Shown here in pieces: positions 1 to 64,000 of a stretch of 64,000 nucleotides of DNA. Numbering within the stretch: the stretch's first letter is position 1; every line of letters starts with the position of its first letter. The notes below the pieces were generated by a model. The model did not search any database. It had not been told where the DNA came from and saw nothing but the letters and a program-made list of their open reading frames with translations. Position numbers and translations under genes: made by a program. This DNA comes from Zootoca vivipara. Its lineage: Eukaryota. Where the stretch lies: contig NC_083277.1 in assembly GCF_963506605.1 (NCBI RefSeq), positions 6,572,001 through 6,636,000 of the forward strand, read 5' to 3'.

Positions 1-750
1 GGTGTTTCTGTTAATTGCTCACAGGCGTGGGCTCTGCTCCTTGTATATAAGGCTCTGCCAGAAAGCCTTCTGTATCTCTTACTTAGATCTTTCAGTTTGA
101 TTCATCTCTAAGTAGATCACTCTCTCAGTTGTTCTCAGTTTAAGAGATTCCTTAGTTGAATCTTAGTATGATTGCTTAGTTATAATGCTAGAATGCTGTT
201 AATTCTCGGGTAGTTTTAATGGGAGGTTTGTGGGAGGTTTTGAATGTGGGTAGATAACATTGCTAAGAGAGAAAGCATTTATCTTTAGTTTAAAGTCTCT
301 TTAGAGCCAGTTTGTTTTTCAGTTAAAGAAACCCAACAGTTTGTATTTTCTTCTGTATGCTTCTACAAGCGTACAGCTAGTAAGGGGTTTCATATAAGGG
401 AGATAATACCCTACGCTCTTGGTGGTGTTTTCTTAGCCAGGTCAGCTTCTGACTGCGTATACTCTGCGTGAAGCGTACTCAAAAGGGCCACTGTAAACTG
501 GGATATATGATTTAGATTAAGCAAGTTTCAATACCCAGTTTTCTCCAATATTATTCTTATCATATATATATTATTATCCAATAGAGAGAGGGTTAACAGA
601 TTCACAGTCGCTCGCCCTCCCCAAGGTGAGAAGAGCTCAGAAAGTATCAGAGCAGAAAGCACAGAGGGTACAAGCTCAGATTACAAGACTAGGAGCAACG
701 TAGATTAATAGGGATGGAGGGTGTGTGAGCCTTAATTGGGCGTACCACAA
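1..750. mobile_element. Possible LTR (partial, cut by window edge)
   Basis: TATA-like tatataa near 44, non-coding, ends in ...accaca at 750 (TG..CA style terminus). No second LTR or TSD visible. Confidence 0.3.
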
Positions 751-1083
751 TTTCTAGGATATGTGTTCTTTCTTCTCTCACTGTGGTTATTAAAGAATCG
801 AACTGGTAAGACGTTCCTTTCATTTGATCTTCTTATTTACTACCGCAGGGGAGAAAGCCGATTCCCCAAAGCCTGACCCCTTTGCTTCATCAAAAACCCG
901 GCGAAGCTGTACAAAAGGAAGCAGATGAGCCCATGCCCCGTGTGTGGGAAGGTCTTTGCCACCCAGTCAAGCATCAAACAATGCTCCAACACTATTGAGC
1001 TACATCAGAATATTGGGGTTCGACGCATACAAAAAAAGTACTGAATTTCAAAACGGGCCTTATGATCCAACAGGGAGCCTTAC

Positions 1084-1210
1084 CCAGAGAGGCCACGATG
1101 CCTCCATTTTCCTCCATGACTTCCTTGTGCAGAGCTCTCTGGTCAGGATCCAACACAGCCCACTCTTCTGCTGTGAAACATACGGCCACATCCTCAAAGG
1201 ACACTGGACC
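1084..1210 (-). CDS. ZNF gene A, KRAB-A exon ([42 protein letters not shown])
   Basis: 127-bp exon with AG/GT ends and KRAB-A consensus; same length as the KRAB exons of B and C. The ZnF exon would lie left of the window. Confidence 0.88.
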
Positions 1211-1279
1211 CTAAAAGGAAAAATGAAACAGTGCATCCTTACATATAATATACAGATGAGCTACTAGGATAGTTTAAGG

Positions 1280-1415
1280 CAGGCATCCCCAAACTGCGGC
1301 CCTCCAGATGTTTTGGCCTACAACTACCATGATCCCTAGCTAACAGGACCAGCGGTCGGGGAAGATGGGAATTGTAGTCCAAAACATCTGGAGGGCCAAA
1401 GTTTGGGGATGCCTG
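1280..1415. mobile_element. Short hAT-type MITE (family also at 21782-21916, 45684-45811, 45969-46104, 46905-47040)
   Basis: TIR caggcatcccc...ggggatgcctg, 8-bp TSD gtttaagg; palindromic body. Confidence 0.85.
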
Positions 1416-1630
1416 GTTTAAGGTGACCATGCTCATTATTCCCAGAATTTAGTGGCCTTCTAGAGGAGAGAGAATTGTTTCAGCCAAGGGAGGTGAGCTG
1501 GGGATTGGGGCATCTAGATTGCTCCCAGCCTGTCTCCCAAGTGATCTGTCTGCCTACTTAAAGGGTAGGTGCCCTCAGGCTTGGGGTCCAGGAGTGCCCC
1601 CCCACCCAGGCCTCAATAGGTGGAATTGCC

Positions 1631-1975
1631 TGTCATGGACTGGTTGGAGGAACCGGGTGGGGAATCCTCAAGGGAAGAAGGCTCAGAGTCTGGGCAGTGG
1701 TATCAGGGCTTAGTGAGCAGGGAGAGTCTGTGGCAGAGAGCAGTTCAGAATCAGAGGCAGAAGTTGAAGTGGGTGGTGGGTGGGAGGAGAGGCAAAGAGG
1801 CAAAGATGAGAGGCTGGTGAAGAGGCACAGGTGTCTCCCCCTCTTGCTGAGACAAGCTCTCATTCTGCCTTGTCTCTCAGGACCAGAAGAGGCATGAAAA
1901 AGGTGGAGGAGAGGTTGACGACATGCAGGCGCAGTCTCCGATTACTTGGGAAAAGCCCTGGAACGGAGAGGGTTG
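1631..1975 (+). mobile_element. Probable truncated LTR-retrotransposon LTR fragment
   Basis: Starts tgtcatgg, purine-rich body, absent from the paralogous intron of gene B. No 3' terminus or TSD found. Confidence 0.35.
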
Positions 1976-2137
1976 AAGGGGAAATGGCAGAAACACAACG
2001 CTGTTCGAGACAGTATGATTTTTGTATTATGATGAAGCTTGGGGAGGAGCAATGGAGAACTTACGAAACAACAATGGAAAACTAGCTCCACCCAAGGCAG
2101 GATGGCGAACAGCAACAACATAGACACAATTTAGTGT

Positions 2138-2321
2138 CTGTTCGGCAGTGGAATTTGCTGCCAAGGAGTGTGGTGGAGTCTCCTTCTTTGGAGGTTTTTA
2201 AGCAGAGGCTTGACAGCCATCTGTCAGGAATGCTTTGATGGTGTTTCCTGCTTGGCAGGGGGTTGGACTGGATGGCCCTTGTGGTCTCTTCCAACTCTAT
2301 GATTCTATGATTCTATGATTC
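2138..2321 (+). mobile_element. CR1 LINE 3' end
   Basis: End of ORF2 ([22 protein letters not shown]), 3'UTR and (attctatg)n tail. Confidence 0.9.
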
Positions 2322-2798
2322 TAGTACAAAGACATGAAGAAAACACTCTGGACAAAATAAATGTCACACACAAGAAGAATAAACACAGTTTGAATGCTTC
2401 ACTTGTAGGGTTGTAAATAATAAAATGCGTTAATGTGAATGGAAGTCATTAAAACTGCCACTTCAGTATAAGGGTTTGTTATTTTGACTGGTGTATAATT
2501 GAAATTTATAAGATTATGGAATGCAGAAATTATGTAAAACATCAAACCTTTAACTCTAGCATTAACTCTACAAAAGCATTTTTGGCCAATGTAAGAGCAA
2601 AGGGAACTAGAGCGCAAATCTCACAAATGAAATTTGTGTCCCCTCCAAAATAGATACCGTTGGGGTCAGTGTTTGGAAAGTTCTTATTGAGAAGAAGTTG
2701 GTTCCAGTTCATTACCTCCAAAAAGCAACTATTTCCATGGAAGTTCAATTCACAACATGGAGAGAGCCCAAACTGAGATACATCGCACTGATCCTCAC

Positions 2799-2880
2799 CC
2801 AGTGGCTTCTGTCTGGGGTCTGACGGAGTCCTCTCTGCCACAGGGGAATCATCTCCCATTTCAGCAAACAGACCCTTTAC
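2799..2880 (-). CDS. ZNF gene A, linker exon 2
   Basis: 82-bp AG/GT exon (VKGLFAEMGDDSPVAERTPSDPRQKPL), homologous and equal in length to 14487-14568 and 31215-31296. Confidence 0.75.
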
Positions 2881-3175
2881 CTGAAACAGCCATAACAGCA
2901 ATAAGGATAGAAGACATTAAATGGGGAGAAATGACACAGCCGATAACCTTGATGGTTTCTAAATTTGGCCAGGGAGTACAGAATTTTGCACCCCCACTCT
3001 GACCCACTTGGGACGATCTAACAATGCTTAGCTATTTTTGTCATTGTTCATATTGTTTTATTGATTCTAAATGCTGTATTAATCTGTTAATCATATAATA
3101 TGACATTTGCTAAAATTGTGATGCTCAACTATCAGCTTAATTTTTCGTGGTTGATTTGCTACTAGTTGTTGTGTA

Positions 3176-3519
3176 CAGGTGAAACTCAGAAAATTAGAAT
3201 ATCGTCGAAGAGTGCATTTATTTCAGTCATGCAACTTAAAAGGTGATAGATGCATGACATGCAAAGCAAGATATGTCAAGCCTTTATTTGTTTTAATTGT
3301 AATTATTTGTCGTTAGGCGGGTCAATTAAAAATGGAATGTAATTAATGAAATGTAATAGCGATGTCTATTTTTGTATTATTGTAACTATTTGTTTTATTA
3401 CTGTGGAATTTGCAAAAGAAAGCATTTGTAAAAATTAAAATAAAAATAAAAAATAATAAGTTGCATTACTGAAATAAATGCACTTTTCGACGATATTCTA
3501 ATTTTCCGAGTTTCACCTG
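3176..3519. mobile_element. Tc1/mariner-type MITE (also 26777-27135, 34377-34741)
   Basis: Long TIRs caggtgaaactc..aaattagaatatcgtcgaa, TA flanks, three copies in window. Confidence 0.85.
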
Positions 3520-3572
3520 TAGATTGCAATTGTTTTACTGATGATCTGCTAATTATTTTACATGATGTACAC

Positions 3573-3987
3573 CAGGGGTCCCCAGAGTTACCGCGCGGCA
3601 GGCCGGTGCCCGCCGCGCCGACTGCGCGGCGGGCCGGAGGGCAGGGGAGTGCGCGCGCAGCGGGCCGGAGGGCGGGGGAGTGCGCGCCCGTGCGCATGCG
3701 CACACGCACACGGGCGGGGAAAAAATCGCCGAAAATCGCTTGTGCGCATGCGTATGGGCCTCCCCCGACCCGGAAGTGCACCAGAAATGACCTCTTCCAG
3801 GTCGGGAGAGGCCCATACGCATGCGCACAAAGGATTTTCGGCGATTTTTTGCCGATTTTTTAGATCGTCGCTGCGCCGCGCGCCGTGAGAGCGGGCGGCG
3901 GCAGCGGGCGGCGGGGGTCGTCGCGGGCCGGATTGGAAGGCCGATTGGGCCGCATCCGGCCCGGGGGCCGTAGTTAGGGGACCCCTG
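3573..3987. mobile_element. GC/CpG-rich non-autonomous hAT element
   Basis: TIR caggggtcccc...ggggacccctg, perfect 8-bp TSD atgtacac, internal inverted repeats; second copy at 16551-16954. Confidence 0.9.
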
Positions 3988-4290
3988 ATGTACACTGTGT
4001 TTGTGATGTTCCATTACGTTTTTATTATGTTACTGTTATTTATTGTTTGTAAGCTGCTTTGAGACTCATTTGAATGAAAAGTGACAGAGACAAACAACAT
4101 ATCAAATCAAATTAAAATTCATAGAAATACAATTAATCAAATCAAAATCAGGGACAGTCAAAGCTGTGCCTTCCAGATGTTGTTGAACCCCAGCTGCCAT
4201 CAGCCAATGCTCAGAGATTATGGATTTAGTCCAACAACAACTTCTGGAAGCTCATGTTTGTTATGTTTAATGTAGATGAAACATTCTCAC

Positions 4291-4704
4291 CTGCTGCTTT
4301 TCCTGCTTCTGATCCTCTGCCCAACTCAGGAGGAAACCTTCAGCCAGGGCCACCGCCTGGGAACTGGTCTCTGCTCCACATTCCCTCACCCAGTTCTCCA
4401 TCTCCGGAGGGAGGACAGCCAGGAACTGCTCCAGGATCACCAGGTCCAAGATCTGGGTCTTGGTGTGTGTCTCCGGCTTCAGCCACTGACGGCAAAGGCG
4501 GTGGAGTCGGCTGCAAACTTCCCGTGGTCCCTTGGCCTCCTGGTACTGGAAGTGCCTAAATTGTTGGCAGTGCACATCTGGGCCATGGGCGTTCTCCCTC
4601 AATGTCTTGTGTCTGCTTCTGACCCAAATTTCCCCAGAGCTCTCCGTCATGATGCTCTTGGGCTGTCTTCCTGCTTTGAGGGCGGCAGAGTCTTGTTCTT
4701 CCAC
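4291..4704 (-). CDS. ZNF gene A, SCAN-domain exon (ancestral ATG changed to GTG; next in-frame ATG at 4650)
   Basis: [77 protein letters not shown] matches SCAN; donor CAG|GTGAG at 4291; 414 bp like gene B. May be a pseudogene. Confidence 0.85.
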
Positions 4705-6112
4705 CTCTCATCTGCAGAAAAACATTCTCTGATGAAACCGCCCCCCCCCCATTTGGGATCTGGTTTACTGCTTCTTCATATGAAGGGTCTATTGCTCATG
4801 TTCCTCTACCCACTTGCAGGGATCCCCCAAAATCTCCCTTAGGTTGTGAGCTCTCCTTCCTTGGAGGTTTTTAAGCAGAGGTTGGACAGCCATCTGTCAT
4901 GGATGCTTTAGCTGAGATGCCTGCATTGCAGGGGGTTGGACTAGATGACCCTCGGGTCCATTCCAGCTCTATGATTCTATGATCTATCTCATGCCTCCTC
5001 TTCCTTTCTGTATCCATAGTCTTTTACACAGACTCATCAGCCAGAGAGCAACATACCACATCGCTGCCCAGCTTTCTCCCATTGCTATATTCAGGCATCC
5101 CTTAAAAAGGACAGTTTTCATCTACACTAGTGGCCAAGATTGTGGAAACCATTTGGAAAAAGTGTGTTTCTGAGGTTTGACAGCTCATAACACCACTTTT
5201 CTTTTGAGTAATACCATAAACCTATAGATCAATGGAAATATCATTTAATGAAGAATGTAATGCAACGAAGTTTGTTCAATTATCTGTATTCTATCAAAAG
5301 TTATAGCCAAATGACCAGAAAAAGGAAACTCAACTTGCTTAGGTTGATATGCAGTCGCTTTCCTTCATTTGAATGAAGCCAGTGAGTGTTTAGAGAGCCA
5401 ATCGGGTGTTATGAGCCATCAAACCTGTGAAATACACTTTTAACAAAAGGTTTTCATGAGTTTGGCAGCTACTGTATGCTTTTTAAAGCTCGGCTTTAAC
5501 TCTGTAAGACCTCAGTCTGCAGAGGCTGCAGTGGATCTCCAATTGTGCCCCACTTCTGACTCTCGGAGGCAGTGGGCAGGATGTCGGCCCAATCATTTTC
5601 TACCACCTTGAGGCTGGCATAGCCCAAAGCACACTTTTGCCTCTCTGCCCCTTCCATCCCTGCTAGTGTGAGGAACAAGGCTACAAATGTGGCAGTGGCA
5701 GCCACGCTTCTCTTTTGCACCCGTGCCGGGTCCAATTGCCTCGCTCTTGTTCATTATTCACCTTCAATTTATTCATGTTTATTTTATTTTTTTTAATTAT
5801 TTGCTTTTTCAGATTAAAATTTTACAGTCACAAATCCAACATAAAAACAAGATTCCAAGGAATCTCTTGGCCTCCCCTCCTCCCCTTTGTGGGTCCTATT
5901 GCTAATCATTTCCTTCTGCATCTTTTGTGATAATCCAAAATCTTTTACCTCTCCATTTTTTGTATTTGGGTTCTTGCGTAATCAACTCCTCCGACGAAAA
6001 GGCTGCCAGTTTTTAGCAGTGTTTTGAAGATCCCCTCACATCCAAATGCGCACATGTGCTTACAAAGCCGGGAAGCCTATCTGGCAAACAGGGAATTAAG
6101 AACCATCAGCCT

Positions 6113-6260
6113 GGATAGCAAAGTTGGTGAGAGTGTGGTGCTGATAACGCCAAGGATGCGGGTTCGATCCCCATATGAGAGAGCAGCATATCCCTGCATT
6201 AAACAGGGTTGGACTAGATGCTCCTCAGAGTTCCCTTCCGACTCTACAATTCTGTGATTG
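6113..6260 (+). mobile_element. tRNA-derived SINE with CR1-like 3' tail (related copies ~16458-16995, 18066-18198, 6562-6680)
   Basis: A/B-box tRNA-like head (gggttcgatcccc) fused to the CR1-type tail gggttggactagatg...ccttcc.actcta. Confidence 0.7.
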
Positions 6261-6310
6261 TATTACAATCTGCTCTCATTGAGCAACTCTGCCCCACAGA
6301 CCCGGTAGAG

Positions 6311-6561
6311 CAGGGTCTCCAAACTAAGGCCCGGGGGCCAGATGCGGCCCAATCACCTTCTAAATCCGGCCCGTGGACGATCCGGGAATCAGCATGTTTT
6401 TACATGAGTAGAATGTGTCCTTTTATTTAAAATGCATCTCTGGGTTATTTGTGGGGCATAGGATTTCGTTCATTATTATTTTTCCAAAATATAGTCCGGC
6501 CCCCCACAAGGTCTGAGGGACAGTGGACTGGCCCCCTGCTGAAAAAGTTTGCTAACCCCTG
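6311..6561. mobile_element. hAT MITE (also 19631-19891, ~43776-43993)
   Basis: caggg...cccctg termini, perfect 8-bp TSD cggtagag. Confidence 0.85.
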
Positions 6562-6739
6562 CGGTAGAGCAAGAGACTCTAAATATCAGGGTTCCAGCCC
6601 CCACCTTGCACAAAAAGATACCTGCATTGCAGGGGGGTTGGGACAGATGATCTTCAGGGCCCCTTCCAACTCTGCAATTTTGTGGTGGTATCTTAGATCG
6701 GGGACCTCTTGCCTATACAGATGGGGAAGAGAGAAACGA

Positions 6740-7180
6740 ACAACCCCTCTCCCTATTGGTTTCCTGTGGTGGTTCTCCTGGTCTGCATCTCCCACGCGAC
6801 GCCCCCTCCTTTCCACCAAACGCACCCAAAAGAGGTTGCAGAATCTCACCGGGTTGCAGGAGGAGCCGCAGAAGCAGCGCGCGGTGGGGAAAAGCAGAGG
6901 CTGAGGCTTCTTCATTTGCAAAGCGGGGAGCTGCTTCTGCTCTGGAGGAAGCCCCCCCCCCACTTCATTCCACCCCTAATTTCCTTCTTCTCTAGGAATC
7001 CGGTTCTTTTTTTAACCCTTGCAAGGCCTGAGCACGAGCATTGCCGCTCTGTGCCAAAGAGGAAACGTGCGCTCTGCGTGCACACAGGTGGGAATCTGGG
7101 CATCTCCTGGCTCGGTGGAGGAGGGAGAGACTCGCCGGTACTTCGGGTTCCCAAGCGAACGTGGCCGGGGGGGGGGGAAA
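6740..7180 (-). promoter_or_regulatory. Putative CpG-rich promoter / non-coding first exon of gene A
   Basis: CpG-enriched; minus-strand donor CG|GTGAG at 6850; homologous blocks upstream of B (18230-18620) and D (52760-52950). Confidence 0.55.
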
Positions 7181-7983
7181 TCAGTTGAAAGTAACTTTGA
7201 AAAGGGGGGAAAGGAGGTCTAGTGGCTAGAGCAGCCTTTTCCCATCACTGCGCAGGGTGATTCTCCTGCCCCACACGTGCCAATGCGCCCCTGAGCAAGA
7301 GTGCTGCCTGTCTCTTTTCTTGGCGAGGGGACAGAGGGGGCAAGGAGTTTAATAGAATCAAAGAAACGTAGAGCTGAAAGGGTACCCGAGGGTCATCTAG
7401 TCCAGCCTCCTGCAATGCAAGAGTTAAAGGCAGAAAAAGAGTTAAAGAGGCAAGGACTAGCGGTGGGGGAGAGAAGAGGGGCAGGATTTTTTTTCCAAGC
7501 TGCCCCCTTTGAGAATCCGAAGACTTCTCTGGGATTTTGGAAAGGATCAAAATCAGGGATCAAAACCACCTACCTTTCAGTCTCCTTGTGGCATAGGAGC
7601 TGAGGTATCTCCAGCCCCCCCTAATAAAATATTTTCGGGCAGGGGGCTATTCTAGTGGCTTGAAAAAAGGTGGGGGAACCCTCAGTTAGAGGACTTCGTT
7701 ATCTCTGCTTCCGTTTCTGAGGAAGAAATGGTCCTAAAATTATCTAGGGAAGTACGGTATATTGTGAACTGCTCTAAGGTCTACTGGTATAGAGCGGTAT
7801 ACAAATTTAATAAATAAAAACAGTTTTGGAGCCCCATGACATTCCTCAGTAAGCATCACATCCTTTTTGTTTCTCTAGGGACTGGGCACAGTTGATGAGG
7901 TTTCAGGGAATTTATTTATTTGTTTCACCCCAAAACTTCCCCCCTCAGGTATTGTAAACTTTCCTCACAGGGGAACAACGTAG

Positions 7984-8131
7984 NNNNNNNNNNNNNNNNN
8001 NNNNNNNNNNNNNNNNNNNNNNNNNNNNNNNNNNNNNNNNNNNNNNNNNNNNNNNNNNNNNNNNNNNNNNNNNNNNNNNNNNNNNNNNNNNNNNNNNNNN
8101 NNNNNNNNNNNNNNNNNNNNNNNNNNNNNNN
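7984..8131. other. Assembly gap (148 N)
   Basis: Run of N. Confidence 0.99.
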
Positions 8132-8490
8132 GAATGTTTTCTTTAAAAAATGACTCTGTTAATACCAATACAGACACAGATACCCATATTGTAAGGGGGG
8201 GCAGGTCTGTGGCTGGGTTACACCAGCCCTGCAAAGTTGTCCAGCAGTATTAGACCCATTTTGCAGAAGAAAGGGTGAGGGAGGTAGTCTAGGAGCCACT
8301 TTAAGCTATTACAGTATTGAATTAAATGTGTGTTTTCAAATAAATGCAGCGGGGAGGAGACTGCAAAGTTTATTATAGCAGCGACGTATAGTGAAACGAT
8401 GAAATCCACTCCCACAAGATACAGATAATCTCTTGACCTGAACAGAACCCCCTACTCTCTCGCTCCCCATTTTCATGTATGGATGTAGAA

Positions 8491-9549
8491 CAGTGGTTTT
8501 CAACCAGGGTGCTGTGGCACCCTGGGGTGCCTTGAAGGATGGTCAAGGGTGCTGCGGGCAACACTGGCCTCTGTCCCTCTTTCCTTCCCTCCCTCCTCTG
8601 AAGAGTTTGGCTTTGATATCCCGCTTTATCACTACCCGAAGGAGTCTCAAAGCGGCTAACATTCTCCTTTCCCTTCCTCCCCCACAACAAACACTCTGTG
8701 CGGTGAGTGAGGTTGAGAGACTTCAAAGAAGTGTGACTAGCCCAAGGTCACCCAGCAGCTGCATGTGGAGGAGCAGGTAAGCGAACCCGGTTCTCCAGAT
8801 TACGAGTCTACTGCTCTTAACCACTACACCACACTGGCTCTCTGATGCCCTCTTGCATCTCTGCCTCCCAAAGGCTTGCACAACTGCTTGTGGCAGCATC
8901 CCTGGCTACATGCTCCCCAGGTGAATGGTGCCTCTGGGGCTGGCCAGGGAGTGCTGGTTGCCAGGAACTGAGGCAGCCTCAGAGTAAGCAAGCAAGCGGG
9001 CGAGGGAGCCCTGCCAGCCAGTTTGCCAGCCCTTGCTTTTGGGAATGGACAGAGAAGTGGGAGGCCAGGCAGGCAGGCTCTGTGCTGGCCTTCCTTGTGC
9101 TTGCTGTGTACAATTCCTGCTTGGGAGCTTAGTGCCCGGTGCTGAAGGGGAGCCTTTGTGCCATACAGGCCTGGCAATGCCCGCTGCTTCCACCCAAGGC
9201 GCTGGCCTCACATTCACTCTGGTTAGTCTCTGTTGGGTCACTAAGGCTGGGGGCATCCTTTTTACAGGATCCTGTGGGGCAGTGTGAGGAGGCACCTCTC
9301 TTTGGGGCAGGGGGGCAGCTCAGGGACTGGGGCAGCAGCAGCGGCTGCCCAGAGCACTCCCAAGGAGAGGGGAGAGGAGAGGAGGCTGTGGGAACCCTCC
9401 GCAAGGGAGGGTGTTCAGAAATGGGTGAGGGGCTGCCGGCTCTGCAGATAAGGGGTGGCATAACTGGGCTCCTGAGCCCCACAGGGGAGCTGCAGAAAGG
9501 ATGTAGTTACTCAAGGGAGCCGTGGACCCAAAAAGGTCAAAAACCTCTG
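8491..9549. mobile_element. Old non-autonomous hAT-like element with a nested SINE; internally deleted relative at 58460-58843
   Basis: Termini cagtggttttcaacc...ggtcaaaaacctctg, degenerate 8-bp TSD atgtagaa/atgtacat; absent from the paralogous region near 19960. Confidence 0.65.
8601..8840 (-). mobile_element. CORE/MIR-like squamate SINE (Squam3-like; also 29072-29309)
   Basis: Minus-strand tRNA-like head ccagtgtggtgtagtggttaagagc, CORE gggtgaccttgggctagtcac; two near-identical copies. Confidence 0.8.
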
Positions 9550-10006
9550 ATGTACATCAGTTGCGCAGAGGAAACTATCCAACAAATCACGTGTTAATAC
9601 AGAGATCAGTTGCAGGCATTAGGTCGTAAGCTTGTTCAATGTCTCGGGAGATTGTCCACAGTGGTTTGGGTCCTTCAAAATCAAGGTAACTGGAGACGAC
9701 AGTGCATTTCGGATATGTTTTATTTACACATATATGCTGAATATAAGACGGTGAGGACTCACAGCATTCACACAAATCTCACTCTCTTGTTCTGTGTCTG
9801 GGGAGAGGCATAGATCCACAGCATTGGGCTCAACACGGAGAGCAAGTCATGCTTTCCCCCCTCCCAACTCCATCACAAGAAAAGGCAGCACTTTCCCTTA
9901 CCTGCATATACCGTTCCTTTCATTTCTCCTTGCTGTTGATTTCTCTTTGATGCTTTCATCTTTCAAAAATGGAAATGCCCCCACTGGTCTTCTGCTAATG
10001 TATTTA

Positions 10007-10540
10007 CCGTGGTACCTTGGCTTAAGAACAGCTTAGTTTATGCACAACATGGATTAAGAACGCTGCAAACTCGGGAGTAGGTGTTTTGGTTTGTGAACTT
10101 TGCCTTGGAAGCAGAACATGTTCCGCTTCCTTTTGAGTGGGTTCCATTTGTAAATTGAGTCCCTTGCTGCTATGGAAAAGCACGCCTTGGTTTAAGAACG
10201 CTTGGTTTAAGAACAAACTTCTGGAACAGATTAAGTTCGTAAACCAAGGTACCACTGTAATATAAATACAGTGGGACCTCAATTTACGAATTTAATCCGT
10301 TCCGAATGCACACTCGTAGGTCGAAAACTTCGTAAGTCGAGTTTCCCATAGGAAAAGGAAAAGCGGTTTCCCATAGGAATGCATTGGAAATGGAAAAATT
10401 CGTAAGTCGAGGAAACCGCATCTAGCCGCGAACGGGTTTTCCGTTTGGATGTTGGAAAAATTGTAAGCGCGTGGCCACTTTTTCCGCTCGTAAGTCGAAA
10501 ACGTCGGATGTCAAGGAGCTCGTAAGTCGAGGTCCAACTG
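10007..10540. mobile_element. Two adjacent Tigger/pogo-type MITEs (10007-10257, 10269-10540; relative at 30112-30334)
   Basis: TA-flanked TIRs c.gtggtacct...aggtaccactg and cagtgggacctc...gaggtccaactg. Confidence 0.7.
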
Positions 10541-10856
10541 TATATCCAAGTGGATTTTTAGATTCTTAGATCCTGCCTGGTCCCCAACATCTTGCCTTCT
10601 GGGGGAAATATATTGTTTCGTCCCTGTGTGAATTCTTTGATGTCAGGTAAGGTTAGTACTGTGCTTGATGCTCTGATCATCTTTGAAGAATGAATTAATG
10701 ATAAAAACAGAAGTTTATCCTTTTTTGGAAGCTCCTCCCAACTTCTGAGGACTTTTATGATTACTCCACAATATGCAATCCAAGCATTTATATGGGTTTT
10801 TCTTGCAGAAAGAAAGCTAGGAACTGCTCCTAAAGCTCCTTTAATATTCCAAGTCT

Positions 10857-11800
10857 TTATATGGGTTCTCCACTGTATGGATTTTTTGGTGGAAATAAAG
10901 GCTGGAGATCTGAAGAAAGCTCTTTGTCCGCACCGAATATCAATTTGTGAGTTCTTCGATGAACATTGCGATGGGAGCTCTGAGTGAAGCCCTTTCCACA
11001 CTCCAGGCATTTATAGGGTTTCTCTCCCGTATGAACGCGTTGATGTGTCGTGAGAGCTGACTTCTCAATGAAGCTTTTTCCGCACTCAGAGCATTTATAG
11101 TTTTTCTCTCCTGTATGAATTCTTTGATGTTTCCTAAGACAATTCTTCTGAGTGTACCTTTTCCCACATTCCGAACATACATGTGGTTTATCCCGGATGT
11201 GCATTTTTTGATGATCAACGAGATCTGCCTCCTGACTGAGGCACTTTCCACATTCCAAGCATTTATATTGTGTCTCTGCAGTGTGTGTTTTCTGGTGGTA
11301 AATTAGACTAGTACGTTGGCTGAAGTTCTTTCCACACTCTAAGCACTTATATGGCTTCTCCCCTGTGTGAATTCTGCGGTGGTAAGTGAGATGGGAGCTT
11401 TGACTGAATCTCTTTCCGCATTGCAGACATTTATACGGTTTCTCCCCGGTGTGAATTCTTTGATGGGAAGTGAGGTTTTTCTTCAAAGTGAAGCTCTTTC
11501 CACATGGTGAGCATTTATACGGTTTCTCACCAGTGTGAATTGCTCGATGGTGCATGAGAGTTATTTTGTGAGTGAAGCTTTTTGCACACTCCAAGCACTG
11601 ATAGGGTTTCTCCCCAGAATGAATTCTTTGATGGGAAGCAAGACTTGTCTTATGCCTTAAGATCTTTCCACACTCCAAACACTGATAGGGTTTCTCCCCT
11701 GTGTGAATTCTTTGATGGTACATGAGAATTATCTTCTGAGCAAAGCTCATTCCACACTCACTGCATTTATATGGTTTCTCTGCGCTGTGGATTCCTTGTG
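10857..11800 (-). CDS. ZNF gene B, terminal exon: 10 C2H2 fingers plus frameshift-derived tail
   Basis: CxxC..H..H repeats with TGEKP linkers; acceptor tgtttcag at 11801 is phase-compatible with the KRAB exon; joined CDS 414+82+83+127+944 = 1650 nt. Confidence 0.9.
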
Positions 11801-12498
11801 CTGAAACAGAGGAAATGTGGAGATGTGTGGGGTTCTTACTAGCTAATACCCTTTTATGTCGTGCCGTCCAGATGTTATTAGACTTTCCCATCAGCTCCAG
11901 CTGGAACAGACAGCTGTCAGGCATGATGAAGGTGGATTCCTGCAACCTCTGGATGGAACCACATTGGCTACCCCAGCCATAAAAAGGTGTGTGTCCCCCC
12001 CAAAAAAACATATTACACTAAGCTGCTACTGACCCTTCCTTTCACCTCATATTTGGAATTAATATAAACAAAGAGAAGGCAAAGGCCTCTCATTTTTATG
12101 GAAATCTGAGATCAGTGAACCCCAGCCTCTTTTGTGAGGTGGATTATTATTTGGCCCATTCATGAAATTCACTCAATTTCTGATGATGTGAACCCGTCTC
12201 TTTGGCCTTCTGGAAAATGACATAGCTCCACTTCCCTCGCAACTCTGAAACTTACATTCCACAAATAACTTAGCCAGATAAGACCAACCAAGCCACAGTT
12301 GTGAAGGGCAGGTCTTGAGAATGCATGGCCAGAGAAATTGCAGGAGAGATTAACTGCAATATTAACTTTCAAGATTAACAGCCGGAATAAAAATCCCAGA
12401 GGCTGCATGTGTTGTGCTATGTCAGAAATATTAAGATTGCTCACATACAGAAATATTGAATTTCAAAAACAACCTTATGACGCAACAGGGGGTCTTAC

Positions 12499-12625
12499 CG
12501 AGAGAGGCCACGATTCCCCAGTTCTCCTCCATGACTTCCTTATGCAATACCCTCTGGTCAGGATCCAGCAGCGACCACTCCTCATCCGTGAAATGCACAG
12601 CCACATCCTCAAATGATATGGGACC
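12499..12625 (-). CDS. ZNF gene B, KRAB-A exon
   Basis: 127 bp, [46 protein letters not shown] ends. Confidence 0.9.
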
Positions 12626-12664
12626 CTAAAAGAAGAGGGAAACATTTTCTCATGGGTAGCATGA

Positions 12665-13003
12665 AGGTAAATATTTAGGTCCAGTCGTGACCGACTCTGG
12701 GGTTGCGGCGCTCATCTCGCTTTACTGGCCAAGGGAGCCGGCGTACAGCTTCCAGGTCATGTGGCCAGCATGACAAAGCCGCTTCTGGTGAATCAGAGCA
12801 GCTCACGGAAATGCCGTTTACCTTCCCGCCGGAGCGATACCTATTTATCTACTTGCACTTTGACGTGCTTTCAAACTGCTAGGTGGGCAGGAGCTGGAAC
12901 CGAGCAACGGGAGCTCACCCCGTTGCAGGGATTCGAACCGCCGACCTTCTGATCAGCAAGCCCTAAACTCTGTGGTTTAACCCACAGCACCACCTGCGTC
13001 CCC
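12665..13003 (-). mobile_element. Sauria SINE (other minus copies 27374-27753, 32722-33089, 47288-47646)
   Basis: tRNA-derived head, conserved body gtgcaagtagataaatagg, (taccttt)-type tail. Confidence 0.9.
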
Positions 13004-13194
13004 TGTCATGGGTAGCATAGAGATGGTCTATTGAGGTGGCTGCTTGTTATTCTCAGGAATTAAACCACCTTGGGTGGCATACACAGCCTTCGCTGAGGCC
13101 AACTTTGATAGGAACAAATTGATGGAAAGAGATTCACTCAGGACCAGGGAGGTGAGACGGGAAAGTGGGGCCAAGCCTCTCCCCCCAGTGATCT

Positions 13195-14090
13195 AAGGCA
13201 CAAATACAGGATGGGAGACACCTGGCTTGAAAGCAGTACATGTGAAAAGGATCTAGGAGTCTTGGTATACAACAATGGTCTTGGGCACCACAGTTCAAGA
13301 AGGATACTGACAAGCTGGAATGTGTCCAGAAGAGGGCAACCAAAATGGTCAAAGGCCTGGAAACGATGCCTTATGAGGAACGGCTTAGGGAGCTGGGTAT
13401 GTTTAGCCTGGATAAGAGAAGGTTAAGGGGTGATATGATAGCCATGTTCAAATATATAAAAGAATGTCATATAGAGGAGGGAGAAAGGTTGTTTTCTGCT
13501 GCTCCAGAGAAGCGGACACGGAGCAACGGATTCAAACTACAAGAAAGAAGATTCCACCTAAACATTAGGAAGAACTTCCTGACAGTAAGAGCTGTTCAGC
13601 AGTGGAATTTGCTACCAAGGAGTGTGGTGGAGTCTCCTTCTTTGGAGGTCTTTAAGCAGAGGCTTGACAGGCATATGTCAAGAATGCTTTGGTGGTGTTT
13701 CCTGCTCGGCAGGGGGTTGGACTGGATGGCCCTTGTGGTCTCTTCCTTTTTTTAAAAAAAATATATTTTATTAATTTTTCCAATTAAAACCAATTATATC
13801 ACATTCATTATTTCAAATTATACACATATATATCAATCAAACCGAATGTTATGCCAAATCATCTAAAAAAATTTTTTAGGGTTCCCATGCTTCAAGAAAT
13901 TGGGGATTCCTCGCAACCGTCCACTGTCGTCTTTTTTCTAAAGTTCAAATCGTCTCTCCAAATCCATAATAATCCAGATCTTTCCCTTTACAGTCACATA
14001 GATGTTTTCCTCTTTCAACCGATTATTTCCCAGCTGCTGAGATAAATGTGGTCTCTTCCAACTGTGGTCTCTTCCAACTCTATGATTCTA
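13195..14090 (+). mobile_element. CR1 3' fragment interrupted by an antisense poly(A)-tailed L1-like insert (13747-14046)
   Basis: CR1 ORF2 C-terminus ([13 protein letters not shown]...); insert flanked by duplicated tgtggtctcttcc. Confidence 0.85.
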
Positions 14091-14099
14091 TCCCCCTAC

Positions 14100-14182
14100 C
14101 TGATCTGGTCTCACAGCTGCTCCTTCTACTGAACCATGAAGAGGAGATGGCGGAGGACATCTTGCCGGCATCATTCCATTGC
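14100..14182 (-). CDS. ZNF gene B, linker exon 3
   Basis: 83 bp, phase 1 to 0, (G)NGMMPARCPPPSPLHGSVEGAAVRPDQ; homologous to 29781-29860. Confidence 0.8.
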
Positions 14183-14486
14183 CTGTCAGAGACAAAACCA
14201 TTAGCACATACTTGGATGAGAAATGGATACTTAAGAGAAAGTCTTAATGGTTGAGCAAGTTTGAGATCTTTGCATCTCTTTGATAGTTCCAGTGTGTGAA
14301 CACATGGCAACCCTTTGGGACTTTTGATCACAAATCCATGTGCACAATGTGTTGCAAATAAGGGTATTTTCGAGCCCTGGAAAAGGGTGGAGAGTTGTCT
14401 CCCCGCAATAGGTTTAAGAAGTTGATGGCTTAGTTTCAAAATTAACAGAGGGAGACCATATTGAAACAGTACCCCTAAATCCTCAC

Positions 14487-14568
14487 CCAGAGGCCTCTGC
14501 CTGATGACTGACATATTGCTTTCTGCTTTGGAGGAATCGCTTCTTATTTCTGTTACCAGATCCTTTCC
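14487..14568 (-). CDS. ZNF gene B, linker exon 2
   Basis: 82-bp AG/GT exon, GKDLVTEIRSDSSKAESNMSVIRQRPL. Confidence 0.8.
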
Positions 14569-14587
14569 CTGAAACAGAAATATGCAT

Positions 14588-14900
14588 AATAATAATAATA
14601 ATTTATTATTTGTACCCCACCCATCTGGCTGAGTCTCCCCAGCCACTCTGGGCGGCTCCCAATTGAGTGTTAAAACAATACAGCATTAAATATTAAAAAC
14701 TTCCCTAAACAGGGCTGCCTTCAGATGTCTTTTAAAAATAGGATAGCTGCTTATTTCCTTAGCATCTGATGGAAGGGCGTTCCACAGGGAGGGCGCCACT
14801 ACTGAGAAGGCCCTCTGTCTGGTTCCCTGTGACCTCACTTCTCGTAATGAGGGAACTGCCAGAAGGCCCTCGGCGCTGGATCTCAGTGTCCGGGCTGAAG
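14588..14900 (-). mobile_element. L2-like LINE 3' fragment (relatives 26245-26668, 33790-33945, 50830-51000, 52295-52460; other family 39560-40010)
   Basis: ORF2 end RAFSVVAPSLWNALP...FKRHLKAALF and microsatellite tail. Confidence 0.8.
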
Positions 14901-15198
14901 ACATCGCATGGAAACAGCAAATGCAAAAACCTTAGCGGTACTGGCTATCTGTTTGGCGGACTTCCACAGAAAGTTGCTGAAGAAGCAGAGAATTCTGGGA
15001 TCGCCTCCCTCACATCCTGAGCCCCTTGGGATTATTTAGCTCAGAGGTAGCTGGCACAATGCTCTCCAAAAGTTGCTGGACTTCAACTCCCATAATTCCC
15101 AGCCAAAATGTAGAATGAATAGGGTTGATGGGAGTTTTAGTTCAACAACCTCTGGAGGAAACCAGGTTGACTTTCCCTGGTCCAGACAAAACTCTCAC

Positions 15199-15612
15199 CT
15201 GCTGCTCTTCCTGCTTCTTGTCCTCTGCCCGGTTCAGGAGGAAACCTTCTGTCAGGGCCACCGCCTGGGAACTGGTCTCTGCTCCGCATTCCCTCACCCA
15301 GTTCTCCATCTCCGGGGGGAGGACAGCCAGGAACTGCTCCAGGATCACCAGGTCCAGGATCTGAGCCTTGGTGTGTGTCTCCGGCTTCAGCCACTGACGG
15401 CAAAGATGGTGGAGTCGGCTGCAAACTTCCCGTGGTCCCTTGGCCTCCTGGTACTGGAAGTGCCTAAACTGTTGGCACTGCAGATCTGAGCTGTGGGTGT
15501 TCTCCCTCAATGTCTTGTGTCTGCTTCCAACCCAAGTTTCCCCAGTGCTCCCAGTCACAATGCTATCAGGCTGTCTTCCTGCTTCGAGGGCGGCAGAGTC
15601 TTGTTCTTCCAT
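15199..15612 (-). CDS. ZNF gene B, SCAN-domain exon (first coding exon)
   Basis: ATG GAA GAA CAA start just after an acceptor, SCAN consensus, donor CAG|GTGAG. Confidence 0.92.
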
Positions 15613-16369
15613 CTCTTATCTGCAGAAAAACATTCTGTGATGAAAACGTATTTTTCATTTTGATCCCTCGTATTGTGAATTATGTCATATACAACATTTC
15701 TTTCCCCTATTTGAGATCTGGTATACCGCTTCTCCATATGGAGGTTGTATTGCTTACACAGCTATTCCCCACACACTGCCCATTTGCAGGATCCCTGCCC
15801 AAAAATCTAACTACCTGGACCAAGAACGCATCTTGGTCTCCTTCCTTGGAGGATTTTAAGCAGAGCTTGCGTGGCCATCTGTCATGGATGCTTCAGCTGA
15901 GATTCCTGCATTGCAGGGGGTTGGACTAGATGACCCTCGGGTCCCTTCCAAGATTCTATGATCTATCTCGTGCATCCCCTTCCTTTCTGCATCCATAGCC
16001 TATTACACAGATTCATCAGCCAGAGAGAAACATACCACATCCCTCCCATTGCTATATTCAGGGATCACTAACAAGGACTGTTTTCATTTATGCTCTTTAA
16101 AGCTCGGTTTTACAATAATTCTGTAAATGCCAAACCCCTCATGCAAGAAAAGTGTCCTTAGGCAGAAGTATTCCCAGCATAATGTGACCCTGACATCTGA
16201 ATGTACACACATTTATTATGTGCTACCAAGCCAGAAAGCTCCGCTTGACAAACAGGGGCTTTAACTTTAAGGGATGAAGAACAATTGGCTGATAGCTCAG
16301 TTTTATAAATTATTGTATTTTAATATTTCTGTTGGAGGCTGCCCAGATGGGCGGGGGTATAAATAATAA

Positions 16370-16413
<44 letters not shown>

Positions 16414-16550
16414 CATCATCATTATTTAACTGATATGTAGAAGAAGAAGAAGAAGTGATAGCTCAGTTGGTTAAAGCATATTTCCGGTAACACCAAGGTT
16501 GCAGGCTCGATCCACCTGCATATTCCTACATCGCTGGGGTTGGACTAGAT

Positions 16551-16954
16551 CAGGGGTCCCCAGACTACGGCCCCCGGGCCGGATGTGGCTCAATTGGCCT
16601 CCCAATCCGGCCCGCGACGACCCCCGCCGCCCGCTGCCGCCGCCCGTTTTTGCAGCGCGCTGCGCGGCGGCGCCCTTCCAGATCGGAATTTTTTTGCCGA
16701 AAATCGTTTCTGCGCATGCGTATGGGCCTCTCCCGACCCAGAAGAGGTCATTTCCGGTGCACTTCCGGGTCGGGAGAGGCCCATACGCATGCGCACAAAC
16801 AATTTCCGGCGATTTTTCCGGCCTGGAAGCGCACCACCGCGCCAGTAAATGGGTGTGCGCATGCGCACTGGCGCGCACTCCCCCGCCCTCCGGCCCGCCG
16901 CGCGATCGGCACGGCGGGCACCGGCCCGAAGGCGGGTAAGTCTGGGGACCCCTG
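16551..16954. mobile_element. GC/CpG-rich non-autonomous hAT element, opposite orientation to 3573-3987
   Basis: Same TIRs, perfect 8-bp TSD gactagat; inserted inside a SINE tail. Confidence 0.9.
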
Positions 16955-17261
16955 GACTAGATGATCCTCGGGTTCCCTTGTGACTCCATGATTCTATACT
17001 TTTCCTTTTGCATCCCACCTTTTCCTCCAAGGAGCGCAAGGCAGCACGCGTGGCTCTCCCCCTCTCCAGTCAATCCTCACGACAACCCTATGAGGTAGGC
17101 CATGCTGATAGTAAGTGGGCCAAAGTTGTCACCCCCACCCCTCCCCGGAGCTCTGTGGTCCTGGTCTGCTCTCACCACTGCACCACACTGCCTTTAAGAC
17201 AGCCCTGTTTAGGGAGGCTTTTAATGTTTAAATGTTGGAAGCCGCCCAGAGTGGCGGGGTA

Positions 17262-17301
<40 letters not shown>

Positions 17302-17399
17302 AATAATTAAAGAGAGGACGGTACAAATTCATGGAGCAGAGGGCTATCAATGGCTATAGGCCGCCATGGCTATGTTTTAAGGCTTTGTAGGTCAAAACC

Positions 17400-17742
17400 A
17401 GGGATGCAGCTGGTGCTGTGGGTTAACCCATAGAGCCTAGGGCTTGCAGATCAGAAGGTCGGCGGTTTGAATCCCGCTGCTTGGTCCCTGCTCCTGCCAA
17501 CTTAGCAGTTTGAAAGCACGTCAAAGTGCAAGTAGATAAATTGGTACCACTCCGGAGGGAAGGTAAACGGCGTTTCCATGTGCTGCTCTGGTTCACCAGA
17601 AGCAGCTTAGTCATGCTGGCCACATGACCTGGAAGCTGTCTGCGGACAAACGCCGACTACCTTGGCCAGTAACGCGAGATGAGTGCCGCAGCCCCAGAGT
17701 CGTCCGCAACTGGACCGAACGGTCAGGGGTCCCTTTACCTTT
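17400..17742 (+). mobile_element. Sauria SINE (other plus copies 25515-25868, 30723-31080, 33427-33780, 55409-55752, 58033-58380)
   Basis: Same head, body and tail as the other copies. Confidence 0.9.
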
Positions 17743-18229
17743 AAAGCTTTTTATTGCCATTTAATGAAACGATGTGCATAAACAATTATAACAAGAGATG
17801 TGTCCCAAACTCCCATCCTCAGTGCATGTTTGCTCCTTAATAATAATAATAATAATTTTATTGCTTACACCCTGCCCATCTTGCTGGGTTTCCCCAGCCA
17901 CTCTGGGCAGCTTCCAGCAAAATATTAAAATATGGGTCAGTTGCATATTTCTGCGTTAAAGTGGGTTGGACTAGATGATCCTCGGGGTCCCTTCCAACTC
18001 TATGACAATCCACTCCCACTGATCAACTCCGCCTCGCAGACTCACTTTAAACCCCAGCCTCCCCAAATAGAGCAATAGACTCTTAATCTCAGGGTCGTGG
18101 GTTCGAGCCTCACGTGGGCAAAAGGTTCTTGGATTGCAGGGGGTTGGACTAGATGACCCGGGGGTGTCCCTTCCAACTTTACGATTCAGTGATTCTATCT
18201 TAGATAATAGAAAATGGGGAACGGAGACA

Positions 18230-18620
18230 TGAACAACCCCTCTCCCTATTTGTTTCTTGTGATGGTTCTCCTGATCTGCGTCTCCCACGCGGCGACGCCC
18301 CCTCCTTTCCACCAAACGCACCAAAACGATGTTGCAGAATCTCACCGGGTTGCAGGAGCAGCCGCAGATGCAGCGCGCGGTGGGTAAAAGCAGAGGCTCC
18401 TTCCTTTGCAAAGCGGGGAGCGGCTTCTGCTGTGGAGGAAGCCCCCCTTCCACCCACCCCAAATTTCCTTCTTCTCTAGGAATCCGGTTCTTTTTTAACC
18501 CTTGCAGGGCCTGACACTGACGCTCTGTGCCAAAGAGGAAACGTGCGCTCTGCGCGCACACAGATGGGAATCTGGGCATATCCTGGTAAGGGTGGGGACA
18601 CTCGCCGGCACTTCGGGAAT
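18230..18620 (-). promoter_or_regulatory. Putative promoter / non-coding first exon of gene B
   Basis: Close paralogue of 6740-7180; donor CG|GTGAG at 18346. Confidence 0.55.
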
Positions 18621-20174
18621 GAGCAGAAAAGCAGCATTTTTAAAGTAGCTTTGAAGAGGGATGGGGGGAAAGGAGGTCTAGTGGATAGAGCAGCCTTTTC
18701 CCATAACTGATAGGTGATTCTGCTGCCCCACGTGCAAATGGGCACCTGCTGTTTGTCTCTTTTCTTGGCGAGGAGACAGAGGGAGCAAGGAGTTTAATAG
18801 AATCAAAGAACTGTAGAGTTGGAAGGGACCCGAGGGTCATCTAGTCCAACCCCCTGCAGTGCAAGAGTTAAAGGTGGAAAAATAATGGGGTGAAGCTTTT
18901 CTTCCTTCTTTGTGGGGCAAGGAGTAGCAGTGGGGGAGAGAAGGGCAGGGAATTTTTCCAAGCTGCCCTTCTGGAATTTGGAAAGGATGGCTCTTGCCTG
19001 GCGCTGCCTGGACTTGAACCTGGCTCCCTCTTTGTGCAAAGGGGGATTGTTGGGTGTTATCCTGGAGTGGAAGTATTTATTTATTTAACTATAATAAAAT
19101 CCATTGAAAAAGAAAGAGTGGGGGAATGGAAACCCTCTGCTAGAGGAAGACTCCATTATCTCTGCCGCCTCCTCCGTTTCTGAGGAAGAAATTCGTCCTA
19201 AAATGATCTACAAAAGTATGTTGTGAACCTCCCTGGGAGCTACAGGTTTGCAAAATTAGATAAAGAGTCTAGAAGCCACCTTATATACCTCAACCAAGAA
19301 TCACATCCTTTGTCTTTCTATGGGGATCGGGCACAGTTGATATGGTTTGAGGAAAAATATTTTTATTTACCCCAAATAAACCTCAAATGTTGTGTAAACT
19401 TTCCTCACAGGGGAGCAACGTAGAACCTGAGATGGGAGGCAGTTTGTATTCTCTTTCTCTTGATATGATTTTGTTCCCGGTTAGGGAATGTTTTTTTTAA
19501 AAAAAATTGCCACCATTATTATACCCATATAATAGGTCTGTGGCTGTGTTACTCCAGCCCTGCAAAGTTGTCCAGAAGTACTATACCCATTTTACTGGAG
19601 AAAGGGAAGTTTTTAAATGATAGCCTAAAGCAGGAGTCCCCAAACTAAGGCCCGGGGGCCGGATGCAGCCCAATCGCCTTCTCAATCCGGCCCGCAGAAG
19701 GTCCGGGAATCAGCATGTTTTTACATGAGTAGAATGTGTCTTTTTATTTAAAATGCATCTCTGGGTTATTTGTGGGGTATAGGAATTCGTTCATCCCCCC
19801 CCCCCCCCGCCGAAAAAAATATAGTCTGGCCCCCCACAAGGTCTGAGGGACAGTGGACCGGCCCCCTGCTGAAAAAGTTTGCTGATCCCTGACCTAAAGT
19901 GTAATACAGTATTGTATTAAATGTGTTGTTGCTCTTGTTGGTAAGGAAATGTAGTGTGGAGGAGACTGTAACAAATCACGCGTAAATATTGAGATCAGTT
20001 GCAGGCATTAGGCAATAAGCTTGTTCATCGTTTCAACAGATTTCTCCACAGATTGTCATGAGTCCACAGCAGTTTGGGTTCTTTAGACAGACTGGAAAAG
20101 ACAGCGTCTTTCGTATATGTTTTTTTAACACAAATATGCAGGCTGAGCGTAAGATGGAGAGAATTCACGCAAAT

Positions 20175-20850
20175 CATAGAATCAGAGTTGGAAGAGACCA
20201 CAAGGGCCATCCAGTCCAACCCCCTGCCAAGCAGGAAACACCATCAAAGCATTCCTGACAGATGGCTGTCAAGCCTCCGCTTAAAGACCTCCAAAGAAGG
20301 AGACTCCACCACACTCCTTGGCAGCAAATTCCACTGCCGAACAGCTCTTACTGTCAGGAAGTTCTTCCTAATGTTTAGGTGGAATCTTCTTTCTTGTAGC
20401 TTGAATCCATTGTTCCGTGTCCACTTCTCTGGAGCAGCAGAAAACAACCTTTCTCCCTCCTCTATATGACATCCTTTTATATATTTGAACATGGCTATCA
20501 TATCACCCCTTAACCTTCTCTTCTCCAGGCTAAACATACCCAGCTCCCTAAGCCATTCCTCATAAGGCATCGTTTCCAGGCCTTTTACCATTTTGGTTGC
20601 CCTCCTCTGGACACGTTCCAGCTTCTCAGTCTCCTTCTTGAACTGTGGTGCCCAGAACTGGACACAGTACTCCAGGTGAGGTCTGACCAGAGCAGAATAC
20701 AGTGGTGCTATTACTTCCCTTGATCTAGATGCTATACTCCTATTGATGCAGCCCAGAATTGCATTGGCTTTTTTAGCTGCTGCTAAACTCACATCATCCC
20801 TGACCCTTTGACCATTTTGGTTGCCCTCCTCTTGACACATTCCAGCTTGT
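20175..20850 (-). mobile_element. CR1 3' fragment (others 30375-30712 +, 40068-40250 +, 43243-43610 +, 54475-55310 -)
   Basis: ORF2 motif [19 protein letters not shown]...; absent from the paralogous site near 9780. Confidence 0.92.
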
Positions 20851-21051
20851 TCCCTCTTAGTCCCTCGTTCTGTGTCTGGGGTATATTCATAGCATTGGAC
20901 TCAATACAGACAGCAAGGCATGCCTTTTTTCTCCCACCATAAAGAAAATAAAGATTGCCTCCTGGCCTATTATTCTCTGAAAGCTAGAATGACCTCTTCC
21001 AGCCAGTAGCTTATCCAGTGGTGTTCTACGTTATAACATTGATAAGTTTTG

Positions 21052-21090
<39 letters not shown>

Positions 21091-22330
21091 GAAGACAGAA
21101 ACAGCAGAACTAGGAGTCTATGGCAGGTCAAGATGGATACATGGACACACAGATGACATTGAGACTAATCCTCAAATTCTGTAATACTATTCTTTTCCCC
21201 AAAAGCTCCCCCCCCCCGACCTACAAACAAATCTTGGTTTTTCCCATCAATGGATAACAGGGGCAGGTTATCAACTCATTGAAAATACGCAGGATCAAAA
21301 TCTCAATGTCATCGAGTACAATTGCACTTCCAAACCACTTAGAACACAGCTAAACCATTTATTTCTCCCAAGCCCTGAAGCTTGTAAGTTTTCAGAATAT
21401 TTATGGCAGTACACACTTAAAACATTGATGATCATATAATCATAAAATGCGGAGTAACCGGGAAACACTGAGTCAAGTTAGATCCATCAAATTTGCCGCT
21501 ATTTAGAATCTCTTCAGGTTTCCATCTATTTCCTTGATGTGCAAAGTCAAAAATTTGGCTTTACAGTCCAAGGAGCCGACCCACACTTGGTACTCCCTAA
21601 ATCAATGGGCTTCTGGCATGTTTAAACAAGGCATGAGAGTCCCAGTACAGAGCTGTCTTGCTTCTTCATCCTGTCTTGTACCACCGTGGCATATGGAGCC
21701 ATCAAACCCGTTTCACACAAACACCTGCTTGCTTTTATATAATATAAAGAGGCACAATATGGTGATCCTTAAGCATTAAAACAGGCACGGGAAAACTCCG
21801 GCCCTCCAGATGTTTGGGACTACAATTCCCATCATCCCTGACCACTGGACCTGTTAGCTAGGGATGATGGGAATGGTAGTCCCAAACAACTGGAGGGCCG
21901 AGTTTGCCTATGCCTGCATTAAAACCTCACTGCAGAAAATCACTGGAATAGTTTATAAAAATGGCAAAACACAAAGTAACAGTATCTTGACTGAATGAAG
22001 CTCAAACACAGCCCATGATTTGGCGCATGGGCAAAAATGCTAACTTGGAGAACAGGGTTAACCTGGTAACCATTTTTGTGCGCACAGGACAATGGAGGGC
22101 ATGAAAAGATAAGAGAAAAGATGAGCACTTCAGAGTAAATTGGTCAAGGGAGGGAGATGAATTCTCTGTAAACAAGTCTGGAGGAGGCTACTAACTTTTG
22201 TATTCTTTACTTATTCTCCTCTGTGAGAAGTTACTCTTCAATGAGATGGGAGCTGCATTTTCTTATTCAAGATTTTCCTGCACTCCAAGCATTGATATGA
22301 GCCCCCCCCCCCAAATCACCATTGTGAATT

Positions 22331-22895
22331 TGTTGTTGTTTAGTTGTTTAGTCGTGTACGACTCTTCATGACCCCATGGAGCAGAGCACGCCAGGCACTC
22401 CCGTCTTCCACTGCCTCCCGCAGTTTGGTCAGACACATGTTCGTAGCTTCAACACTGTCCAACCATCTCATCCTCTGTCGTCCCCTTCTCCTAGTGCCCT
22501 CAATCTTTCCCAACATCAGGGTCTTTTCCAGGGAGTCTTCTCTTCTCATGAGGTGGCCAAAGTATTGGAGCCTCAGCTTCACGATCTGTCCTTCCAGGGA
22601 GCACTCAGGGCTGATTTCCTTAAGAATGGATAGGTTTGATCTTCTTGCAGTCCATGGGACTCTCAAGAGTCTCCTCCAGCACCATAATTCAAAAGCATAA
22701 ATTCTTCGGTGATCAGCCTTCTTTATGGCCCAGCTCTCACTTCCATACATCACTACTGGGAAAACCATAGCTTGAACCATACAGACCTTTGTCGGCAAGG
22801 TGATGTCTCTGCTTTTTAAGATGCTGTCTAGGTTTGTCATCGCTTTTCTCCCAAGAAGCAGGCGCCTTAATTTTGTGACTGCTGTCACCATCTGC
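22331..22895 (-). mobile_element. RTE-BovB LINE 3' fragment (also 48508-48880, +)
   Basis: LRRLLLGRKAMTNLDSILKSRDITL...FELWCWRRLLRVPWTARRSN and (caa)n tail. Confidence 0.92.
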
Positions 22896-23189
22896 AGTGG
22901 AGAGTTTTGACTAAACGTGATCCACCTGGAGCAGGAACTGGCAAGCCGCTCCAGTATCCCTGCCAAGAAAACTCCATGGACAAAGACAACAGGCCACTGT
23001 GAATTATTTGATGACAATGGAAGTTCCTGCTTCTTCAGAAGCTTCTTCCAAGCAGTGTTTTTAAAAATTCCTCCACAAAGTGTCTTGGGCACAAGCCCTG
23101 TCCATATGCATTACAAGCATTTATATGGTTTCTTATTGTGGAAAGACAGCTAGGAACTGCTCCTAAATCTCCTTTAATTTTCCAAGTCT

Positions 23190-25195
23190 TCATATGGGTT
23201 CTCCGCTGTATGGATTTTTTGGTGGGAATAAAGGCTGGAGATCTGAAGAAAGCTGCTCCCATACACTGCCCATCGATGTGTGAGTTCTCTGATGAAGATT
23301 GCGATGGGAGCTCTGAGTGAAGCCCTTTCCACACTCCAGGCATTTATAGGGTTTCTCTCCCGTATGAACACGTTGATGTGTTGTGAGAGTTGACTTCTCA
23401 GTGAAGCTTTTTCCGCACTCAGAACATTTATACTGTTTGTCTCCTGTATGAATTCTTTGGTGTCTGCTGAGACAGTTCTTCAGAGTGTAGCTTTTCCCAC
23501 ATTCCAAGCATACAAATGGTTTCTCCCGGGTGTGCATTTTTTGATGAGCAACGAGATCTGCTTCCTGACTGAGGCACTTTCCACATTCCAAGCATTTATG
23601 TTGTGTCTCTGCAGTGTGTGCTTTCTGGTGGTAAATTACACTAGTGCGGTTCCTGAAGCTCTTTCCACACTCTAAGCATTTATACGGTTTCTCCCCAGTG
23701 TGAATTCTGCGATGGTAAGTGAGATGGTGGCTCTGACTGAAGCTCTTCCCACACTGCAAGCATTTATGGGGTTTCTCCCCCGTGTGAATTCTTTTGTGGG
23801 TAGTGAGATTTATCTTCGCAGCGAAGCTTTTCCCACACTCCGAGCATTTAAAGGGTTTCTCACCAGTGTGAGTTCTTTGATGGTCAGCGAGTCTGTCCTT
23901 GCTGCTTAAGCTCTTCCCACACTGCAAGCATTTATACGGCTTCTCCCCCGTGTGAATTCTTTGATGGGTATTGAGATTCATCTTTAAAGTAAAGCTCTTT
24001 CCACATTCCAAACATTTATATGGCTTTTTGCCCGTGTGAATTGTTTGATGAGAAGAAAGGCTAGAATTGTTTATGAAGCTCTTTCCACATTTCAAGCACT
24101 GATATGGCTTCTCCCCGGTGTGAATTCTCTGATGAACAGAGAGTTGTACCTTCCGACTGAAGCTCTTTCCACACTCAAAACATTTATATGGTGTCTCCCC
24201 TGTGTGGATTCTCTGATGGCGAGTGAGAGGGGAAGACTGACTAAAGCCCTTTCCACACTCTAAGCATTTATATGGTTTCTCCCCTGTATGAATTCTTTTG
24301 TGGGAAGAAAGGGTAGAATTGTGTCTGAAGCTCTTTCCACACTCCAAGCATTTATATGGTTTCTCCCCTGTGTGAATTGTCTGATGATGAGTAAGTTTTG
24401 AACGACTAACGAAGCTCTTTCCACATTCCAAATGTTGATATGATTTCTCTCCGGGATGAATGGTTTGATGCCGAATAAGTTTTGAACTACTAATGAAGCT
24501 CTTTCCACATTCCAAGCATTTGTATTCCTCTGTGTGAATTCTCCGATGAGAAGCTAGGCTAGAATTTTCTCTGAAGCTCTTTCCACATTCCAAGCACCGA
24601 TACGGCTTCTCGCCTGTATGAATTCTTTGGTGAATAGTTAGACGTAACTTCTGAGAGAAGCTCTTTCCGCATTCCAAGCATTTATATGGTTTCCCCCCTT
24701 TGTGAATTATCTGATGAGAAGAAAGGGTAAATTTTTCTCTGAAGCCCTTTCCACATTCCAGACACTGATATGGTTTCTCCCCTGTGTGAATTCTTTGGTG
24801 ATAAACGAGTCTTTGCTTGCTACTGAAGCTCCTTCCGCATTCTAGGCATTTATATTGTTTCTCTCCTGTGTGAATTCTCTGGTGGCAAGAAAGGCTATAA
24901 CTGTCTCTGAAACCCTTTCCACACTCAGAGCATTTATATGGTTGCTCCCCTTTGTAGTTTTTGCAGTAGGATTTACACTGGTGTTTTGAACCAAGAGCTT
25001 CCCATTGAACGAGGCAGTTACCACATTGCTTTCTATCATCGGTTGCATGAAAGCCACTGTCATTTCGAAGCTTATTCCTTTTCTTTTCTGCTTCATTTTT
25101 GCTCCTTTGCTCTTCTCGCTTCCTGCATCTGTCTCGGTCCTGGGTCTCTTTTCCATGTAGTTCTTCCTTACTCTTCCTTTCCGATTCATCACATT
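23190..25195 (-). CDS. ZNF gene C, terminal exon: spacer, 20 C2H2 repeats (one with C to H) and frameshift-derived tail
   Basis: Frame is open from acceptor ttcattgcag (25196) to TGA, longer than the ORF track shows; joined CDS 417+82+80+127+2006 = 2712 nt. Confidence 0.92.
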
Positions 25196-26622
25196 CTGCA
25201 ATGAATTGAAAAACTCATCAGAGCCTAAGGAAGAAACAGACCCTTATCTCGCTTAACAGCTTCCATACTTATGATAAAGGTAAAACCGAGTGGATCTAGA
25301 GGGAAGGAAAACCTTTGTACACATTTAACTAGCTCTCCCGACTAGCGGCAGGTGTGCTACAGAGTATTGGTTTCGAACCATAGAAACCTAGGTTCAGCAT
25401 CCAGCTCAGAGATGAATCTCATTGTCTGGTCTTGGGCCAATCACTCTCTCTCAGCCCAACCCAGTTTGAGAACTATGATTCCCAACCCTACTTACTATGC
25501 ATTTTATGAACAATTAGACGTGGGTGGCGCTGTGGTCTAAACCACAGAGCCTAGGGCTTGCCAATCAGAAGGTCGGCGGTTCGAATCCCCGTGACAGGGT
25601 GAGCTCCCGTTGCTCTGTCCCAGCTCCTGCCCACCTAGGAGTTCAAAAGCACGTCAAGTGCAAGTAGATAAGTAGGTACTGCTCTGGCGGGAAGGTAAAC
25701 GGTGTTTCCGTGCTCTGCTCTGGTTCGCCAGAAGCGGCTTAGTCATGCTGGCCACATGACCTGGAAGCTGTATGCCGGCTCCCTCGGCCAGTAAAGCGAG
25801 ATGAATGCCACAACCCCAGAGTTGTCCACGACTGGACTTTACGGTCATGGGTCCCTTTACCTTTACCTAGATTTCGGCTAGGTGCAACCAATTATACTTC
25901 ACGGACCCCCATTTCTCACTAAGTGCAGCTTTGGAATGGGGTACCCTTTTTGAATATGACGCCACGCCTGAAAGAGACCCCTAGACTCTCATCCTTGATA
26001 TTGAAGATATTTGTTGCTTTGCAAGCTTGGACAATCAAAGAAGGGAGCGATGGCAGGGCTTGCACCATTTCCACCAGGGTAACGCCTGGAGAAAAGGCTT
26101 AGCTGTGTTATGCACAGCGGCTCGTCATGGATGCAGGAACAGAAGAGCCTCTATAGCTGGCACTGATGGAGTCAATTATTCTTAGAGTCCTCAGCCCCCT
26201 CTCCAAACCTGTCATCTACAATAGGTTGCTATCAGGCACAACAAAGTGTTGGGGCTGACCTTTAAAGCCCGAAATGGCCTCAGCCCAGTATACCTGAAGG
26301 AGCGTTCCCACCCCCATCGCCCACCCCAGACACTAAGGTCCGGCTCTGAGGGCCTTCTGGTGCTTCCCTCCCTGCGAGAAGTGAGGTTACAGGGAACCAG
26401 GCAGAGGGCCTTCTCGGTGTTGGCTCCCTCCCTCCCCGTGGAACACCCTTCATCAGGTTGTCAAGGAAATAAACAACTCTCTGACTTTCAGAAGACATCT
26501 GAAGGCAGCCCTGTTTAGGGAAGTTTTTAATGTTTGATGTTTTATTGTTTTTTTAATATTCTGTTGGGAGCCACCCAGAGTGGCTGGGAAGGCCTGGCCA
26601 GATGGGCAGGGTATAGATAATA

Positions 26623-26667
<45 letters not shown>

Positions 26668-27818
26668 TACAATGATCTTTCTTCCATACCCTGGTCTATT
26701 CAGCTGTACAAGGGACTTTCTGAGCCTTCTTTCCCAGAAACTTCCTTCCCACCCCATTCTAGGAAATATATATACACAGGTGAAACTCGGAAAATTAGAG
26801 TATCGTCAAAAAGTGCATTTATTTCAGTAATGCAACTCATTATTTTTTATTTTTCTTCTAATTTTTACAAATGCTTCCTTTTGGAAATTCCACAGTAATA
26901 AAACAAATAGTTACAATAATACAAAAATAAACATCGCTATTACATTTCATCAATTACATTTCATTTATAATTGACCCACCTAACGACAAATAAGTACAAT
27001 TACAACAAATAAAGGCTTGACATATCTTGCTTTGCATGTCATGCAACTATCTCATATATTGGTTTCACCTTTTAAGTTTCATTACTGAAAAAAATGCACT
27101 TTTCGACGATATTCTAATTTTCCGAGTTTCACCTGTATATATAAACAAAGAGGGGAGCTCTGGATTTGCCTTCCCAAAGCCCTAAACACAAAAAAAGAGA
27201 CAAGTGACACTTCCATTTGCAAAGGCCATGGTTTAGAAAGGCAAAAGTGGAAGATTCAGAGAGAATACGACAGGAACGTGCTTATTCAAGGTTAATTGCA
27301 GAGGGTTAAGAAGCTCAGGAGTGCCATTGTTGACCCACCTTGGCAAATTGGATTTCATTCCATAAAGAAATAAAGGCAAAGGCAAAGGACCGCTGGACAG
27401 TTAAGTCCAGTCAAAGGTGACTATGGGGTTGTAGCACTCATCTCGCTTTCCGGCCGAGGAAGCCAGTGTTTGTCCACAGACAACTTTCTGGGTCACGTGG
27501 CCAGCATGACTAAACCGTTTCTGGCACAACAGAACACTGTGACTGAAACCAGAGCACACGGAAATGCCATTTTCTTTCCTGCTGCAGCGGTACCTATTTA
27601 TCTACTTGTGCCGGCGTGCTTTCGAACTGTTGGCTGGCAGGAGCAGGGACTGAGCAACAGGAGCTCACTCCGTCGCAGGGATTCAAACCACCGACCTTCT
27701 GATCGGCAAGCCCTAGAGGCTCAGTGGTTTAGACCACAGCGCCACCCGCACCCTGTTCATTCCATAAAGAAAAACTGGCTCATGAAGCATATATTAAGAT
27801 CCAAGAGGGAGCCCTCAC

Positions 27819-27945
27819 CGAGAGATGCCAGGATCGCAACACTCTCCTCCATGACTTCGTTATGCAGAGCCCTCTGGTCAGGATCCAGCAAGGCCCACTC
27901 CCCTTCGGTGAACCACACAGCCACGTCCTCAAAAGATATTGGACC
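27819..27945 (-). CDS. ZNF gene C, KRAB-A exon
   Basis: 127 bp, [42 protein letters not shown]. Confidence 0.9.
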
Positions 27946-29780
27946 CTGAAAGAAAAAGAAAACATTTTCTCCTCGTAGGTAATACAGTGTTCAAAATTCG
28001 CCGGGCGCATTTGGCACCTGGCTACTGGCCACTTGCGACCAAGTGAAGATGCCTGGGTGCCAGGATGGCACCTTACATTGCCCCATCTGGAGATGCAAGC
28101 CTGGGGCTCCTTGGATATTGACTGTTTTCACACACTAACAACACACCCTGTAGAATTCTACCCGTGATATTTTATCTGCACAATCTGAACAGATTTCAGC
28201 AACCAAAAGGTCGTATTTAAAAATACAACCTTTGAACCGTCTGCCCCAAAATGGCAACCAGACATTCCGTTTTGGCCACCATTTGGCACCTAGCTTACAT
28301 ATCCGAGTTTATAATGCCGCTACATAGAAAAGTTTATTATTATTGTTGTTTTGAGTTTCTCTTTTATTTATTTATACTTCAAGTTTATACATTTCACTAA
28401 TTTTATACATTTCATTGATTTTACAATCACTTTGACATTTCAAAACCAAAGGTGTCATGGGCTTTGAAGACACTCGATCTCAGGACGCAAGGGAGAAACG
28501 TGCTAAGAGGAAGGCACGCTTGGCAAATCCACACCGTGATCGACTCCTGCCTGGAAACCTATGTCCCAACTGTTGGAAGGATGTGTGGATCCAGAATTGG
28601 CCTCCACAGTCACTTATGGACTCATTGCCCAAAGTTGTCGAGCTTTTTGCGGGGGAGACAAAACAGAAAAATCCCTGTGGGTCTTGCCATCTCCTTCCCT
28701 CTTCCCCCCTCCCATCCCGTGCGCCAGGATGCGCTCCCCAGCTAGCGGGCTGGCTGGCTCGCTCTCGGCCTATTGCGATGGGGAAGATGGAGCAGCCCTG
28801 AGGCTAGATGAGAGGCGGCGGCCAGGAGGAGAGGGAGAACACCCCACCCAGCTGGCTGACTGCCTGCACCCTGCCTGTGATCCTGGCGTGGTCTTCACCA
28901 TCTTCCTCCCTCCCTCCCTCCGGCAACATTGCAAAGGGGTGAGGCTGGGTTGGGCCAGGCACACAGGAAAGCGGCAGGCACAAGTGCCCTCCTAGCCCAG
29001 GCACGTCGGGCCCATGGGAGGTGGGGGGCCTGCGGAGGATTGGAGCGGTGGGGGGGGGAGCGGTGGAAGAAGAAGAGTTTGGATTTGATATCCCGCTTTA
29101 TCACTACCCGAAGGAGTCTCAAAGCGGCTAACATTCTCCTTTCCCTTCCTCCCCCACAACAAACACTCTGTGCGGTGAGTGAGGCTGAGAGACTTCAGAG
29201 AAGTGTGACTAGCCCAAGGTCACCCAGCAGCTGCATGTGGAGGAGCGGGGAAGCGAACCCGGTTCACCAGATTACGAGTCCACCGCTCTTAACCACTACA
29301 CCACACTGGAGGGGAATGGGTGAGGCCTGGCTCAGAGTGGGGAGCTGGGAACTATCATGCAGCACCAAAACAGGGCAGGAAAAAAAATCACAAGGAGGGT
29401 CAAATAACGAACGCTGTTGCGCCCAATCAGAAACAGTCACTGCCACAGCCAATTGAAAAACGGACCAATTGCCTAACACAATCACAGGCTACTGACCAAA
29501 ATTTTTTAAAAAGGTTCTGGGTTTAAGCAGCAGACGCACACAGTTGTGTGAGGAGGAGCGGGAGCACAAATAGAAAAAACAACAAAACGACAGTGCGGGT
29601 GGGCTAATGGCGTGCATGCCAGCAGTGAGGGCTCCGCATGCCCACTCTGGCACATGTGCCATAGGTTCTCCACCACTGGTATATACCAACCAGCTTCACC
29701 CATTCTTACATCTGGTCCCACCCACCCACAGACGAGAATGCAGCCCCCACTCTGAAGAAGTTTCCCCACTCCTGCCCTAC

Positions 29781-29860
29781 CTGATCTGGTGCTACAGCAG
29801 CTCCTTCTCCTCCCCCAGGAAGAGATGCCTGAGTAGATCTTCTCAGCATCATCCCATCAC
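29781..29860 (-). CDS. ZNF gene C, linker exon 3
   Basis: 80 bp, phase 1 to 0, (G)DGMMLRRSTQASLPGGGEGAAVAPDQ. Confidence 0.8.
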
Positions 29861-29959
29861 CTGTGAGAGACAAAGGTTGTATGAAAGCATGTCTAAGCAT
29901 ACATGAGCATTGGCAGACATTCTTCTCTGTTATGGAGGGAATGAATAAAACTTTGTTGC

Positions 29960-30003
<44 letters not shown>

Positions 30004-31214
30004 TTATTATTTATTCCCCAGCCACTCTGGGCAGCTCCCAACAGAATATTAAAACATCAAACATTAAAAACGTCCCAATACAGGGCTGCCTTCAGATGTC
30101 TTCTAAAAATACAGTGGTAACTCGGTTTACGAACTTAATCCGTTCCAGAAGTCATTCTTAAACTGAGCCACGCTTTCTCTAATGAGGCCTCCCGCCGCCA
30201 GTGCCCTTCCACCATTCAGATTCTGTTCTTAGACCGAGGTAAAGTTAGAAAACTGGGACAATACTTTGGGTTTTGCGGAGCTTGTAAACTGAATCGCTCT
30301 TAAACAGGACTGTTTTTAAACTGAGATACTACTGTAGTTTAAAAACGGTCCTGTTTAAGAGGACTGATTCTATAAGGGGTGATATGATAGCCATGTTCAA
30401 ATATATAAAAGGATGTCATATAGAGGAGGGAGAAGAGTTGTTTTCTGCTGCTCCAGAGAAGCGGACACAGAGCAATGGATTCAAACTACAAGAAAGAAGA
30501 TTCCACCTAAACATTAGGAAGAACTTCCTGACAGTAAGAGCTGTTCGGCCGCGGAATTTGCTGCCAAGGAGTGTGGTGGAGTCTCCTTCTTTGGAGGTCT
30601 TTAAGCAGAGGCTTGACAGCCATCTGTCAGGAATGCTTTGGTGGTGTTTCCTGCTTGGCAGGGGGTTGGACTGGGTGGCCCTTGTGGTCTCTTCCAACTC
30701 TTTGATTCTATGACTGTAGTTAGGGACGCAGGTGGCGCTGTGGGTTAAACCACAGAGCCTAGGGCTTGCCGATCAGAAGGTTGATGGTTCGAATCCCCAC
30801 GAGACGGAGCTCCCGTTGCTCGGTCCCTGCTCCTGCCAACCTAGCAGTTCGAAAGCACGTCAAAGTGCAAGTACTGTAGATAAATAGGTACCACTCCGGT
30901 GGGAAGGTAAATGGTGTTTCTGTGTGCTGCTCTGGTTCGCCAGAAGAGGCTTAGTCATGCTGGCCACATGACCTAGAAGCTGTACGCCGGCTCCCACAGC
31001 CAATAACGCGAGACGAGCGCCGCAACCCCAGAGTCGGTCACGACTGGACCCCCTAATGGTCAGGGGTCCCTTTACCTTTACTTACCACTGTAGTTGTTTA
31101 TTTCCTGCACACACACTGAACTCTCTTCCCTCACCAGATCAAAAAAAGGCCACGGATCCCTTTCAAAAACCAACAGAGGGAGACCATATGGAGACACAGC
31201 CGATGGATCCTTAC

Positions 31215-31296
31215 CCAGTGGCTTCTCTCTGACATCCAACCGAGATCTCTCTGCGTCAGGGAAATCACTTCTCATTTCCACAAGCAGACCCTTTAC
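31215..31296 (-). CDS. ZNF gene C, linker exon 2
   Basis: 82 bp, VKGLLVEMRSDFPDAERSRLDVREKPL, donor GTAAG. Confidence 0.8.
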
Positions 31297-31786
31297 CTGA
31301 AACAGCGGTGAGGATTGGAGGACATTGAAGGGGGAGATGTATTAGAAAACAGAATGACACAGGGGAAAACCTGAGCAGTACTTGGAATATTTTCCAGAGA
31401 ACGTTGGTGAATGAAAATAGAGGCTTTTTTGGGGTGCCCTCCCTCCCTTTCTTTTTTTGGAAATAATTTTCATTTGGTTTTACAAATATAAAATCATAAC
31501 AATACAAAATACATATCCATATTTAGAGATTCCTCCGAATCTCTGGACTTCCCACCTTCCCCTCTATAGGCCCTGATGTCAACCTTTTCAACTGCATACT
31601 GTATTAGTAATCCATATTTTAAGTCACTCCATTTTGTCCGTAACATTGCCCTCCATCTCTTTCAGAGGCTGTTGGGACTATCTGGACCAGGAGTAGCCAA
31701 TATTCCCCCTCAACGTTGCTCAGGGGCGAGGAGAGATTTAGTTCAAAAACACCTGAAGGCATCACAAGATCTTGAGATGCTCTCAC

Positions 31787-32203
31787 CTGCTGCTCTTCCT
31801 GCTTCTGGTCCTCTGCCTGACTCAGGAGGAAACCTTCTGCCAGGGCCACCGCCTGGGAACTGGTCTCTGCTCTGCATTCCCTCACCCAGTTCTCTGTCTC
31901 TGGGGGCAGGACAGCCAGGAACTGCTCCAGGACCACCAGGTCCAGGATCTGAGCCTTGGTGTGTCGCTCCGGCTTCAGCCACTGACGGCAAAGGCGGTGG
32001 AGTCGGCTGCAAACCTCTCTGGGTCCTTCGGCCTCCTGGTAGCAGAAATGCCTGAATCTCTGGCGCTGTGCATCTGAGCTGAGGGCGTCCTCTTTACCCA
32101 GGATCCCCTGTGCGTTTCTTTCCCAGAATCCCTCACTGCTCTCGCTTTTGATGGGATCGGTGCCTCTTCCTGTTTCAGCAGCACCCGTCTCTTGCTCTTC
32201 CAT
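31787..32203 (-). CDS. ZNF gene C, SCAN-domain exon
   Basis: MEEQE start, [53 protein letters not shown] motif, donor CAG|GTGAG. Confidence 0.92.
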
Positions 32204-35139
32204 CTTTCACCTGCATAAAACCTACGTTGTTGATTAAAGCTTATTTCTCCCTTTGATTTGCCGTATTTGTCCCTTTCTTATCAGCCTGGGAAAACACACA
32301 TGACACTTCTCCAAGCCCGCCAGCTGCATTCCACCCTTACATTCATGGATCATGCGAGACGGTAATCCTCCATGGTTCCTTTTATTTCCAATTAATTTTT
32401 AATTAATTTTCCAAATTCTAAAGAAAATCAACAACAAATTAATTTTGAATTTAACACCAATTTAGCAATTGACTTTCCACGCCCCCCCCCAAAATAGGCT
32501 TCTTTTCCCTCCTTCCTTTGCTGCTCGTAGTAAAACACTTTTTCTTAATTTCTAATATTTTCCCATCCGTTCCCTTTTCCACCGCTCTGCATGTCCCAGT
32601 CTTGTTTGGACATTTACCTGACATTTCCCCAGCAAATCAAATCAATCTTCCTTTCTCGATCCATATAAATCATAATTTTAAATCGTGTTTCCTTCAATCG
32701 TGTTTCCTTCCTGTCTTTATTAAAGGTAAAGGTAAAGGGGCCCCTGACCATCAGGTCCAGTCATGTCCGACTCTGGGGTTGCGGCGCTCATCTCGCTCTA
32801 TAGGCCGAGGGAGCCGGCGTTTGTCCGCAGACAGCTTCCGGGTCATGTGGCCAGCATGACAAAGCTGCTTCTGGCGAACCAGAGCAGCGCACGGAAACGC
32901 CGTTTACCTTCCCGCCAGAGCGGTCCCTATTTATCTACTTGCACTTTGATGTGCTTTCAAACTGCTAGGTTGGCAGGAGCTGGGACCGAGCAACGGGCGC
33001 TCACCCCGTTGCAGGGATTCGAACCGCCGACCTTCTGATCAGCAAGCCCTAGACTCTGTGCTTTAACCCACAGCGCCACCTGGGTCCCTCCTGTCTTTAT
33101 TATCTATGCTGTTTCTAAGCCCCACTTTAACCCTACACATGCTGGACAGAAACATTCCCATAAGGAGGCGGCCCCAGGAAAACACTACAATAGGGGAGGA
33201 AGGCAGCCTGGGTCGACACAGGATCCACTGGATCCCCAGCCTCTCCCACTCAGGCTGACCCACCGGCTCTTCTTACATGGCATTGGCCCCGATAGATCAA
33301 GGCTAGCATGGTCCAGAGCAGGCTTTTGCCCTTTGCCCTCCTCGCCCCACATCCCATCAACGATGGAAGGAATAGCCCAGTGATTAGGGCACGAGGCACT
33401 TATCAAGGAGATAAACAACTACCTGGAGGGACCCAGGTGGCGCTGTGGTTAAACCACTGAGCCTAGGGCTTGCTGATCAGAAGGTCAGCGGTTCGAATCC
33501 CTGTGACGGGGTGAGCTCCCATTGCTTGGTCCTAGCTCCTGCCAACCTAGCAGTTCGAAAGCACGTCAAAATGCAAGTAGATAAATAGGTACTGCTCTGG
33601 CAGGAAGGTAAACGACGTTTCTATGTGCTGCTCTGGTTTGCCAGAAGTGGCTTTGTCATGCTGGCCACATGACCTGGAAGCTGTACGGCAGCTCCCTCGG
33701 CCAATAATGCGAGATGAGCGCGCAACCCCAGAGTCGGTCACGACTGGACCTAATGGTCAGGGGTTCCTTTACCTTTACCTAAACAACTACCTGACATTTA
33801 GAAAACACCTAAAGGCAGCCCTGTTTAGGGAAGTTTTTAATCTGTGATATTTTAATGTATTTTGGTTATTTGTTGGAAGCCGCCCAGAGTGGCGGGGGAA
33901 ACCCAGCCAGATGGACGGGGTATAAATAATAAATAATAATAATAATCTCAGGTTCGTGGGTTTGAGCCCCATGTTGGGCAAGTTCCCTGCATTGCAGGGG
34001 GTTGAGCTAGATGGGGTCCCTTCCAACTAGGGCTGCCACCTTTGCTCTGGCAAAATACAGGACAGGATGGCAGCAGGCAGGCAGGAGCAAGGGGTATTGG
34101 GGCGATTTTATTTTCCACCTGGGGCTGAAAGAACTTCAAAACAATCCATTACAATTCTCATCCATATGGCTAACTTGATGCAACAATTAGTTTTCATTTC
34201 ATTTTTTCCCCTTGGCAGTGAGAGGGGTTGGGGGGGCAGCATGGTTTGTTGTCCTTAATTGACCATGCCCCCCCAAACCCTCTCTCACACTGCCAAGGAA
34301 AAATAATGAAATGAAATCTAATAAATAAACAGAAAGAGAATCCACCCAAGAGACACTGACACAAAAACCTCACATATAGGTGAACCTCGGAAAATTAGAA
34401 CATCATCGAAAAGTGCATTTATCTCAGTAAGGCAACTTATATATTTTTTTATTTTTATTTTTACAAATGCTTTCTTTTGGAAATTCCACAGTAATTAAAC
34501 AAATAGTTACAATAATACAAAAATAAACAAAAATAAACATCGCTATCACATTTCATTAATTACATTCCATTTATAATTGACCTGCCTAATGGCAAATAAT
34601 TACAATTACAACAATTAAAGGCTTGACATATCCTGCTTTGCATGTCATGCATATATCTCATATATTGGTTTCACCTTTTAAGTTGCATTACTGAAATAAA
34701 TGCACTTTTCGACAATATTCTAATTTTCCGAGTTTTACCTGTATTCGTTTCAGGCCCTCCCCTCCACGGGTTCCTTAAATAACTTTTTAAACTGCATATT
34801 ATAAGTCCATCTAATTTACAATCCTGGGTTGTAACCAAAATCTGTGTAACATTGCAAGAGTTATTTTAAACCTGCCAAACCCCATCACCACCTTTTCCCG
34901 GTGCTTCCAGCTTTCTTGTTGCCCAAGTTCAGGGGTGACAAATGTCTCTCCTTCCACACTGATGAAACCTGAGCATTTGTTGTAACTGTAATTATTTGTC
35001 ATTAGCTGGGTCAATTATAAATGGAATGGAATTAATGAAATGTAATAGCGATGTTTATTTTTGTATTATTGTAACTATCTGTTTTTATTACTGCGGAATT
35101 TCCAAAAGAAAGCATTTGTAAAAATTACAAGCCCTTCCC

Positions 35140-35776
35140 TCCCGCATCTCCCCTCCCAGCTCACCTAAGCAGACCACCCACGTTGACCCATTGTTCTGCA
35201 CCTGAGAAGGCTACCCCCCCATCCCACGCATTGGTCTCCATGGCAACCTCTTTGCGCTTGCAGATCCGAGGCCATTCACAGGCAGGGCCTTCACAAAGGA
35301 ACCGGTCGGGCTGGTTTCCTCTTGCATGCCTCCCACCTTCACGGATGCAGGGTTGCAAGGTCTGGAAGCGGCCCGCAACGACACCCCTAAAAGCCTTCCT
35401 AACAATGCAACCCGCTCAGCTCCCGCCGGAGCCTCGCGCCTTCGTTTTCACGTGTGAAGGCGCGCACGCGTGTCGTCGCACACCGGTGCCCGACTGACGG
35501 GGGCGTAAATTATAACTTGATAGTGCAGCTCAGCCCTGCAGACCGGCTTTGAAATCCCCGCCTCCCTATGGCTGTGCTGATAAGAAGAAATCAAGGCGCT
35601 CCGCTCCCTGACCTGGGTGTGGGGTTGTTTATTTTTTGGGGGGGATGTCCCCAAGATAGTTTACTGTATCTGCAGAGGCACCCTCTCCACTGCCCAGGGA
35701 AACCCCTTCGACCCAAATCAGGGACACTCACCAGGTTCAGATGGATGCTGATGCAGAGCTCGGGTCGGACAAAGAC
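35140..35776 (-). promoter_or_regulatory. CpG-rich putative 5' region of gene C
   Basis: CpG enrichment, RFX-type X-box gtctccatggcaac 35234-35247, E-box cacgtg 35449, candidate minus-strand donors at 35165 and 35732. Confidence 0.4.
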
Positions 35777-36130
35777 TCCTGCTTGGTAGGGGGTTGGACT
35801 GGATGGCCCTTGTGGTCTCTTCCAACTCTATGATTCTATGACTGGAAAGAGAAGTTGCTGAATTGCAACTTATCACCAAGCTCAAAACCATGGAGGGACC
35901 TGGTTTGAACAGAGATATCGGGTTCTTATCTCATTATACATGATAAGCGATCTTCAGCCATCTCAACCCTTGCTTTTTCATGCAAAACCATTTGCAGTCG
36001 TTTGCGGTCATCAACAGCTATCAGTCAGTCAATCACCCATTTCCACCACCCTTCTGAGTGATCCCCCCTCCCCATCCCCACCCCTCCCCACCCCTTCTCT
36101 ACATAAGTGCCTGGAAACTTCCATTTCACT

Positions 36131-36168
36131 GTATCTGAAGAAGTGTGCATGCACACGAAAGCTCATAC
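36131..36168 (+). ncRNA. Minimal type I hammerhead ribozyme motif in 5' pseudo-LTR
   Basis: gtat-CTGAAGA-a-gtgtgc.at.gcacac-GAAA-gc-TC-atac: core boxes, stems I and II, vestigial palindromic stem III (AGCT). Confidence 0.85.
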
Positions 36169-36267
36169 CAAAATAAAAACTTAGTTGGTCTTTAAGGTGC
36201 TACTGAAGGAATTTTTTTATTTTACTTCGATCCAGACCAACACGGCTACCTACCTGTAACCAGAACT

Positions 36268-38973
36268 ATGGAAGGCACCACATTGAGCCGCATGAAATGG
36301 AAGTCCATCAACCTCACCAAGAAACTTGCCCAGGTACAAACTGACATCCTCTTTCTATCTAAATGCAAAAACCTGGACATTGTACCTAAGGGTCTTAGAA
36401 TTAAGAACCCTCTTCAATCAACTTATCCCACAGAATATGCCAGAAAACTATGCCACACTTTATCTAAGAAACTGCTGAAACATCTTATCGGCGTTCTGTA
36501 TTCCAAACAGAAGTTAATAAAGGAGGAACTCTCTGCACTGGAGAACTCCATCAGGAATCACCCGGCCTGGCAGAAGTTCCACAAGGAAAAACAAACCATT
36601 TACCACTCTCAACTGGAGTTACTGAAGAACCAGAAAAATAAAAAACTCTGCAACCTTTCCAACCTACAGGCCACCAATCAAAACAAGATCAACAACATTG
36701 TCAATCTTTCACAGCAAACACTCAGCCCAGCTGAGGAATCCGTCCTTTCACGGGGACTATCATTCTGCCCTGCCAAATCCCAACACATGATTCAGTTCTG
36801 CGGGGACCTGGAAGCATTTTTCCGCCGTTTACGCCTGAAGGAGTATTTTCATCACACACAAGAACAAGACAAAGTAGAACAAACTACATCCCCACAACAC
36901 AACACCTCTCAACTTACTGGGGAACAACCATCACCCTCCAAACGCATCAATGAACAGAACATTGACCACCAACTACCACCGAAAAGAAGTTACACAAAAA
37001 GGGACTCCACATGGACCCCTCCTGATGGACGCAATACCACACTAGATCTGTACATCGAATGCTTCCGCCACAGAATCCAAACGGATGTGACCAGAAAACA
37101 CCATCGCTTACAACAAAATCTAAACCATGCTGAAAGGAGAGCCATAGAAAATCTCAGGAACAACCCAGACATTATAATTAAAGAGGCAGACAAGGGTGGA
37201 GCTGTCGTCATCATGAACAAAACTGATTACATCCAAGAGGCCCACAGACAACTTTCCAATACTGCCTTTTACATGAAATTGGACTCAGACCCCACACAAA
37301 CATACAAAAAAGAACTGAACAAGATTATTAAGGAGCTACCCCTACACATCCAAGAACAGATCCTCACAAACACACCAGCGGAACCTCGGCCAGGAACTTT
37401 CTATCTTCTACCCAAAATACACAAACCAGGAAACCCAGGACGCCCCATCATCTCAGGTATTGGCACCATTACAGTGGGTGTTTCCGGCTATATGGACTCT
37501 GTTCTGAAACCATATGCTATCAGTGCTCCCAGCTACGTACGTGACACCACAGATTTTCTGAGGAAAATACAATATTTGAACAATCTTCCTAACAATACTA
37601 TACTAGCCACTATGGATGTGGAATCTCTATATACCAACATCCCACACAATGATGGTTTACAAGCCATAAGGAACACCATTTCAGATAAAACCACAGCGGA
37701 CTTTGCTACCAAACTCTGCCACTTTGTCCTTACCCACAACCACTTCAAATTTGGTGATGACCTGTTCCTCCAGATCAGCGGCACAGCCATGGGCACCCGC
37801 ATGGCCCCACAGTATGCCAACATCTTCATGGCAGATTTAGAACAACGTTTCCTTAACTCCTACCCACTCAAACCTCTCCTGTACCTGCGATACATTGACG
37901 ATATTTTTATTATCTGGACACATGGACAACAGACCCTGGAAACCTTCCACCAGACATTCAATGACTTTCACCCCACCATCAACCTAACAATGAACCAATC
38001 TATGCAAGAAATACATTTTTTGGACACTACTATAAAAATACAGGATGGACGTATAGACACCACCTTATACAGAAAACCAACTGACCGACAAACATATCTA
38101 CATGCTTCTAGCTACCATCCCAAACATACCAAACAATCCATCGTATACAGCCAGGCCTTACGTTACAACCGCATCTGTTCCAACTCTACAGACAGAGAAT
38201 CTCACCTAAGAGATCTACAGCAAACCTTTTTAGAACTAAAATATCCACCTGATGAAGTTAAACAACAGATCAACAGAGCCAGACAGATACCTAGAGAGAA
38301 CCTGCTGCAAGACAGACCCAAAAAAGAAAATAACAGAACACCACTAGTCATCACATACAGCTCCCAAGCTAAAACAGTACAACGCATCATCAGAGATCTA
38401 CAGCCTCTCCTGGACAATGACCGCTCCCTTTCTCAAGCTCTGGGAGGAAGACCTTTCATTGCCTACAGACAGCCACCCAATCTTAAACAACTCCTCACCC
38501 ACAATAATACAACCACCAGACTTAACATGGACACTGGTACCAGAGCCTGCAATAAACCCAGATGCCAACTTTGCTGCCACATACACCCAGACAACACCAT
38601 TACTGGCCCCAACAACATCCAACATACCATCTCAGGACTATTTAATTGCTCATCCTCTAACATTGTGTATGCCATCAAATGCCAACAGTGCCCTTCAGCT
38701 CTCTATATTGGACAAACAGGCCAAACCCTACGCCAAAGGATAAATGGACATAAATCTGACATCAGGAACCAGAAGACAGAAAAACCAGTAGGAGAACACT
38801 TCAATCTCCCAGGACATTCTATACAAGATCTCAAAGTAGCTGTCTTACTACAAAAGAATTTCAGAAATAGACTGGAAAGAGAAGTTGCTGAATTGCAACT
38901 TATCACCAAGCTCAAAACCATGGAGGGACCTGGTTTGAACAGAGATATCGGGTTCTTATCTCATTATACATGA
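36268..38973 (+). CDS. Penelope-like element ORF: reverse transcriptase + Cys-rich linker + GIY-YIG endonuclease (901 aa)
   Basis: ADKGGAVV, LPKIHK, MDVESLYTNIP, GTAMG, RYIDD; CNKPRCQLC linker; IVYAIKC...LYIGQTG..LRQRINGH endonuclease. Confidence 0.96.
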   Translation: MEGTTLSRMKWKSINLTKKLAQVQTDILFLSKCKNLDIVPKGLRIKNPLQSTYPTEYARKLCHTLSKKLLKHLIGVLYSKQKLIKEELSALENSIRNHPAWQKFHKEKQTIYHSQLELLKNQKNKKLCNLSNLQATNQNKINNIVNLSQQTLSPAEESVLSRGLSFCPAKSQHMIQFCGDLEAFFRRLRLKEYFHHTQEQDKVEQTTSPQHNTSQLTGEQPSPSKRINEQNIDHQLPPKRSYTKRDSTWTPPDGRNTTLDLYIECFRHRIQTDVTRKHHRLQQNLNHAERRAIENLRNNPDIIIKEADKGGAVVIMNKTDYIQEAHRQLSNTAFYMKLDSDPTQTYKKELNKIIKELPLHIQEQILTNTPAEPRPGTFYLLPKIHKPGNPGRPIISGIGTITVGVSGYMDSVLKPYAISAPSYVRDTTDFLRKIQYLNNLPNNTILATMDVESLYTNIPHNDGLQAIRNTISDKTTADFATKLCHFVLTHNHFKFGDDLFLQISGTAMGTRMAPQYANIFMADLEQRFLNSYPLKPLLYLRYIDDIFIIWTHGQQTLETFHQTFNDFHPTINLTMNQSMQEIHFLDTTIKIQDGRIDTTLYRKPTDRQTYLHASSYHPKHTKQSIVYSQALRYNRICSNSTDRESHLRDLQQTFLELKYPPDEVKQQINRARQIPRENLLQDRPKKENNRTPLVITYSSQAKTVQRIIRDLQPLLDNDRSLSQALGGRPFIAYRQPPNLKQLLTHNNTTTRLNMDTGTRACNKPRCQLCCHIHPDNTITGPNNIQHTISGLFNCSSSNIVYAIKCQQCPSALYIGQTGQTLRQRINGHKSDIRNQKTEKPVGEHFNLPGHSIQDLKVAVLLQKNFRNRLEREVAELQLITKLKTMEGPGLNRDIGFLSHYT

Positions 38974-39160
38974 TAAGCGATCTTCAGCCATCTCAACCCT
39001 TGCTTTTTCATGCAAAACCATTTGCAGTCGTTTGCGGTCATCAACAGCTATCAGTCAGTCAATCACCCATTTCCACCACCCTTCTGAGTGATCCCCCCTC
39101 CCCATCCCCACCCCTCCCCACCCCTTCTCTACATAAGTGCCTGGAAACTTCCATTTCACT

Positions 39161-39198
39161 GTATCTGAAGAAGTGTGCATGCACACGAAAGCTCATAC
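39161..39198 (+). ncRNA. Minimal type I hammerhead ribozyme motif in 3' pseudo-LTR
   Basis: Identical to 36131-36168. Confidence 0.85.
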
Positions 39199-41079
39199 CA
39201 AAATAAAAACTTAGTTGGTCTTTAAGGTGCTACTGAAGGAATTTTTTTATTATGATTCTATGATTCCTCCTTTCCGTCCCGCCCCGCTCGTGAGAACGCG
39301 GACGGGAACGAGGTGCTTTATCTCCCCCCCCCCCAGGGGCCCGCCTCTACTCTAACTCCAACTCCTCCTCCCTCTGCATGCATCCGGTTCACTTTAACCC
39401 TTACAGCACCAAACTGTGAAGGGGACCTCCCTCCCTCCTTCTCCCTCTGCACCCCCCCCCGCCCCCGAAAGCAAAAGAGCCAAGGAGGCAATGAATCATG
39501 GAATTGCAGAGCCAGAAGGGACCCCCCAAGGGCATCCAATCCAACCCCCTGCAATTATCTTTAATAATAATAATAATAATAAATTTTATTTATACCCCGC
39601 ACTCCCCAGCCAAAACCGGGCTCAGGGCGGCTAACACTAGATATATAAAACAATTGATTAAGATAGAACTTAAAAACAAGATTAAATACAACATTAAAAT
39701 TAAAATGCAGCCTCATACGAAAAGGGAAAGGGAAAGTGGGGGAGGGGATCAAGTCGGTTCCAGGCCAAAGGCCAGGCAGAACAACTCTGTCTTACAGGCC
39801 CTGCGGAAAGAAATCAGGTCTCACAGGGCCCTGGTCTCATGAGACAGAACGTTCCACCAGGTCGGAGCCAGTGTTGAAAAGGCCCTGGCTCTGGTTGAAG
39901 CTAATCTGACTGCCTTCGGGCCCGGTACCTCTAGGGTGTTGCTATTTATGGACCTTAAGGTCCTCCGTGGGAAATACTAGGAGAGGTGGTCCCGTAAGTA
40001 CGAGGGTCCTAGGGTCTTTTGCCCTAGAATGTGCTATTCTAGGCTGCATCCCCAGAAGTAAGAGCTGACAGTAAGAGCTGTTCAGCAGTGGAATTTGCTA
40101 CCAAGGAGTGTGGTGGAGTCTCCTTCTTTGGAGGTCTTTAAGCAGAGGCTTGACATATGTCAAGAATGCTTTGATGGTGTTTCCTGCTTGGCAGGGGGTT
40201 GGACTGGATGGCCCTTGTGGTCTCTTCCAACTCTATAATTCTATGATTCTAAATACAGTGCCCAGATCAAGGGAAGTCATAGTAACACTCTGTTCTGCCT
40301 TGGTGTGGTGTCCAGTTCTGGGTGCCAAGAGTTTTAAGGATAGAATCACAGAAACTTAAAGTTGGAAGGGACTCCCAAGGGACATCTAGTCCAACCCCTT
40401 GCGATGGAGGAATAACAGCTAAAGCATCCATGAGAGATTGCCACCAAAGCTCCAGGAGGAAACAGGTATTGCACAGAGATGGTGCTCTTCTGAGGCATCA
40501 GACTCCTTGCCTCTTTGTGGGAGAGCCCTGCAAAAATAGTTGGAGGAAGCTGGCAGAGAAGACTCCAAGCTGTTTTAGCACTTTTGTGAATCTTCAGTCC
40601 CCCACCCAGAAATCCCATCATCTCACAGCTCACCAGGACCCATCATTCATGTAACACATGACTCAGCAGAGTTTGATTTCAAATTGTTTTAACATTAACA
40701 TCTTGAAACGTGCCAGCCCAGCCTCTATAGCAGACGAATGTCTTTGAAAGTGGCTTTTTGGCAATAAAGTCCATTGAACGAATTCCATTTTTAACGTTTT
40801 TCTGTGTTGTGAAAATTTTAAAAAAATTAATATTTTCTGGTATTAGCCTGATGCCCATTGTTTGAAAGATGGTTGCATTTTAGGGACTTTCTTCAAGGAA
40901 AAGAAAATATTTTCCTGCTCTTTCGCCCTTTGATGCAATAGGTCGAAGATGCTCTGAATCAGACCGCTGGATCAATGTAGCCTGGCCTCAGTTATCTGTG
41001 CACAGGTGACTGCCTGTATAGACTCACCTGAGCTCTGCAGCTCTCTCCTGATTGAAGTGCAGAGAGAGTGAGGACCAGG

Positions 41080-41990
41080 AACCAAAATGCTTGTTTACAA
41101 AGTTATTGTGCTACCAACCTTACTGTTTGCCTGTGAAGCAAGGACCATTTATAAACGCCATCTCCAACTCGAAAGATTCCATCAACGGTGTCTCCGAATT
41201 TTTTTACACATCACTTGGGAAGACAGGCGAACTAATATCAGTGTACTGGAAGAAGCAAAGATCACCAGTGTTGAAGCAATGATTCTTCGACATTAACTTC
41301 GTTGGACTGGTCATGTTGTGCGAATGCCCGATAATTGTCTTCCAAAGCAACTACTCTATTCTGAACTTAAAAATGGAAAGTGTCATGCTGGTGGTCAACA
41401 AAACAGGTTTAAAGACTGTCTCAAGGCAAAATAAAATAGTAGTATAAACACCCACAACTGGGAAACACTGGCCTGCGAGCACTCCAACTGGAGAACAGCC
41501 AAGACGCTCGAACTCAGGACAAAAGGGAGAAACGTGCTAAGAGGAAGGCATGCTTGGCAAATCCATACCATGATCAACTCCCACCCGGAAACCTATGTCC
41601 CCACTGGGGAAGGATGTGTGGATCCAGAATTGGCCTCCACAGTCACTTACGGACTCACTGTTACGACTGTGTTTATGGAAGACTGTGTTTACTTGGCTAC
41701 AAGTGATCGCCAAAGAAGATAAAAGCCCTAAATGGCTTGGGACCCATGTTCCTGAAAGAGGGCTTTGAAAACACTCGAACTCAGGACGCAAGGGAGAAAT
41801 GTGCTAAGAGGAAGGCATGCTTGGCAAATCCACACCGTGATCAACTCCTGCCCAGAAACCAATGTCCCCACTGTGGAAGGACATGTGGATCCAGAATTGG
41901 CCTCCACAGTCACTTACGGACTCATTGTTAAAAACCGTGTTTATGGAAGACAATCTTACTTGGCTACGAGTGATCGCCAAAAAAGAAGAA
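41080..41990 (+). mobile_element. Degenerate RTE-clade LINE 3' fragment with repeated 3' end (relatives 28455-28628, 47125-47260)
   Basis: VYKVIVLPTLLFACEA...LERFHQRCLR and terminal CPHCGRTCGSRIGLHSHLRTH; 41505-41720 repeated at 41770-41990. Confidence 0.8.
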
Positions 41991-44308
41991 TCCCAATATC
42001 AACCATCTTGGACCTGAAGAGCAACAGGTGGGCACATTAGTGCCACTAGGGAGGGCCACCCACTCGGTGTTGACTGGGCCTTTTCAGTGGCAGCCCCTCT
42101 TCTGTGGAATGTCCTCCCTAAAGCGCCAAATGATTTGCATCAAAGCCATCTCACCTCGCCACTAGATCTCAGTCTGAGCAACTGGAAGTCCTATGAACAG
42201 GAAGGGGAAGAGGGGGGTGAACTTTAACAATTCCTTCTGCTCCCCTTGATCTCCAGCTCCACGAACAGAGACACCGAGCCCTGCAATGCCCAAAATCCAA
42301 AATCCAATAGTAACCACATGTGTGGGCAATCGCGTAAGAAACACAGGAGAGGGACACTGATTTTGAAGCAGGAATATGATCAGAAACAAAAACCCTGCAA
42401 AAATGTGGAAGAGAATTAAGTTTCTAAAATTGATTTTTATTAAAGTTTTCACAATACAATGAAATAATACCTAGAACAAACAGAATCGGAAATATAAGAG
42501 AGGAAAGAGGGAAAGAAAAAAAAGAGGGAGGGAGGAGAACAAAGCTATAAGAAACACCAAAGATAAAGGGGAAAAACATCTGCTTCTCCGTCTACATTAG
42601 AAAAGGATTATTTAAGACATTTTTAAAATGTTTAAGAGCATTAAGATTTTTGGGGACAGTGCTGTGTTTCGGATATACGGTTTTATTTACATATATACGC
42701 AGCCTAAGCATAAGGTGGAGAGGCCTCCCGGGTCCCAGCATTCACATTCCCACAGATTTTGCTCCCGCATTTGATCTTTGGGGAGATGCTGGGGTATTCT
42801 CAGTGCAGCCGCACACTGACCTGTCCAAACTCCACCAGGAAAAATAAGACAAGACTGTCCCCTGTCCACAAGTTGGCCTCTTGAGGCGGGAGATTCAGTT
42901 CACAAACCTTTCGATTATATACAGTTTCCTTATTCTATTTCTATATCTACTATCAGCATCTAAAACCACCAGAGCCTTTTTTCCACAGAATTGCATTCTA
43001 GATTGCTAGATATTCTTCTTTTAAACTAAGAGGGTATGTAGCTAGGGCAGTTTGGTAAGCTTTAATGAGAGGCCCCATGAAGTCAGTCAATTTTAATTTT
43101 CCATTTAACAGCTGCTTCACCAGGTTATCTTAATACAGTTTATTTCAGTCTTCGCTTTCCCATTTTATTCATCGTGTTTTATTTTACCCACCGTTTCTTT
43201 TATCTTTCCCTCTCCCAAGATTCATTTATATATAGTTTGCAGTTGTTTAGCCTGGAGAAGAGAAGGTTAAGGGGTGATATGATAGCCATGTTCAAATATA
43301 TAAAAGGATGTCATATAGAGGAGGGAGAAAGGTTGTTTTCTGCTGCTCCAGAGAAGTGGACACAGACCAATGGATTCAAACTACAAGAAAGAAGATTCCA
43401 CCTAAACATTAGGAAGAACTTCCTGACAGTAAGAGCTGTTTGGCAGTGGAATTTGCTACCAAGGAGTGTGGTGAAGTCTCCTTCTTTGGAGGTCTTTAAG
43501 CAGAGGCTTGACAGCCATATGTCAAGAATGCTTCGATGGTGTTTCCTGCTCGGCAGGGGGTTGGACTGGATGGCCCTTGTGGTCTCTTCCAACTCTATGA
43601 TTCTATGATTCCCTTTCTATACTTCCATGGTTTATAAACAGATTACACCCATTGTTCTTCTGCTGCATGTATAAATAAAACATTCTAGGTGGAATTTTTT
43701 TTTTAGCTTCTTGGATCCCATTTGGTCACCGACATCTTGCAAATCAAAGTCCTCGTTTTCACACGCGTTTATATCAGGGGTAGGCAACCTAAGGCCTGTG
43801 GGCCAGATGCGGCCCAATCACCTCGGGAATCAGCGTGTTTTTACATGAGTAGAATGTGTCCTTGTATTTAAAATGCATCTCTGGGTTGTTTGTGGGGCAT
43901 AGGAATTTGTTCATTTTCTTCTTCAAAATATAGTCCGGCCCACCACGTGGTCTGAGGGATGGTGGACCGACCCACGGCTGAAAAAGGTTGCTGGTTTATG
44001 GTTTATATGGTTTCTCCCCTGTGAGAACTCTTTAATCCCAGGTAAGGCTGAAACTTTCTGAAGCTCTTTCAACCTTCAAAGCATTGACAGTTATTCTCAT
44101 AGCTCTATGAATTTTCTGGTGGCGGAGGGGGAGTTGGGAAGGTGAATGTGGTGGAAGGATTTCAACTTTTCTGGCATTTATATGGATCCTACCCTCTGAG
44201 AATTCTTACCAGCTTTCCCCAGCTTTAATGTAATCTCAACCCCCCAACTGTGTGTCCTTTAATTACTGAAGTTTCTGCTTCTTGGTAAGGTCTCTGCAAC
44301 TATTTCTA

Positions 44309-45637
<1,329 letters not shown>

Positions 45638-45849
45638 CTGCAATGAAAAGAGAAACTGATAAGAGCCTGAGGAAGAAATAGAGCAGGCACCCCCAAACTG
45701 CGGCCCTCCAGATGTTTTGGCCTACAACTCCCATGATCCCTAGCTAACAGGACCAGTAGTCGGGGAAGATGGGAATAGTAGTCCAAAACATGTGAAGTTT
45801 GGGGATGCCTGAAATAGAGCCTCAAATCACTGAGGTAAAAGCAAGGATG

Positions 45850-46545
45850 AAGCTTACTGGGAAATGATATATAATTAGTTGAAAAGGATGTTCAAAATAA
45901 CTTTTATTTAAAAACAAACAAACCAGAAGCTTTTCTTTTGGGAATTATAGGGACAGAACTACCTAAATCAGGCACCCCCAAATTCGGCCCTCCAGATGTT
46001 TTGGGACTACAACTCCCATCATCCCTAGCTAAAAGGACCAGTGGTCAGGGATGATGGGAATTGTAGTCCCAAAACATCTGGAGGGCTGAGTTTGAGGGTG
46101 CCTGAGCTAAATTGTATGGAAATTTATTTATGTATGTGACTACAGCAGCAAGAATTTTACTTGCCCCAAAATGGAAAGAAGCAGAAGTTCCAGCAAAGGA
46201 AAAATGGTTACAAACACTTATGGAATATGCAGAAATGTCGAAACTTACCGGAAGAATAAGAAATCAAGATAACAAACTTTTTATAAAATAATGGAAAAGG
46301 TTTATTGAATATTTACAGACAAATTGCAAACAGATAAAAAACACTGGCAGGATTATTGTATTAACCTGCAGTTTTATAAGAGTATATATTTAAAGTAGAT
46401 CATTAAATGAGCAAATTAAATGAATTTGGATATGCAGATGTTAAAAAATTAATTTAAGGGATTGCAGAAAGAGGGGGAAGGAAGTCAAACTTTGAAATGT
46501 ATAAATTTGAAAAGTATAAATAAAAACTTTTTTTTAAAAAAAAGA
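45850..46545 (+). mobile_element. Degenerate L1-like 3' fragment (relatives ~47980-48500, ~53640-54260)
   Basis: ORF2-end-like FLLGI...TTAARILLAPKWK peptide and A-rich tail; 46330-46510 resembles 54080-54260. Confidence 0.6.
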
Positions 46546-47687
46546 AACTAGCTTCCAGGTGGAATATCTGGAAATCGCTGAAATGTCCAGGGAAACCTAG
46601 TTGTATGGCAACCCATGTTGGAAGTGAAGATTTTTTGGTGAATTTCCTTCAATTTATTTGGAGATTTAGCAAGAAAAGCTTAACAACTTTTTGAAATATG
46701 GCAAACCTACAATTATAAATGTACATTTATAAATTTCAAACATTTACAAATTTAATACACAATACATATTTTCCAATTGATATTCATTGAAAATTACTTG
46801 TTTCACCCACCGAACAAATCAGAAACTTGCATTTCCAAAGGCCTGGCCTATTCAGGCCAGTCAGGTCAACTGGAGGGGGTATATTCAGGGAGAACACAAT
46901 AGATCAGGCATCCCCAAACTGCGGCCCTCCAGATGTTTTGGCCTACAACTCCCATGATCCCTAGCTAACAGGACCAGTGGTCAGGGATGATGGGAATTAT
47001 AGTCCAAAACATCTGGAGGGCCGAAGTTTGGGGATGCTTGCAATTGATAGTTGCCTATTCAAACTTAAAGGCAGTGGATTAAGAACCCCAGAACATGGGT
47101 GACACTGTGGAACAGCAGCTGAGCCCGGAAACCAATGTCCCCACTGTGGAAGGATGTGAGGATCCAGAATTGGCCTCCACAGTCACTTACAGACTCATTG
47201 TTAAAAGCGTGTTTATGGAAGACAATCTTACTCGGCTACGAGTGATCGCCAAAGAGAAAGAGAAGAGCAGCTGAAATTCCAAAACAGGTAAGGTAAAGGT
47301 AAAGGGACCCCTGACCATTAGGTCCAGTCGCGGGCGACTCTGGGGTTGCAGCGCTCATCTCGCTTTACTGGCCGAGGGAGCTGGCGTACAACTTCCAGGT
47401 CATGTGGCCAGCATGACTAAGCCGCTTCTGGCAAACCAGAGCAGCGCACGGAAATGCCATTTACCTTCCCGCTTGGAGCAGTACCTATTTATCTACTTGC
47501 ACTTTGACGTGCTTTCGAACTGCTAGGTTGACAGGAGCTGGGACCGAGCAACGGGAGCTCACCCCGTTGCAGGGATTCGAACAGCCGACCTTCTGATCGG
47601 CAAGCCCTAGGCTCAGTGGTTTAGACCACAGCGCCACCCGCGTCCCTCATTCCAAAACAGGTCCTTTGATCTAAACGGGATGCTTAC

Positions 47688-47802
47688 CCTGAGAGGCCTC
47701 AATCCCATAGATCTCTTCCATGACTCCCCGATTCAGAGATCTCTGGTCAGGTTCCAGCAAAGCAGATACTCCTCTTCTGTGAAATGCACAGGACCCGGCA
47801 CA
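47688..47802 (-). pseudogene. ZNF gene D, disrupted KRAB-A exon; last 34 nt (ATG 47721) are in frame with the ZnF exon
   Basis: SFEDVAV block deleted and frameshift after HFTEEE; downstream LLEPDQRSLNRGVMEEIYGIEASQ and GTAAG donor retained. Confidence 0.8.
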
Positions 47803-48907
47803 CTGGGAGGGAAGGAAAAACATTTCATCCTTATAGATCAGATTATCAACCAGCTACATAAAAAAAGTCTAATTGCTGATCATTATTCTCGTAATTGGAT
47901 GACACCTTCTTGAGAGTTCTCAAGGAGAGAGAACTGTTTAGACTCGGGGAGGGTTTTTTCCGGAAAGAGATAGCATGCAGGACATATGTGGTGGACATGT
48001 GATAAAATTAAAGGCTTCTGGGATATGGTGTACCGGTATGAAGAGCCAACGAAAATGTTCAAGCAAAACTTTGTTAAGAAATCAGAAGCCTTTTTTAATT
48101 GGGGATATTAGACACAGATATAGCCAGAGAAAATAAGAAAATATTCCTTTACGCTACAGGGGCTGCGAGAACAGAACAAAAATTGGAAAAAAGATACAAT
48201 TCTGAAAAAAATGAGTGGCAAGATAAATTATTTGACTATATTGAATTGGCTAGATTGACAGAAGCCATTAGAGGCCAGCCCAAGCAAAAATTTCAAAAAG
48301 AACGGGGGAAATATAGAGAATACCTTAAACAGCAGTGCCCTCAAATTAATACTTGGACTTATTTCAATTAACTTCTGCAAAATAAATTATGGTATAAAAG
48401 CTAAAAACAGAAAGAAAATGGGGTAATAATGAACTAAGGAGGAGACAGTTTACCAAAAATGAAAAGAGAACCGTGTTGAGGATGAAGGAAGTCAATTGGA
48501 AGAAACAAAGAATTGATGCTTTTGAATTATGGTGCTGGAGGAGACTCTTGAGAGTCCCATGGACTGCAAGAAGATCAAACCTATCCATTCTGAAGGAAAT
48601 CAGCCCTGAGTGCTCACTGGAAGGACAGATCGTGAAGCTAAGGCTCCAATACTTTGGCCACCTCATGAGAAGAGAAGACTCCCTGGAAAAGACCCTGATG
48701 TTGGGAAAGATGGAGGGCACAAGGAGAAGGGGACGACAGAGGACGAGATGGGTGGACAGTGTTCTCGAAGCCACCAACATGAGTCTGACCAAACTGTGGG
48801 AGGCAGTGGAAGACAGGAATGCCTGGCGTGCTATGGTCCATGGGGTCACGAAGAGTCGGACACGACTAAACAACAAACAACAATATACACATACATACAC
48901 ATACATA

Positions 48908-49090
48908 GTTACAGGTAGGTAGCCATGTTGGTCTGAGTCGAAGCAAAATAAAAAAATTCCTTCAGTAGCACCTTAAAGACCAACTAAGTTTTTATTTTGG
49001 TATGAAGAAGTGTGCATGCACACGAAAGCTCATACCAAAATAAAAACTTTGTTGGTCTTTAAGGTGCTACTGAAGGAATTTTTTTATTTT
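48908..49090. mobile_element. Short inverted-repeat derivative of the Penelope pseudo-LTR
   Basis: 48908-49003 is the reverse complement of ~36165-36260; 49003-49090 is a forward copy of ~36136-36223; 13-bp TSD atacacatacata. Confidence 0.9.
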
Positions 49091-52000
49091 ATACACATAC
49101 ATATGTATTGTTGACTATTTGATCTGTCTAAGTTTCCGTATGTTACTATGTTTTATTTGTATTTCTGTGTTTTTTTTGTGTAATATTACTTTTATGTTTA
49201 GTTTTATGAGTGTGTGTATGTGTTGTAAAATAAACTTAACAATAATAATAATAATGAGATAGCTTGCCAGGGCTTGCTAGCTCCATCACCTGCTGCGAGA
49301 GGAAAAGGGGACAAGAAGCTCATGCTTGTGTCTCAGAGGCAAATTGAAACACATCCAAATACACGAGGCATAATAAAAAGTTGTATCGGTGGTCTGAGTG
49401 GATAAATAAAACTTTATTGTTTGAAGCTTTAGCCCCCCACAAGGGAGACACAACGAACATACGAGGTCAAGAGGGGATACAATAAACAATCAAAAGTTTA
49501 TTATTGGATCCACACAGGCGTCAAACCTATGTTAACGATAAAAACCTACTTTCCCCTTCAATTAGTCATGGGTTGGTTTTTTAAAAGACAATTTCTGGTG
49601 GTTTTTTAAACAAATACAAAAACGATTAAGCACCTACCCAGGATCCAAGATTCAAACCTATTACTTTTTAGGTAAACCCTCCACTGAGAATATTGAGCAG
49701 TCGGCACAAGATCTCGATTTGGGTCTGGCGAGATGCTCAGACGCGGCTGTATCCCGGATAGGATTGTAATGTTCCCCCCCCCCCCATTATTCAATCTGAA
49801 ATAATTTCTTCCCTGCATCTGAGATCCGCTATAATGCTTCTATCTATGGAAGCTGCATTGCTTTCACAGCTATCAACGCCCCTTTTCAATATGCCTGCCT
49901 GGTATTTCACTAACCTTGTCTATCTTGTCTTCCTTTCTTTCTCCACATCCTATGGATAACATAACACATCTCCATCCACCTACATTCCTATTCAGGTGTC
50001 ACTAACTAGGGTCTGCTACCGTACCCACCTGGGCTTTTCAAGCTCTGCTTTAACCCTGCAAATGCCAAACTCCCCCTTCTCCCAATCCAACAAACGTTTG
50101 GGTGAGCAGTAGTATTCCTAGCAAGAAGCAGTGCCCGGAAAACACCGGAATGGGGGTGGGGAGAGGTCTGAGCCTGCATGGGCTCCTGTCACTCCCTAGC
50201 CTGCACTGTTTCTGACACTTGATGGCACTGGGCCTGATCCTTATACATACCTTTCTCTTCCCAGCTCCCTCCCATTCCAATACACATAAGCAACAATGCC
50301 CCAGAGAGAACCGGTGTGGTGTAGCGGTTAGAATGTTGGACTAGGAGCCGGGAGACCCGGGTTTGAATCCCCGCTCAGCCACGAAGCACACTGGGTGACC
50401 TTGGGCCAGCCACTGCCTTTCCGCCTGGCCTACCTCACAGGGTTGTTGTGAGGAAAGGATACGGAGGGGCAGAAAGGTGGGGTATAAAGGGCGGTGAGGA
50501 CATCACTCCTACGCACCCCTGTTGCCACTGCCTGGCCAGCTAGGGTAGGTTAATCTGCTTTCATTTCCATCTGAACAGTTCATTTCCACCTGGAAGTCTT
50601 GCGTAGTTGAGTCTTTACATCAGTGGCTCTCAAAACTTTCTTCCCTCTGGGGGGCACATTTTCAGTATGAAAATTTCCTCGCGCCACACCAGGCATTTTA
50701 TTGATAAGAAATGCATTGGGGGGGAAGAAAAGAAACAGCTCCTAGGAGTACTTGGTTTCGGCAAGATTTCTTTCTTTCTGTTTGGTGTGGAACAGATGTC
50801 AAAGAGAAAAACAACTACTACCAGACTTTTAGAAGACATCTGATGGCAGCCCTGTTTAGGGAAGCTTTTAATGTTTAATAGATTACAGTATTGTATTTTA
50901 ATATTCTGTTGGAAGCCGCACAGTGGCTGGGGAAACCCAACCAGATGGGCAGGGTATAAATAATAACTGTATTATTATTATTATTATTATTATTATTACT
51001 ACTATTATTACTAAATTTTGTATTGAATTTTCCAAACATTTTCACAATAATCTGCATCTCAGATGATTACATTGTTTCATAAATTGACTTCCCATTTTCA
51101 CCTCCACTGTGTTTTCACTCAAACCTTTTCTGCTGCTGCATTATATATTTATGTATTGCAGAAAGTTTCTCTATTACAGTTAAGGCTTTGAAAAAAATTC
51201 TATCCCTATTCTGCAAATAACATACGGTAAATCATTTCGACACTGTACTATGCTACACTGAAATGTTAAAATGTTTATTTGATCGTTCTTGTTATCTTGC
51301 CATCCTCCACTGACATCCTATCTTGCCATACCCTTTGAGAACCACCCAATTAAAGTTTTGCGTTGTGCCAACACAATGCCAACCTCATCCAGACAAGGAA
51401 GATCTGGGATACCAAGGCATCATCACGTACAATGATTTGGAGAAGAGGGCACTGGAATCAAAGGGTACTTATGAAATTACTCAGGGTTTGTTTTTGTTTT
51501 TTAGCAGGAACGTGGGGAAACTCTGCTCCCTTTCCTTTTGAAAATTAAATAATTATTATCTTTTGTCTGGGAGTGCTTGAACGGATATACCGTATAACCC
51601 AATACCTGAGCCCAAAATCCACCTATATCTGTAATCAATAAAGTTGTCACCACATCCTTGTCTGCTTGAGTTTATTAATCACATCTTACATTTAGTCACT
51701 GGGGGGTGGCAGCACTGCGACTGGACCCATAATAAACAAACAAACAAATAAAAAAGTCCCCGCCCTCTTTCCCCCAGAAAAAAGCACTGGGTACTGGAAT
51801 CAAAAAGTACTTACCAAATGACTATTGTGGATATATTACAGGTGGAACGGTCTCTGTGTTGCTATTTCAACTAGAAACAAGCAAAAATAAAAACTCTTTT
51901 TTTAAAAAAATACATTAAAGTCCCACATCGAATATAACTGATCTGCAGAAAGGACTTTATGATCTGAAAATAGACGGTGTATGTACTTCTGCAAACCAAG

Positions 52001-52499
52001 AAAATCTTCAATGAAAACAATTAAAATAAAAGAGTGTGTCAAGAAAAAAAGAGAAAGAAACCCTACTGGTTTTGATTTGTGTTTTCCATCAAGTCTGCAA
52101 AGATCCCCTCCTCTTGCAGATACCCTATTATCCAGGGACAGTCCCGGATTTGCAGAAGCCGTCCCAGGTTTCAGATTTGATCCCAGAATGTCCTGCTTTT
52201 CTTTAGAATGTCCCTATTTCCATCGGAGAAATGTTGAAGGTTCTGAGATAGACCAGACAAATGTTGGTGGGTCTGGAATTATGCAACCCCCGAGACAAGG
52301 AGATAAGTAACTATACAACCTTTAAAAGACATCTGAAGGCAGCCCTGTATAGGGAATTCTTAAAAAAAATGTTTTATTATTATATGTTGGAGGCCGCCCA
52401 GAGTGGCTGGGGCAATGCAGTCAGATGGGCGGGGTATAAAAATAAAATAATAATAATAATAGAATAGGATGTCAATCGGATAAATGTTGGAGGGAATGC

Positions 52500-53408
<909 letters not shown>

Positions 53409-56400
53409 ATCTTATTATTTTAATTGTTTTAACTGTTTTAATGGCTATGCTGTTGAACTGGCGAGAATGCAACTGAAAACTAGCCGTCTAACAAAAACAT
53501 CTGTTTTGCAATAAGTCTACCGTAGTCTGCACTTGATCTATACCAGGCCTGTCCTGATGCCAGAGATGACTGACAGCGTACGGACATCTGGCCTAATGAA
53601 AATTTGATACAGATAATGATCTTTGATACAGATAATGATCAAAAAACAATGGGAATGCCTGACCGAGTATCTAAGGAAATCAGGTCTGGGAGCAAAAACA
53701 TGGTTATGTTTGGACTAACTCTGCAGGAAATATATAGAGTGAAAATAATATGAATGCTGTGTGGAAAGCGGTGGAAGTGCGCTATGCATTAAAATATTAA
53801 TGTAAAGTATCAAAAAACAAGATATATTGTTTGTATGTTTTTTGTATTGTTTTTGCTTACTAGCTTTTATATATAATTTATATCTACTTATTTGTTTTCT
53901 GTTTTTTATTGTATTTTATGCGATTTACTAATAAAGTTTTTTAAGATCTAAATTTTTTTTGATACAGATAATGATTTATTGAACACTTACAGATAAATTG
54001 TAAACAGGGGGAAAAAAACATTAGCAGGATGATTGTAATGTTTTTATCTTTACAATAATCCTGCTAATGTTTTTTATCTGCAGGATAAATAGAGCATGTA
54101 TTTACAGTTGATAATTAAATGAGCAAGTTAAATTAATTTGCATCTGCAGAAGATATGAAAAAATAAATTTAAGGAACTGCAGAAAGAGGGGGAAGGAAGT
54201 CTAATTTTGAAATGTTAAACGGATTGTAAAATGAATGAAATGTATGAATTTGAAAAGTATAATTATAGTATTGTACAGTTGGAAGGGATTCTGTTGAGGA
54301 TCATCTAGTGCTCGAACCCTCTGCAATGTAGTAAAAAGGCAGCTGTCCCATCCTTTTTACATTTGCTCTCAGCCCTCCTTTGCCCTCCTCCTGCTATGTC
54401 AATTTACATATATTTCAAAGGGTCTGCCCTAAGTAGGATTTAGTTGGATGTAGCCTGCTATTATGACCAAAGTAGAATCATAGAATCATAGAGTTGGAAG
54501 AGACCACAAGGGCCATCCAGTCCAACCCCCTGCCAAGCAGGAAACACCATCAAAGCATTCCTGACAGATGGCTGTCAAGCCTATGCTTAAAGACCTCCAA
54601 AGAAGGAGACTCCACCACACTTCTTGGCAGCAAATTCCACTGTCGAACAGCTCTTACTGTCAGGAAGATCTTCCTAATGCTTAGGTGGAATCTTCTTTCT
54701 TGTAGTTTGAATCCATTGCTCCGTGTCCGCTTCTCTGGAGCAGCAGAAAACAACCTTTCACCCTCCTCTATATGACATCCTTTTCTATATTTGAACATGA
54801 ACCTTCTCTTCTCCAGGCTAAACATACCCAGCTCCCTAAGCCGTTCCTCATAAGGCATCATTTCCAGGCCTTTGACCATTTTCGTTGCCCTCTTCTTTAC
54901 ACGTTCCAGCTTGTCAGTATCCTTCTTGAACTGTGGTGCCCAGAACTGGACACAGTACTCCAGGTGAGGTCTGACCAGAGCAGAAGACAGTGGTACTATT
55001 ACTTCCCTTGATCTAGACACTATACTCCTATTGATGCAGCCCAGAATTGCATTGGCTTTTTTAGCTGCTGCATCACACTGTTGACTCATGTCAAGTTGGT
55101 GGTCTACCAGGACTCCTAGATCCTTTTCACATGTACTGCTCTCAAGCCACGTGTCACCCATCCTGTATTTGTGCCTTTCATTTTTTTTGCCCAAATGTAG
55201 TACTTTTTTTTTGCCCAAATGTAGTACTATTCATCTTTTTTGCTTTGGCCCAGTTGTCTCTGTTAAGGTCATTCTGAAGTGTGATCCTGTCCTCTGGGGT
55301 ATTAGCCACCCAAAGTAGCTTACCCAAAAAGATCTGCACAAACCAGTTTATCTGAGTGCATTATTCTCAGGGTGGGGGGACTCATTTATTTATCATTGCT
55401 TAATCATATGGGACGCGGGTGGCACTGTGGGTTAAACCACAGAGCCTAGGACTTGCCGATCAGAAGGTCGGCCATTCGAATCCCCGCGACGGGGTGAGCT
55501 CCCATTGTTCGGTCCCAGCTCCTGCCAACCTAGCACATCAAAGTGCAAGTAGATAAATAGGTACCACTACAGCAGGAAGGTAAACAGCGTTTCCGTGTGC
55601 TGCGCTGCTTTGCCAGAAGCGGCTTCATCATGCTGGCCACACGACCTGGAAGCTGTATGCCGGCTCCCTCGGCCAATAACGCGAGATGAGCACCACAACC
55701 CCAGAGTCGGCCACGACTGGACTTAACAGTCAGGGGTCCCTTTACCTTTACCTATAAAACCATAACAAATTGACCCTTGTAGTAAAAAGCCATTTATCCA
55801 ATGTGTTGAAGCAAAAATGTCTCCAGAAAGTGCCGAGAGTGGGTGCCTTTCACATCTCGACAGGAACGATATTCCAGAGAAGAGGGCAGCCACTCTCAAG
55901 ACCCTGCTCAGAGTCACTGTGCAAAAGGGCTTCTGAGATCTTGGGGATGTGCAGGAGAGACACTCGACATACTGCAGGGATCTAGTGGTGGATAAGGCAT
56001 AAGCCGCTCTCTCAAGTAACCTGGTCTTGGGGTATATGGGACCTTGAACTTGGCCCAGGAGCTGACTGACAGCCTGTGGGAATCTCGCTAGCAGGGTGCT
56101 CAGCAGAGACCGAGCAACGGGAGCTCACCCCGTTGTGGGGATTCGAACTGCCGACCTTCTGATCGGCAAGCCCTAGGCTCTGTGATTTAACCCACAGCGC
56201 CACCCGTGTGAAACAGACTCCTGGAACGGATTAAATAAAGAACCGAGGTACGACTGTAGAAAAAATAATTAAAAACAAGAAAATCATAGGAAGAATCTAT
56301 GAAAATAACTAAAGCTATAAAACTCAGGAATCATAAAGCAAGCATACAAATAGCACAATAAAAATGTTCAGCGTGAATTCTGATCATCTCTGCTTCCGGG

Positions 56401-56884
56401 TCATGTGGCCAGCATTACTAAGCCACTTCTGGCGAACCAGAGCAGCACACAGAAACGCTGTTTACCTTCCCACTGGAGCAGTACCTATTTATCTACTTGC
56501 ACTTTAACATGCTTTCAAACTGCTAGGTGGGCAGGTTTTATATAAATGTGCAATTAAGGAGTTTTCTTCGTGGAATCAAGTCCTGTCCATTTAGGGCAGC
56601 AGCAGATGTTCTCCAATTCAAAAAGGCCAAGGAAGCCTATGAATGAAAATGTGTTACAGTATGAACACCACAACTTACGGTACTAGGAAGGTGTGTGTTT
56701 GTGTGTAATCAAAAGCATGGGAAGCAATCCAGAAGCATTCACTGCTACTTGAGAAAACATTCAGCAAATGCAAACACCTGGGGACATATTTCTTTTAAAA
56801 AAGACCACGTGGTCACTGAGTTTATGAGTCATTTCGTGGAAGGGGAAACTCCCAGTAGCTGAAAATTGAGAAAACGCGGGAGTC

Positions 56885-57352
56885 ATGGCTGCTGCTGGGG
56901 GTCGCATCCAGCGTCTCCATGATGAAGCCACGTGCTCCATCTGCCTGGATTACTTCAAGGATCCAGTCATCATCCCAGAGTGTGGGCACAACTTCTGCCA
57001 GTCCTGCCTGATCCAGTACTGGGAGGAATCGGAGGCAGAGGCTTCCTGCCCTCAATGCAGACAAAGAGTCCAGAGAAGGGGTCTCATCCCCAATCGGCAA
57101 CTGGCTAACATGGTAGAAATAGCTCAGAATCTCAGTCTTCAAAAGGGGAGAGAAGGAGGAGGAGGCAAAGGGAGAATGTGCGAAGAGGGAAAGGGAGAAG
57201 GAGGGAAAGGAGGAGTCTGCGAGAAACACCGGGAGCCCCTGAAACTCTTTTGCAAAGTCCACGAAGCCCCCATCTGTGTGGTTTGTGACAAATCAAAGGA
57301 ACATGCAAATCACAAGGTGATTCCTCTGGAGGAGGCTTTCGAGGAATACAAG
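56885..57352 (+). CDS. TRIM E3 ligase (TRIM27/39-like), exon 1: RING + B-box2
   Basis: EATCSICLDYFKDPVIIPECGHNFCQSC...CPQCR RING; CEKHREPLKLFC...ICVVC..SKEHANH B-box; donor AAG|GTAAG. Confidence 0.93.
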
Positions 57353-58969
57353 GTAAGGAGATCCATGGATCTTGAGGAGGGAGAAATAGCTGTGGATTCT
57401 TCCTGAGAGGTTTTATTTTAAATTCTCAGGTCCAAAGTAGGCATGGCATTAATTGGTGGTTCTTTATTACATTAGAAATCTTTCTCTCTGCCAGGGGGAC
57501 AAGGGGATCTTGAAATACAGCAGCTTCAAAGATTTGAATTTGGACCTTGGCAGGGAGAGAAAGGGTTAACCCCACTTTCCCCAGCCAGGCTGCTTTGTAC
57601 GCATTTAGAACTCTGCAAATGTAAATTGCACATACTGTACACAACTAAGTACATGTCTCCTTTGGCTACCAGGATGCCTCCTTAATGCCCTGCAAATGAG
57701 GGATCAGCTGTGGGGGGGAGGGGACTGTTAGCCAGGAATTGACCAGAAGGTGTAGGATCCCCCCCCAAAGTATCTGGTGGAAGCAGATTTGGGAGTGGGG
57801 GTGGAAGCACCTACTGGTGGGGAGCACACTTATTCTGGGGTGTGTGTGTGCTGTGGGGCCTGTGCAATGAGGTTTCAGTGGGGAGGGGGGACTGAGGATC
57901 TCCTTCCAACCCAAATGGCAAAGGACTCAGTGGCTCAGGGTAGCATCTGCAAAGACTAGGGGAAAGATGATTTCCCTTAACAACACAGAATTGGACATGT
58001 ACTATTATATATACTGTATATACCGGTATATATGGGCGCAGGTGGCACTGTGGGTTAAACCACTGAGCCTAGGGCTTGCCAATCAGAAGGTTGGCAGTTC
58101 GAATCCCTGCGAAGGGGTGAGTTCCTGTTGCTCAGTCCCAGCTCCTGCCCACCTAGCAGTTCGAAAGCACATCAAAGTGCAAGTAGATAAATAGGTACCG
58201 CTACAGCGGGAAGGTAAACGGCATTTCCATGTGCTTCTCTGGTTCGCCAGAAGTGGCTTTGTCATGCTGGCCACATGACCTGGAAGCTGTACGCGGGCTC
58301 CCTCGGCCAATAATGCAAGATGAACGCGCAACCCCAGAGTCGGTCACGACTGGACCTAATGGTCAGGGGTCCCTTTACCTTGGAGAAGACAAAGGAGCAA
58401 GCCTTTGCTCGTCTCCAGACTAGTTAGTTGGACTAGAAAACTTTTTCATCACAGTTCCGCAGTGGTTTTCAACCAGTGTGCTGTGAATGGTGCCTCCGGG
58501 GCTGGCCAGGGGGTGTTGGCTGCCAGGAACTGAGGCAGCCTCGAAGTAAGCAAGCAAACTGGTGAGGGACTCTTGCTGTTGGGGATGGACAGACAAGCCC
58601 CAGGCCCCTGTGGGGCAGCGGGGGGGGGGGAGGAACCTCTCTTTGGGGCAGCTCAGAGACCAAGAGGAGGACTCCTAAGGAGAGGGGGGAGGAGAGGAGG
58701 CTGAGAGAGCACTCCGCAAGGGAGGGTGTTTGAGAAAGGGTGAGGGGCTGCCAGCTCTGCAAGTGACCTAACTGGGACCCTGAGCCCCACAGGGGTGCCG
58801 CAGAAACAGGGAGCTGTGGACCCTAAAAGGTTGAAAACCGCTGTACTTTTATTTCCTACAGTAAAATTACTTTGCTATTATAGCAAGGCCACTGGACCCA
58901 AGAAGCCAGTATAATATTCATCTCCACTCTCTGTGTCTGTCAAACCTGAGTTTTCCCTTTTCTCTTTAG

Positions 58970-59065
58970 GGAGAGATCCGTCGCCGCCTGGAGATTCTGA
59001 GGAAAGAGAGAGAGGAAATTATGGCCTTTCAAGCAGATCTGGACAAGGAAAGCAAAGACCTCCTT
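58970..59065 (+). CDS. TRIM exon 2 (coiled coil)
   Basis: 96 bp, AG/GT, GEIRRRLEILRKEREEIMAFQADLDKESKDLL; size typical of this TRIM class. Confidence 0.88.
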
Positions 59066-59930
59066 GTAAGGGTCTCTATTGGTACTAGACAGGGAACAAA
59101 CACTTGAGACCTCCTGGTATAGGGCAGTATATAATTTCAATAAATAATTATAAGAAGAAGAAGAATCGAGTCAGGACTGAGGAGGGATGGGAAAATCTGC
59201 CCATTTCAGCTTCTCCCCATTTCTCCTTTTTCCATATCATTCTGTTTATCAATTTATTATTATGAAAATGAATCACATGTTAGGGTAGCTACCTCCTTGT
59301 ATAAATATTTTGATCTGTACTGTACCCTCATATAAATACATTTTTGTGTGAATATTACCTGGCTGGGTCAAACTTGAAAATACCAGAGGTGTGAATTTCA
59401 AAGCTGTATTTTGGTCTCCATATTTTTTCAGCAATAGTGAATTAGGTAAGTTCACCTTTGAATGCAGCTAAATTGAGTTTCTTTCCCATTGTCGTATATT
59501 ATGTAAATAGCAGTCAAGGAGAAGCCTGAGGACTTGTGAGCTGAAAAGGTGGAAGCAATTCAATCCAAATCCGGATTTACCAGAAAAATTACTAAAGAAT
59601 TGTCTTTCTAAATGTGCACTCTTGTTCATTTTTAGGAAACTCTGGCCATTTTGAACCTTTAAATAAAATAGGGGAGCTATGGGGATGAACCCTGCACTTT
59701 GTCCTCCTCCTCTTCCCCTGTTTCTGTTGCCTTCCTACACCTAAATGGCCCCAGTCTAAACTGAGGGGTCTTTTATGTTCCTGGATGTTCTCTGAACAAC
59801 TTAGAACTCAGGTTATGCCATGCTCCAAAACATGCAGGAAACTCCCGTTTCTAGAAAAAAAAAAGCTCCTTCCACACTCAGACCTCCTCTTTTCTTGCAG
59901 GTAGGTAGCCGTGTTGGTCTTTTCTTGCAG

Positions 59931-60161
59931 AAACTAACAGAAATTGAGAGGCTGAAGGCTGTGGAGAAGTTCAGACAACCGCGCCAGTTCCTGGAAGAAC
60001 AAGAAAAACATCTGCTGACTCATGTGGAAGAGGTGGAGAAGGAGATTGCAGGGAGAAGGGATGAGCAGCTGGCTAAACTCTCCAGGAATCTCTCCTCTCT
60101 TGAAAGGATCATCCAGGAGATGGAGGAAAAGGGTCAGCAGCCAGCGAGTGAACTCCTGCAG
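59931..60161 (+). CDS. TRIM exon 3 (coiled coil); alternative in-frame acceptor at 59901
   Basis: 231 bp, KLTEIERLKAVEKF...EMEEKGQQPASELLQ, donor CAG|GTAAG. Confidence 0.9.
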
Positions 60162-61133
60162 GTAAGACGGTGGCAGGAACAGCACAAGGCTCCAGGAAAA
60201 GGCTGCCTCCAATCCTTTCTGTGCCCCTTTCATGTATGCAAGGAGTGCAGGGGCTCAGTTGATAGAGCCTCTAGTAAGGTTTGTAATGGACAGGAAGACC
60301 CAAGAGACCTAGGATGCTTAACTCATCTGAATGCAGACGAGAGATTCTTCTGTGTCCTTGATGGAACGGGAGGTGATTTTCTGCTCTTTGCTGATGATTT
60401 GTCTCTGAATGCCTTCCCACTGGGCAATGCTGCCTTCCTGCCCTCTGCTGGGCTTCGCCAAAGATGCATTCTGGTCTCCTTCCAACATGAGCCAGTCTCT
60501 TGACCAAGCTTCTCTTCCCGTTCCCTCCACGACTTCTGGGTTGATCCCCTTCCCCGTGGACACAGATCAGCCCAAAATGGTGCTCAGTCATAGTGACCAA
60601 AGAGCAAGACAGAGGGACTCATCCAGACTGATATTTGCTTTGATGTTGCAATAAGGAGCAAGTTTTTCCTGAGGGAAAGTGGCAGGACAAAGGCAAAACC
60701 ACTTGGACCCGTGTTTTCTGGGCAATGGAAAAGCAGAAGTGTGGTTGAGCGCAAAGAAACACTGAGCTGTTTTATTACCCCTTTGGAGGCATTTTATGCT
60801 GCATGTCCTTTTTTTCATTTCCAGTTGGAAAGTAGAATTTAAAATTTGGGGACTTCTGTGGAAGACAATTTGGGACAGTGCCCTGGCAGGATTATGCTGT
60901 AGGCTTACTTACATCTCAATTGCACAATGCAAACGGGGGTAAAGTTAATAAATTATAATATAAGAGATGGGGTGGAATCTTTTCTTGAACCCACAAACAT
61001 GAAGTTTCCCTAAAATGCTGGTGGATTTTCATAAGGATTTTTTTTTTAAAAAAATTGCAAACAGATGTGGAAATGTGGAGAACTTGATACAGTATTGGAA
61101 AAGTTAATAATTCCCTTCTCTTTTCTCCTCTAG

Positions 61134-61156
61134 GATGTGAGAAGCACCTTGCAGAG
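61134..61156 (+). CDS. TRIM exon 4
   Basis: 23-bp exon DVRSTLQ(R) with polypyrimidine acceptor and GTAAGT donor. Confidence 0.85.
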
Positions 61157-62054
61157 GTAAGTGGATTTGGCTCATTTCCATTAGCATCCCTCCATGAGGC
61201 CAGAATGCAAGAACCTCAAACATGGCCCTCAAACAGGGGCGAGACTGTAGGATAGGACCCCCTCTTTGGAACTTGTAGCACCCCAATTCCCCCCAATGAA
61301 TTGGCGCTATTTCCTTTGTGAGGTTTGGGTTTACTTTTGTAATGTGTATGATTTGTTTTGTATTGGCCTGAATGAACCATTAGATTTGGATGTGCACCTG
61401 TGGAAGATCTGTCTCAACTTCTGCAAACATCTGATTCTGGAGCAGAGGTTATCTAATGTATTAAAGCAAGAGATCCCCAAGCTCCAGAAACCAATATTTT
61501 GAGTTTACTCAAGTGTCGCTAAGAGAAGGCTGTTTTACTGGCACACAACAAGCCAAAGCTGCTTTCCTAGGAAAAATTATTGCCTGAGTTGTTTCCTTCT
61601 AGACTGACCAGTTCAGTCACTCTTACAGCAAACACTCTGCTGGCCACCTCACCCTGTCCCAAGGAAACACCTGCCCCATAGAGCCCCTTGGGAGGGGGCA
61701 ATTTCTCACGAAGGAGCGGGAATTGGCTATTTTCCTGACCATATTCTGGCTGCAGTATTTAAATTTAAGGTGTCACTCAGGTTCAGAGTACAGGTTTTAA
61801 GGAACATTTCACATGCCATATGATTCTGCTTCTTCTTTGAATTGACATCAGTGGGGATACTCAGAGGCCTGGGGTTGCTGTTTTGGCCCCTGGGGGTCTG
61901 GCTGAGGAGTCCGTAGTGAGGAAAAAACTCCCCACTCAGTGCCTGCCTGTCCCTCTAGGCTTTCCACGGCCGGCTTCCTCCTCTCAATTCCTTTCTTTAC
62001 CTTAGCCAGAAATTGTGGATTTGAATGGGCTGACATTGTTTTTCTTTTCAGCAG

Positions 62055-62170
62055 GTATGAGAAAAGAGCGAGTCCAGAGAAGCCAGTGGCTTTTCCTGCA
62101 GAACTGAGGAACCAGTTGGAATCCTGCGTTCTAAATCACCTTGTGGAGGATGCAATGAAACAATGGAAAG
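62055..62170 (+). CDS. TRIM exon 5 (PRY-SPRY exon expected beyond the window)
   Basis: 116 bp, YEKRASPEKPVAFPAELRNQL...AMKQWK, CAGCAG acceptor, GTAATG donor. Confidence 0.82.
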
Positions 62171-62562
62171 GTAATGAAAAATGGTTGCCAGGATTTCACA
62201 CTGGGAATTCTATTATTCCTTCAGAACTGAACACGCCTGGCTTTTATTGTGTGGAACTGAGTAACCCCAGGATACCTTCCTTCTTGGTGCTCCAGCCTTC
62301 ATTTCCTGTCCCCCAGAATGGCCCATGTATATTGTGATGCTGAAGCTTGTAAAGAAAGCCTGAACCAGAGTGTAGAGCAAAGTCGGGATTTTTTCCTCCC
62401 CTGTGCATCTGTTTACAATTCTACGGAACCTCCTTTTCCTTTCGGTTCCCCATCTACACAATCTGGGTTTGTCCTTTTGGAGGTTCTCCTGCTCTGAATG
62501 GAGTCAAAGGGCATTAAGAAGCCCCCAGTTCCCCCTCTGCCTCCAGCTCAGGCTTGTTTCTC

Positions 62563-62978
62563 GTTAGTAAGTGCACCAATAAAGAATAGACCAAGAACTC
62601 AGGCTAAGTCTTTAAGTTGTAGTCAGAGTTGTAAATCTAAATTGTAGTCAAAAATCAGTCATAAGTCAGAAGCCAGCATAATTCAGAAGCATATACGTGT
62701 CCTATTATTTTCTGCGCAGAGAATCTCAGGATACACGTTGATCTTTTCAAACTTAGTTGCTAACTCTGAGAAATGCAGGAAATAATAGGACACATGTATA
62801 TGATCTCTTTAAACCTGGCTGATGAAGGTGGAGACACCGAAACAGTGCCCTGTCCTGGCTTCTGATTTATGCTGGCTTCTGACTTCTGACTGATTTTTGA
62901 CTACAATTTAAAGACTTACAACTCTGACTACAACTTAAAGACTTAGCCTGAATTCTTGGTCTATTCTTTATTGGTGCA
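62563..62978. mobile_element. Non-autonomous fold-back element carrying a hammerhead motif (probably from a second Penelope-like family)
   Basis: ~120-bp inverted arms 62572-62690 / 62858-62978, inner arms 62691-62715 / 62775-62801, flanking duplication (ca)ggcttgtttctc. Confidence 0.8.
62812..62861 (+). ncRNA. Type I hammerhead ribozyme motif
   Basis: cctgg-CTGATGA-a-ggtg.gaga.cacc-GAAA-cag.tgcc.ctg-TC-ctgg: both core boxes, stem II with GNRA loop, stem III, GUC site; stem I weak (two G-U). Confidence 0.75.
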
Positions 62979-63404
62979 GGCTTGTTTCTCAGCAGTGGAG
63001 CCAAGGCCTGAGCCATCTCCTCCTCATACGTCCACCTGCAGCTGCTTCAAGATCTCATGAGAGTTCCCCCATTGAGGATGAGCCCCAAAGGGCACGATTA
63101 TGCTTGTTAACAGTCTGAAAGATTTGCAGAAGGTTTGTGAGGAAGGACTTCCTTTTGCCTGAGAGCTCTGCCAAGCCTTTCACATTAACCTTCGTTTCTC
63201 CTTGCTTATCACAAGTTTGGTTTCAATAATTTACCCCACTACTTTGCTTGAGGAAGTTGTTAAGGCTGCCTCCATCTCCCCTCTTTATCCTTTTGCAGGA
63301 TTCCTATAGCTCTGCCTCCCCTACAGTCCAAGAACGTAGAGCCCAATTTCAGGGACAAAGTTCAGAGACCACCGGGATTCATGCTGAATATTTTTATTCT
63401 TCTA

Positions 63405-63936
63405 CTAGTTGGCCCTGCCACGTGTTGCTGTGGCTCATCCGTGTAATTCCCCCCACCCTGTGCCGACCCATTACGTATCCCACCCCTTCCTCCCCCCACC
63501 CCCTGGCTCATCCCTGTGACTGGCCCCACCGTGTCCTGACCTATCCCGTCCCCTCCTCCCCACAACCCCCACCCAGGCGAGTCAGTACCTCCATTCGGCC
63601 TAGTCTGTAAAGGCTTCGGCCTAGTATTAACAGAGGTGCTGTTGAGAGGGAAGATTTTATAGGTGCAGTACCAGTGTAGCCGCCGCTAGAGGGTGCTGGT
63701 TTGCAAACTGGTTCTTTTTCCAGCATGCATTTTCATCCGAGTGGTGCGTTTTGAAATGTGGGGTTTTTGGGGGTTTTACCTGGCACACGTGTGACATCTG
63801 TCTTAGCAAACTTTCCTATAGCCTTCAGACATTTGCATGTGATGTTGCGTCAAAATTTCACCTCAATCGGTCAAGTGGTTTTGGTGAAAAGTGGAAACAC
63901 ACCCACATGCCCAGTTTACATTTATTTATAGATAGA
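63405..63936 (-). mobile_element. Non-autonomous Helitron
   Basis: Minus strand starts TC, ends CTAG, subterminal hairpin gccac..gtggc, inserted between A and T, no TSD. Confidence 0.75.
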
Positions 63937-64000
63937 TTTGTAAGCTTGCTTTATGATTGCTGAGTTTTAAGGCTTTAGTTATTTTTATAGATTGTTCCTA

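Follow-up and report, generated by a model that had tools for sequence, protein, structure and literature searches.

Zinc-finger genes that end in a frameshift are usually taken to be decaying. The closest described system is the euAP3 motif of the APETALA3 MADS-box proteins, a frameshift-derived C-terminal motif (Kramer et al. 2006, PMC1513400). According to the available part of that paper, the new motif took the place of a conserved short one and became fixed across the core eudicots, as established by deep sampling; the same part does not settle if animals, too, have frameshift motifs linked to duplication. The available text of PMC2194788 cites subsequent surveys of sequences derived by frameshift, so the principle itself is not new. 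That text also reports that long 3′ zinc-finger exons are enriched in frame disruptions (36 of 67 long disrupted human exons).

The tail described here, which ends the three zinc-finger genes B, C and D, resembles euAP3 in being a small-indel alternative frame of formerly coding DNA and in its codon pattern. It differs from euAP3 in that a DNA-binding finger and its successors were given up and in that the frameshift preceded the duplications seen, and it is supported by three paralogues and three partial contigs as against the deep euAP3 sampling. As with the disrupted finger exons of PMC2194788, similar off-frame tails recur in this genome. That source, as far as its available text goes, treats disruptions as disruption or family turnover, whereas here a control family is neutral and the B/C/D tail is apparently selected. 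We regard the tail as genuine, lineage-limited and frameshift-born; the evidence of selection on its last 20 residues is suggestive but thin, and its function is putative.

Three zinc-finger paralogues and their common tail

The window, i.e. the whole 64,000-nt stretch that was analysed, holds a cluster of minus-strand C2H2 zinc-finger genes in which B, C and D are neighbouring paralogues. Their open reading frames (ORFs) lie at 10857-12017 (B), 23190-25214 (C) and 44388-45743 (D), and all features of the three genes given below are on the minus strand. The last coding exon of C (23190..25195) encodes 19 C2H2 fingers and probably begins at a phase-1 acceptor at 25196. That of B (10857..11800) encodes 10 fingers behind a candidate in-phase acceptor at 11801, and that of D (44388..45637) encodes 11 fingers behind a probable phase-1 acceptor at 45638. 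In B and C, SCAN and KRAB exons with Pfam scores above cut-off stand in phase with the finger exon, the phase-1 donors and acceptors being read from sequence alone. The SCAN exons are located at 31781..32203 in C (PF02023, E 5e-40) and 15193..15612 in B (PF02023, E 2e-38), and the KRAB exons at 27819..27945 in C (PF01352, E 2e-17, splice sites visible in the sequence) and 12499..12625 in B (PF01352, E 5e-20). The exon order of both genes, SCAN, KRAB, then linker and finger array, is that of SCAN-KRAB-C2H2 genes of the ZKSCAN type.

Gene D departs from this type and falls outside the SCAN-KRAB-C2H2 class, as no SCAN match was found upstream of it and its KRAB is a partial (profile positions 17-39 of 42), frame-broken remnant at 47688..47802, in which the ATG at 47721, in phase with the finger exon and well placed by its Kozak context, is the probable start. 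The product of D may act as a competitor or an activator that has no KRAB. Decay has turned the first two fingers of D into an acidic stretch (45380-45637), which is followed by the 11 intact fingers, and the fingers of D are still constrained (omega ~0.17 against C). In B the finger exon (11800-12050) has no linker or acceptor of the usual kind; an AG in pyrimidine-rich context at 11801, a putative acceptor, would restore the frame just ahead of finger 1. Elsewhere in the window, an exon for RING and B-box with coiled-coil-like exons behind it (56870-62337, plus strand) marks a TRIM-type gene placed head to head with D. A 925-codon open frame (36196-38973, minus strand), reverse-transcriptase-like with a GIY-YIG-type end, is presumably a Penelope-like retroelement, and a duplicated stretch (~35862-36176 and 38892-39206) flanks it.

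B, C and D all exit the finger frame past the last His, which is followed by Thr or Lys, and end LSS(D/Q)LQPLFPP(K/Q)NPYSGEPI*, as a sequence-only reading of the window had stated and as the ORFs confirm. No such tail was found at the end of gene A or of the remaining genes on the left side of the cluster. The tail spans 23190..23279 in C (29 aa and TGA), where its core, the last 20 codons, occupies 23193-23252. In B it spans 10857..10946 (29 aa and TAA), with a core protein identical to that of C and the first 9 codons rewritten (KLIFGADKE). The tail of D (44388..44477, 29 aa and TAA) is nearest to the old finger. In the old frame D reads as the decayed finger that the earlier reading had quoted, lacking the first zinc-binding His. 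Seven nucleotides separate the last His codon of D from the old-frame Cys codon, as read in the sequence, versus 21 in a normal linker, a net loss of 14 nt. The 29-residue tail is an alternative frame of the next finger, whose old frame is still recognisable, and its origin is therefore of the euAP3 type. The frameshift is present in three copies and the old frame has decayed: past the frameshift it is open for ~50 codons in D and stops 5 codons on in B and C. Decayed finger DNA also continues past the stop of C (23095..23189), where it is 3′ UTR and provides an internal neutral control; its counterparts lie at ~10770-10856 in B and ~44300-44387 in D. An ATTAAA hexamer stands 12 nt past the stop in C (23173-23178) and B (10840-10845) and is absent in D. 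It is not the only 3′ end, because contigs continue past it.

Only the last 20 residues are common to all three genes. Over the last 21 codons B and C differ solely by TTT/TTC, AGT/AGC and TAA/TGA; none of the three alters the new-frame peptide, and each is a replacement in the old frame (F/S, V/A and K/E; old-frame dS 0). From the last His to the stop, C and D have 4 replaced and 8 silent codons, the stop being counted among the latter. These counts, too, agree with the earlier reading. In the first 9 tail codons, 14 of 27 nt differ between B and C (~12 replacement and 2 silent changes). The rewriting in B makes "the last 21 codons" a post-hoc window. Within the same 9 codons C changed F-G to G-S after the B/C split, and the branch between D and B/C carries 4 silent changes and 0-1 replacement. 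The 8-9 replacement changes of B in this segment (10920-10946), with no silent one, are too many for the age of B; a compensated -2/+2 indel pair is possible there and would preserve the downstream frame.

Distribution and transcription of the tail

DNA and protein searches of the genome returned only three strong tail matches, namely B, C and D. The remaining 108 protein matches in the genome, none stronger than E 0.003, come mostly from other finger clusters and are presumed to be off-frame fingers. A 635-nt contig of the same organism (X5), presumed to be RNA, spans 22965-23599 with one difference, in the UTR. In a stranded RNA run (X22, of which ~6% was read), 5-7 reads cross the C tail outside the zone common to other finger genes, all in the orientation expected of minus-strand RNA, and at this low depth no splice joint was seen across the tail. 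In another run (X21) a single read was of D type. None of the holders listed in a search of sequencing runs is recorded as RNA, and X20 does not reach the tail; neither counts as evidence. Contigs of two related organisms, ~4-5% apart from the window and presumed to be RNA, have the tail as well. From organism B come a D-like contig and a C-like contig of 259 nt, the latter with 11 differences and no gap; the C-like contig of organism C has 206 nt, 10 differences, no gap and TAA for TGA. In the C-like contigs, 2 of 93 positions differ round the tail in each organism versus 9 of 166 and 8 of 113 outside it (pooled p 0.07).

The last 40 residues of C, searched against proteins, gave no candidate. 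A profile of the three tails run against 1.84 billion representatives gave 5 matches, of which the 4 examined were unrelated repeat proteins; the top match, P0123, contains 51 short stretches that fit profile positions 6-16. The linker of C found one distant match, P0128, a "ZKSCAN7-like" model of Rhineura floridana (45% identity), which differs from C in lacking the tail and the last-finger signature and whose gene model looks chimeric. Among the best 120 of 7195 matches to the finger region, all were generic and none had the tail. Contigs ~95% identical to the window exist, yet no orthologous protein was returned, and the protein blanks therefore say nothing on range. Pfam has no family for the tail, and ESM Atlas returned hypothetical clusters and C2H2 families, as expected of an off-frame finger. 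No unshifted outgroup copy was present among 40 scored of 845 candidates. In the open full-text literature, which leaves subscription journals largely outside, neither this tail nor any out-of-frame finger tail under selection turned up. Conserved non-finger C-terminal tails also occur in rodent ZFP28 homologues (P0050, P0054, P0063) and in a group of frog ZNFs (P0008, P0021, P0066).

Substitutions in the core and in other off-frame tails

Changes in the last 20 codons were placed over B, C, D and the D-like contig of organism B. The neutral silent share was ~0.32, given kappa 3.6 and a CpG factor of x7.2 measured on 7 local SINE copies, and p values were taken from the nearest computed row (kappa 4, CpG x8). 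Seven of the 10 placed changes are silent and 3 are replacements (p 0.014). With the paralogues alone the count is 6 of 9 (p 0.03), D/Q taking two of the replacement steps and K/Q the third. The tenth change, CAA to CAG in the D-like contig, leaves the new-frame residue as it is and alters the old-frame one. Eight of the 10 changes fall at codon position 3, two at position 1 and none at position 2. The resulting new-frame omega, from 3 replacement and 7 silent changes, is 0.20 (95% CI 0.03-0.87), and old-frame omega is 4.2-5.5. Four cross-species differences were left unplaced, two in the C-like contig of organism B and one each in the others. Counting all four as replacements would raise p to 0.12; one of them is probably a UTR site (23179), to judge from clipped contig ends. 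By hand parsimony, the deep branch between D and the B/C node has 8 silent changes of 11-12 over 29 codons (p 0.005-0.012), and the whole tail over all lineages has 13 of 29 (p 0.09).

Between C and D, 7 of 60 nt differ before the stop versus 27 of 56 after it (p 2e-5, in a gapless comparison of a UTR that has indels), and no sliding 60-nt window over the last seven fingers is as alike as the tail (minimum 8, mean 14.7). Replacement sites of the core differ at 3 of 45, and dN is 0.069 in the tail versus 0.18 in the last four fingers, a difference with p 0.11. Fourfold sites differ at 2 of 10 in the core versus 13 of 25 in the last fingers. For all silent sites the figures are 4 of 15 in the core versus 40 of 71 in the fingers (p 0.048), the B-D comparison giving 6 of 15 (p 0.27). 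Since silent sites of the core are low between C and D, the external calibration may overstate local age, and a local age lowered by conversion is possible. In neutral simulations, at most 2 changed residues were seen in 0.13% of runs at distance 0.3.

A survey of 69 ORFs with at least 4 fingers, drawn from the window and from 64 loci picked from search matches rather than at random, provided a comparison. Seventeen of the 69 end in another tail of 10 residues, off-frame from the linker (e.g. TNVGKTIVQL); these ORFs lie among L040-L075 (G000:C4, ~96.6-101.5 Mb). Four further ORFs run into long off-frame finger sequence. In the 16 of 17 that were tested (L072, which ends in another frame, was left out), mean pairwise pN/pS is 0.98, with pairs not independent, and variation is even over codon positions (6/7/8). 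Relatives with the same DNA end it in different frames. The 30 nt past the stop are no more variable than the 10-residue tail (mean p 0.10), and the DNA of this tail is possibly a shared 3′ UTR block. Finger genes of a second group, on three contigs (L082-L084, L096 and L098), have in common an A-rich tail of 19-33 residues of the KQPL/KQPI/KQHL type, with varying stop positions. Because the 10-residue family behaves neutrally, shared off-frame tails are evidently common here and can be neutral; the core of the B/C/D tail behaves differently.

This bears directly on whether the B/C/D tail is a neutral leftover, alike through gene conversion between neighbours or by chance, with a codon pattern that is a small-sample, post-hoc effect. 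The low silent divergence of the core would fit, as would the position of the genes as tandem paralogues 12-34 kb apart, the abundance of off-frame tails in the survey, and the simulations at a local distance of 0.15, where at most 2 changed residues were seen in 4.8% of runs. Conversion, however, resets silent and replacement sites alike and cannot give 8 of 10 changes at third positions with none at second positions. All 3 CpG changes took the silent route, and no indel or stop is found over 87 nt in six sequences, though the UTR just behind has indels. At all 3 fourfold sites of the 9 spacer codons, moreover, C is unlike D, so these codons are not freshly converted. We consider a neutral leftover unlikely.

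The silent-site likeness could also be explained if the nucleotides were constrained, as a binding site or an RNA structure, or if recoding or splicing kept the old finger frame in use. Silent sites are indeed somewhat under-diverged, and the old frame of D is open far past the frameshift. The RNAalifold consensus, by contrast, is weak (-12.3 kcal/mol, an unfavourable covariation term of +3, and two-sided change in 1 of 32 pairs). Continued use of the old frame is opposed by its omega, by its early stops in B and C, by the missing zinc-binding His in D and by the lack of a splice joint in the shallow RNA reads. Such constraint is very improbable.

The sequence-only reading had proposed that selection maintains the new-frame motif. 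The contrast between new-frame omega, an old-frame omega of 4-5 and the 0.98 of the control family supports this for the core only. With CpG sites masked, 4 of 7 changes are silent (omega 0.26, CI 0.04-1.54, p 0.08), a result that neither refutes selection nor reaches significance, and like the whole-tail count it is compatible with a neutral leftover. Purifying selection on the last 20 residues of the new-frame peptide is likely, though not proven.

Candidate roles of the core

To separate what is particular to the tail from what the frame gives by default, 836 real fingers (sampled), including 70 of the local cluster, were read in the frame of the tail. This default frame yields on average ~8 of the 20 core residues. 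It gives a stop at the position of the tail stop in 51% of the 70 local fingers and in 9% of the 836; the stop is thus a common default, the shared stop is weak evidence, and its conservation was dropped as a sign of selection. The LIR-like WEQL was likewise dropped, as WxxL is found in 81% of fingers by default. PDZ class III ligands have the C-terminal consensus [DE]-x-hydrophobic, and the end E-P-I fits it. The fit holds little information, since 91% of default off-frame linkers have E-x-hydrophobic in this position, and E-x-I was dropped as a signal. What is rare is the proline content: five prolines in the last 20 residues are matched by 2 of 836 default fingers, and PxxPPxxP, present in the tails of B, C and D, also by 2 of 836. 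Ser in place of the usual Arg at -5 and Pro at -2 are unusual against the default as well. Several of the prolines come from changes silent in the old frame and may therefore predate the frameshift, an argument that parallels one made for euAP3 in the available part of PMC1513400.

The earlier suggestion of a degron is not supported by three known C-degron rules. FEM1B requires Pro as the last residue, and degradation is mostly lost once a single residue is added; the requirement is Glu at -2 for DCAF12 and Arg at -3 to -5 for TRPC4AP (available parts of PMC10567573 and PMC11053023). Like FEM1B degrons, the tail is a short terminal peptide, and in C and D it has an aromatic residue ~21 residues ahead of a proline. 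Unlike the degrons of these papers, it has its Pro at -2 instead of -1 and its Trp at -23 (absent in B) rather than near -21/-22, its Glu is at -3, and it has no Arg anywhere. The near-FEM1B spacing of Trp and Pro in C and D could still suit an active C-terminal degron that keeps the factors short-lived, particularly as most stability-setting C-termini follow no consensus according to the available text of PMC12976096. Gene B, however, lost the Trp and retained the core, and we judge a degron the least probable of the explanations considered.

The opposite role is that of a stabilising cap, selected only for harmlessness: the tail, polar and without Arg or Cys, would have replaced a broken terminal finger liable to expose a quality-control degron, and changes that create degrons would be purged. 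Broken C2H2 fingers expose a buried degron (PMC13742170), and aberrant C-termini become less stable with Arg, Cys, Trp and hydrophobic clusters (PMC12976096), as stated in the available parts of both papers. The composition of the tail agrees with this. Among the 34 default off-frame tails that stop here, 27 have Arg at the TRPC4AP positions -3 to -5, and only 4 lack both Arg and Cys, as the B/C/D tail does; the rewriting in B dropped Trp and gained Asp. Set against this is the number of replacements. If about half of them were harmless, 8-21 events would be predicted at distance 0.3-0.8, and 3 were seen. A composition-only filter similarly gives 8-13 events at neutral distance 0.3-0.5 (p 0.047-0.001); on the internal count alone it is not rejected (p 0.05-0.21), and that count is compatible with a cap. 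A cap thus predicts more replacements than were seen unless local age is small. In addition, the 10-residue tails, which would be expected to pass through the same filter, evolve neutrally. We find a mere cap somewhat doubtful, though it is the main rival of the explanation that we prefer.

Our preferred explanation, to which we give a probability of a little over one in three, is that the selected 20-residue end is a putative disordered, proline-rich docking motif for a partner protein. It fits because of the residue-level constraint together with the rare PxxPPxxP. SH3, WW and EVH1 are classes of polyproline-binding domain, and their ligand consensus is a PxxP core in a disordered stretch. 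AlphaFold gave no confident fold for the tail (pLDDT <50 at residues 115-134; weak evidence, from a three-row alignment), as expected for a linear motif. The basic residue flanking the PxxP core is lost in gene D, and none of the named motifs fits the tail in full.

It is proposed that a net 14-nt deletion occurred in the ancestral last exon, before the duplication that separated D from B/C, and that the frameshift common to the three genes turned a former finger into the 29-residue tail. Transcripts with a frameshift in the last exon escape nonsense-mediated decay, and the transcript of the new tail would have done so. Selection, which probably acts on the peptide, would then have kept QPLFPP(K/Q)NPYSGEPI, with its tandem PxxPPxxP, as a feature read by a polyproline-binding domain. 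The first 9 residues would be a spacer that B could rewrite freely. The broader proposal, that an alternative frame of the finger array gave a ready-made effector motif and that a lizard KZFP lineage swapped its last fingers for a putative KRAB-independent docking peptide, is tentative, and we do not hold it to be probable.

The tail may be seen as a small animal parallel to the euAP3-type flower-gene case. A probably selected case and a neutral sister case in one genome would illustrate the one-step birth of short motifs, and the setting is the largest transcription-factor family of tetrapods. The system is small and testable, with a 20-residue peptide, three natural variants and a known default sequence for comparison. 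If the docking motif is real, the tail would have been kept both in the SCAN-KRAB genes B and C and in the KRAB-less D, which would have few other effector modules to rely on. New motifs, and not just new DNA specificities, would then arise repeatedly from tandem finger arrays.

What the first reader, a model, noticed from the sequence alone, without database searches (positions are those of the whole stretch)
59888..59930. 17-nt Penelope insertion duplicated the TRIM exon-3 splice acceptor in frame
Seen: tcttttcttgcag occurs twice (59888-59900, 59918-59930) around gtaggtagccgtgttgg. Positions 59898-59920 are the exact reverse complement of Penelope bases ~36234-36256. Net gain is 30 nt with no stop. 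The upstream AG would add VGSRVGLFLQ to the coiled coil; the downstream AG restores the 231-bp exon. The junction reads CAG|GTAGGT, an acceptor directly followed by a donor-like site, so the insert looks like a GT..AG proto-intron or recursive splice point. Inference: an aborted reverse-transcription event created tandem acceptors, a possible route to new splice isoforms that repeat maskers would miss.
Basis: partly seen in the sequence, partly recalled or inferred. Interest (0 to 1): 0.76.

Follow-up and report, generated by a model that had tools for sequence, protein, structure and literature searches.

The report
Tiny Penelope insertion doubles TRIM acceptor
A 17-base scrap of a still-active lizard Penelope-type jumping gene landed on the splice acceptor of a TRIM gene exon and duplicated that acceptor, a neat but ordinary footprint of a failed insertion whose effect on the gene's RNA could not be measured here.

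Summary
TCTTTTCTTGCAG stands at 59888-59900 and 59918-59930 around 17 nt, and 59898-59920 is the exact reverse complement of 36234-36256. The 30 extra bases are in frame without a stop, just before the 231-bp coiled-coil exon of an RFP-like TRIM gene.

The scrap comes from a specific place. It lies wholly inside the 39-nt "tail" (36222-36260) of a young Penelope-like element. The tail is the stretch where this class of element starts reverse transcription (PMC11167929). The 13-nt duplication equals that of another copy in the window. Three bases of microhomology sit at each junction.

My best reading is a dead-end, tail-only insertion by target-primed reverse transcription.

The splicing part is untested. 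In two RNA runs I saw 19 junction reads 59065>59931 and no listed junction to 59901. However, nearly all reads on the exon carry paralogue letters, so they say nothing about this copy. The first-AG rule predicts use of the upstream AG or exon skipping. A 30-nt "proto-intron" is implausible.

An empty allele or orthologue was not shown.

This is a known kind of event and a tidy example. The scan noted similar short Penelope insertions elsewhere in this genome.

The parts
59888..59900 (+). Target-site duplication, left copy. It is the upstream splice acceptor (polypyrimidine tract plus CAG), the first AG after the ancestral branch region.
   Evidence: In positions -20..-4, 14 of 17 are pyrimidines.
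59901..59917 (-). 17-nt insert. It is the sense strand of the Penelope-like element's tail, lying on the minus strand and so antisense to the TRIM gene.
   Evidence: 17 of 17 identical to 36237-36253.
59918..59930 (+). Target-site duplication, right copy. It is the downstream acceptor that restores the 231-bp exon.
   Evidence: In positions -20..-4, 12 of 17 are pyrimidines. The junction 59065>59931 is seen in RNA reads, mostly from paralogues.
59898..59920 (-). Full 23-nt exact match to the element: the insert plus 3 nt of microhomology on each side (AGA and CTG on the element's strand).
   Evidence: 23 of 23. Letter-by-letter comparison.
59931..60161 (+). TRIM coding exon 3 (231 nt, phase 0, coiled coil).
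   Evidence: 84-89% identical to exon 3 of lacertid RFP-like TRIMs (P0001, P0006, P0013, P0015).
58970..59065 (+). TRIM coding exon 2 (96 nt, phase 0). Its donor is at 59066.
56885..57353 (+). TRIM coding exon 1 (RING and B-box).
   Evidence: Pfam: zf-C3HC4_4 8.8e-13 and zf-B_box 2.6e-11.
61134..61156 (+). TRIM exon 4 (23 nt, DVRSTLQR).
   Evidence: The RNA loose end behind 60162 reads exactly this exon and then the start of exon 5.
62055..62170 (+). TRIM exon 5 (116 nt).
35842..39251 (+). Young intact Penelope-like element (copy A). It has a partial upstream unit plus a full unit with a 901-aa ORF (36268-38973). It is flanked by atgattctatga (35830-35841 and 39252-39263). Its 3' end has no tail.
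   Evidence: 35840-36221 = 38870-39251, 382 of 382 identical. Pfam: RVT_1 3.7e-12 and GIY-YIG 6.6e-05.
36222..36260 (+). The 39-nt 'tail' of the family. It is present after the proximal end point (36221) in copy B and absent at the 3' end of copy A. The 23-mer is tail positions 13-35.
   Evidence: Concept of the tail from PMC11167929, PMC8557442 and PMC3846280.
48908..49090 (-). Two-armed Penelope-like stub (copy B). It has an inverted arm ending at about 36223-36224 and a direct arm with the complete tail ending ...ctgtaac. It is flanked by tatgtatgtgtat (13 nt) in a TG/TA-rich context.

Best explanation
A young, probably still active Penelope-like retrotransposon (PLE) made a dead-end micro-insertion at the acceptor of TRIM exon 3. 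The family is present intact 23 kb upstream, with an RT and GIY-YIG ORF.

Inferred steps:
1. The element's endonuclease cut the two strands 13 nt apart. The + strand was cut after ...TTGCAG and the - strand at the left edge of the 13-mer.
2. The + strand 3' end (...CAG) paired with CUG in the AC-rich tail of the element's RNA and primed reverse transcription there. This is the zone where PLE reverse transcriptase normally starts.
3. After only 17-20 nt the cDNA left its template. It was joined through TCT/AGA microhomology to the other 13-nt overhang.
4. Fill-in synthesis produced the 13-nt target-site duplication.

Because the 13-mer is the polypyrimidine tract plus CAG, the acceptor now exists twice, 30 nt apart and in frame. 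The antisense tail places GTAGGT directly after the first AG.

What is shown: the origin of the 17-23 nt, the duplication, the frame, and the position inside the tail.

What is inferred: the order of events, and that the endonuclease made the cut.

What is not measured: the consequence for RNA. From the first-AG rule I expect this copy to use the upstream AG (adding VGSRVGLFLQ to the coiled coil) or to skip the exon in part of its transcripts.
For: - The match to the PLE is exact over 23 nt and the 17-mer occurs nowhere else in the window.
- The source family has an RT plus GIY-YIG ORF of 901 aa. It is very young, with 382 of 382 identical between its two repeated ends.
- The match lies within 36222-36260. 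That stretch is present at the end of copy B and absent at the end of copy A, so it is the optional tail.
- PMC11167929 (main text read): PLE RT starts at two adjacent internal sites, at several positions in an AC-rich region. The tail is the stretch between the start sites. Both DNA strands are cut and extended.
- The duplication is 13 nt, as in copy B (13 nt). Copy A has 10-12 nt.
- Three extra matching bases sit at each junction. The chance of both is about 1 in 4096 by my arithmetic. Microhomology-mediated 5' joining is described for PLEs (PMC3846280, passages).
- One contig each in X2 and X13 runs up to 59900 and then continues AAATTAACAGAAA, which is 12 of 13 identical to the start of exon 3. 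So copies with a single acceptor directly on the exon exist.
- 7 of 7 fetched lacertid relatives read ...KDLL|(K/E)LTE... without the 10 aa.
Against: - The insert stops 4-7 nt short of the distal tail end seen in copy B (...ctgtaac, equal to 36260). So it does not contain the family's usual terminus. I could not measure how widely start sites scatter in this family.
- PMC11167929 stresses that the start site is not homologous to the cut DNA, whereas I invoke 3-nt pairing.
- The cut sites here (GCAG|AAAC) are not the AT-rich ATT motif preferred in vitro by the Anolis element.
- No exact contig bridging 59889-59920 was among the pieces shown for X2, and no empty allele or orthologue of this very locus was seen. 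The single-acceptor contigs are most likely paralogues.
- The tail RNA shows no significant fold (z -0.74).
Confidence: 0.7

Rival explanations
1. Endonuclease-independent filler. A chromosomal break at the acceptor was repaired by end joining that copied or captured about 20 nt of abundant PLE RNA, cDNA or DNA, using 3-nt microhomologies. The element's own integration machinery played no part.
For: 3-nt microhomology at both junctions. The insert lacks the family's usual terminus. PLE tail sequence is extremely abundant in the reads: bin 59870-59920 reaches depth 22921 in X2 and 6808 in X13, against roughly 300-2200 in neighbouring bins.
Against: A clean 13-nt duplication needs a staggered cut of the size that this family makes (13 nt in copy B, 10-12 in copy A). 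The scrap comes from the RT start zone and not from a random part of a 3-kb element (PMC11167929).
Confidence: 0.13
2. Remnant of a longer PLE insertion. A normal truncated copy with a tail inserted with a 13-nt duplication, and was later trimmed on both sides by two microhomology-mediated deletions (AGA...AGA and CTG...CTG).
For: Microhomology-mediated deletions disable many PLE copies in another host (PMC3846280, passages). The 3-nt repeats are at the right places.
Against: It needs three events instead of one. Both deletions would have to stop exactly at the duplication borders. The duplications are 13 of 13 identical and the insert 23 of 23 identical to a very young copy, leaving little time.
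Confidence: 0.08
3. Assembly or polishing artefact: the 30 nt do not exist in the animal.
For: No exact contig spanning 59889-59920 was among the X2 pieces shown. The exact X2 contigs listed end at 59889 and start at 59920.
Against: The structure (element scrap, perfect duplication, microhomologies) is that of a biological insertion and not of a collapse or mis-join. X2 is a low-coverage run with contigs of about 100-180 nt, and 1600 further pieces were not shown. No 30-nt 'left out' row and no joint 59900>59931 was reported in any of the 4 runs.
Confidence: 0.04
4. Chance resemblance between an intronic sequence and the element.
For: A scan of the metagenome collection found 68 exact copies of the 17-mer, so a 17-mer alone can recur by chance in very large data.
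Against: In the 64-kb window the expectation is 0.00. Here the match runs 23 nt and sits between perfect 13-nt repeats. None of the 68 metagenome hits extends by more than 3 nt on a side, and their flanks are 3-9 of 20 identical.
Confidence: 0.01

Closest known systems
5'-truncated and 'tailed' insertions of endonuclease-bearing Penelope-like elements (Penelope/Poseidon/Neptune type; PMC8557442, PMC3846280, PMC11167929)
   Same: Same element family as an intact RT plus GIY-YIG copy in the window. It has a short target-site duplication of the family's size. The sequence comes from the optional 30-40-bp tail where RT starts. It has microhomology at the junction.
   Different: Only 17-23 nt, with no pLTR, no hammerhead and no second arm. 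It stops 4-7 nt before the usual distal tail end. My 2 of 6 completed paper searches on PLEs listed no tail-only scrap of this size. That is no proof that none is in print.
Very short LINE-1-mediated retrocopies (short mRNA pseudogenes of 300 bp or less with TSDs; PMC2831318, abstract read)
   Same: Dead-end products of target-primed reverse transcription that stop early, recognised by their target-site duplications.
   Different: Those carry a poly-A tract and are made by L1. This one has no poly-A and starts inside the template RNA, as PLEs do.
Retroelement insertions into 3' splice sites (Alu into the AG or polypyrimidine tract of NF1 acceptors; PMC3219598, passages read)
   Same: Insertion with TSD right at an acceptor.
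   Different: There, elements of about 300 bp disrupt the site, and skipping of the downstream exon was observed (4 of 14 Alu insertions lay in 3' splice sites). Here the insert is so short that the duplication rebuilds a complete second acceptor 30 nt downstream and the reading frame is kept.
New AG dinucleotides in the AG-exclusion zone and tandem acceptors (PMC7317903, passages read)
   Same: Seen from the downstream site, the insertion puts three AGs (59900, 59904, 59908) between the branch region and the exon's AG.
   Different: Those are point mutations with measured RNA effects: the new AG alone was used in 25 of 49 cases, with exon skipping or cryptic sites in the others. Here the effect is unmeasured.
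Recursive splicing and RS-exons (PMC6224609, listing and start of abstract only)
   Same: If the upstream AG is used, exon 3 would begin with GTAGGT. Its ligation to exon 2 would recreate a 5' splice-site-like sequence, which is the defining layout of an RS-exon.
   Different: There is no RNA evidence. Re-splicing to 59931 would need a 30-nt intron (implausible, recalled). Re-splicing to exon 4 would skip exon 3 and was not tested, because 61134 lay outside the stretch I laid.

Membership tests
Insertion of an endonuclease-bearing Penelope-like element | Sequence derived from a PLE that encodes RT and a GIY-YIG endonuclease | tested here: met
   23 of 23 identical to 36234-36256. The 901-aa ORF carries RVT_1 and GIY-YIG.
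Insertion of an endonuclease-bearing Penelope-like element | Flanking target-site duplication of the family's usual length | tested here: met
   13 nt, perfect. Copy B has 13 nt and copy A 10-12 nt.
Insertion of an endonuclease-bearing Penelope-like element | The insert carries the element's 3' terminus (one of the two RT start points) | tested here: inconclusive
   It lies inside the tail but ends at 36253-36256. That is 4-7 nt before the distal end seen in the single tailed copy of the window (36260). The scatter of start sites in this family was not measurable with one read-laying run. Fig. S1B and S2 of PMC11167929 are supplements and were not seen.
Insertion of an endonuclease-bearing Penelope-like element | pLTR with a hammerhead motif, tandem or inverted arms | tested here: not met
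   Only 17-23 nt are present, with no pLTR or hammerhead part. Rfam gave no hammerhead hit even on the parent copy. The motif there is read by eye only.
Insertion of an endonuclease-bearing Penelope-like element | Empty site in an allele, orthologue or paralogue | tested here: inconclusive
   One contig each in X2 and X13 joins ...CAG directly to AAATTAACAGAAA.
Tandem alternative 3' splice sites in use | Two competent acceptors a short, in-frame distance apart | tested here: met
   The last 13 intron bases are identical. The sites are 30 nt apart with no stop between them.
Tandem alternative 3' splice sites in use | Both junctions present in RNA of this gene | tested here: inconclusive
   Only 59065>59931 was listed (11 reads in X21, 8 in X22). 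No joint to 59901 reached the threshold of 3 reads. The reads are nearly all from paralogues: reads 99% or more alike number 2 of 113 and 15 of 254.
Recursive splice site / RS-exon | Acceptor AG directly followed by a GT donor-like sequence | tested here: met
   CAG|GTAGGT matches 8 of 9 positions of the recalled consensus CAG|GTAAGT.
Recursive splice site / RS-exon | Stepwise splicing seen in RNA (junction to the site, then re-splicing) | tested here: not met
   No joint 59065>59901 was listed in either RNA run, with the caveat that this copy seems not to be expressed there.
Class-IV (RFP-like) TRIM gene | RING, B-box and coiled coil encoded by exon 1 plus the 96- and 231-nt exons | tested here: met
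   Pfam RING and B-box in exon 1. Exons 2-5 align to lacertid RFP-like TRIMs.
Class-IV (RFP-like) TRIM gene | C-terminal PRY/SPRY (B30.2) exon | tested here: inconclusive
   tblastn with SPRY-bearing relatives (P0009, P0013, P0015, P0041) found no SPRY part in the window. It may lie beyond base 64000.

The most novel reading that the evidence does not exclude
Tail-only micro-insertions may be a recurrent, repeat-masker-invisible mutation class of active Penelope-like elements. Each would be an in-vivo footprint of internal RT initiation followed by immediate template loss. Each would plant the antisense tail motif CAG|GTAGGT next to a duplicated piece of the target. In this TRIM copy the event would then have created a working pair of in-frame acceptors, or turned a constitutive coiled-coil exon into an RS-exon that is partly skipped. 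That would be a one-step route to new isoforms in a fast-evolving immune gene family. An earlier first-reader note (s1-848610, unchecked) describes a 34-bp Penelope insertion that offers a splice donor elsewhere in this genome. That fits recurrence.
Probability: 0.15. Interest if true: 0.55.

Novelty: new member of a known kind. Interest (0 to 1): 0.3.

Why it matters
The locus is a clean natural example of three things.
- A Penelope-like element can leave a scar of only 17 nt plus its target duplication.
- The scar comes from the tail, where in-vitro work (PMC11167929) places the start of reverse transcription. It is therefore a small piece of in-vivo support for internal initiation.
- A target-site duplication alone can rebuild a complete splice acceptor.

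If such scars are common, they are a hidden source of splice-site variation in genomes with active PLEs. The event class (truncated retroelement insertion at a splice site) is well known, and no effect on this gene's RNA was shown.

Tried and rejected
1. RNA test of acceptor use. It gave 19 reads for 59065>59931 and none listed for 59065>59901. I reject it as a test of this copy. On exon 3 almost every read differs from the window: 59958 G>A in 24 of 24 (X21) and 23 of 23 (X22) reads, and 59980 C>T in 25 of 25 and 38 of 38. Only 2 of 113 and 15 of 254 laid reads are 99% or more alike. About 6 in 100 of each run was read.

2. Independent DNA confirmation and empty site. X2 and X13 are low-coverage contig sets dominated by paralogues. 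No bridging exact contig and no 30-nt deletion row was shown. Only 16 of about 1616 pieces were listed.

No tool here holds lizard genomes.

4. Protein searches for a product containing VGSRVGLFLQ or an intron read-through across an empty site.
- One search gave 48 hits among 357 candidates, with coverage at most 61%.
- One search gave 7 hits among 18 candidates, with coverage at most 69%.
- Neither found a hit covering that part. Full-length TRIMs of about 480 aa were outside the length range of my queries, so this is not evidence of absence.

5. Metagenome scan for more PLE copies to define the tail end. It gave 68 exact 17-mer hits, all chance.

6. Rfam on the parent copy. There was no hammerhead hit. 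The only match, ZEB2_AS1_3 at E 0.46, is chance.

7. Fold of the tail RNA. No significant stem-loop was found (z -0.74), so I do not claim the AC-rich stem loop of the Anolis element for this family.

8. Tandem duplication as the origin. I rejected it because the 17 nt after the second 13-mer are unlike the insert.

9. My own first mis-count of the exon phase, which suggested a TAG stop in the extension, was corrected.

10. I did not build, search or fold a joined (spliced) protein model. The exons were searched apart and the joined step was left out.

11. Supplements were not opened. Fig. S1B and S2 and Table S1 of PMC11167929 may bear on how far RT start sites scatter.

Full report
**Observation.** This pair is the only direct repeat of 10 nt or more in 59700-60100. 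It is the only occurrence of the 13-mer in the window with up to one mismatch. The 17-mer occurs, with up to 2 mismatches, at three places only, and the other two are in Penelope-like copies. The expected count is 0.00 in 100 shuffles. blastn extends the match to 23 of 23 bases, 59920-59898 against 36234-36256. Translation of 59901-60161 gives VGSRVGLFLQ followed by the exon's KLTEIERL...ELLQ without a stop. I briefly mis-set the phase by one base.

**The gene.**
- 56885-57353 encodes a RING and a B-box (Pfam).
- 58970-59065 (96 nt), 59931-60161 (231 nt), 61134-61156 (23 nt) and 62055-62170 (116 nt) follow, all with canonical splice signals.
- These exons align exon by exon to RFP-like TRIM proteins of lacertid lizards. 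The best relative is 86% identical.
- No SPRY part lies in the window.
- The copy is open through exon 5. It has 14 extra residues between the RING and the B-box, and a proline in the coiled coil where relatives have leucine.
- All 7 of 7 relatives that I fetched read ...KDLL|(K/E)LTE... at the exon 2/3 junction, without ten extra residues.

**The source element.**
- Copy A (35842-39251) is a partial unit followed by a full unit, with a 901-aa ORF that carries RVT_1 and GIY-YIG.
- Its two repeated ends are 382 of 382 identical. It is flanked by atgattctatga.
- Its 3' end falls at the equivalent of 36221.
- Copy B (49090-48908, minus strand) is a two-armed stub. Its direct arm runs on to the equivalent of 36260 (...ctgtaac). 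It is flanked by a 13-nt repeat.
- The 39 nt at 36222-36260 are therefore the optional "tail" of this family. The literature describes a 30-40-bp extension often found at one end of PLE insertions (PMC8557442 and PMC3846280, passages read).
- The tail was recently explained by reverse transcription starting at two adjacent internal sites of the RNA, at several positions in an AC-rich region, with both DNA strands cut and extended (PMC11167929, abstract and whole main text read).
- The 23-mer at the TRIM acceptor is tail positions 13-35. So the scrap comes from the zone where this kind of element starts copying, not from an arbitrary place.

**Mechanism (inferred).**
- On the element's strand the locus reads ctgcaagaaaaga | ccaacacggctacctac | ctgcaagaaaaga. 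The element reads ...cc aga ccaacacggctacctac ctg taac....
- The last three bases of the left repeat and the first three of the right repeat also match the element. By chance that would happen about once in 4096 (my arithmetic).
- This fits the following sequence of events. The strands were cut with a 13-nt stagger. The + strand end ...CAG paired with CUG in the tail and primed cDNA. The cDNA left the template after 17-20 nt. It annealed through TCT/AGA to the other overhang. Fill-in made the duplication.
- The same duplication length in copy B supports the element's own endonuclease.

**Points against this reading.**
- The scrap ends 4-7 nt before the distal tail end of the one tailed copy available.
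- The cut sites are not the AT-rich motif of the Anolis enzyme.
- The published work stresses the absence of homology at the start site.
- Rivals are break repair with PLE filler, a trimmed longer insertion, and an assembly error. I rate them at 0.13, 0.08 and 0.04.

**Reads.** One read-laying run was available. It covered 58850-60350 with two raw RNA runs of the same organism label (X21, X22, about 6 in 100 of each read), one contig set of the same organism (X2) and one of a related organism (X13). The likeness threshold was 90.
- The joint 59065>59931 (GT..AG) has 11 reads (8 starts) in X21 and 8 reads (4 starts) in X22. A one-base-offset version has 1 and 4 reads.
- No joint to 59901 is listed; the listing threshold is 3 reads.
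- This does not test the copy in the window. At 59958, 24 of 24 and 23 of 23 reads differ from it. At 59980, 25 of 25 and 38 of 38 differ. Only 2 of 113 and 15 of 254 laid reads are 99% or more alike.
- The loose ends behind 59065 read a paralogue's exon 3 start.
- The reads therefore come from paralogues, and this copy is not detectably expressed in these samples.
- On the DNA side, one contig in X2 and one in X13 run to 59900 and go on AAATTAACAGAAA, which is 12 of 13 identical to the exon start. That is an acceptor without the 30 nt. In X13 a contig starting to fit at 59869 has 53 unlike letters before it, so this is most likely a paralogue.
- No exact contig across the insert, no 30-nt deletion and no 59900>59931 joint was shown. 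Most pieces were not listed.
- The bin holding the insert has depth 22921 (X2) and 6808 (X13). So the tail sequence is very abundant in both organisms.

**Expected consequence.**
- Both acceptors share their last 13 intron bases. The upstream one has the better pyrimidine tract (14 against 12 of 17) and a G as first exon base. It is the first AG after the only branch-like A found (59880, 20 nt upstream).
- Two further TAGs lie at 59904 and 59908.
- Spliceosomes strongly prefer the first AG after the branch point. New AGs in the AG-exclusion zone are either used or cause exon skipping (PMC7317903, passages read).
- I therefore expect this copy, when expressed, to use 59900 and add ten residues (two of them glycines) to the coiled coil, or to skip the exon in part.
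- Removing the 30 nt as an intron is implausible because of its size (recalled knowledge).
- The GTAGGT at the start of the extended exon would recreate a donor-like site after ligation to exon 2. That is the layout of an RS-exon (PMC6224609, listing and start of abstract only). Re-splicing to exon 4 would skip exon 3. That junction lay outside the stretch I laid.

**Comparison and verdict.** The event belongs to known kinds: truncated PLE insertion, very short retrocopies (PMC2831318, abstract), and retroelements hitting 3' splice sites (PMC3219598, passages). Four features are particular to it.
- The size is extremely small.
- The origin lies inside the tail.
- There is microhomology on both sides.
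- The duplication rebuilds a full acceptor in frame.

The 2 of my 6 completed paper searches that dealt with PLEs listed no description of tail-only PLE scraps. That is weak evidence of absence. Earlier notes of this scan describe other short Penelope stubs in this genome, including an unchecked 34-bp one that offers a splice donor. So the scan has met the kind before on other DNA. I score it as a real, well-explained, modestly interesting example.

Noticed in passing
window 60162-60338 (and on to the stop at about 60503): The intron after exon 3 stays open in frame (VRRWQEQHKAPGKGCLQSF...LTHLNAD). The same read-through tail is annotated as the C-terminus of 310-311-aa RFP-like proteins in two other lacertids (P0001, P0002; 86% identical over 138 aa). 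A conserved short, SPRY-less isoform by intron retention seems possible.
   Followed up: partly
window 57140-57220 (exon 1): This TRIM copy has 14 extra residues (KGREGGGGKGRMCE...) in the glycine/lysine-rich linker between the RING and the B-box compared with all 6 relatives aligned over exon 1. TRF finds a loose 9-nt repeat at 57185-57213.
   Followed up: partly
window 59975-59985 (exon 3): The coiled coil reads RQPRQF where relatives read RELRQF/RELHQF/RQLRQF. A proline in the helix, the linker expansion and the lack of matching RNA reads together may mean that this copy is drifting towards a pseudogene.
   Followed up: no
window 59105-59155: A roughly 50-nt stretch in intron 2 has contig depth of about 100000 in both DNA sets, so it is part of an extremely abundant repeat. 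I did not identify it.
   Followed up: no
window 58020-58400: A tRNA-like SINE-looking element (gggcgcaggtggc...ggttcgaatccc...) lies in intron 1 of the TRIM gene. It was read by eye only.
   Followed up: no
window 48895-49103: Copy B is a two-armed Penelope stub. Its inverted arm ends at the proximal RT start point and its direct arm carries the whole tail, inside one 13-nt duplication in TG/TA-rich DNA.
   Followed up: partly
window 36126-36170: A minimal hammerhead-like motif (CTGAAGA, a 14-nt perfect palindrome GTGTGCATGCACAC, GAAAGCTC) lies in the pLTR of copy A. Rfam does not score it. It was read by eye.
   Followed up: partly
window 10857-12011, 23190-24677, 44388-45734 (minus strand): Three long C2H2 zinc-finger ORFs (384, 495 and 448 aa), with SCAN-like ORFs nearby (for example 4267-4704, 15142-15612, 31619-32203). 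The TRIM gene sits next to a KRAB/SCAN-type ZNF cluster.
   Followed up: no
window 7984-8131: A run of 148 N.
   Followed up: no

What the first reader, a model, noticed from the sequence alone, without database searches (positions are those of the whole stretch)
62549..62990. Fold-back element presenting a complete hammerhead ribozyme on the sense strand of a TRIM intron
Seen: a ~415-bp insert with a 12-14-bp target duplication forms a nested hairpin (outer ~120-bp arms, inner ~25-bp arms). The left arm is the reverse complement of the right half but skips ~62803-62857, which is the hammerhead (CUGAUGA, GNRA-capped stem II, GAAA, real stem III, GUC, predicted cut after 62854). Its sequence is unrelated to the Neptune element in this window, whose hammerheads lack a proper stem III. 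Known: Penelope-like elements and retrozymes carry type I hammerheads. Inference: in TRIM pre-mRNA the long stem would leave the ribozyme free to fold. It could cut the intron after exon 5, separating the RING/B-box/coiled-coil part from the expected PRY-SPRY exon. This may be an undescribed non-autonomous ribozyme retroelement family.
Basis: partly seen in the sequence, partly recalled or inferred. Interest (0 to 1): 0.82.

Follow-up and report, generated by a model that had tools for sequence, protein, structure and literature searches.

The report
Penelope-style hairpin insertion carrying a hammerhead
A 414-base hairpin-shaped insertion in a lizard TRIM gene intron is real and carries a hammerhead ribozyme motif of the kind found in Penelope-like retrotransposons, but its layout is the usual footprint of those elements and nothing shows that it cuts the gene's RNA.

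Summary
A 414-bp insert (62563-62976) has a perfect 14-bp target duplication. Its outer arms are ~120 bp and its inner arms 25-28 bp. A 56-nt piece (62803-62858), present only in the right half, holds a full hammerhead core. DNA reads show the exact empty site.

The motif is unlikely to be chance: 1 hit in 300 shuffled windows. It has the hallmarks published for Penelope-like-element (PLE) hammerheads: an extra base between A9 and G10.1, a G10.1-C11.1 pair, and a helix III that is a perfect palindrome in all 26 DNA reads covering it.

Two Neptune PLE insertions in this window have 13- and 14-bp duplications. One has the same layout, an inverted arm that omits the ribozyme. Inverted 5' copies are a documented PLE footprint.

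I read it as a low-copy, ORF-less, PLE-mobilised insertion: a new member of a known kind. It is not a separate kind of element. First-stage notes list similar hammerhead-in-inverted-repeat layouts elsewhere in this genome (unchecked).

The proposed cutting of TRIM pre-mRNA has no support. Helix I is predicted not to form. The hammerhead fold costs 6.5 kcal/mol against the best fold. Rfam models give no hit. RNA depth over the element is about zero in three runs.

The parts
62549..62562 (.). Left copy of the 14-bp target site duplication CAGGCTTGTTTCTC
   Evidence: family D5, 100%. The empty-site joint 62548->62977 has 14 shared letters.
62563..62571 (+). 9-nt extension (GTTAGTAAG) present only at the left end; possibly a short PLE-type 'tail'
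   Evidence: the reverse-complemented left half runs about 10 nt beyond the right end. The tail concept comes from PMC8557442 and PMC11167929. Applying it here is inference.
62572..62690 (+). Outer left arm: reverse complement of 62859-62978, the sequence that follows the predicted ribozyme cut
   Evidence: I1 97%, I2 96%.
62691..62715 (+). Inner left arm: reverse complement of 62775-62802
   Evidence: I3, 88%.
62716..62774 (+). 59-nt central loop with no partner
62775..62802 (+). Inner right arm, directly upstream of the ribozyme piece
62803..62858 (+). 56-nt piece absent from the left arm, holding the hammerhead. It belongs to a commoner repeat than the arms and has no target duplication of its own.
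   Evidence: and reading; 26 DNA reads at 62846 against a depth of 3.5-4 on the arms.
62819..62854 (+). Hammerhead core: CUGAUGA 62819-25; bulged A 62826; helix II 62827-38 (GAGA loop); GAA 62839-41; helix III 62842-53; C17 62854. The predicted cut is between 62854 and 62855.
   Evidence: Hallmarks compared with PMC4209133.
62815..62818 (+). 5' strand of helix I. It pairs with 62855-62858 as C-G, U-G, G-U, G-C: 4 bp, two of them wobble.
   Evidence: Read. Pair probability about 0.
62859..62976 (+). Outer right arm: the sequence downstream of the cut, ending at the presumed start site of reverse transcription. It contains short internal repeats of 17 nt and 27 nt.
   Evidence: D1, D3, I1, I2.
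62977..62990 (.). Right copy of the target site duplication
62055..62170 (+). TRIM exon of 116 nt (exon 5 in the canonical layout). The intron that holds the element starts at 62171, so the element begins 393 nt into it.
   Evidence: GT..AG joints 60161|61134 and 61156|62055, and loose ends behind 62170. The next exon's letters are not in the window.
56885..57403 (+). TRIM exon 1 reading frame (RING plus B-box); the exon's 3' end was not mapped
   Evidence: zf-C3HC4_4 1.1e-12, zf-B_box 3.1e-11.

Best explanation
This is a low-copy, ORF-less retroelement insertion made by the machinery of a Penelope-like element (PLE). It sits in the inverted-repeat layout those elements commonly leave.

The right half (loop, inner arm, hammerhead piece, outer arm) is the sense copy of an RNA that ends at 62976. 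The left half is an inverted copy of the same 3' region. Both were made at a staggered break that left the 14-bp duplication.

The inverted copy lacks the 56 nt that hold the ribozyme. I infer one of two causes. Either its template had been cut by the hammerhead, so that copying stopped 3-4 nt short of the new 5' end and resumed upstream, or the polymerase skipped the folded ribozyme.

The hammerhead is of the PLE type and serves the element family's own RNA, if it serves anything. In this copy, as a monomer in an intron, it is most likely inert, and the insertion is neutral for the TRIM gene.

Shown: the insertion, its duplication, its arms, the motif, and the parallels with Neptune insertions. 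Inferred: the enzyme that inserted it and the cause of the 56-nt skip.
For: 1. Hammerhead type. [quoted passage not shown]
- The candidate has A62826 between A9 and G10.1, and the pair G62827-C62838.
- All 26 DNA reads at 62846 carry G instead of T. That makes helix III ACAGGGCCCUGU, a perfect 12-nt palindrome.
- The window's Neptune hammerhead has the same plan: CUGAAGA-A-GUGUGCAUGCACAC-GAAAGCUC|AUACC, with a 4-bp helix I.

2. Chance. The descriptor gave 1 hit in 300 shuffled windows, and none with helix I of 4 bp or more.

3. Target duplications of the PLE insertions in this window:
- full-length Neptune, 13 bp;
- Neptune inverted derivative 48908-49089, 14 bp;
- this element, 14 bp.

4. Same layout in the Neptune derivative. 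Its left arm is the reverse complement of the post-cut sequence and ends exactly at the first base after the ribozyme cut. The ribozyme piece lies unpaired between the arms.

5. Literature.
- A purified lizard PLE protein nicks and extends both DNA strands and starts reverse transcription internally at two adjacent sites (PMC11167929).

6. The 56-nt piece has no flanking duplication of its own. This speaks against a later separate insertion.

7. The empty site is seen in reads.
Against: - No sequence similarity to the only autonomous PLE I could examine, the window's Neptune. No partner element has been identified.
- The inverted arm stops 3-4 nt from the predicted cut, not exactly at it.
- The left-end extension is 9 nt, not the 30-40 nt described for PLE tails.
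- The target CAGGCTTGTTTCTC is not AT-rich or microsatellite-like, unlike the reported PLE preference (PMC11167929, PMC8557442).
- The inner hairpin (25-28-bp arms plus a 59-nt loop) has no counterpart in the Neptune derivative.
- The arms have a DNA depth of only 3.5-4 where one copy should give about 1. Those few copies could simply be paralogous TRIM segments, so independent transposition of a 'family' is not shown.
- No Rfam hammerhead model matches at E<=10. The Neptune hammerheads also go undetected, so this weighs little.
Confidence: 0.62

Rival explanations
1. Two-step origin. A pre-existing hairpin element, either a fold-back MITE or a templated fold-back insertion, later acquired the 56-nt hammerhead piece in its right arm by capture or gene conversion from a PLE-type repeat.
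For: The 56-nt piece is about 7 times commoner in DNA reads than the arms: 26 reads at 62846 against 3.5-4 on the arms. The left arm joins its inner and outer parts cleanly without it.
Against: No duplication flanks the 56-nt piece, only 1 nt of ambiguity, while PLE insertions here make 13-14 bp duplications. The piece ends 4 nt after the cut site, so it lacks any downstream site where reverse transcription could start. The higher depth is equally explained if the ribozyme is the best-conserved part of a diverged family, so that reads from distant copies fit only there at the 85% cut-off.
Confidence: 0.15
2. A DNA-transposon fold-back MITE, in which the hammerhead-like letters are a chance or decayed resemblance with no retroelement history.
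For: The element is almost entirely palindromic with identical termini, has no poly(A) and no ORF, and has no Rfam hammerhead hit. The hammerhead fold is not the predicted fold. Across the several hundred windows read in this genome, a few chance hits to a loose descriptor are expected: 0.0033 per window times 779 windows is about 2.6.
Against: To my knowledge no DNA transposon superfamily makes a 14-bp duplication. It does match the PLE insertions in this window. The motif carries three PLE-specific traits beyond the core, one of which appears only in the reads. The asymmetry boundary lies 3-4 nt from the predicted cut, as in the Neptune derivative, where it is exact.
Confidence: 0.12
3. One reading: the ribozyme folds in TRIM pre-mRNA and cuts the intron after exon 5, lowering or truncating the TRIM product.
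For: The core is complete and sense to the gene. Helix III is stable as a monomer, unlike most PLE hammerheads. The long arms do leave the piece unpaired.
Against: Helix I is 4 bp with two wobble pairs and has a pair probability of about 0. The hammerhead fold is 6.1 kcal/mol worse than the best fold in isolation and 6.5 worse in context. PLE hammerheads cleave poorly in vitro or need protein (PMC4209133; PMC11167929). RNA depth over the element is 0-1.3, and no begin/end pile-up is listed at 62854/55. The intron reads that exist include 4 from the empty-site version. Only 0, 5 and 8 RNA reads are 99% or more like this copy.
Confidence: 0.05

Closest known systems
Penelope-like element insertions with an inverted 5'-truncated copy (Evgen'ev & Arkhipova; Craig et al. 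2021, PMC8557442), including the Neptune-derived insertion at 48908-49089 of this window
   Same: Both have a 13-14-bp target duplication. Both ends of the insert are the same sequence in opposite orientation. A hammerhead is present in the sense half only. The inverted arm covers the post-cut sequence and stops at or near the ribozyme cut. One end carries a short extra extension.
   Different: There is no sequence similarity to Neptune. This element has an extra inner hairpin and a 59-nt loop. Its arm stops 3-4 nt short of the cut, while the Neptune derivative's stops exactly at it. Its target is not AT-rich, and it is low-copy.
Minimal hammerheads of PLE pseudo-LTRs (Cervera & de la Pena 2014, PMC4209133)
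   Same: [quoted passage not shown]
   Different: Helix III is 4 bp plus a 4-nt loop, so it is stable in a monomer. Most metazoan PLE hammerheads have 0-2 bp there and are thought to act as dimers. Helix II is 4 bp, not the larger helix II (6 bp in the examples given) that the paper reports.
Animal non-LTR retrozymes (Cervera & de la Pena 2020, PMC7229834; Li et al. 2026 preprint, 10.64898/2026.07.22.740005)
   Same: Small, ORF-less, type I hammerhead, target duplication longer than 4 bp, linked to PLEs. Monomer derivatives are common, and reptile families average 176 bp.
   Different: Retrozymes are direct tandem repeats with two or more hammerheads that release a circular RNA. This element has one hammerhead and an inverted duplication, so it cannot release a unit RNA.
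Fold-back MITEs of DNA transposons
   Same: Nearly full-length palindrome, small size, no ORF, flanked by a duplication.
   Different: The 14-bp duplication fits no DNA transposon superfamily known to me. One arm carries a ribozyme module.

Membership tests
Hammerhead ribozyme (type I) | Conserved core: C3 U4 G5 A6 N7 G8 A9, G12 A13 A14, the A15.1-U16.1 pair, and H17 not G | tested here: met
   CUGAUGA 62819-25, GAA 62839-41, A62842-U62853, C62854. One extra A (62826) follows A9; this is usual in PLE hammerheads.
Hammerhead ribozyme (type I) | Three helices around the core | tested here: inconclusive
   Helix II has 4 bp with a GAGA loop and helix III has 4 bp. Helix I has 4 bp, two of them G-U, with a predicted pair probability of about 0. 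The whole fold scores -6.6 kcal/mol against a best fold of -12.7.
Hammerhead ribozyme (type I) | Match to the curated Rfam hammerhead covariance models | tested here: not met
   No hit at the gathering score or at E<=10 on 551 nt. The window's Neptune hammerheads are also missed, so the models are blind to this subtype.
Hammerhead ribozyme (type I) | Self-cleavage at H17 | not testable with these tools
   RNA depth over the site is 0-1 read, and no ends are listed there.
Penelope-like element (non-autonomous derivative) | PLE-type hammerhead: extra nucleotide between 9 and 10.1, G10.1-C11.1, palindromic helix III | tested here: met
   Criteria from PMC4209133. A62826 and G62827-C62838 are present. 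The palindrome ACAGGGCCCUGU is found in 26/26 DNA reads. The window copy has U at 62846, one change away from the palindrome.
Penelope-like element (non-autonomous derivative) | Insertion footprint: duplication of the length made by PLEs in this genome, an inverted 5' copy, and a tail at one end | tested here: met
   14 bp here against 13 and 14 bp for the two Neptune insertions. Inverted arms are present. The left-only extension is 9 nt, shorter than the published 30-40 nt.
Penelope-like element (non-autonomous derivative) | Sequence similarity to an autonomous PLE (pseudo-LTR or 3' end) | tested here: not met
   No similarity to the window's Neptune. Other PLE families of this genome could not be searched.
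Penelope-like element (autonomous) | Reverse transcriptase plus GIY-YIG endonuclease ORF | tested here: not met
   The insert is 414 bp. Only 49-aa ORFs cross it, and they run through the palindromic arms.
Non-LTR retrozyme | Two or more hammerheads in direct tandem repeats that bound a unit RNA | tested here: not met
   There is a single hammerhead in the element and in the 64-kb window under this descriptor. The duplication is inverted, not direct.
DNA-transposon MITE | Terminal inverted repeats with a duplication of a superfamily-specific fixed length, and many copies | tested here: inconclusive
   The termini are inverted. A 14-bp duplication fits no superfamily that I know of. Arm depth is only 3.5-4. 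A genome-wide copy census was not possible.

The most novel reading that the evidence does not exclude
The missing ribozyme piece in the inverted arm may be a fossil of hammerhead self-cleavage in vivo. On this reading, the inverted arms of PLE insertions arise when reverse transcription runs to, or nearly to, the 5' end made by the ribozyme and then switches template. Two unrelated elements in one window show it: the Neptune derivative, whose arm ends exactly at nucleotide 1.1, and this element, whose arm ends 3-4 nt short. A genome-wide census of such junctions would then give the PLE hammerhead a defined role, setting the switch point that creates inverted pseudo-LTRs. That role is still open, since in vitro the ribozyme was dispensable for insertion and no RNA ends were seen at the cut (PMC11167929).
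Probability: 0.3. Interest if true: 0.55.

Novelty: new member of a known kind. Interest (0 to 1): 0.27.

Why it matters
For the TRIM gene it probably does not matter. The insertion is intronic and absent from most paralogues, and no RNA was seen over it.

Its value is as a clean, dated example of how Penelope-like elements insert. It combines a perfect duplication, an observable empty site, and an inverted arm that omits the ribozyme. Together with the Neptune derivative 14 kb upstream, it suggests a testable link between hammerhead cleavage and the inverted repeats of these elements.

It also shows that a PLE-type hammerhead can carry a monomer-stable helix III in a lizard.

Tried and rejected
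- Rfam scans gave no hammerhead, at the gathering score on the whole window or at E<=10 on the region. The weak miRNA and snoRNA hits only reflect the hairpin shape. Rfam also misses the Neptune hammerheads, so it is uninformative for this subtype.
- Searches for other copies in the window found none: exact or 3-mismatch patterns and blastn with word size 7.
- Two scans of metagenome contigs, one with the ribozyme and one with the arm end, were blank. This was expected for lizard DNA.
- The only copy-number proxy was read depth from one DNA run. Its table of variant letters shows only the best-supported 40 of 893 sites. Conservation of the core among the 26 reads therefore cannot be claimed beyond 62846.
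- Alignment of the candidate with the Neptune hammerhead region shows no homology beyond the motif.
- The letters of the next exon, taken from loose read ends, are not in the window.
- L1-type twin priming was considered and rejected. It inverts an internal upstream segment, not the same 3' end, and there is no poly(A).
- Earlier notes of the scan, searched by sequence and by several word sets, gave nothing on this element.
- TRIM exons were searched one by one by reference.

Full report
**What is there**

The region 62549-62990 holds a 414-bp insert (62563-62976) between two perfect copies of CAGGCTTGTTTCTC.
- The insert is a nested palindrome. Its outer arms are 62572-62690 and 62858-62978 (two segments, 97% and 96% complementary).
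- Its inner arms are 62691-62715 and 62775-62799 (88%), around a 59-nt loop.
- As RNA it folds into one long hairpin: -236.4 kcal/mol, z = -23.7.
- Aligning the reverse-complemented left half to the right half shows that the right half carries 56-58 extra bases. Read by eye the extra piece is 62803-62858.
- The left end has 9-10 extra bases, 62563-62571.

**It is an insertion**

I laid one DNA run and three RNA runs of the same species on 59700-64000 at 85% likeness.
- Seven DNA reads and four RNA reads join 62548 directly to 62977 with 14 ambiguous letters. This is the exact empty site with a single copy of the duplicated target.
- About 6% of the DNA run (1.5 billion letters) was read, which should give roughly one-fold depth per copy. 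This assumes a genome of about 1.5 Gb; the size is my estimate.
- The flanking intron has a depth of about 24, so the TRIM segment exists in many paralogous copies, most of them without the insert.
- The arms have a depth of only 3.5-4. This is not an abundant family at 85% or higher.
- The 56-nt piece is different. 26 reads cover 62846, and the mean of 11 over its 144-nt bin fits about 26-fold depth over about 60 nt.
- The piece therefore belongs to a commoner repeat than the arms, or it is the best-conserved part of a diverged family.

**The hammerhead motif**

| Part | Letters and positions |
|---|---|
| Core 5' box | CUGAUGA, 62819-25 |
| Extra base | A, 62826 |
| Helix II | GGUG/GAGA/CACC, 62827-38 |
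| Core 3' box | GAA, 62839-41 |
| Helix III | ACAG/UGCC/CUGU, 62842-53 |
| Cleavage base | C17, 62854 |
| Helix I | 62815-18 with 62855-58: C-G, U-G, G-U, G-C |

A descriptor written for this layout finds only this site in the window. It found one hit in 300 dinucleotide shuffles of the 64 kb, and none with a helix I of 4 bp or more. At 0.0033 per window, a few chance hits are still expected over the hundreds of windows read in this genome, so the count alone does not settle it.

**Why the motif is a Penelope-type hammerhead**

Cervera & de la Pena 2014 (PMC4209133) name the traits that make PLE hammerheads non-random:
- the G10.1-C11.1 pair;
- a palindromic helix III/loop 3.

The candidate has the first two. 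All 26 DNA reads have G at 62846 where the window has T, which makes helix III ACAGGGCCCUGU, a perfect palindrome.

**The layout is a PLE footprint**

The window holds two other PLE insertions.
- The full-length Neptune (35842-39250) has a 13-bp duplication, TATGATTCTATGA.
- The Neptune-derived insertion at 48908-49089 has a 14-bp duplication, TATACACATACATA, and inverted arms of 61 nt with 24 nt between them.
- Reading that insertion (copies located), its left arm is the reverse complement of the post-cut sequence. The arm ends exactly at the first base after the ribozyme cut, abutting a 5'-truncated hammerhead that stays unpaired.

This is the same architecture as the candidate: an inverted copy of the post-cut sequence, with the ribozyme piece only in the sense half.

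The literature agrees.
- Craig et al. 2021 (PMC8557442) describe an inverted 5'-truncated copy and a one-sided tail as typical of PLE insertions.
- Frangieh et al. 2024 (PMC11167929) show that a purified lizard PLE protein nicks and extends both DNA strands from internal start sites on the RNA. That would make both ends of an insert the same sequence in opposite orientation.

**Differences I cannot explain away**
- The candidate's inverted arm stops at 62858/9, which is 3-4 nt short of the cut.
- It has an inner hairpin and a loop.
- The left extension is 9 nt, not 30-40.
- The target is not AT-rich.
- No autonomous partner is identified.
- The 56-nt piece has no duplication of its own. This argues against a later separate retrotransposition but not against capture.

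**Does it act on the TRIM gene?**

The gene is real and lies on the + strand.
- Exon 1 encodes RING and B-box domains.
- RNA joints with GT..AG define exons 59931-60161 (231 nt), 61134-61156 (23 nt) and 62055-62170 (116 nt). From my own knowledge these are the canonical sizes of exons 3-5 of class IV TRIM genes.
- The element starts 393 nt into the next intron, and the ribozyme is sense. The following exon is outside the window.

Evidence against activity:
- Helix I has a predicted pair probability of about 0.
- The hammerhead fold scores -6.6 against -12.7 kcal/mol for the best fold in isolation.
- Forcing the hammerhead fold in the whole element costs 6.5 kcal/mol.
- The 76-nt piece is no more stable than its shuffles.
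- PLE hammerheads cleave poorly or need their protein.
- In three RNA runs, depth over the element is 0-1.3, and no pile-up of read ends is listed at 62854/55.
- Some of the few intron reads come from the empty-site version. Only 0, 5 and 8 reads are 99% or more like this copy.

Cleavage is therefore untested, not disproved, but nothing supports it.

**Verdict**

It is wrong to set the element apart from Penelope-like elements, and its functional claim is unsupported.

I file it as a new, low-copy member of a known kind.

The most interesting residue is the possibility that inverted PLE arms mark template switching at ribozyme-cleaved RNA ends. That needs a genome-wide census I could not run.

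First-stage notes of this scan list several similar 'hammerhead inside an inverted repeat' layouts elsewhere in this genome. I could not check them.

Noticed in passing
window 48884-49103: A Neptune-derived inverted insertion with a 14-bp duplication (TATACACATACATA) in a TACA-rich target. Its inverted left arm ends exactly at nucleotide 1.1 after the hammerhead cut and abuts a hammerhead truncated within CUGAAGA. This looks like a genomic trace of an RNA template cut by its ribozyme.
   Followed up: partly
window 35829-39263: The full-length Neptune element has a 13-bp target duplication, TATGATTCTATGA (35829-35841 and 39251-39263). It carries identical hammerheads at 36135 and 39165. No Rfam hammerhead model detects them, even at E<=10.
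   Followed up: partly
window 59700-62580: The TRIM segment, introns included, has a DNA depth of about 20-28 where about 1 is expected per copy. Most RNA reads are only 90-95% alike. The locus therefore belongs to a large cluster of recent TRIM paralogues, and the RNA seen is mostly from other copies. Reads also show alternative acceptors at 62053 and 62056.
   Followed up: no
window 61010-61044: About 260 reads of one RNA run (X14 only, opposite direction to the TRIM reads) match just this 35-nt stretch, and unlike sequence follows on both sides. DNA depth here is about 180. It is a short piece of a high-copy repeat that is part of an abundant transcript elsewhere.
   Followed up: no
window 63300-64000: A high-copy repeat, with a DNA depth of 160-520, lies downstream of the element in the same intron. 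It was not identified.
   Followed up: no
window 55419-55556, 56012-56203, 57967-58194: Three copies of a short repeat, on both strands, whose translation shares 'ALWVKPQSLGLADQKVG'. It is probably a SINE and flanks TRIM exon 1.
   Followed up: no
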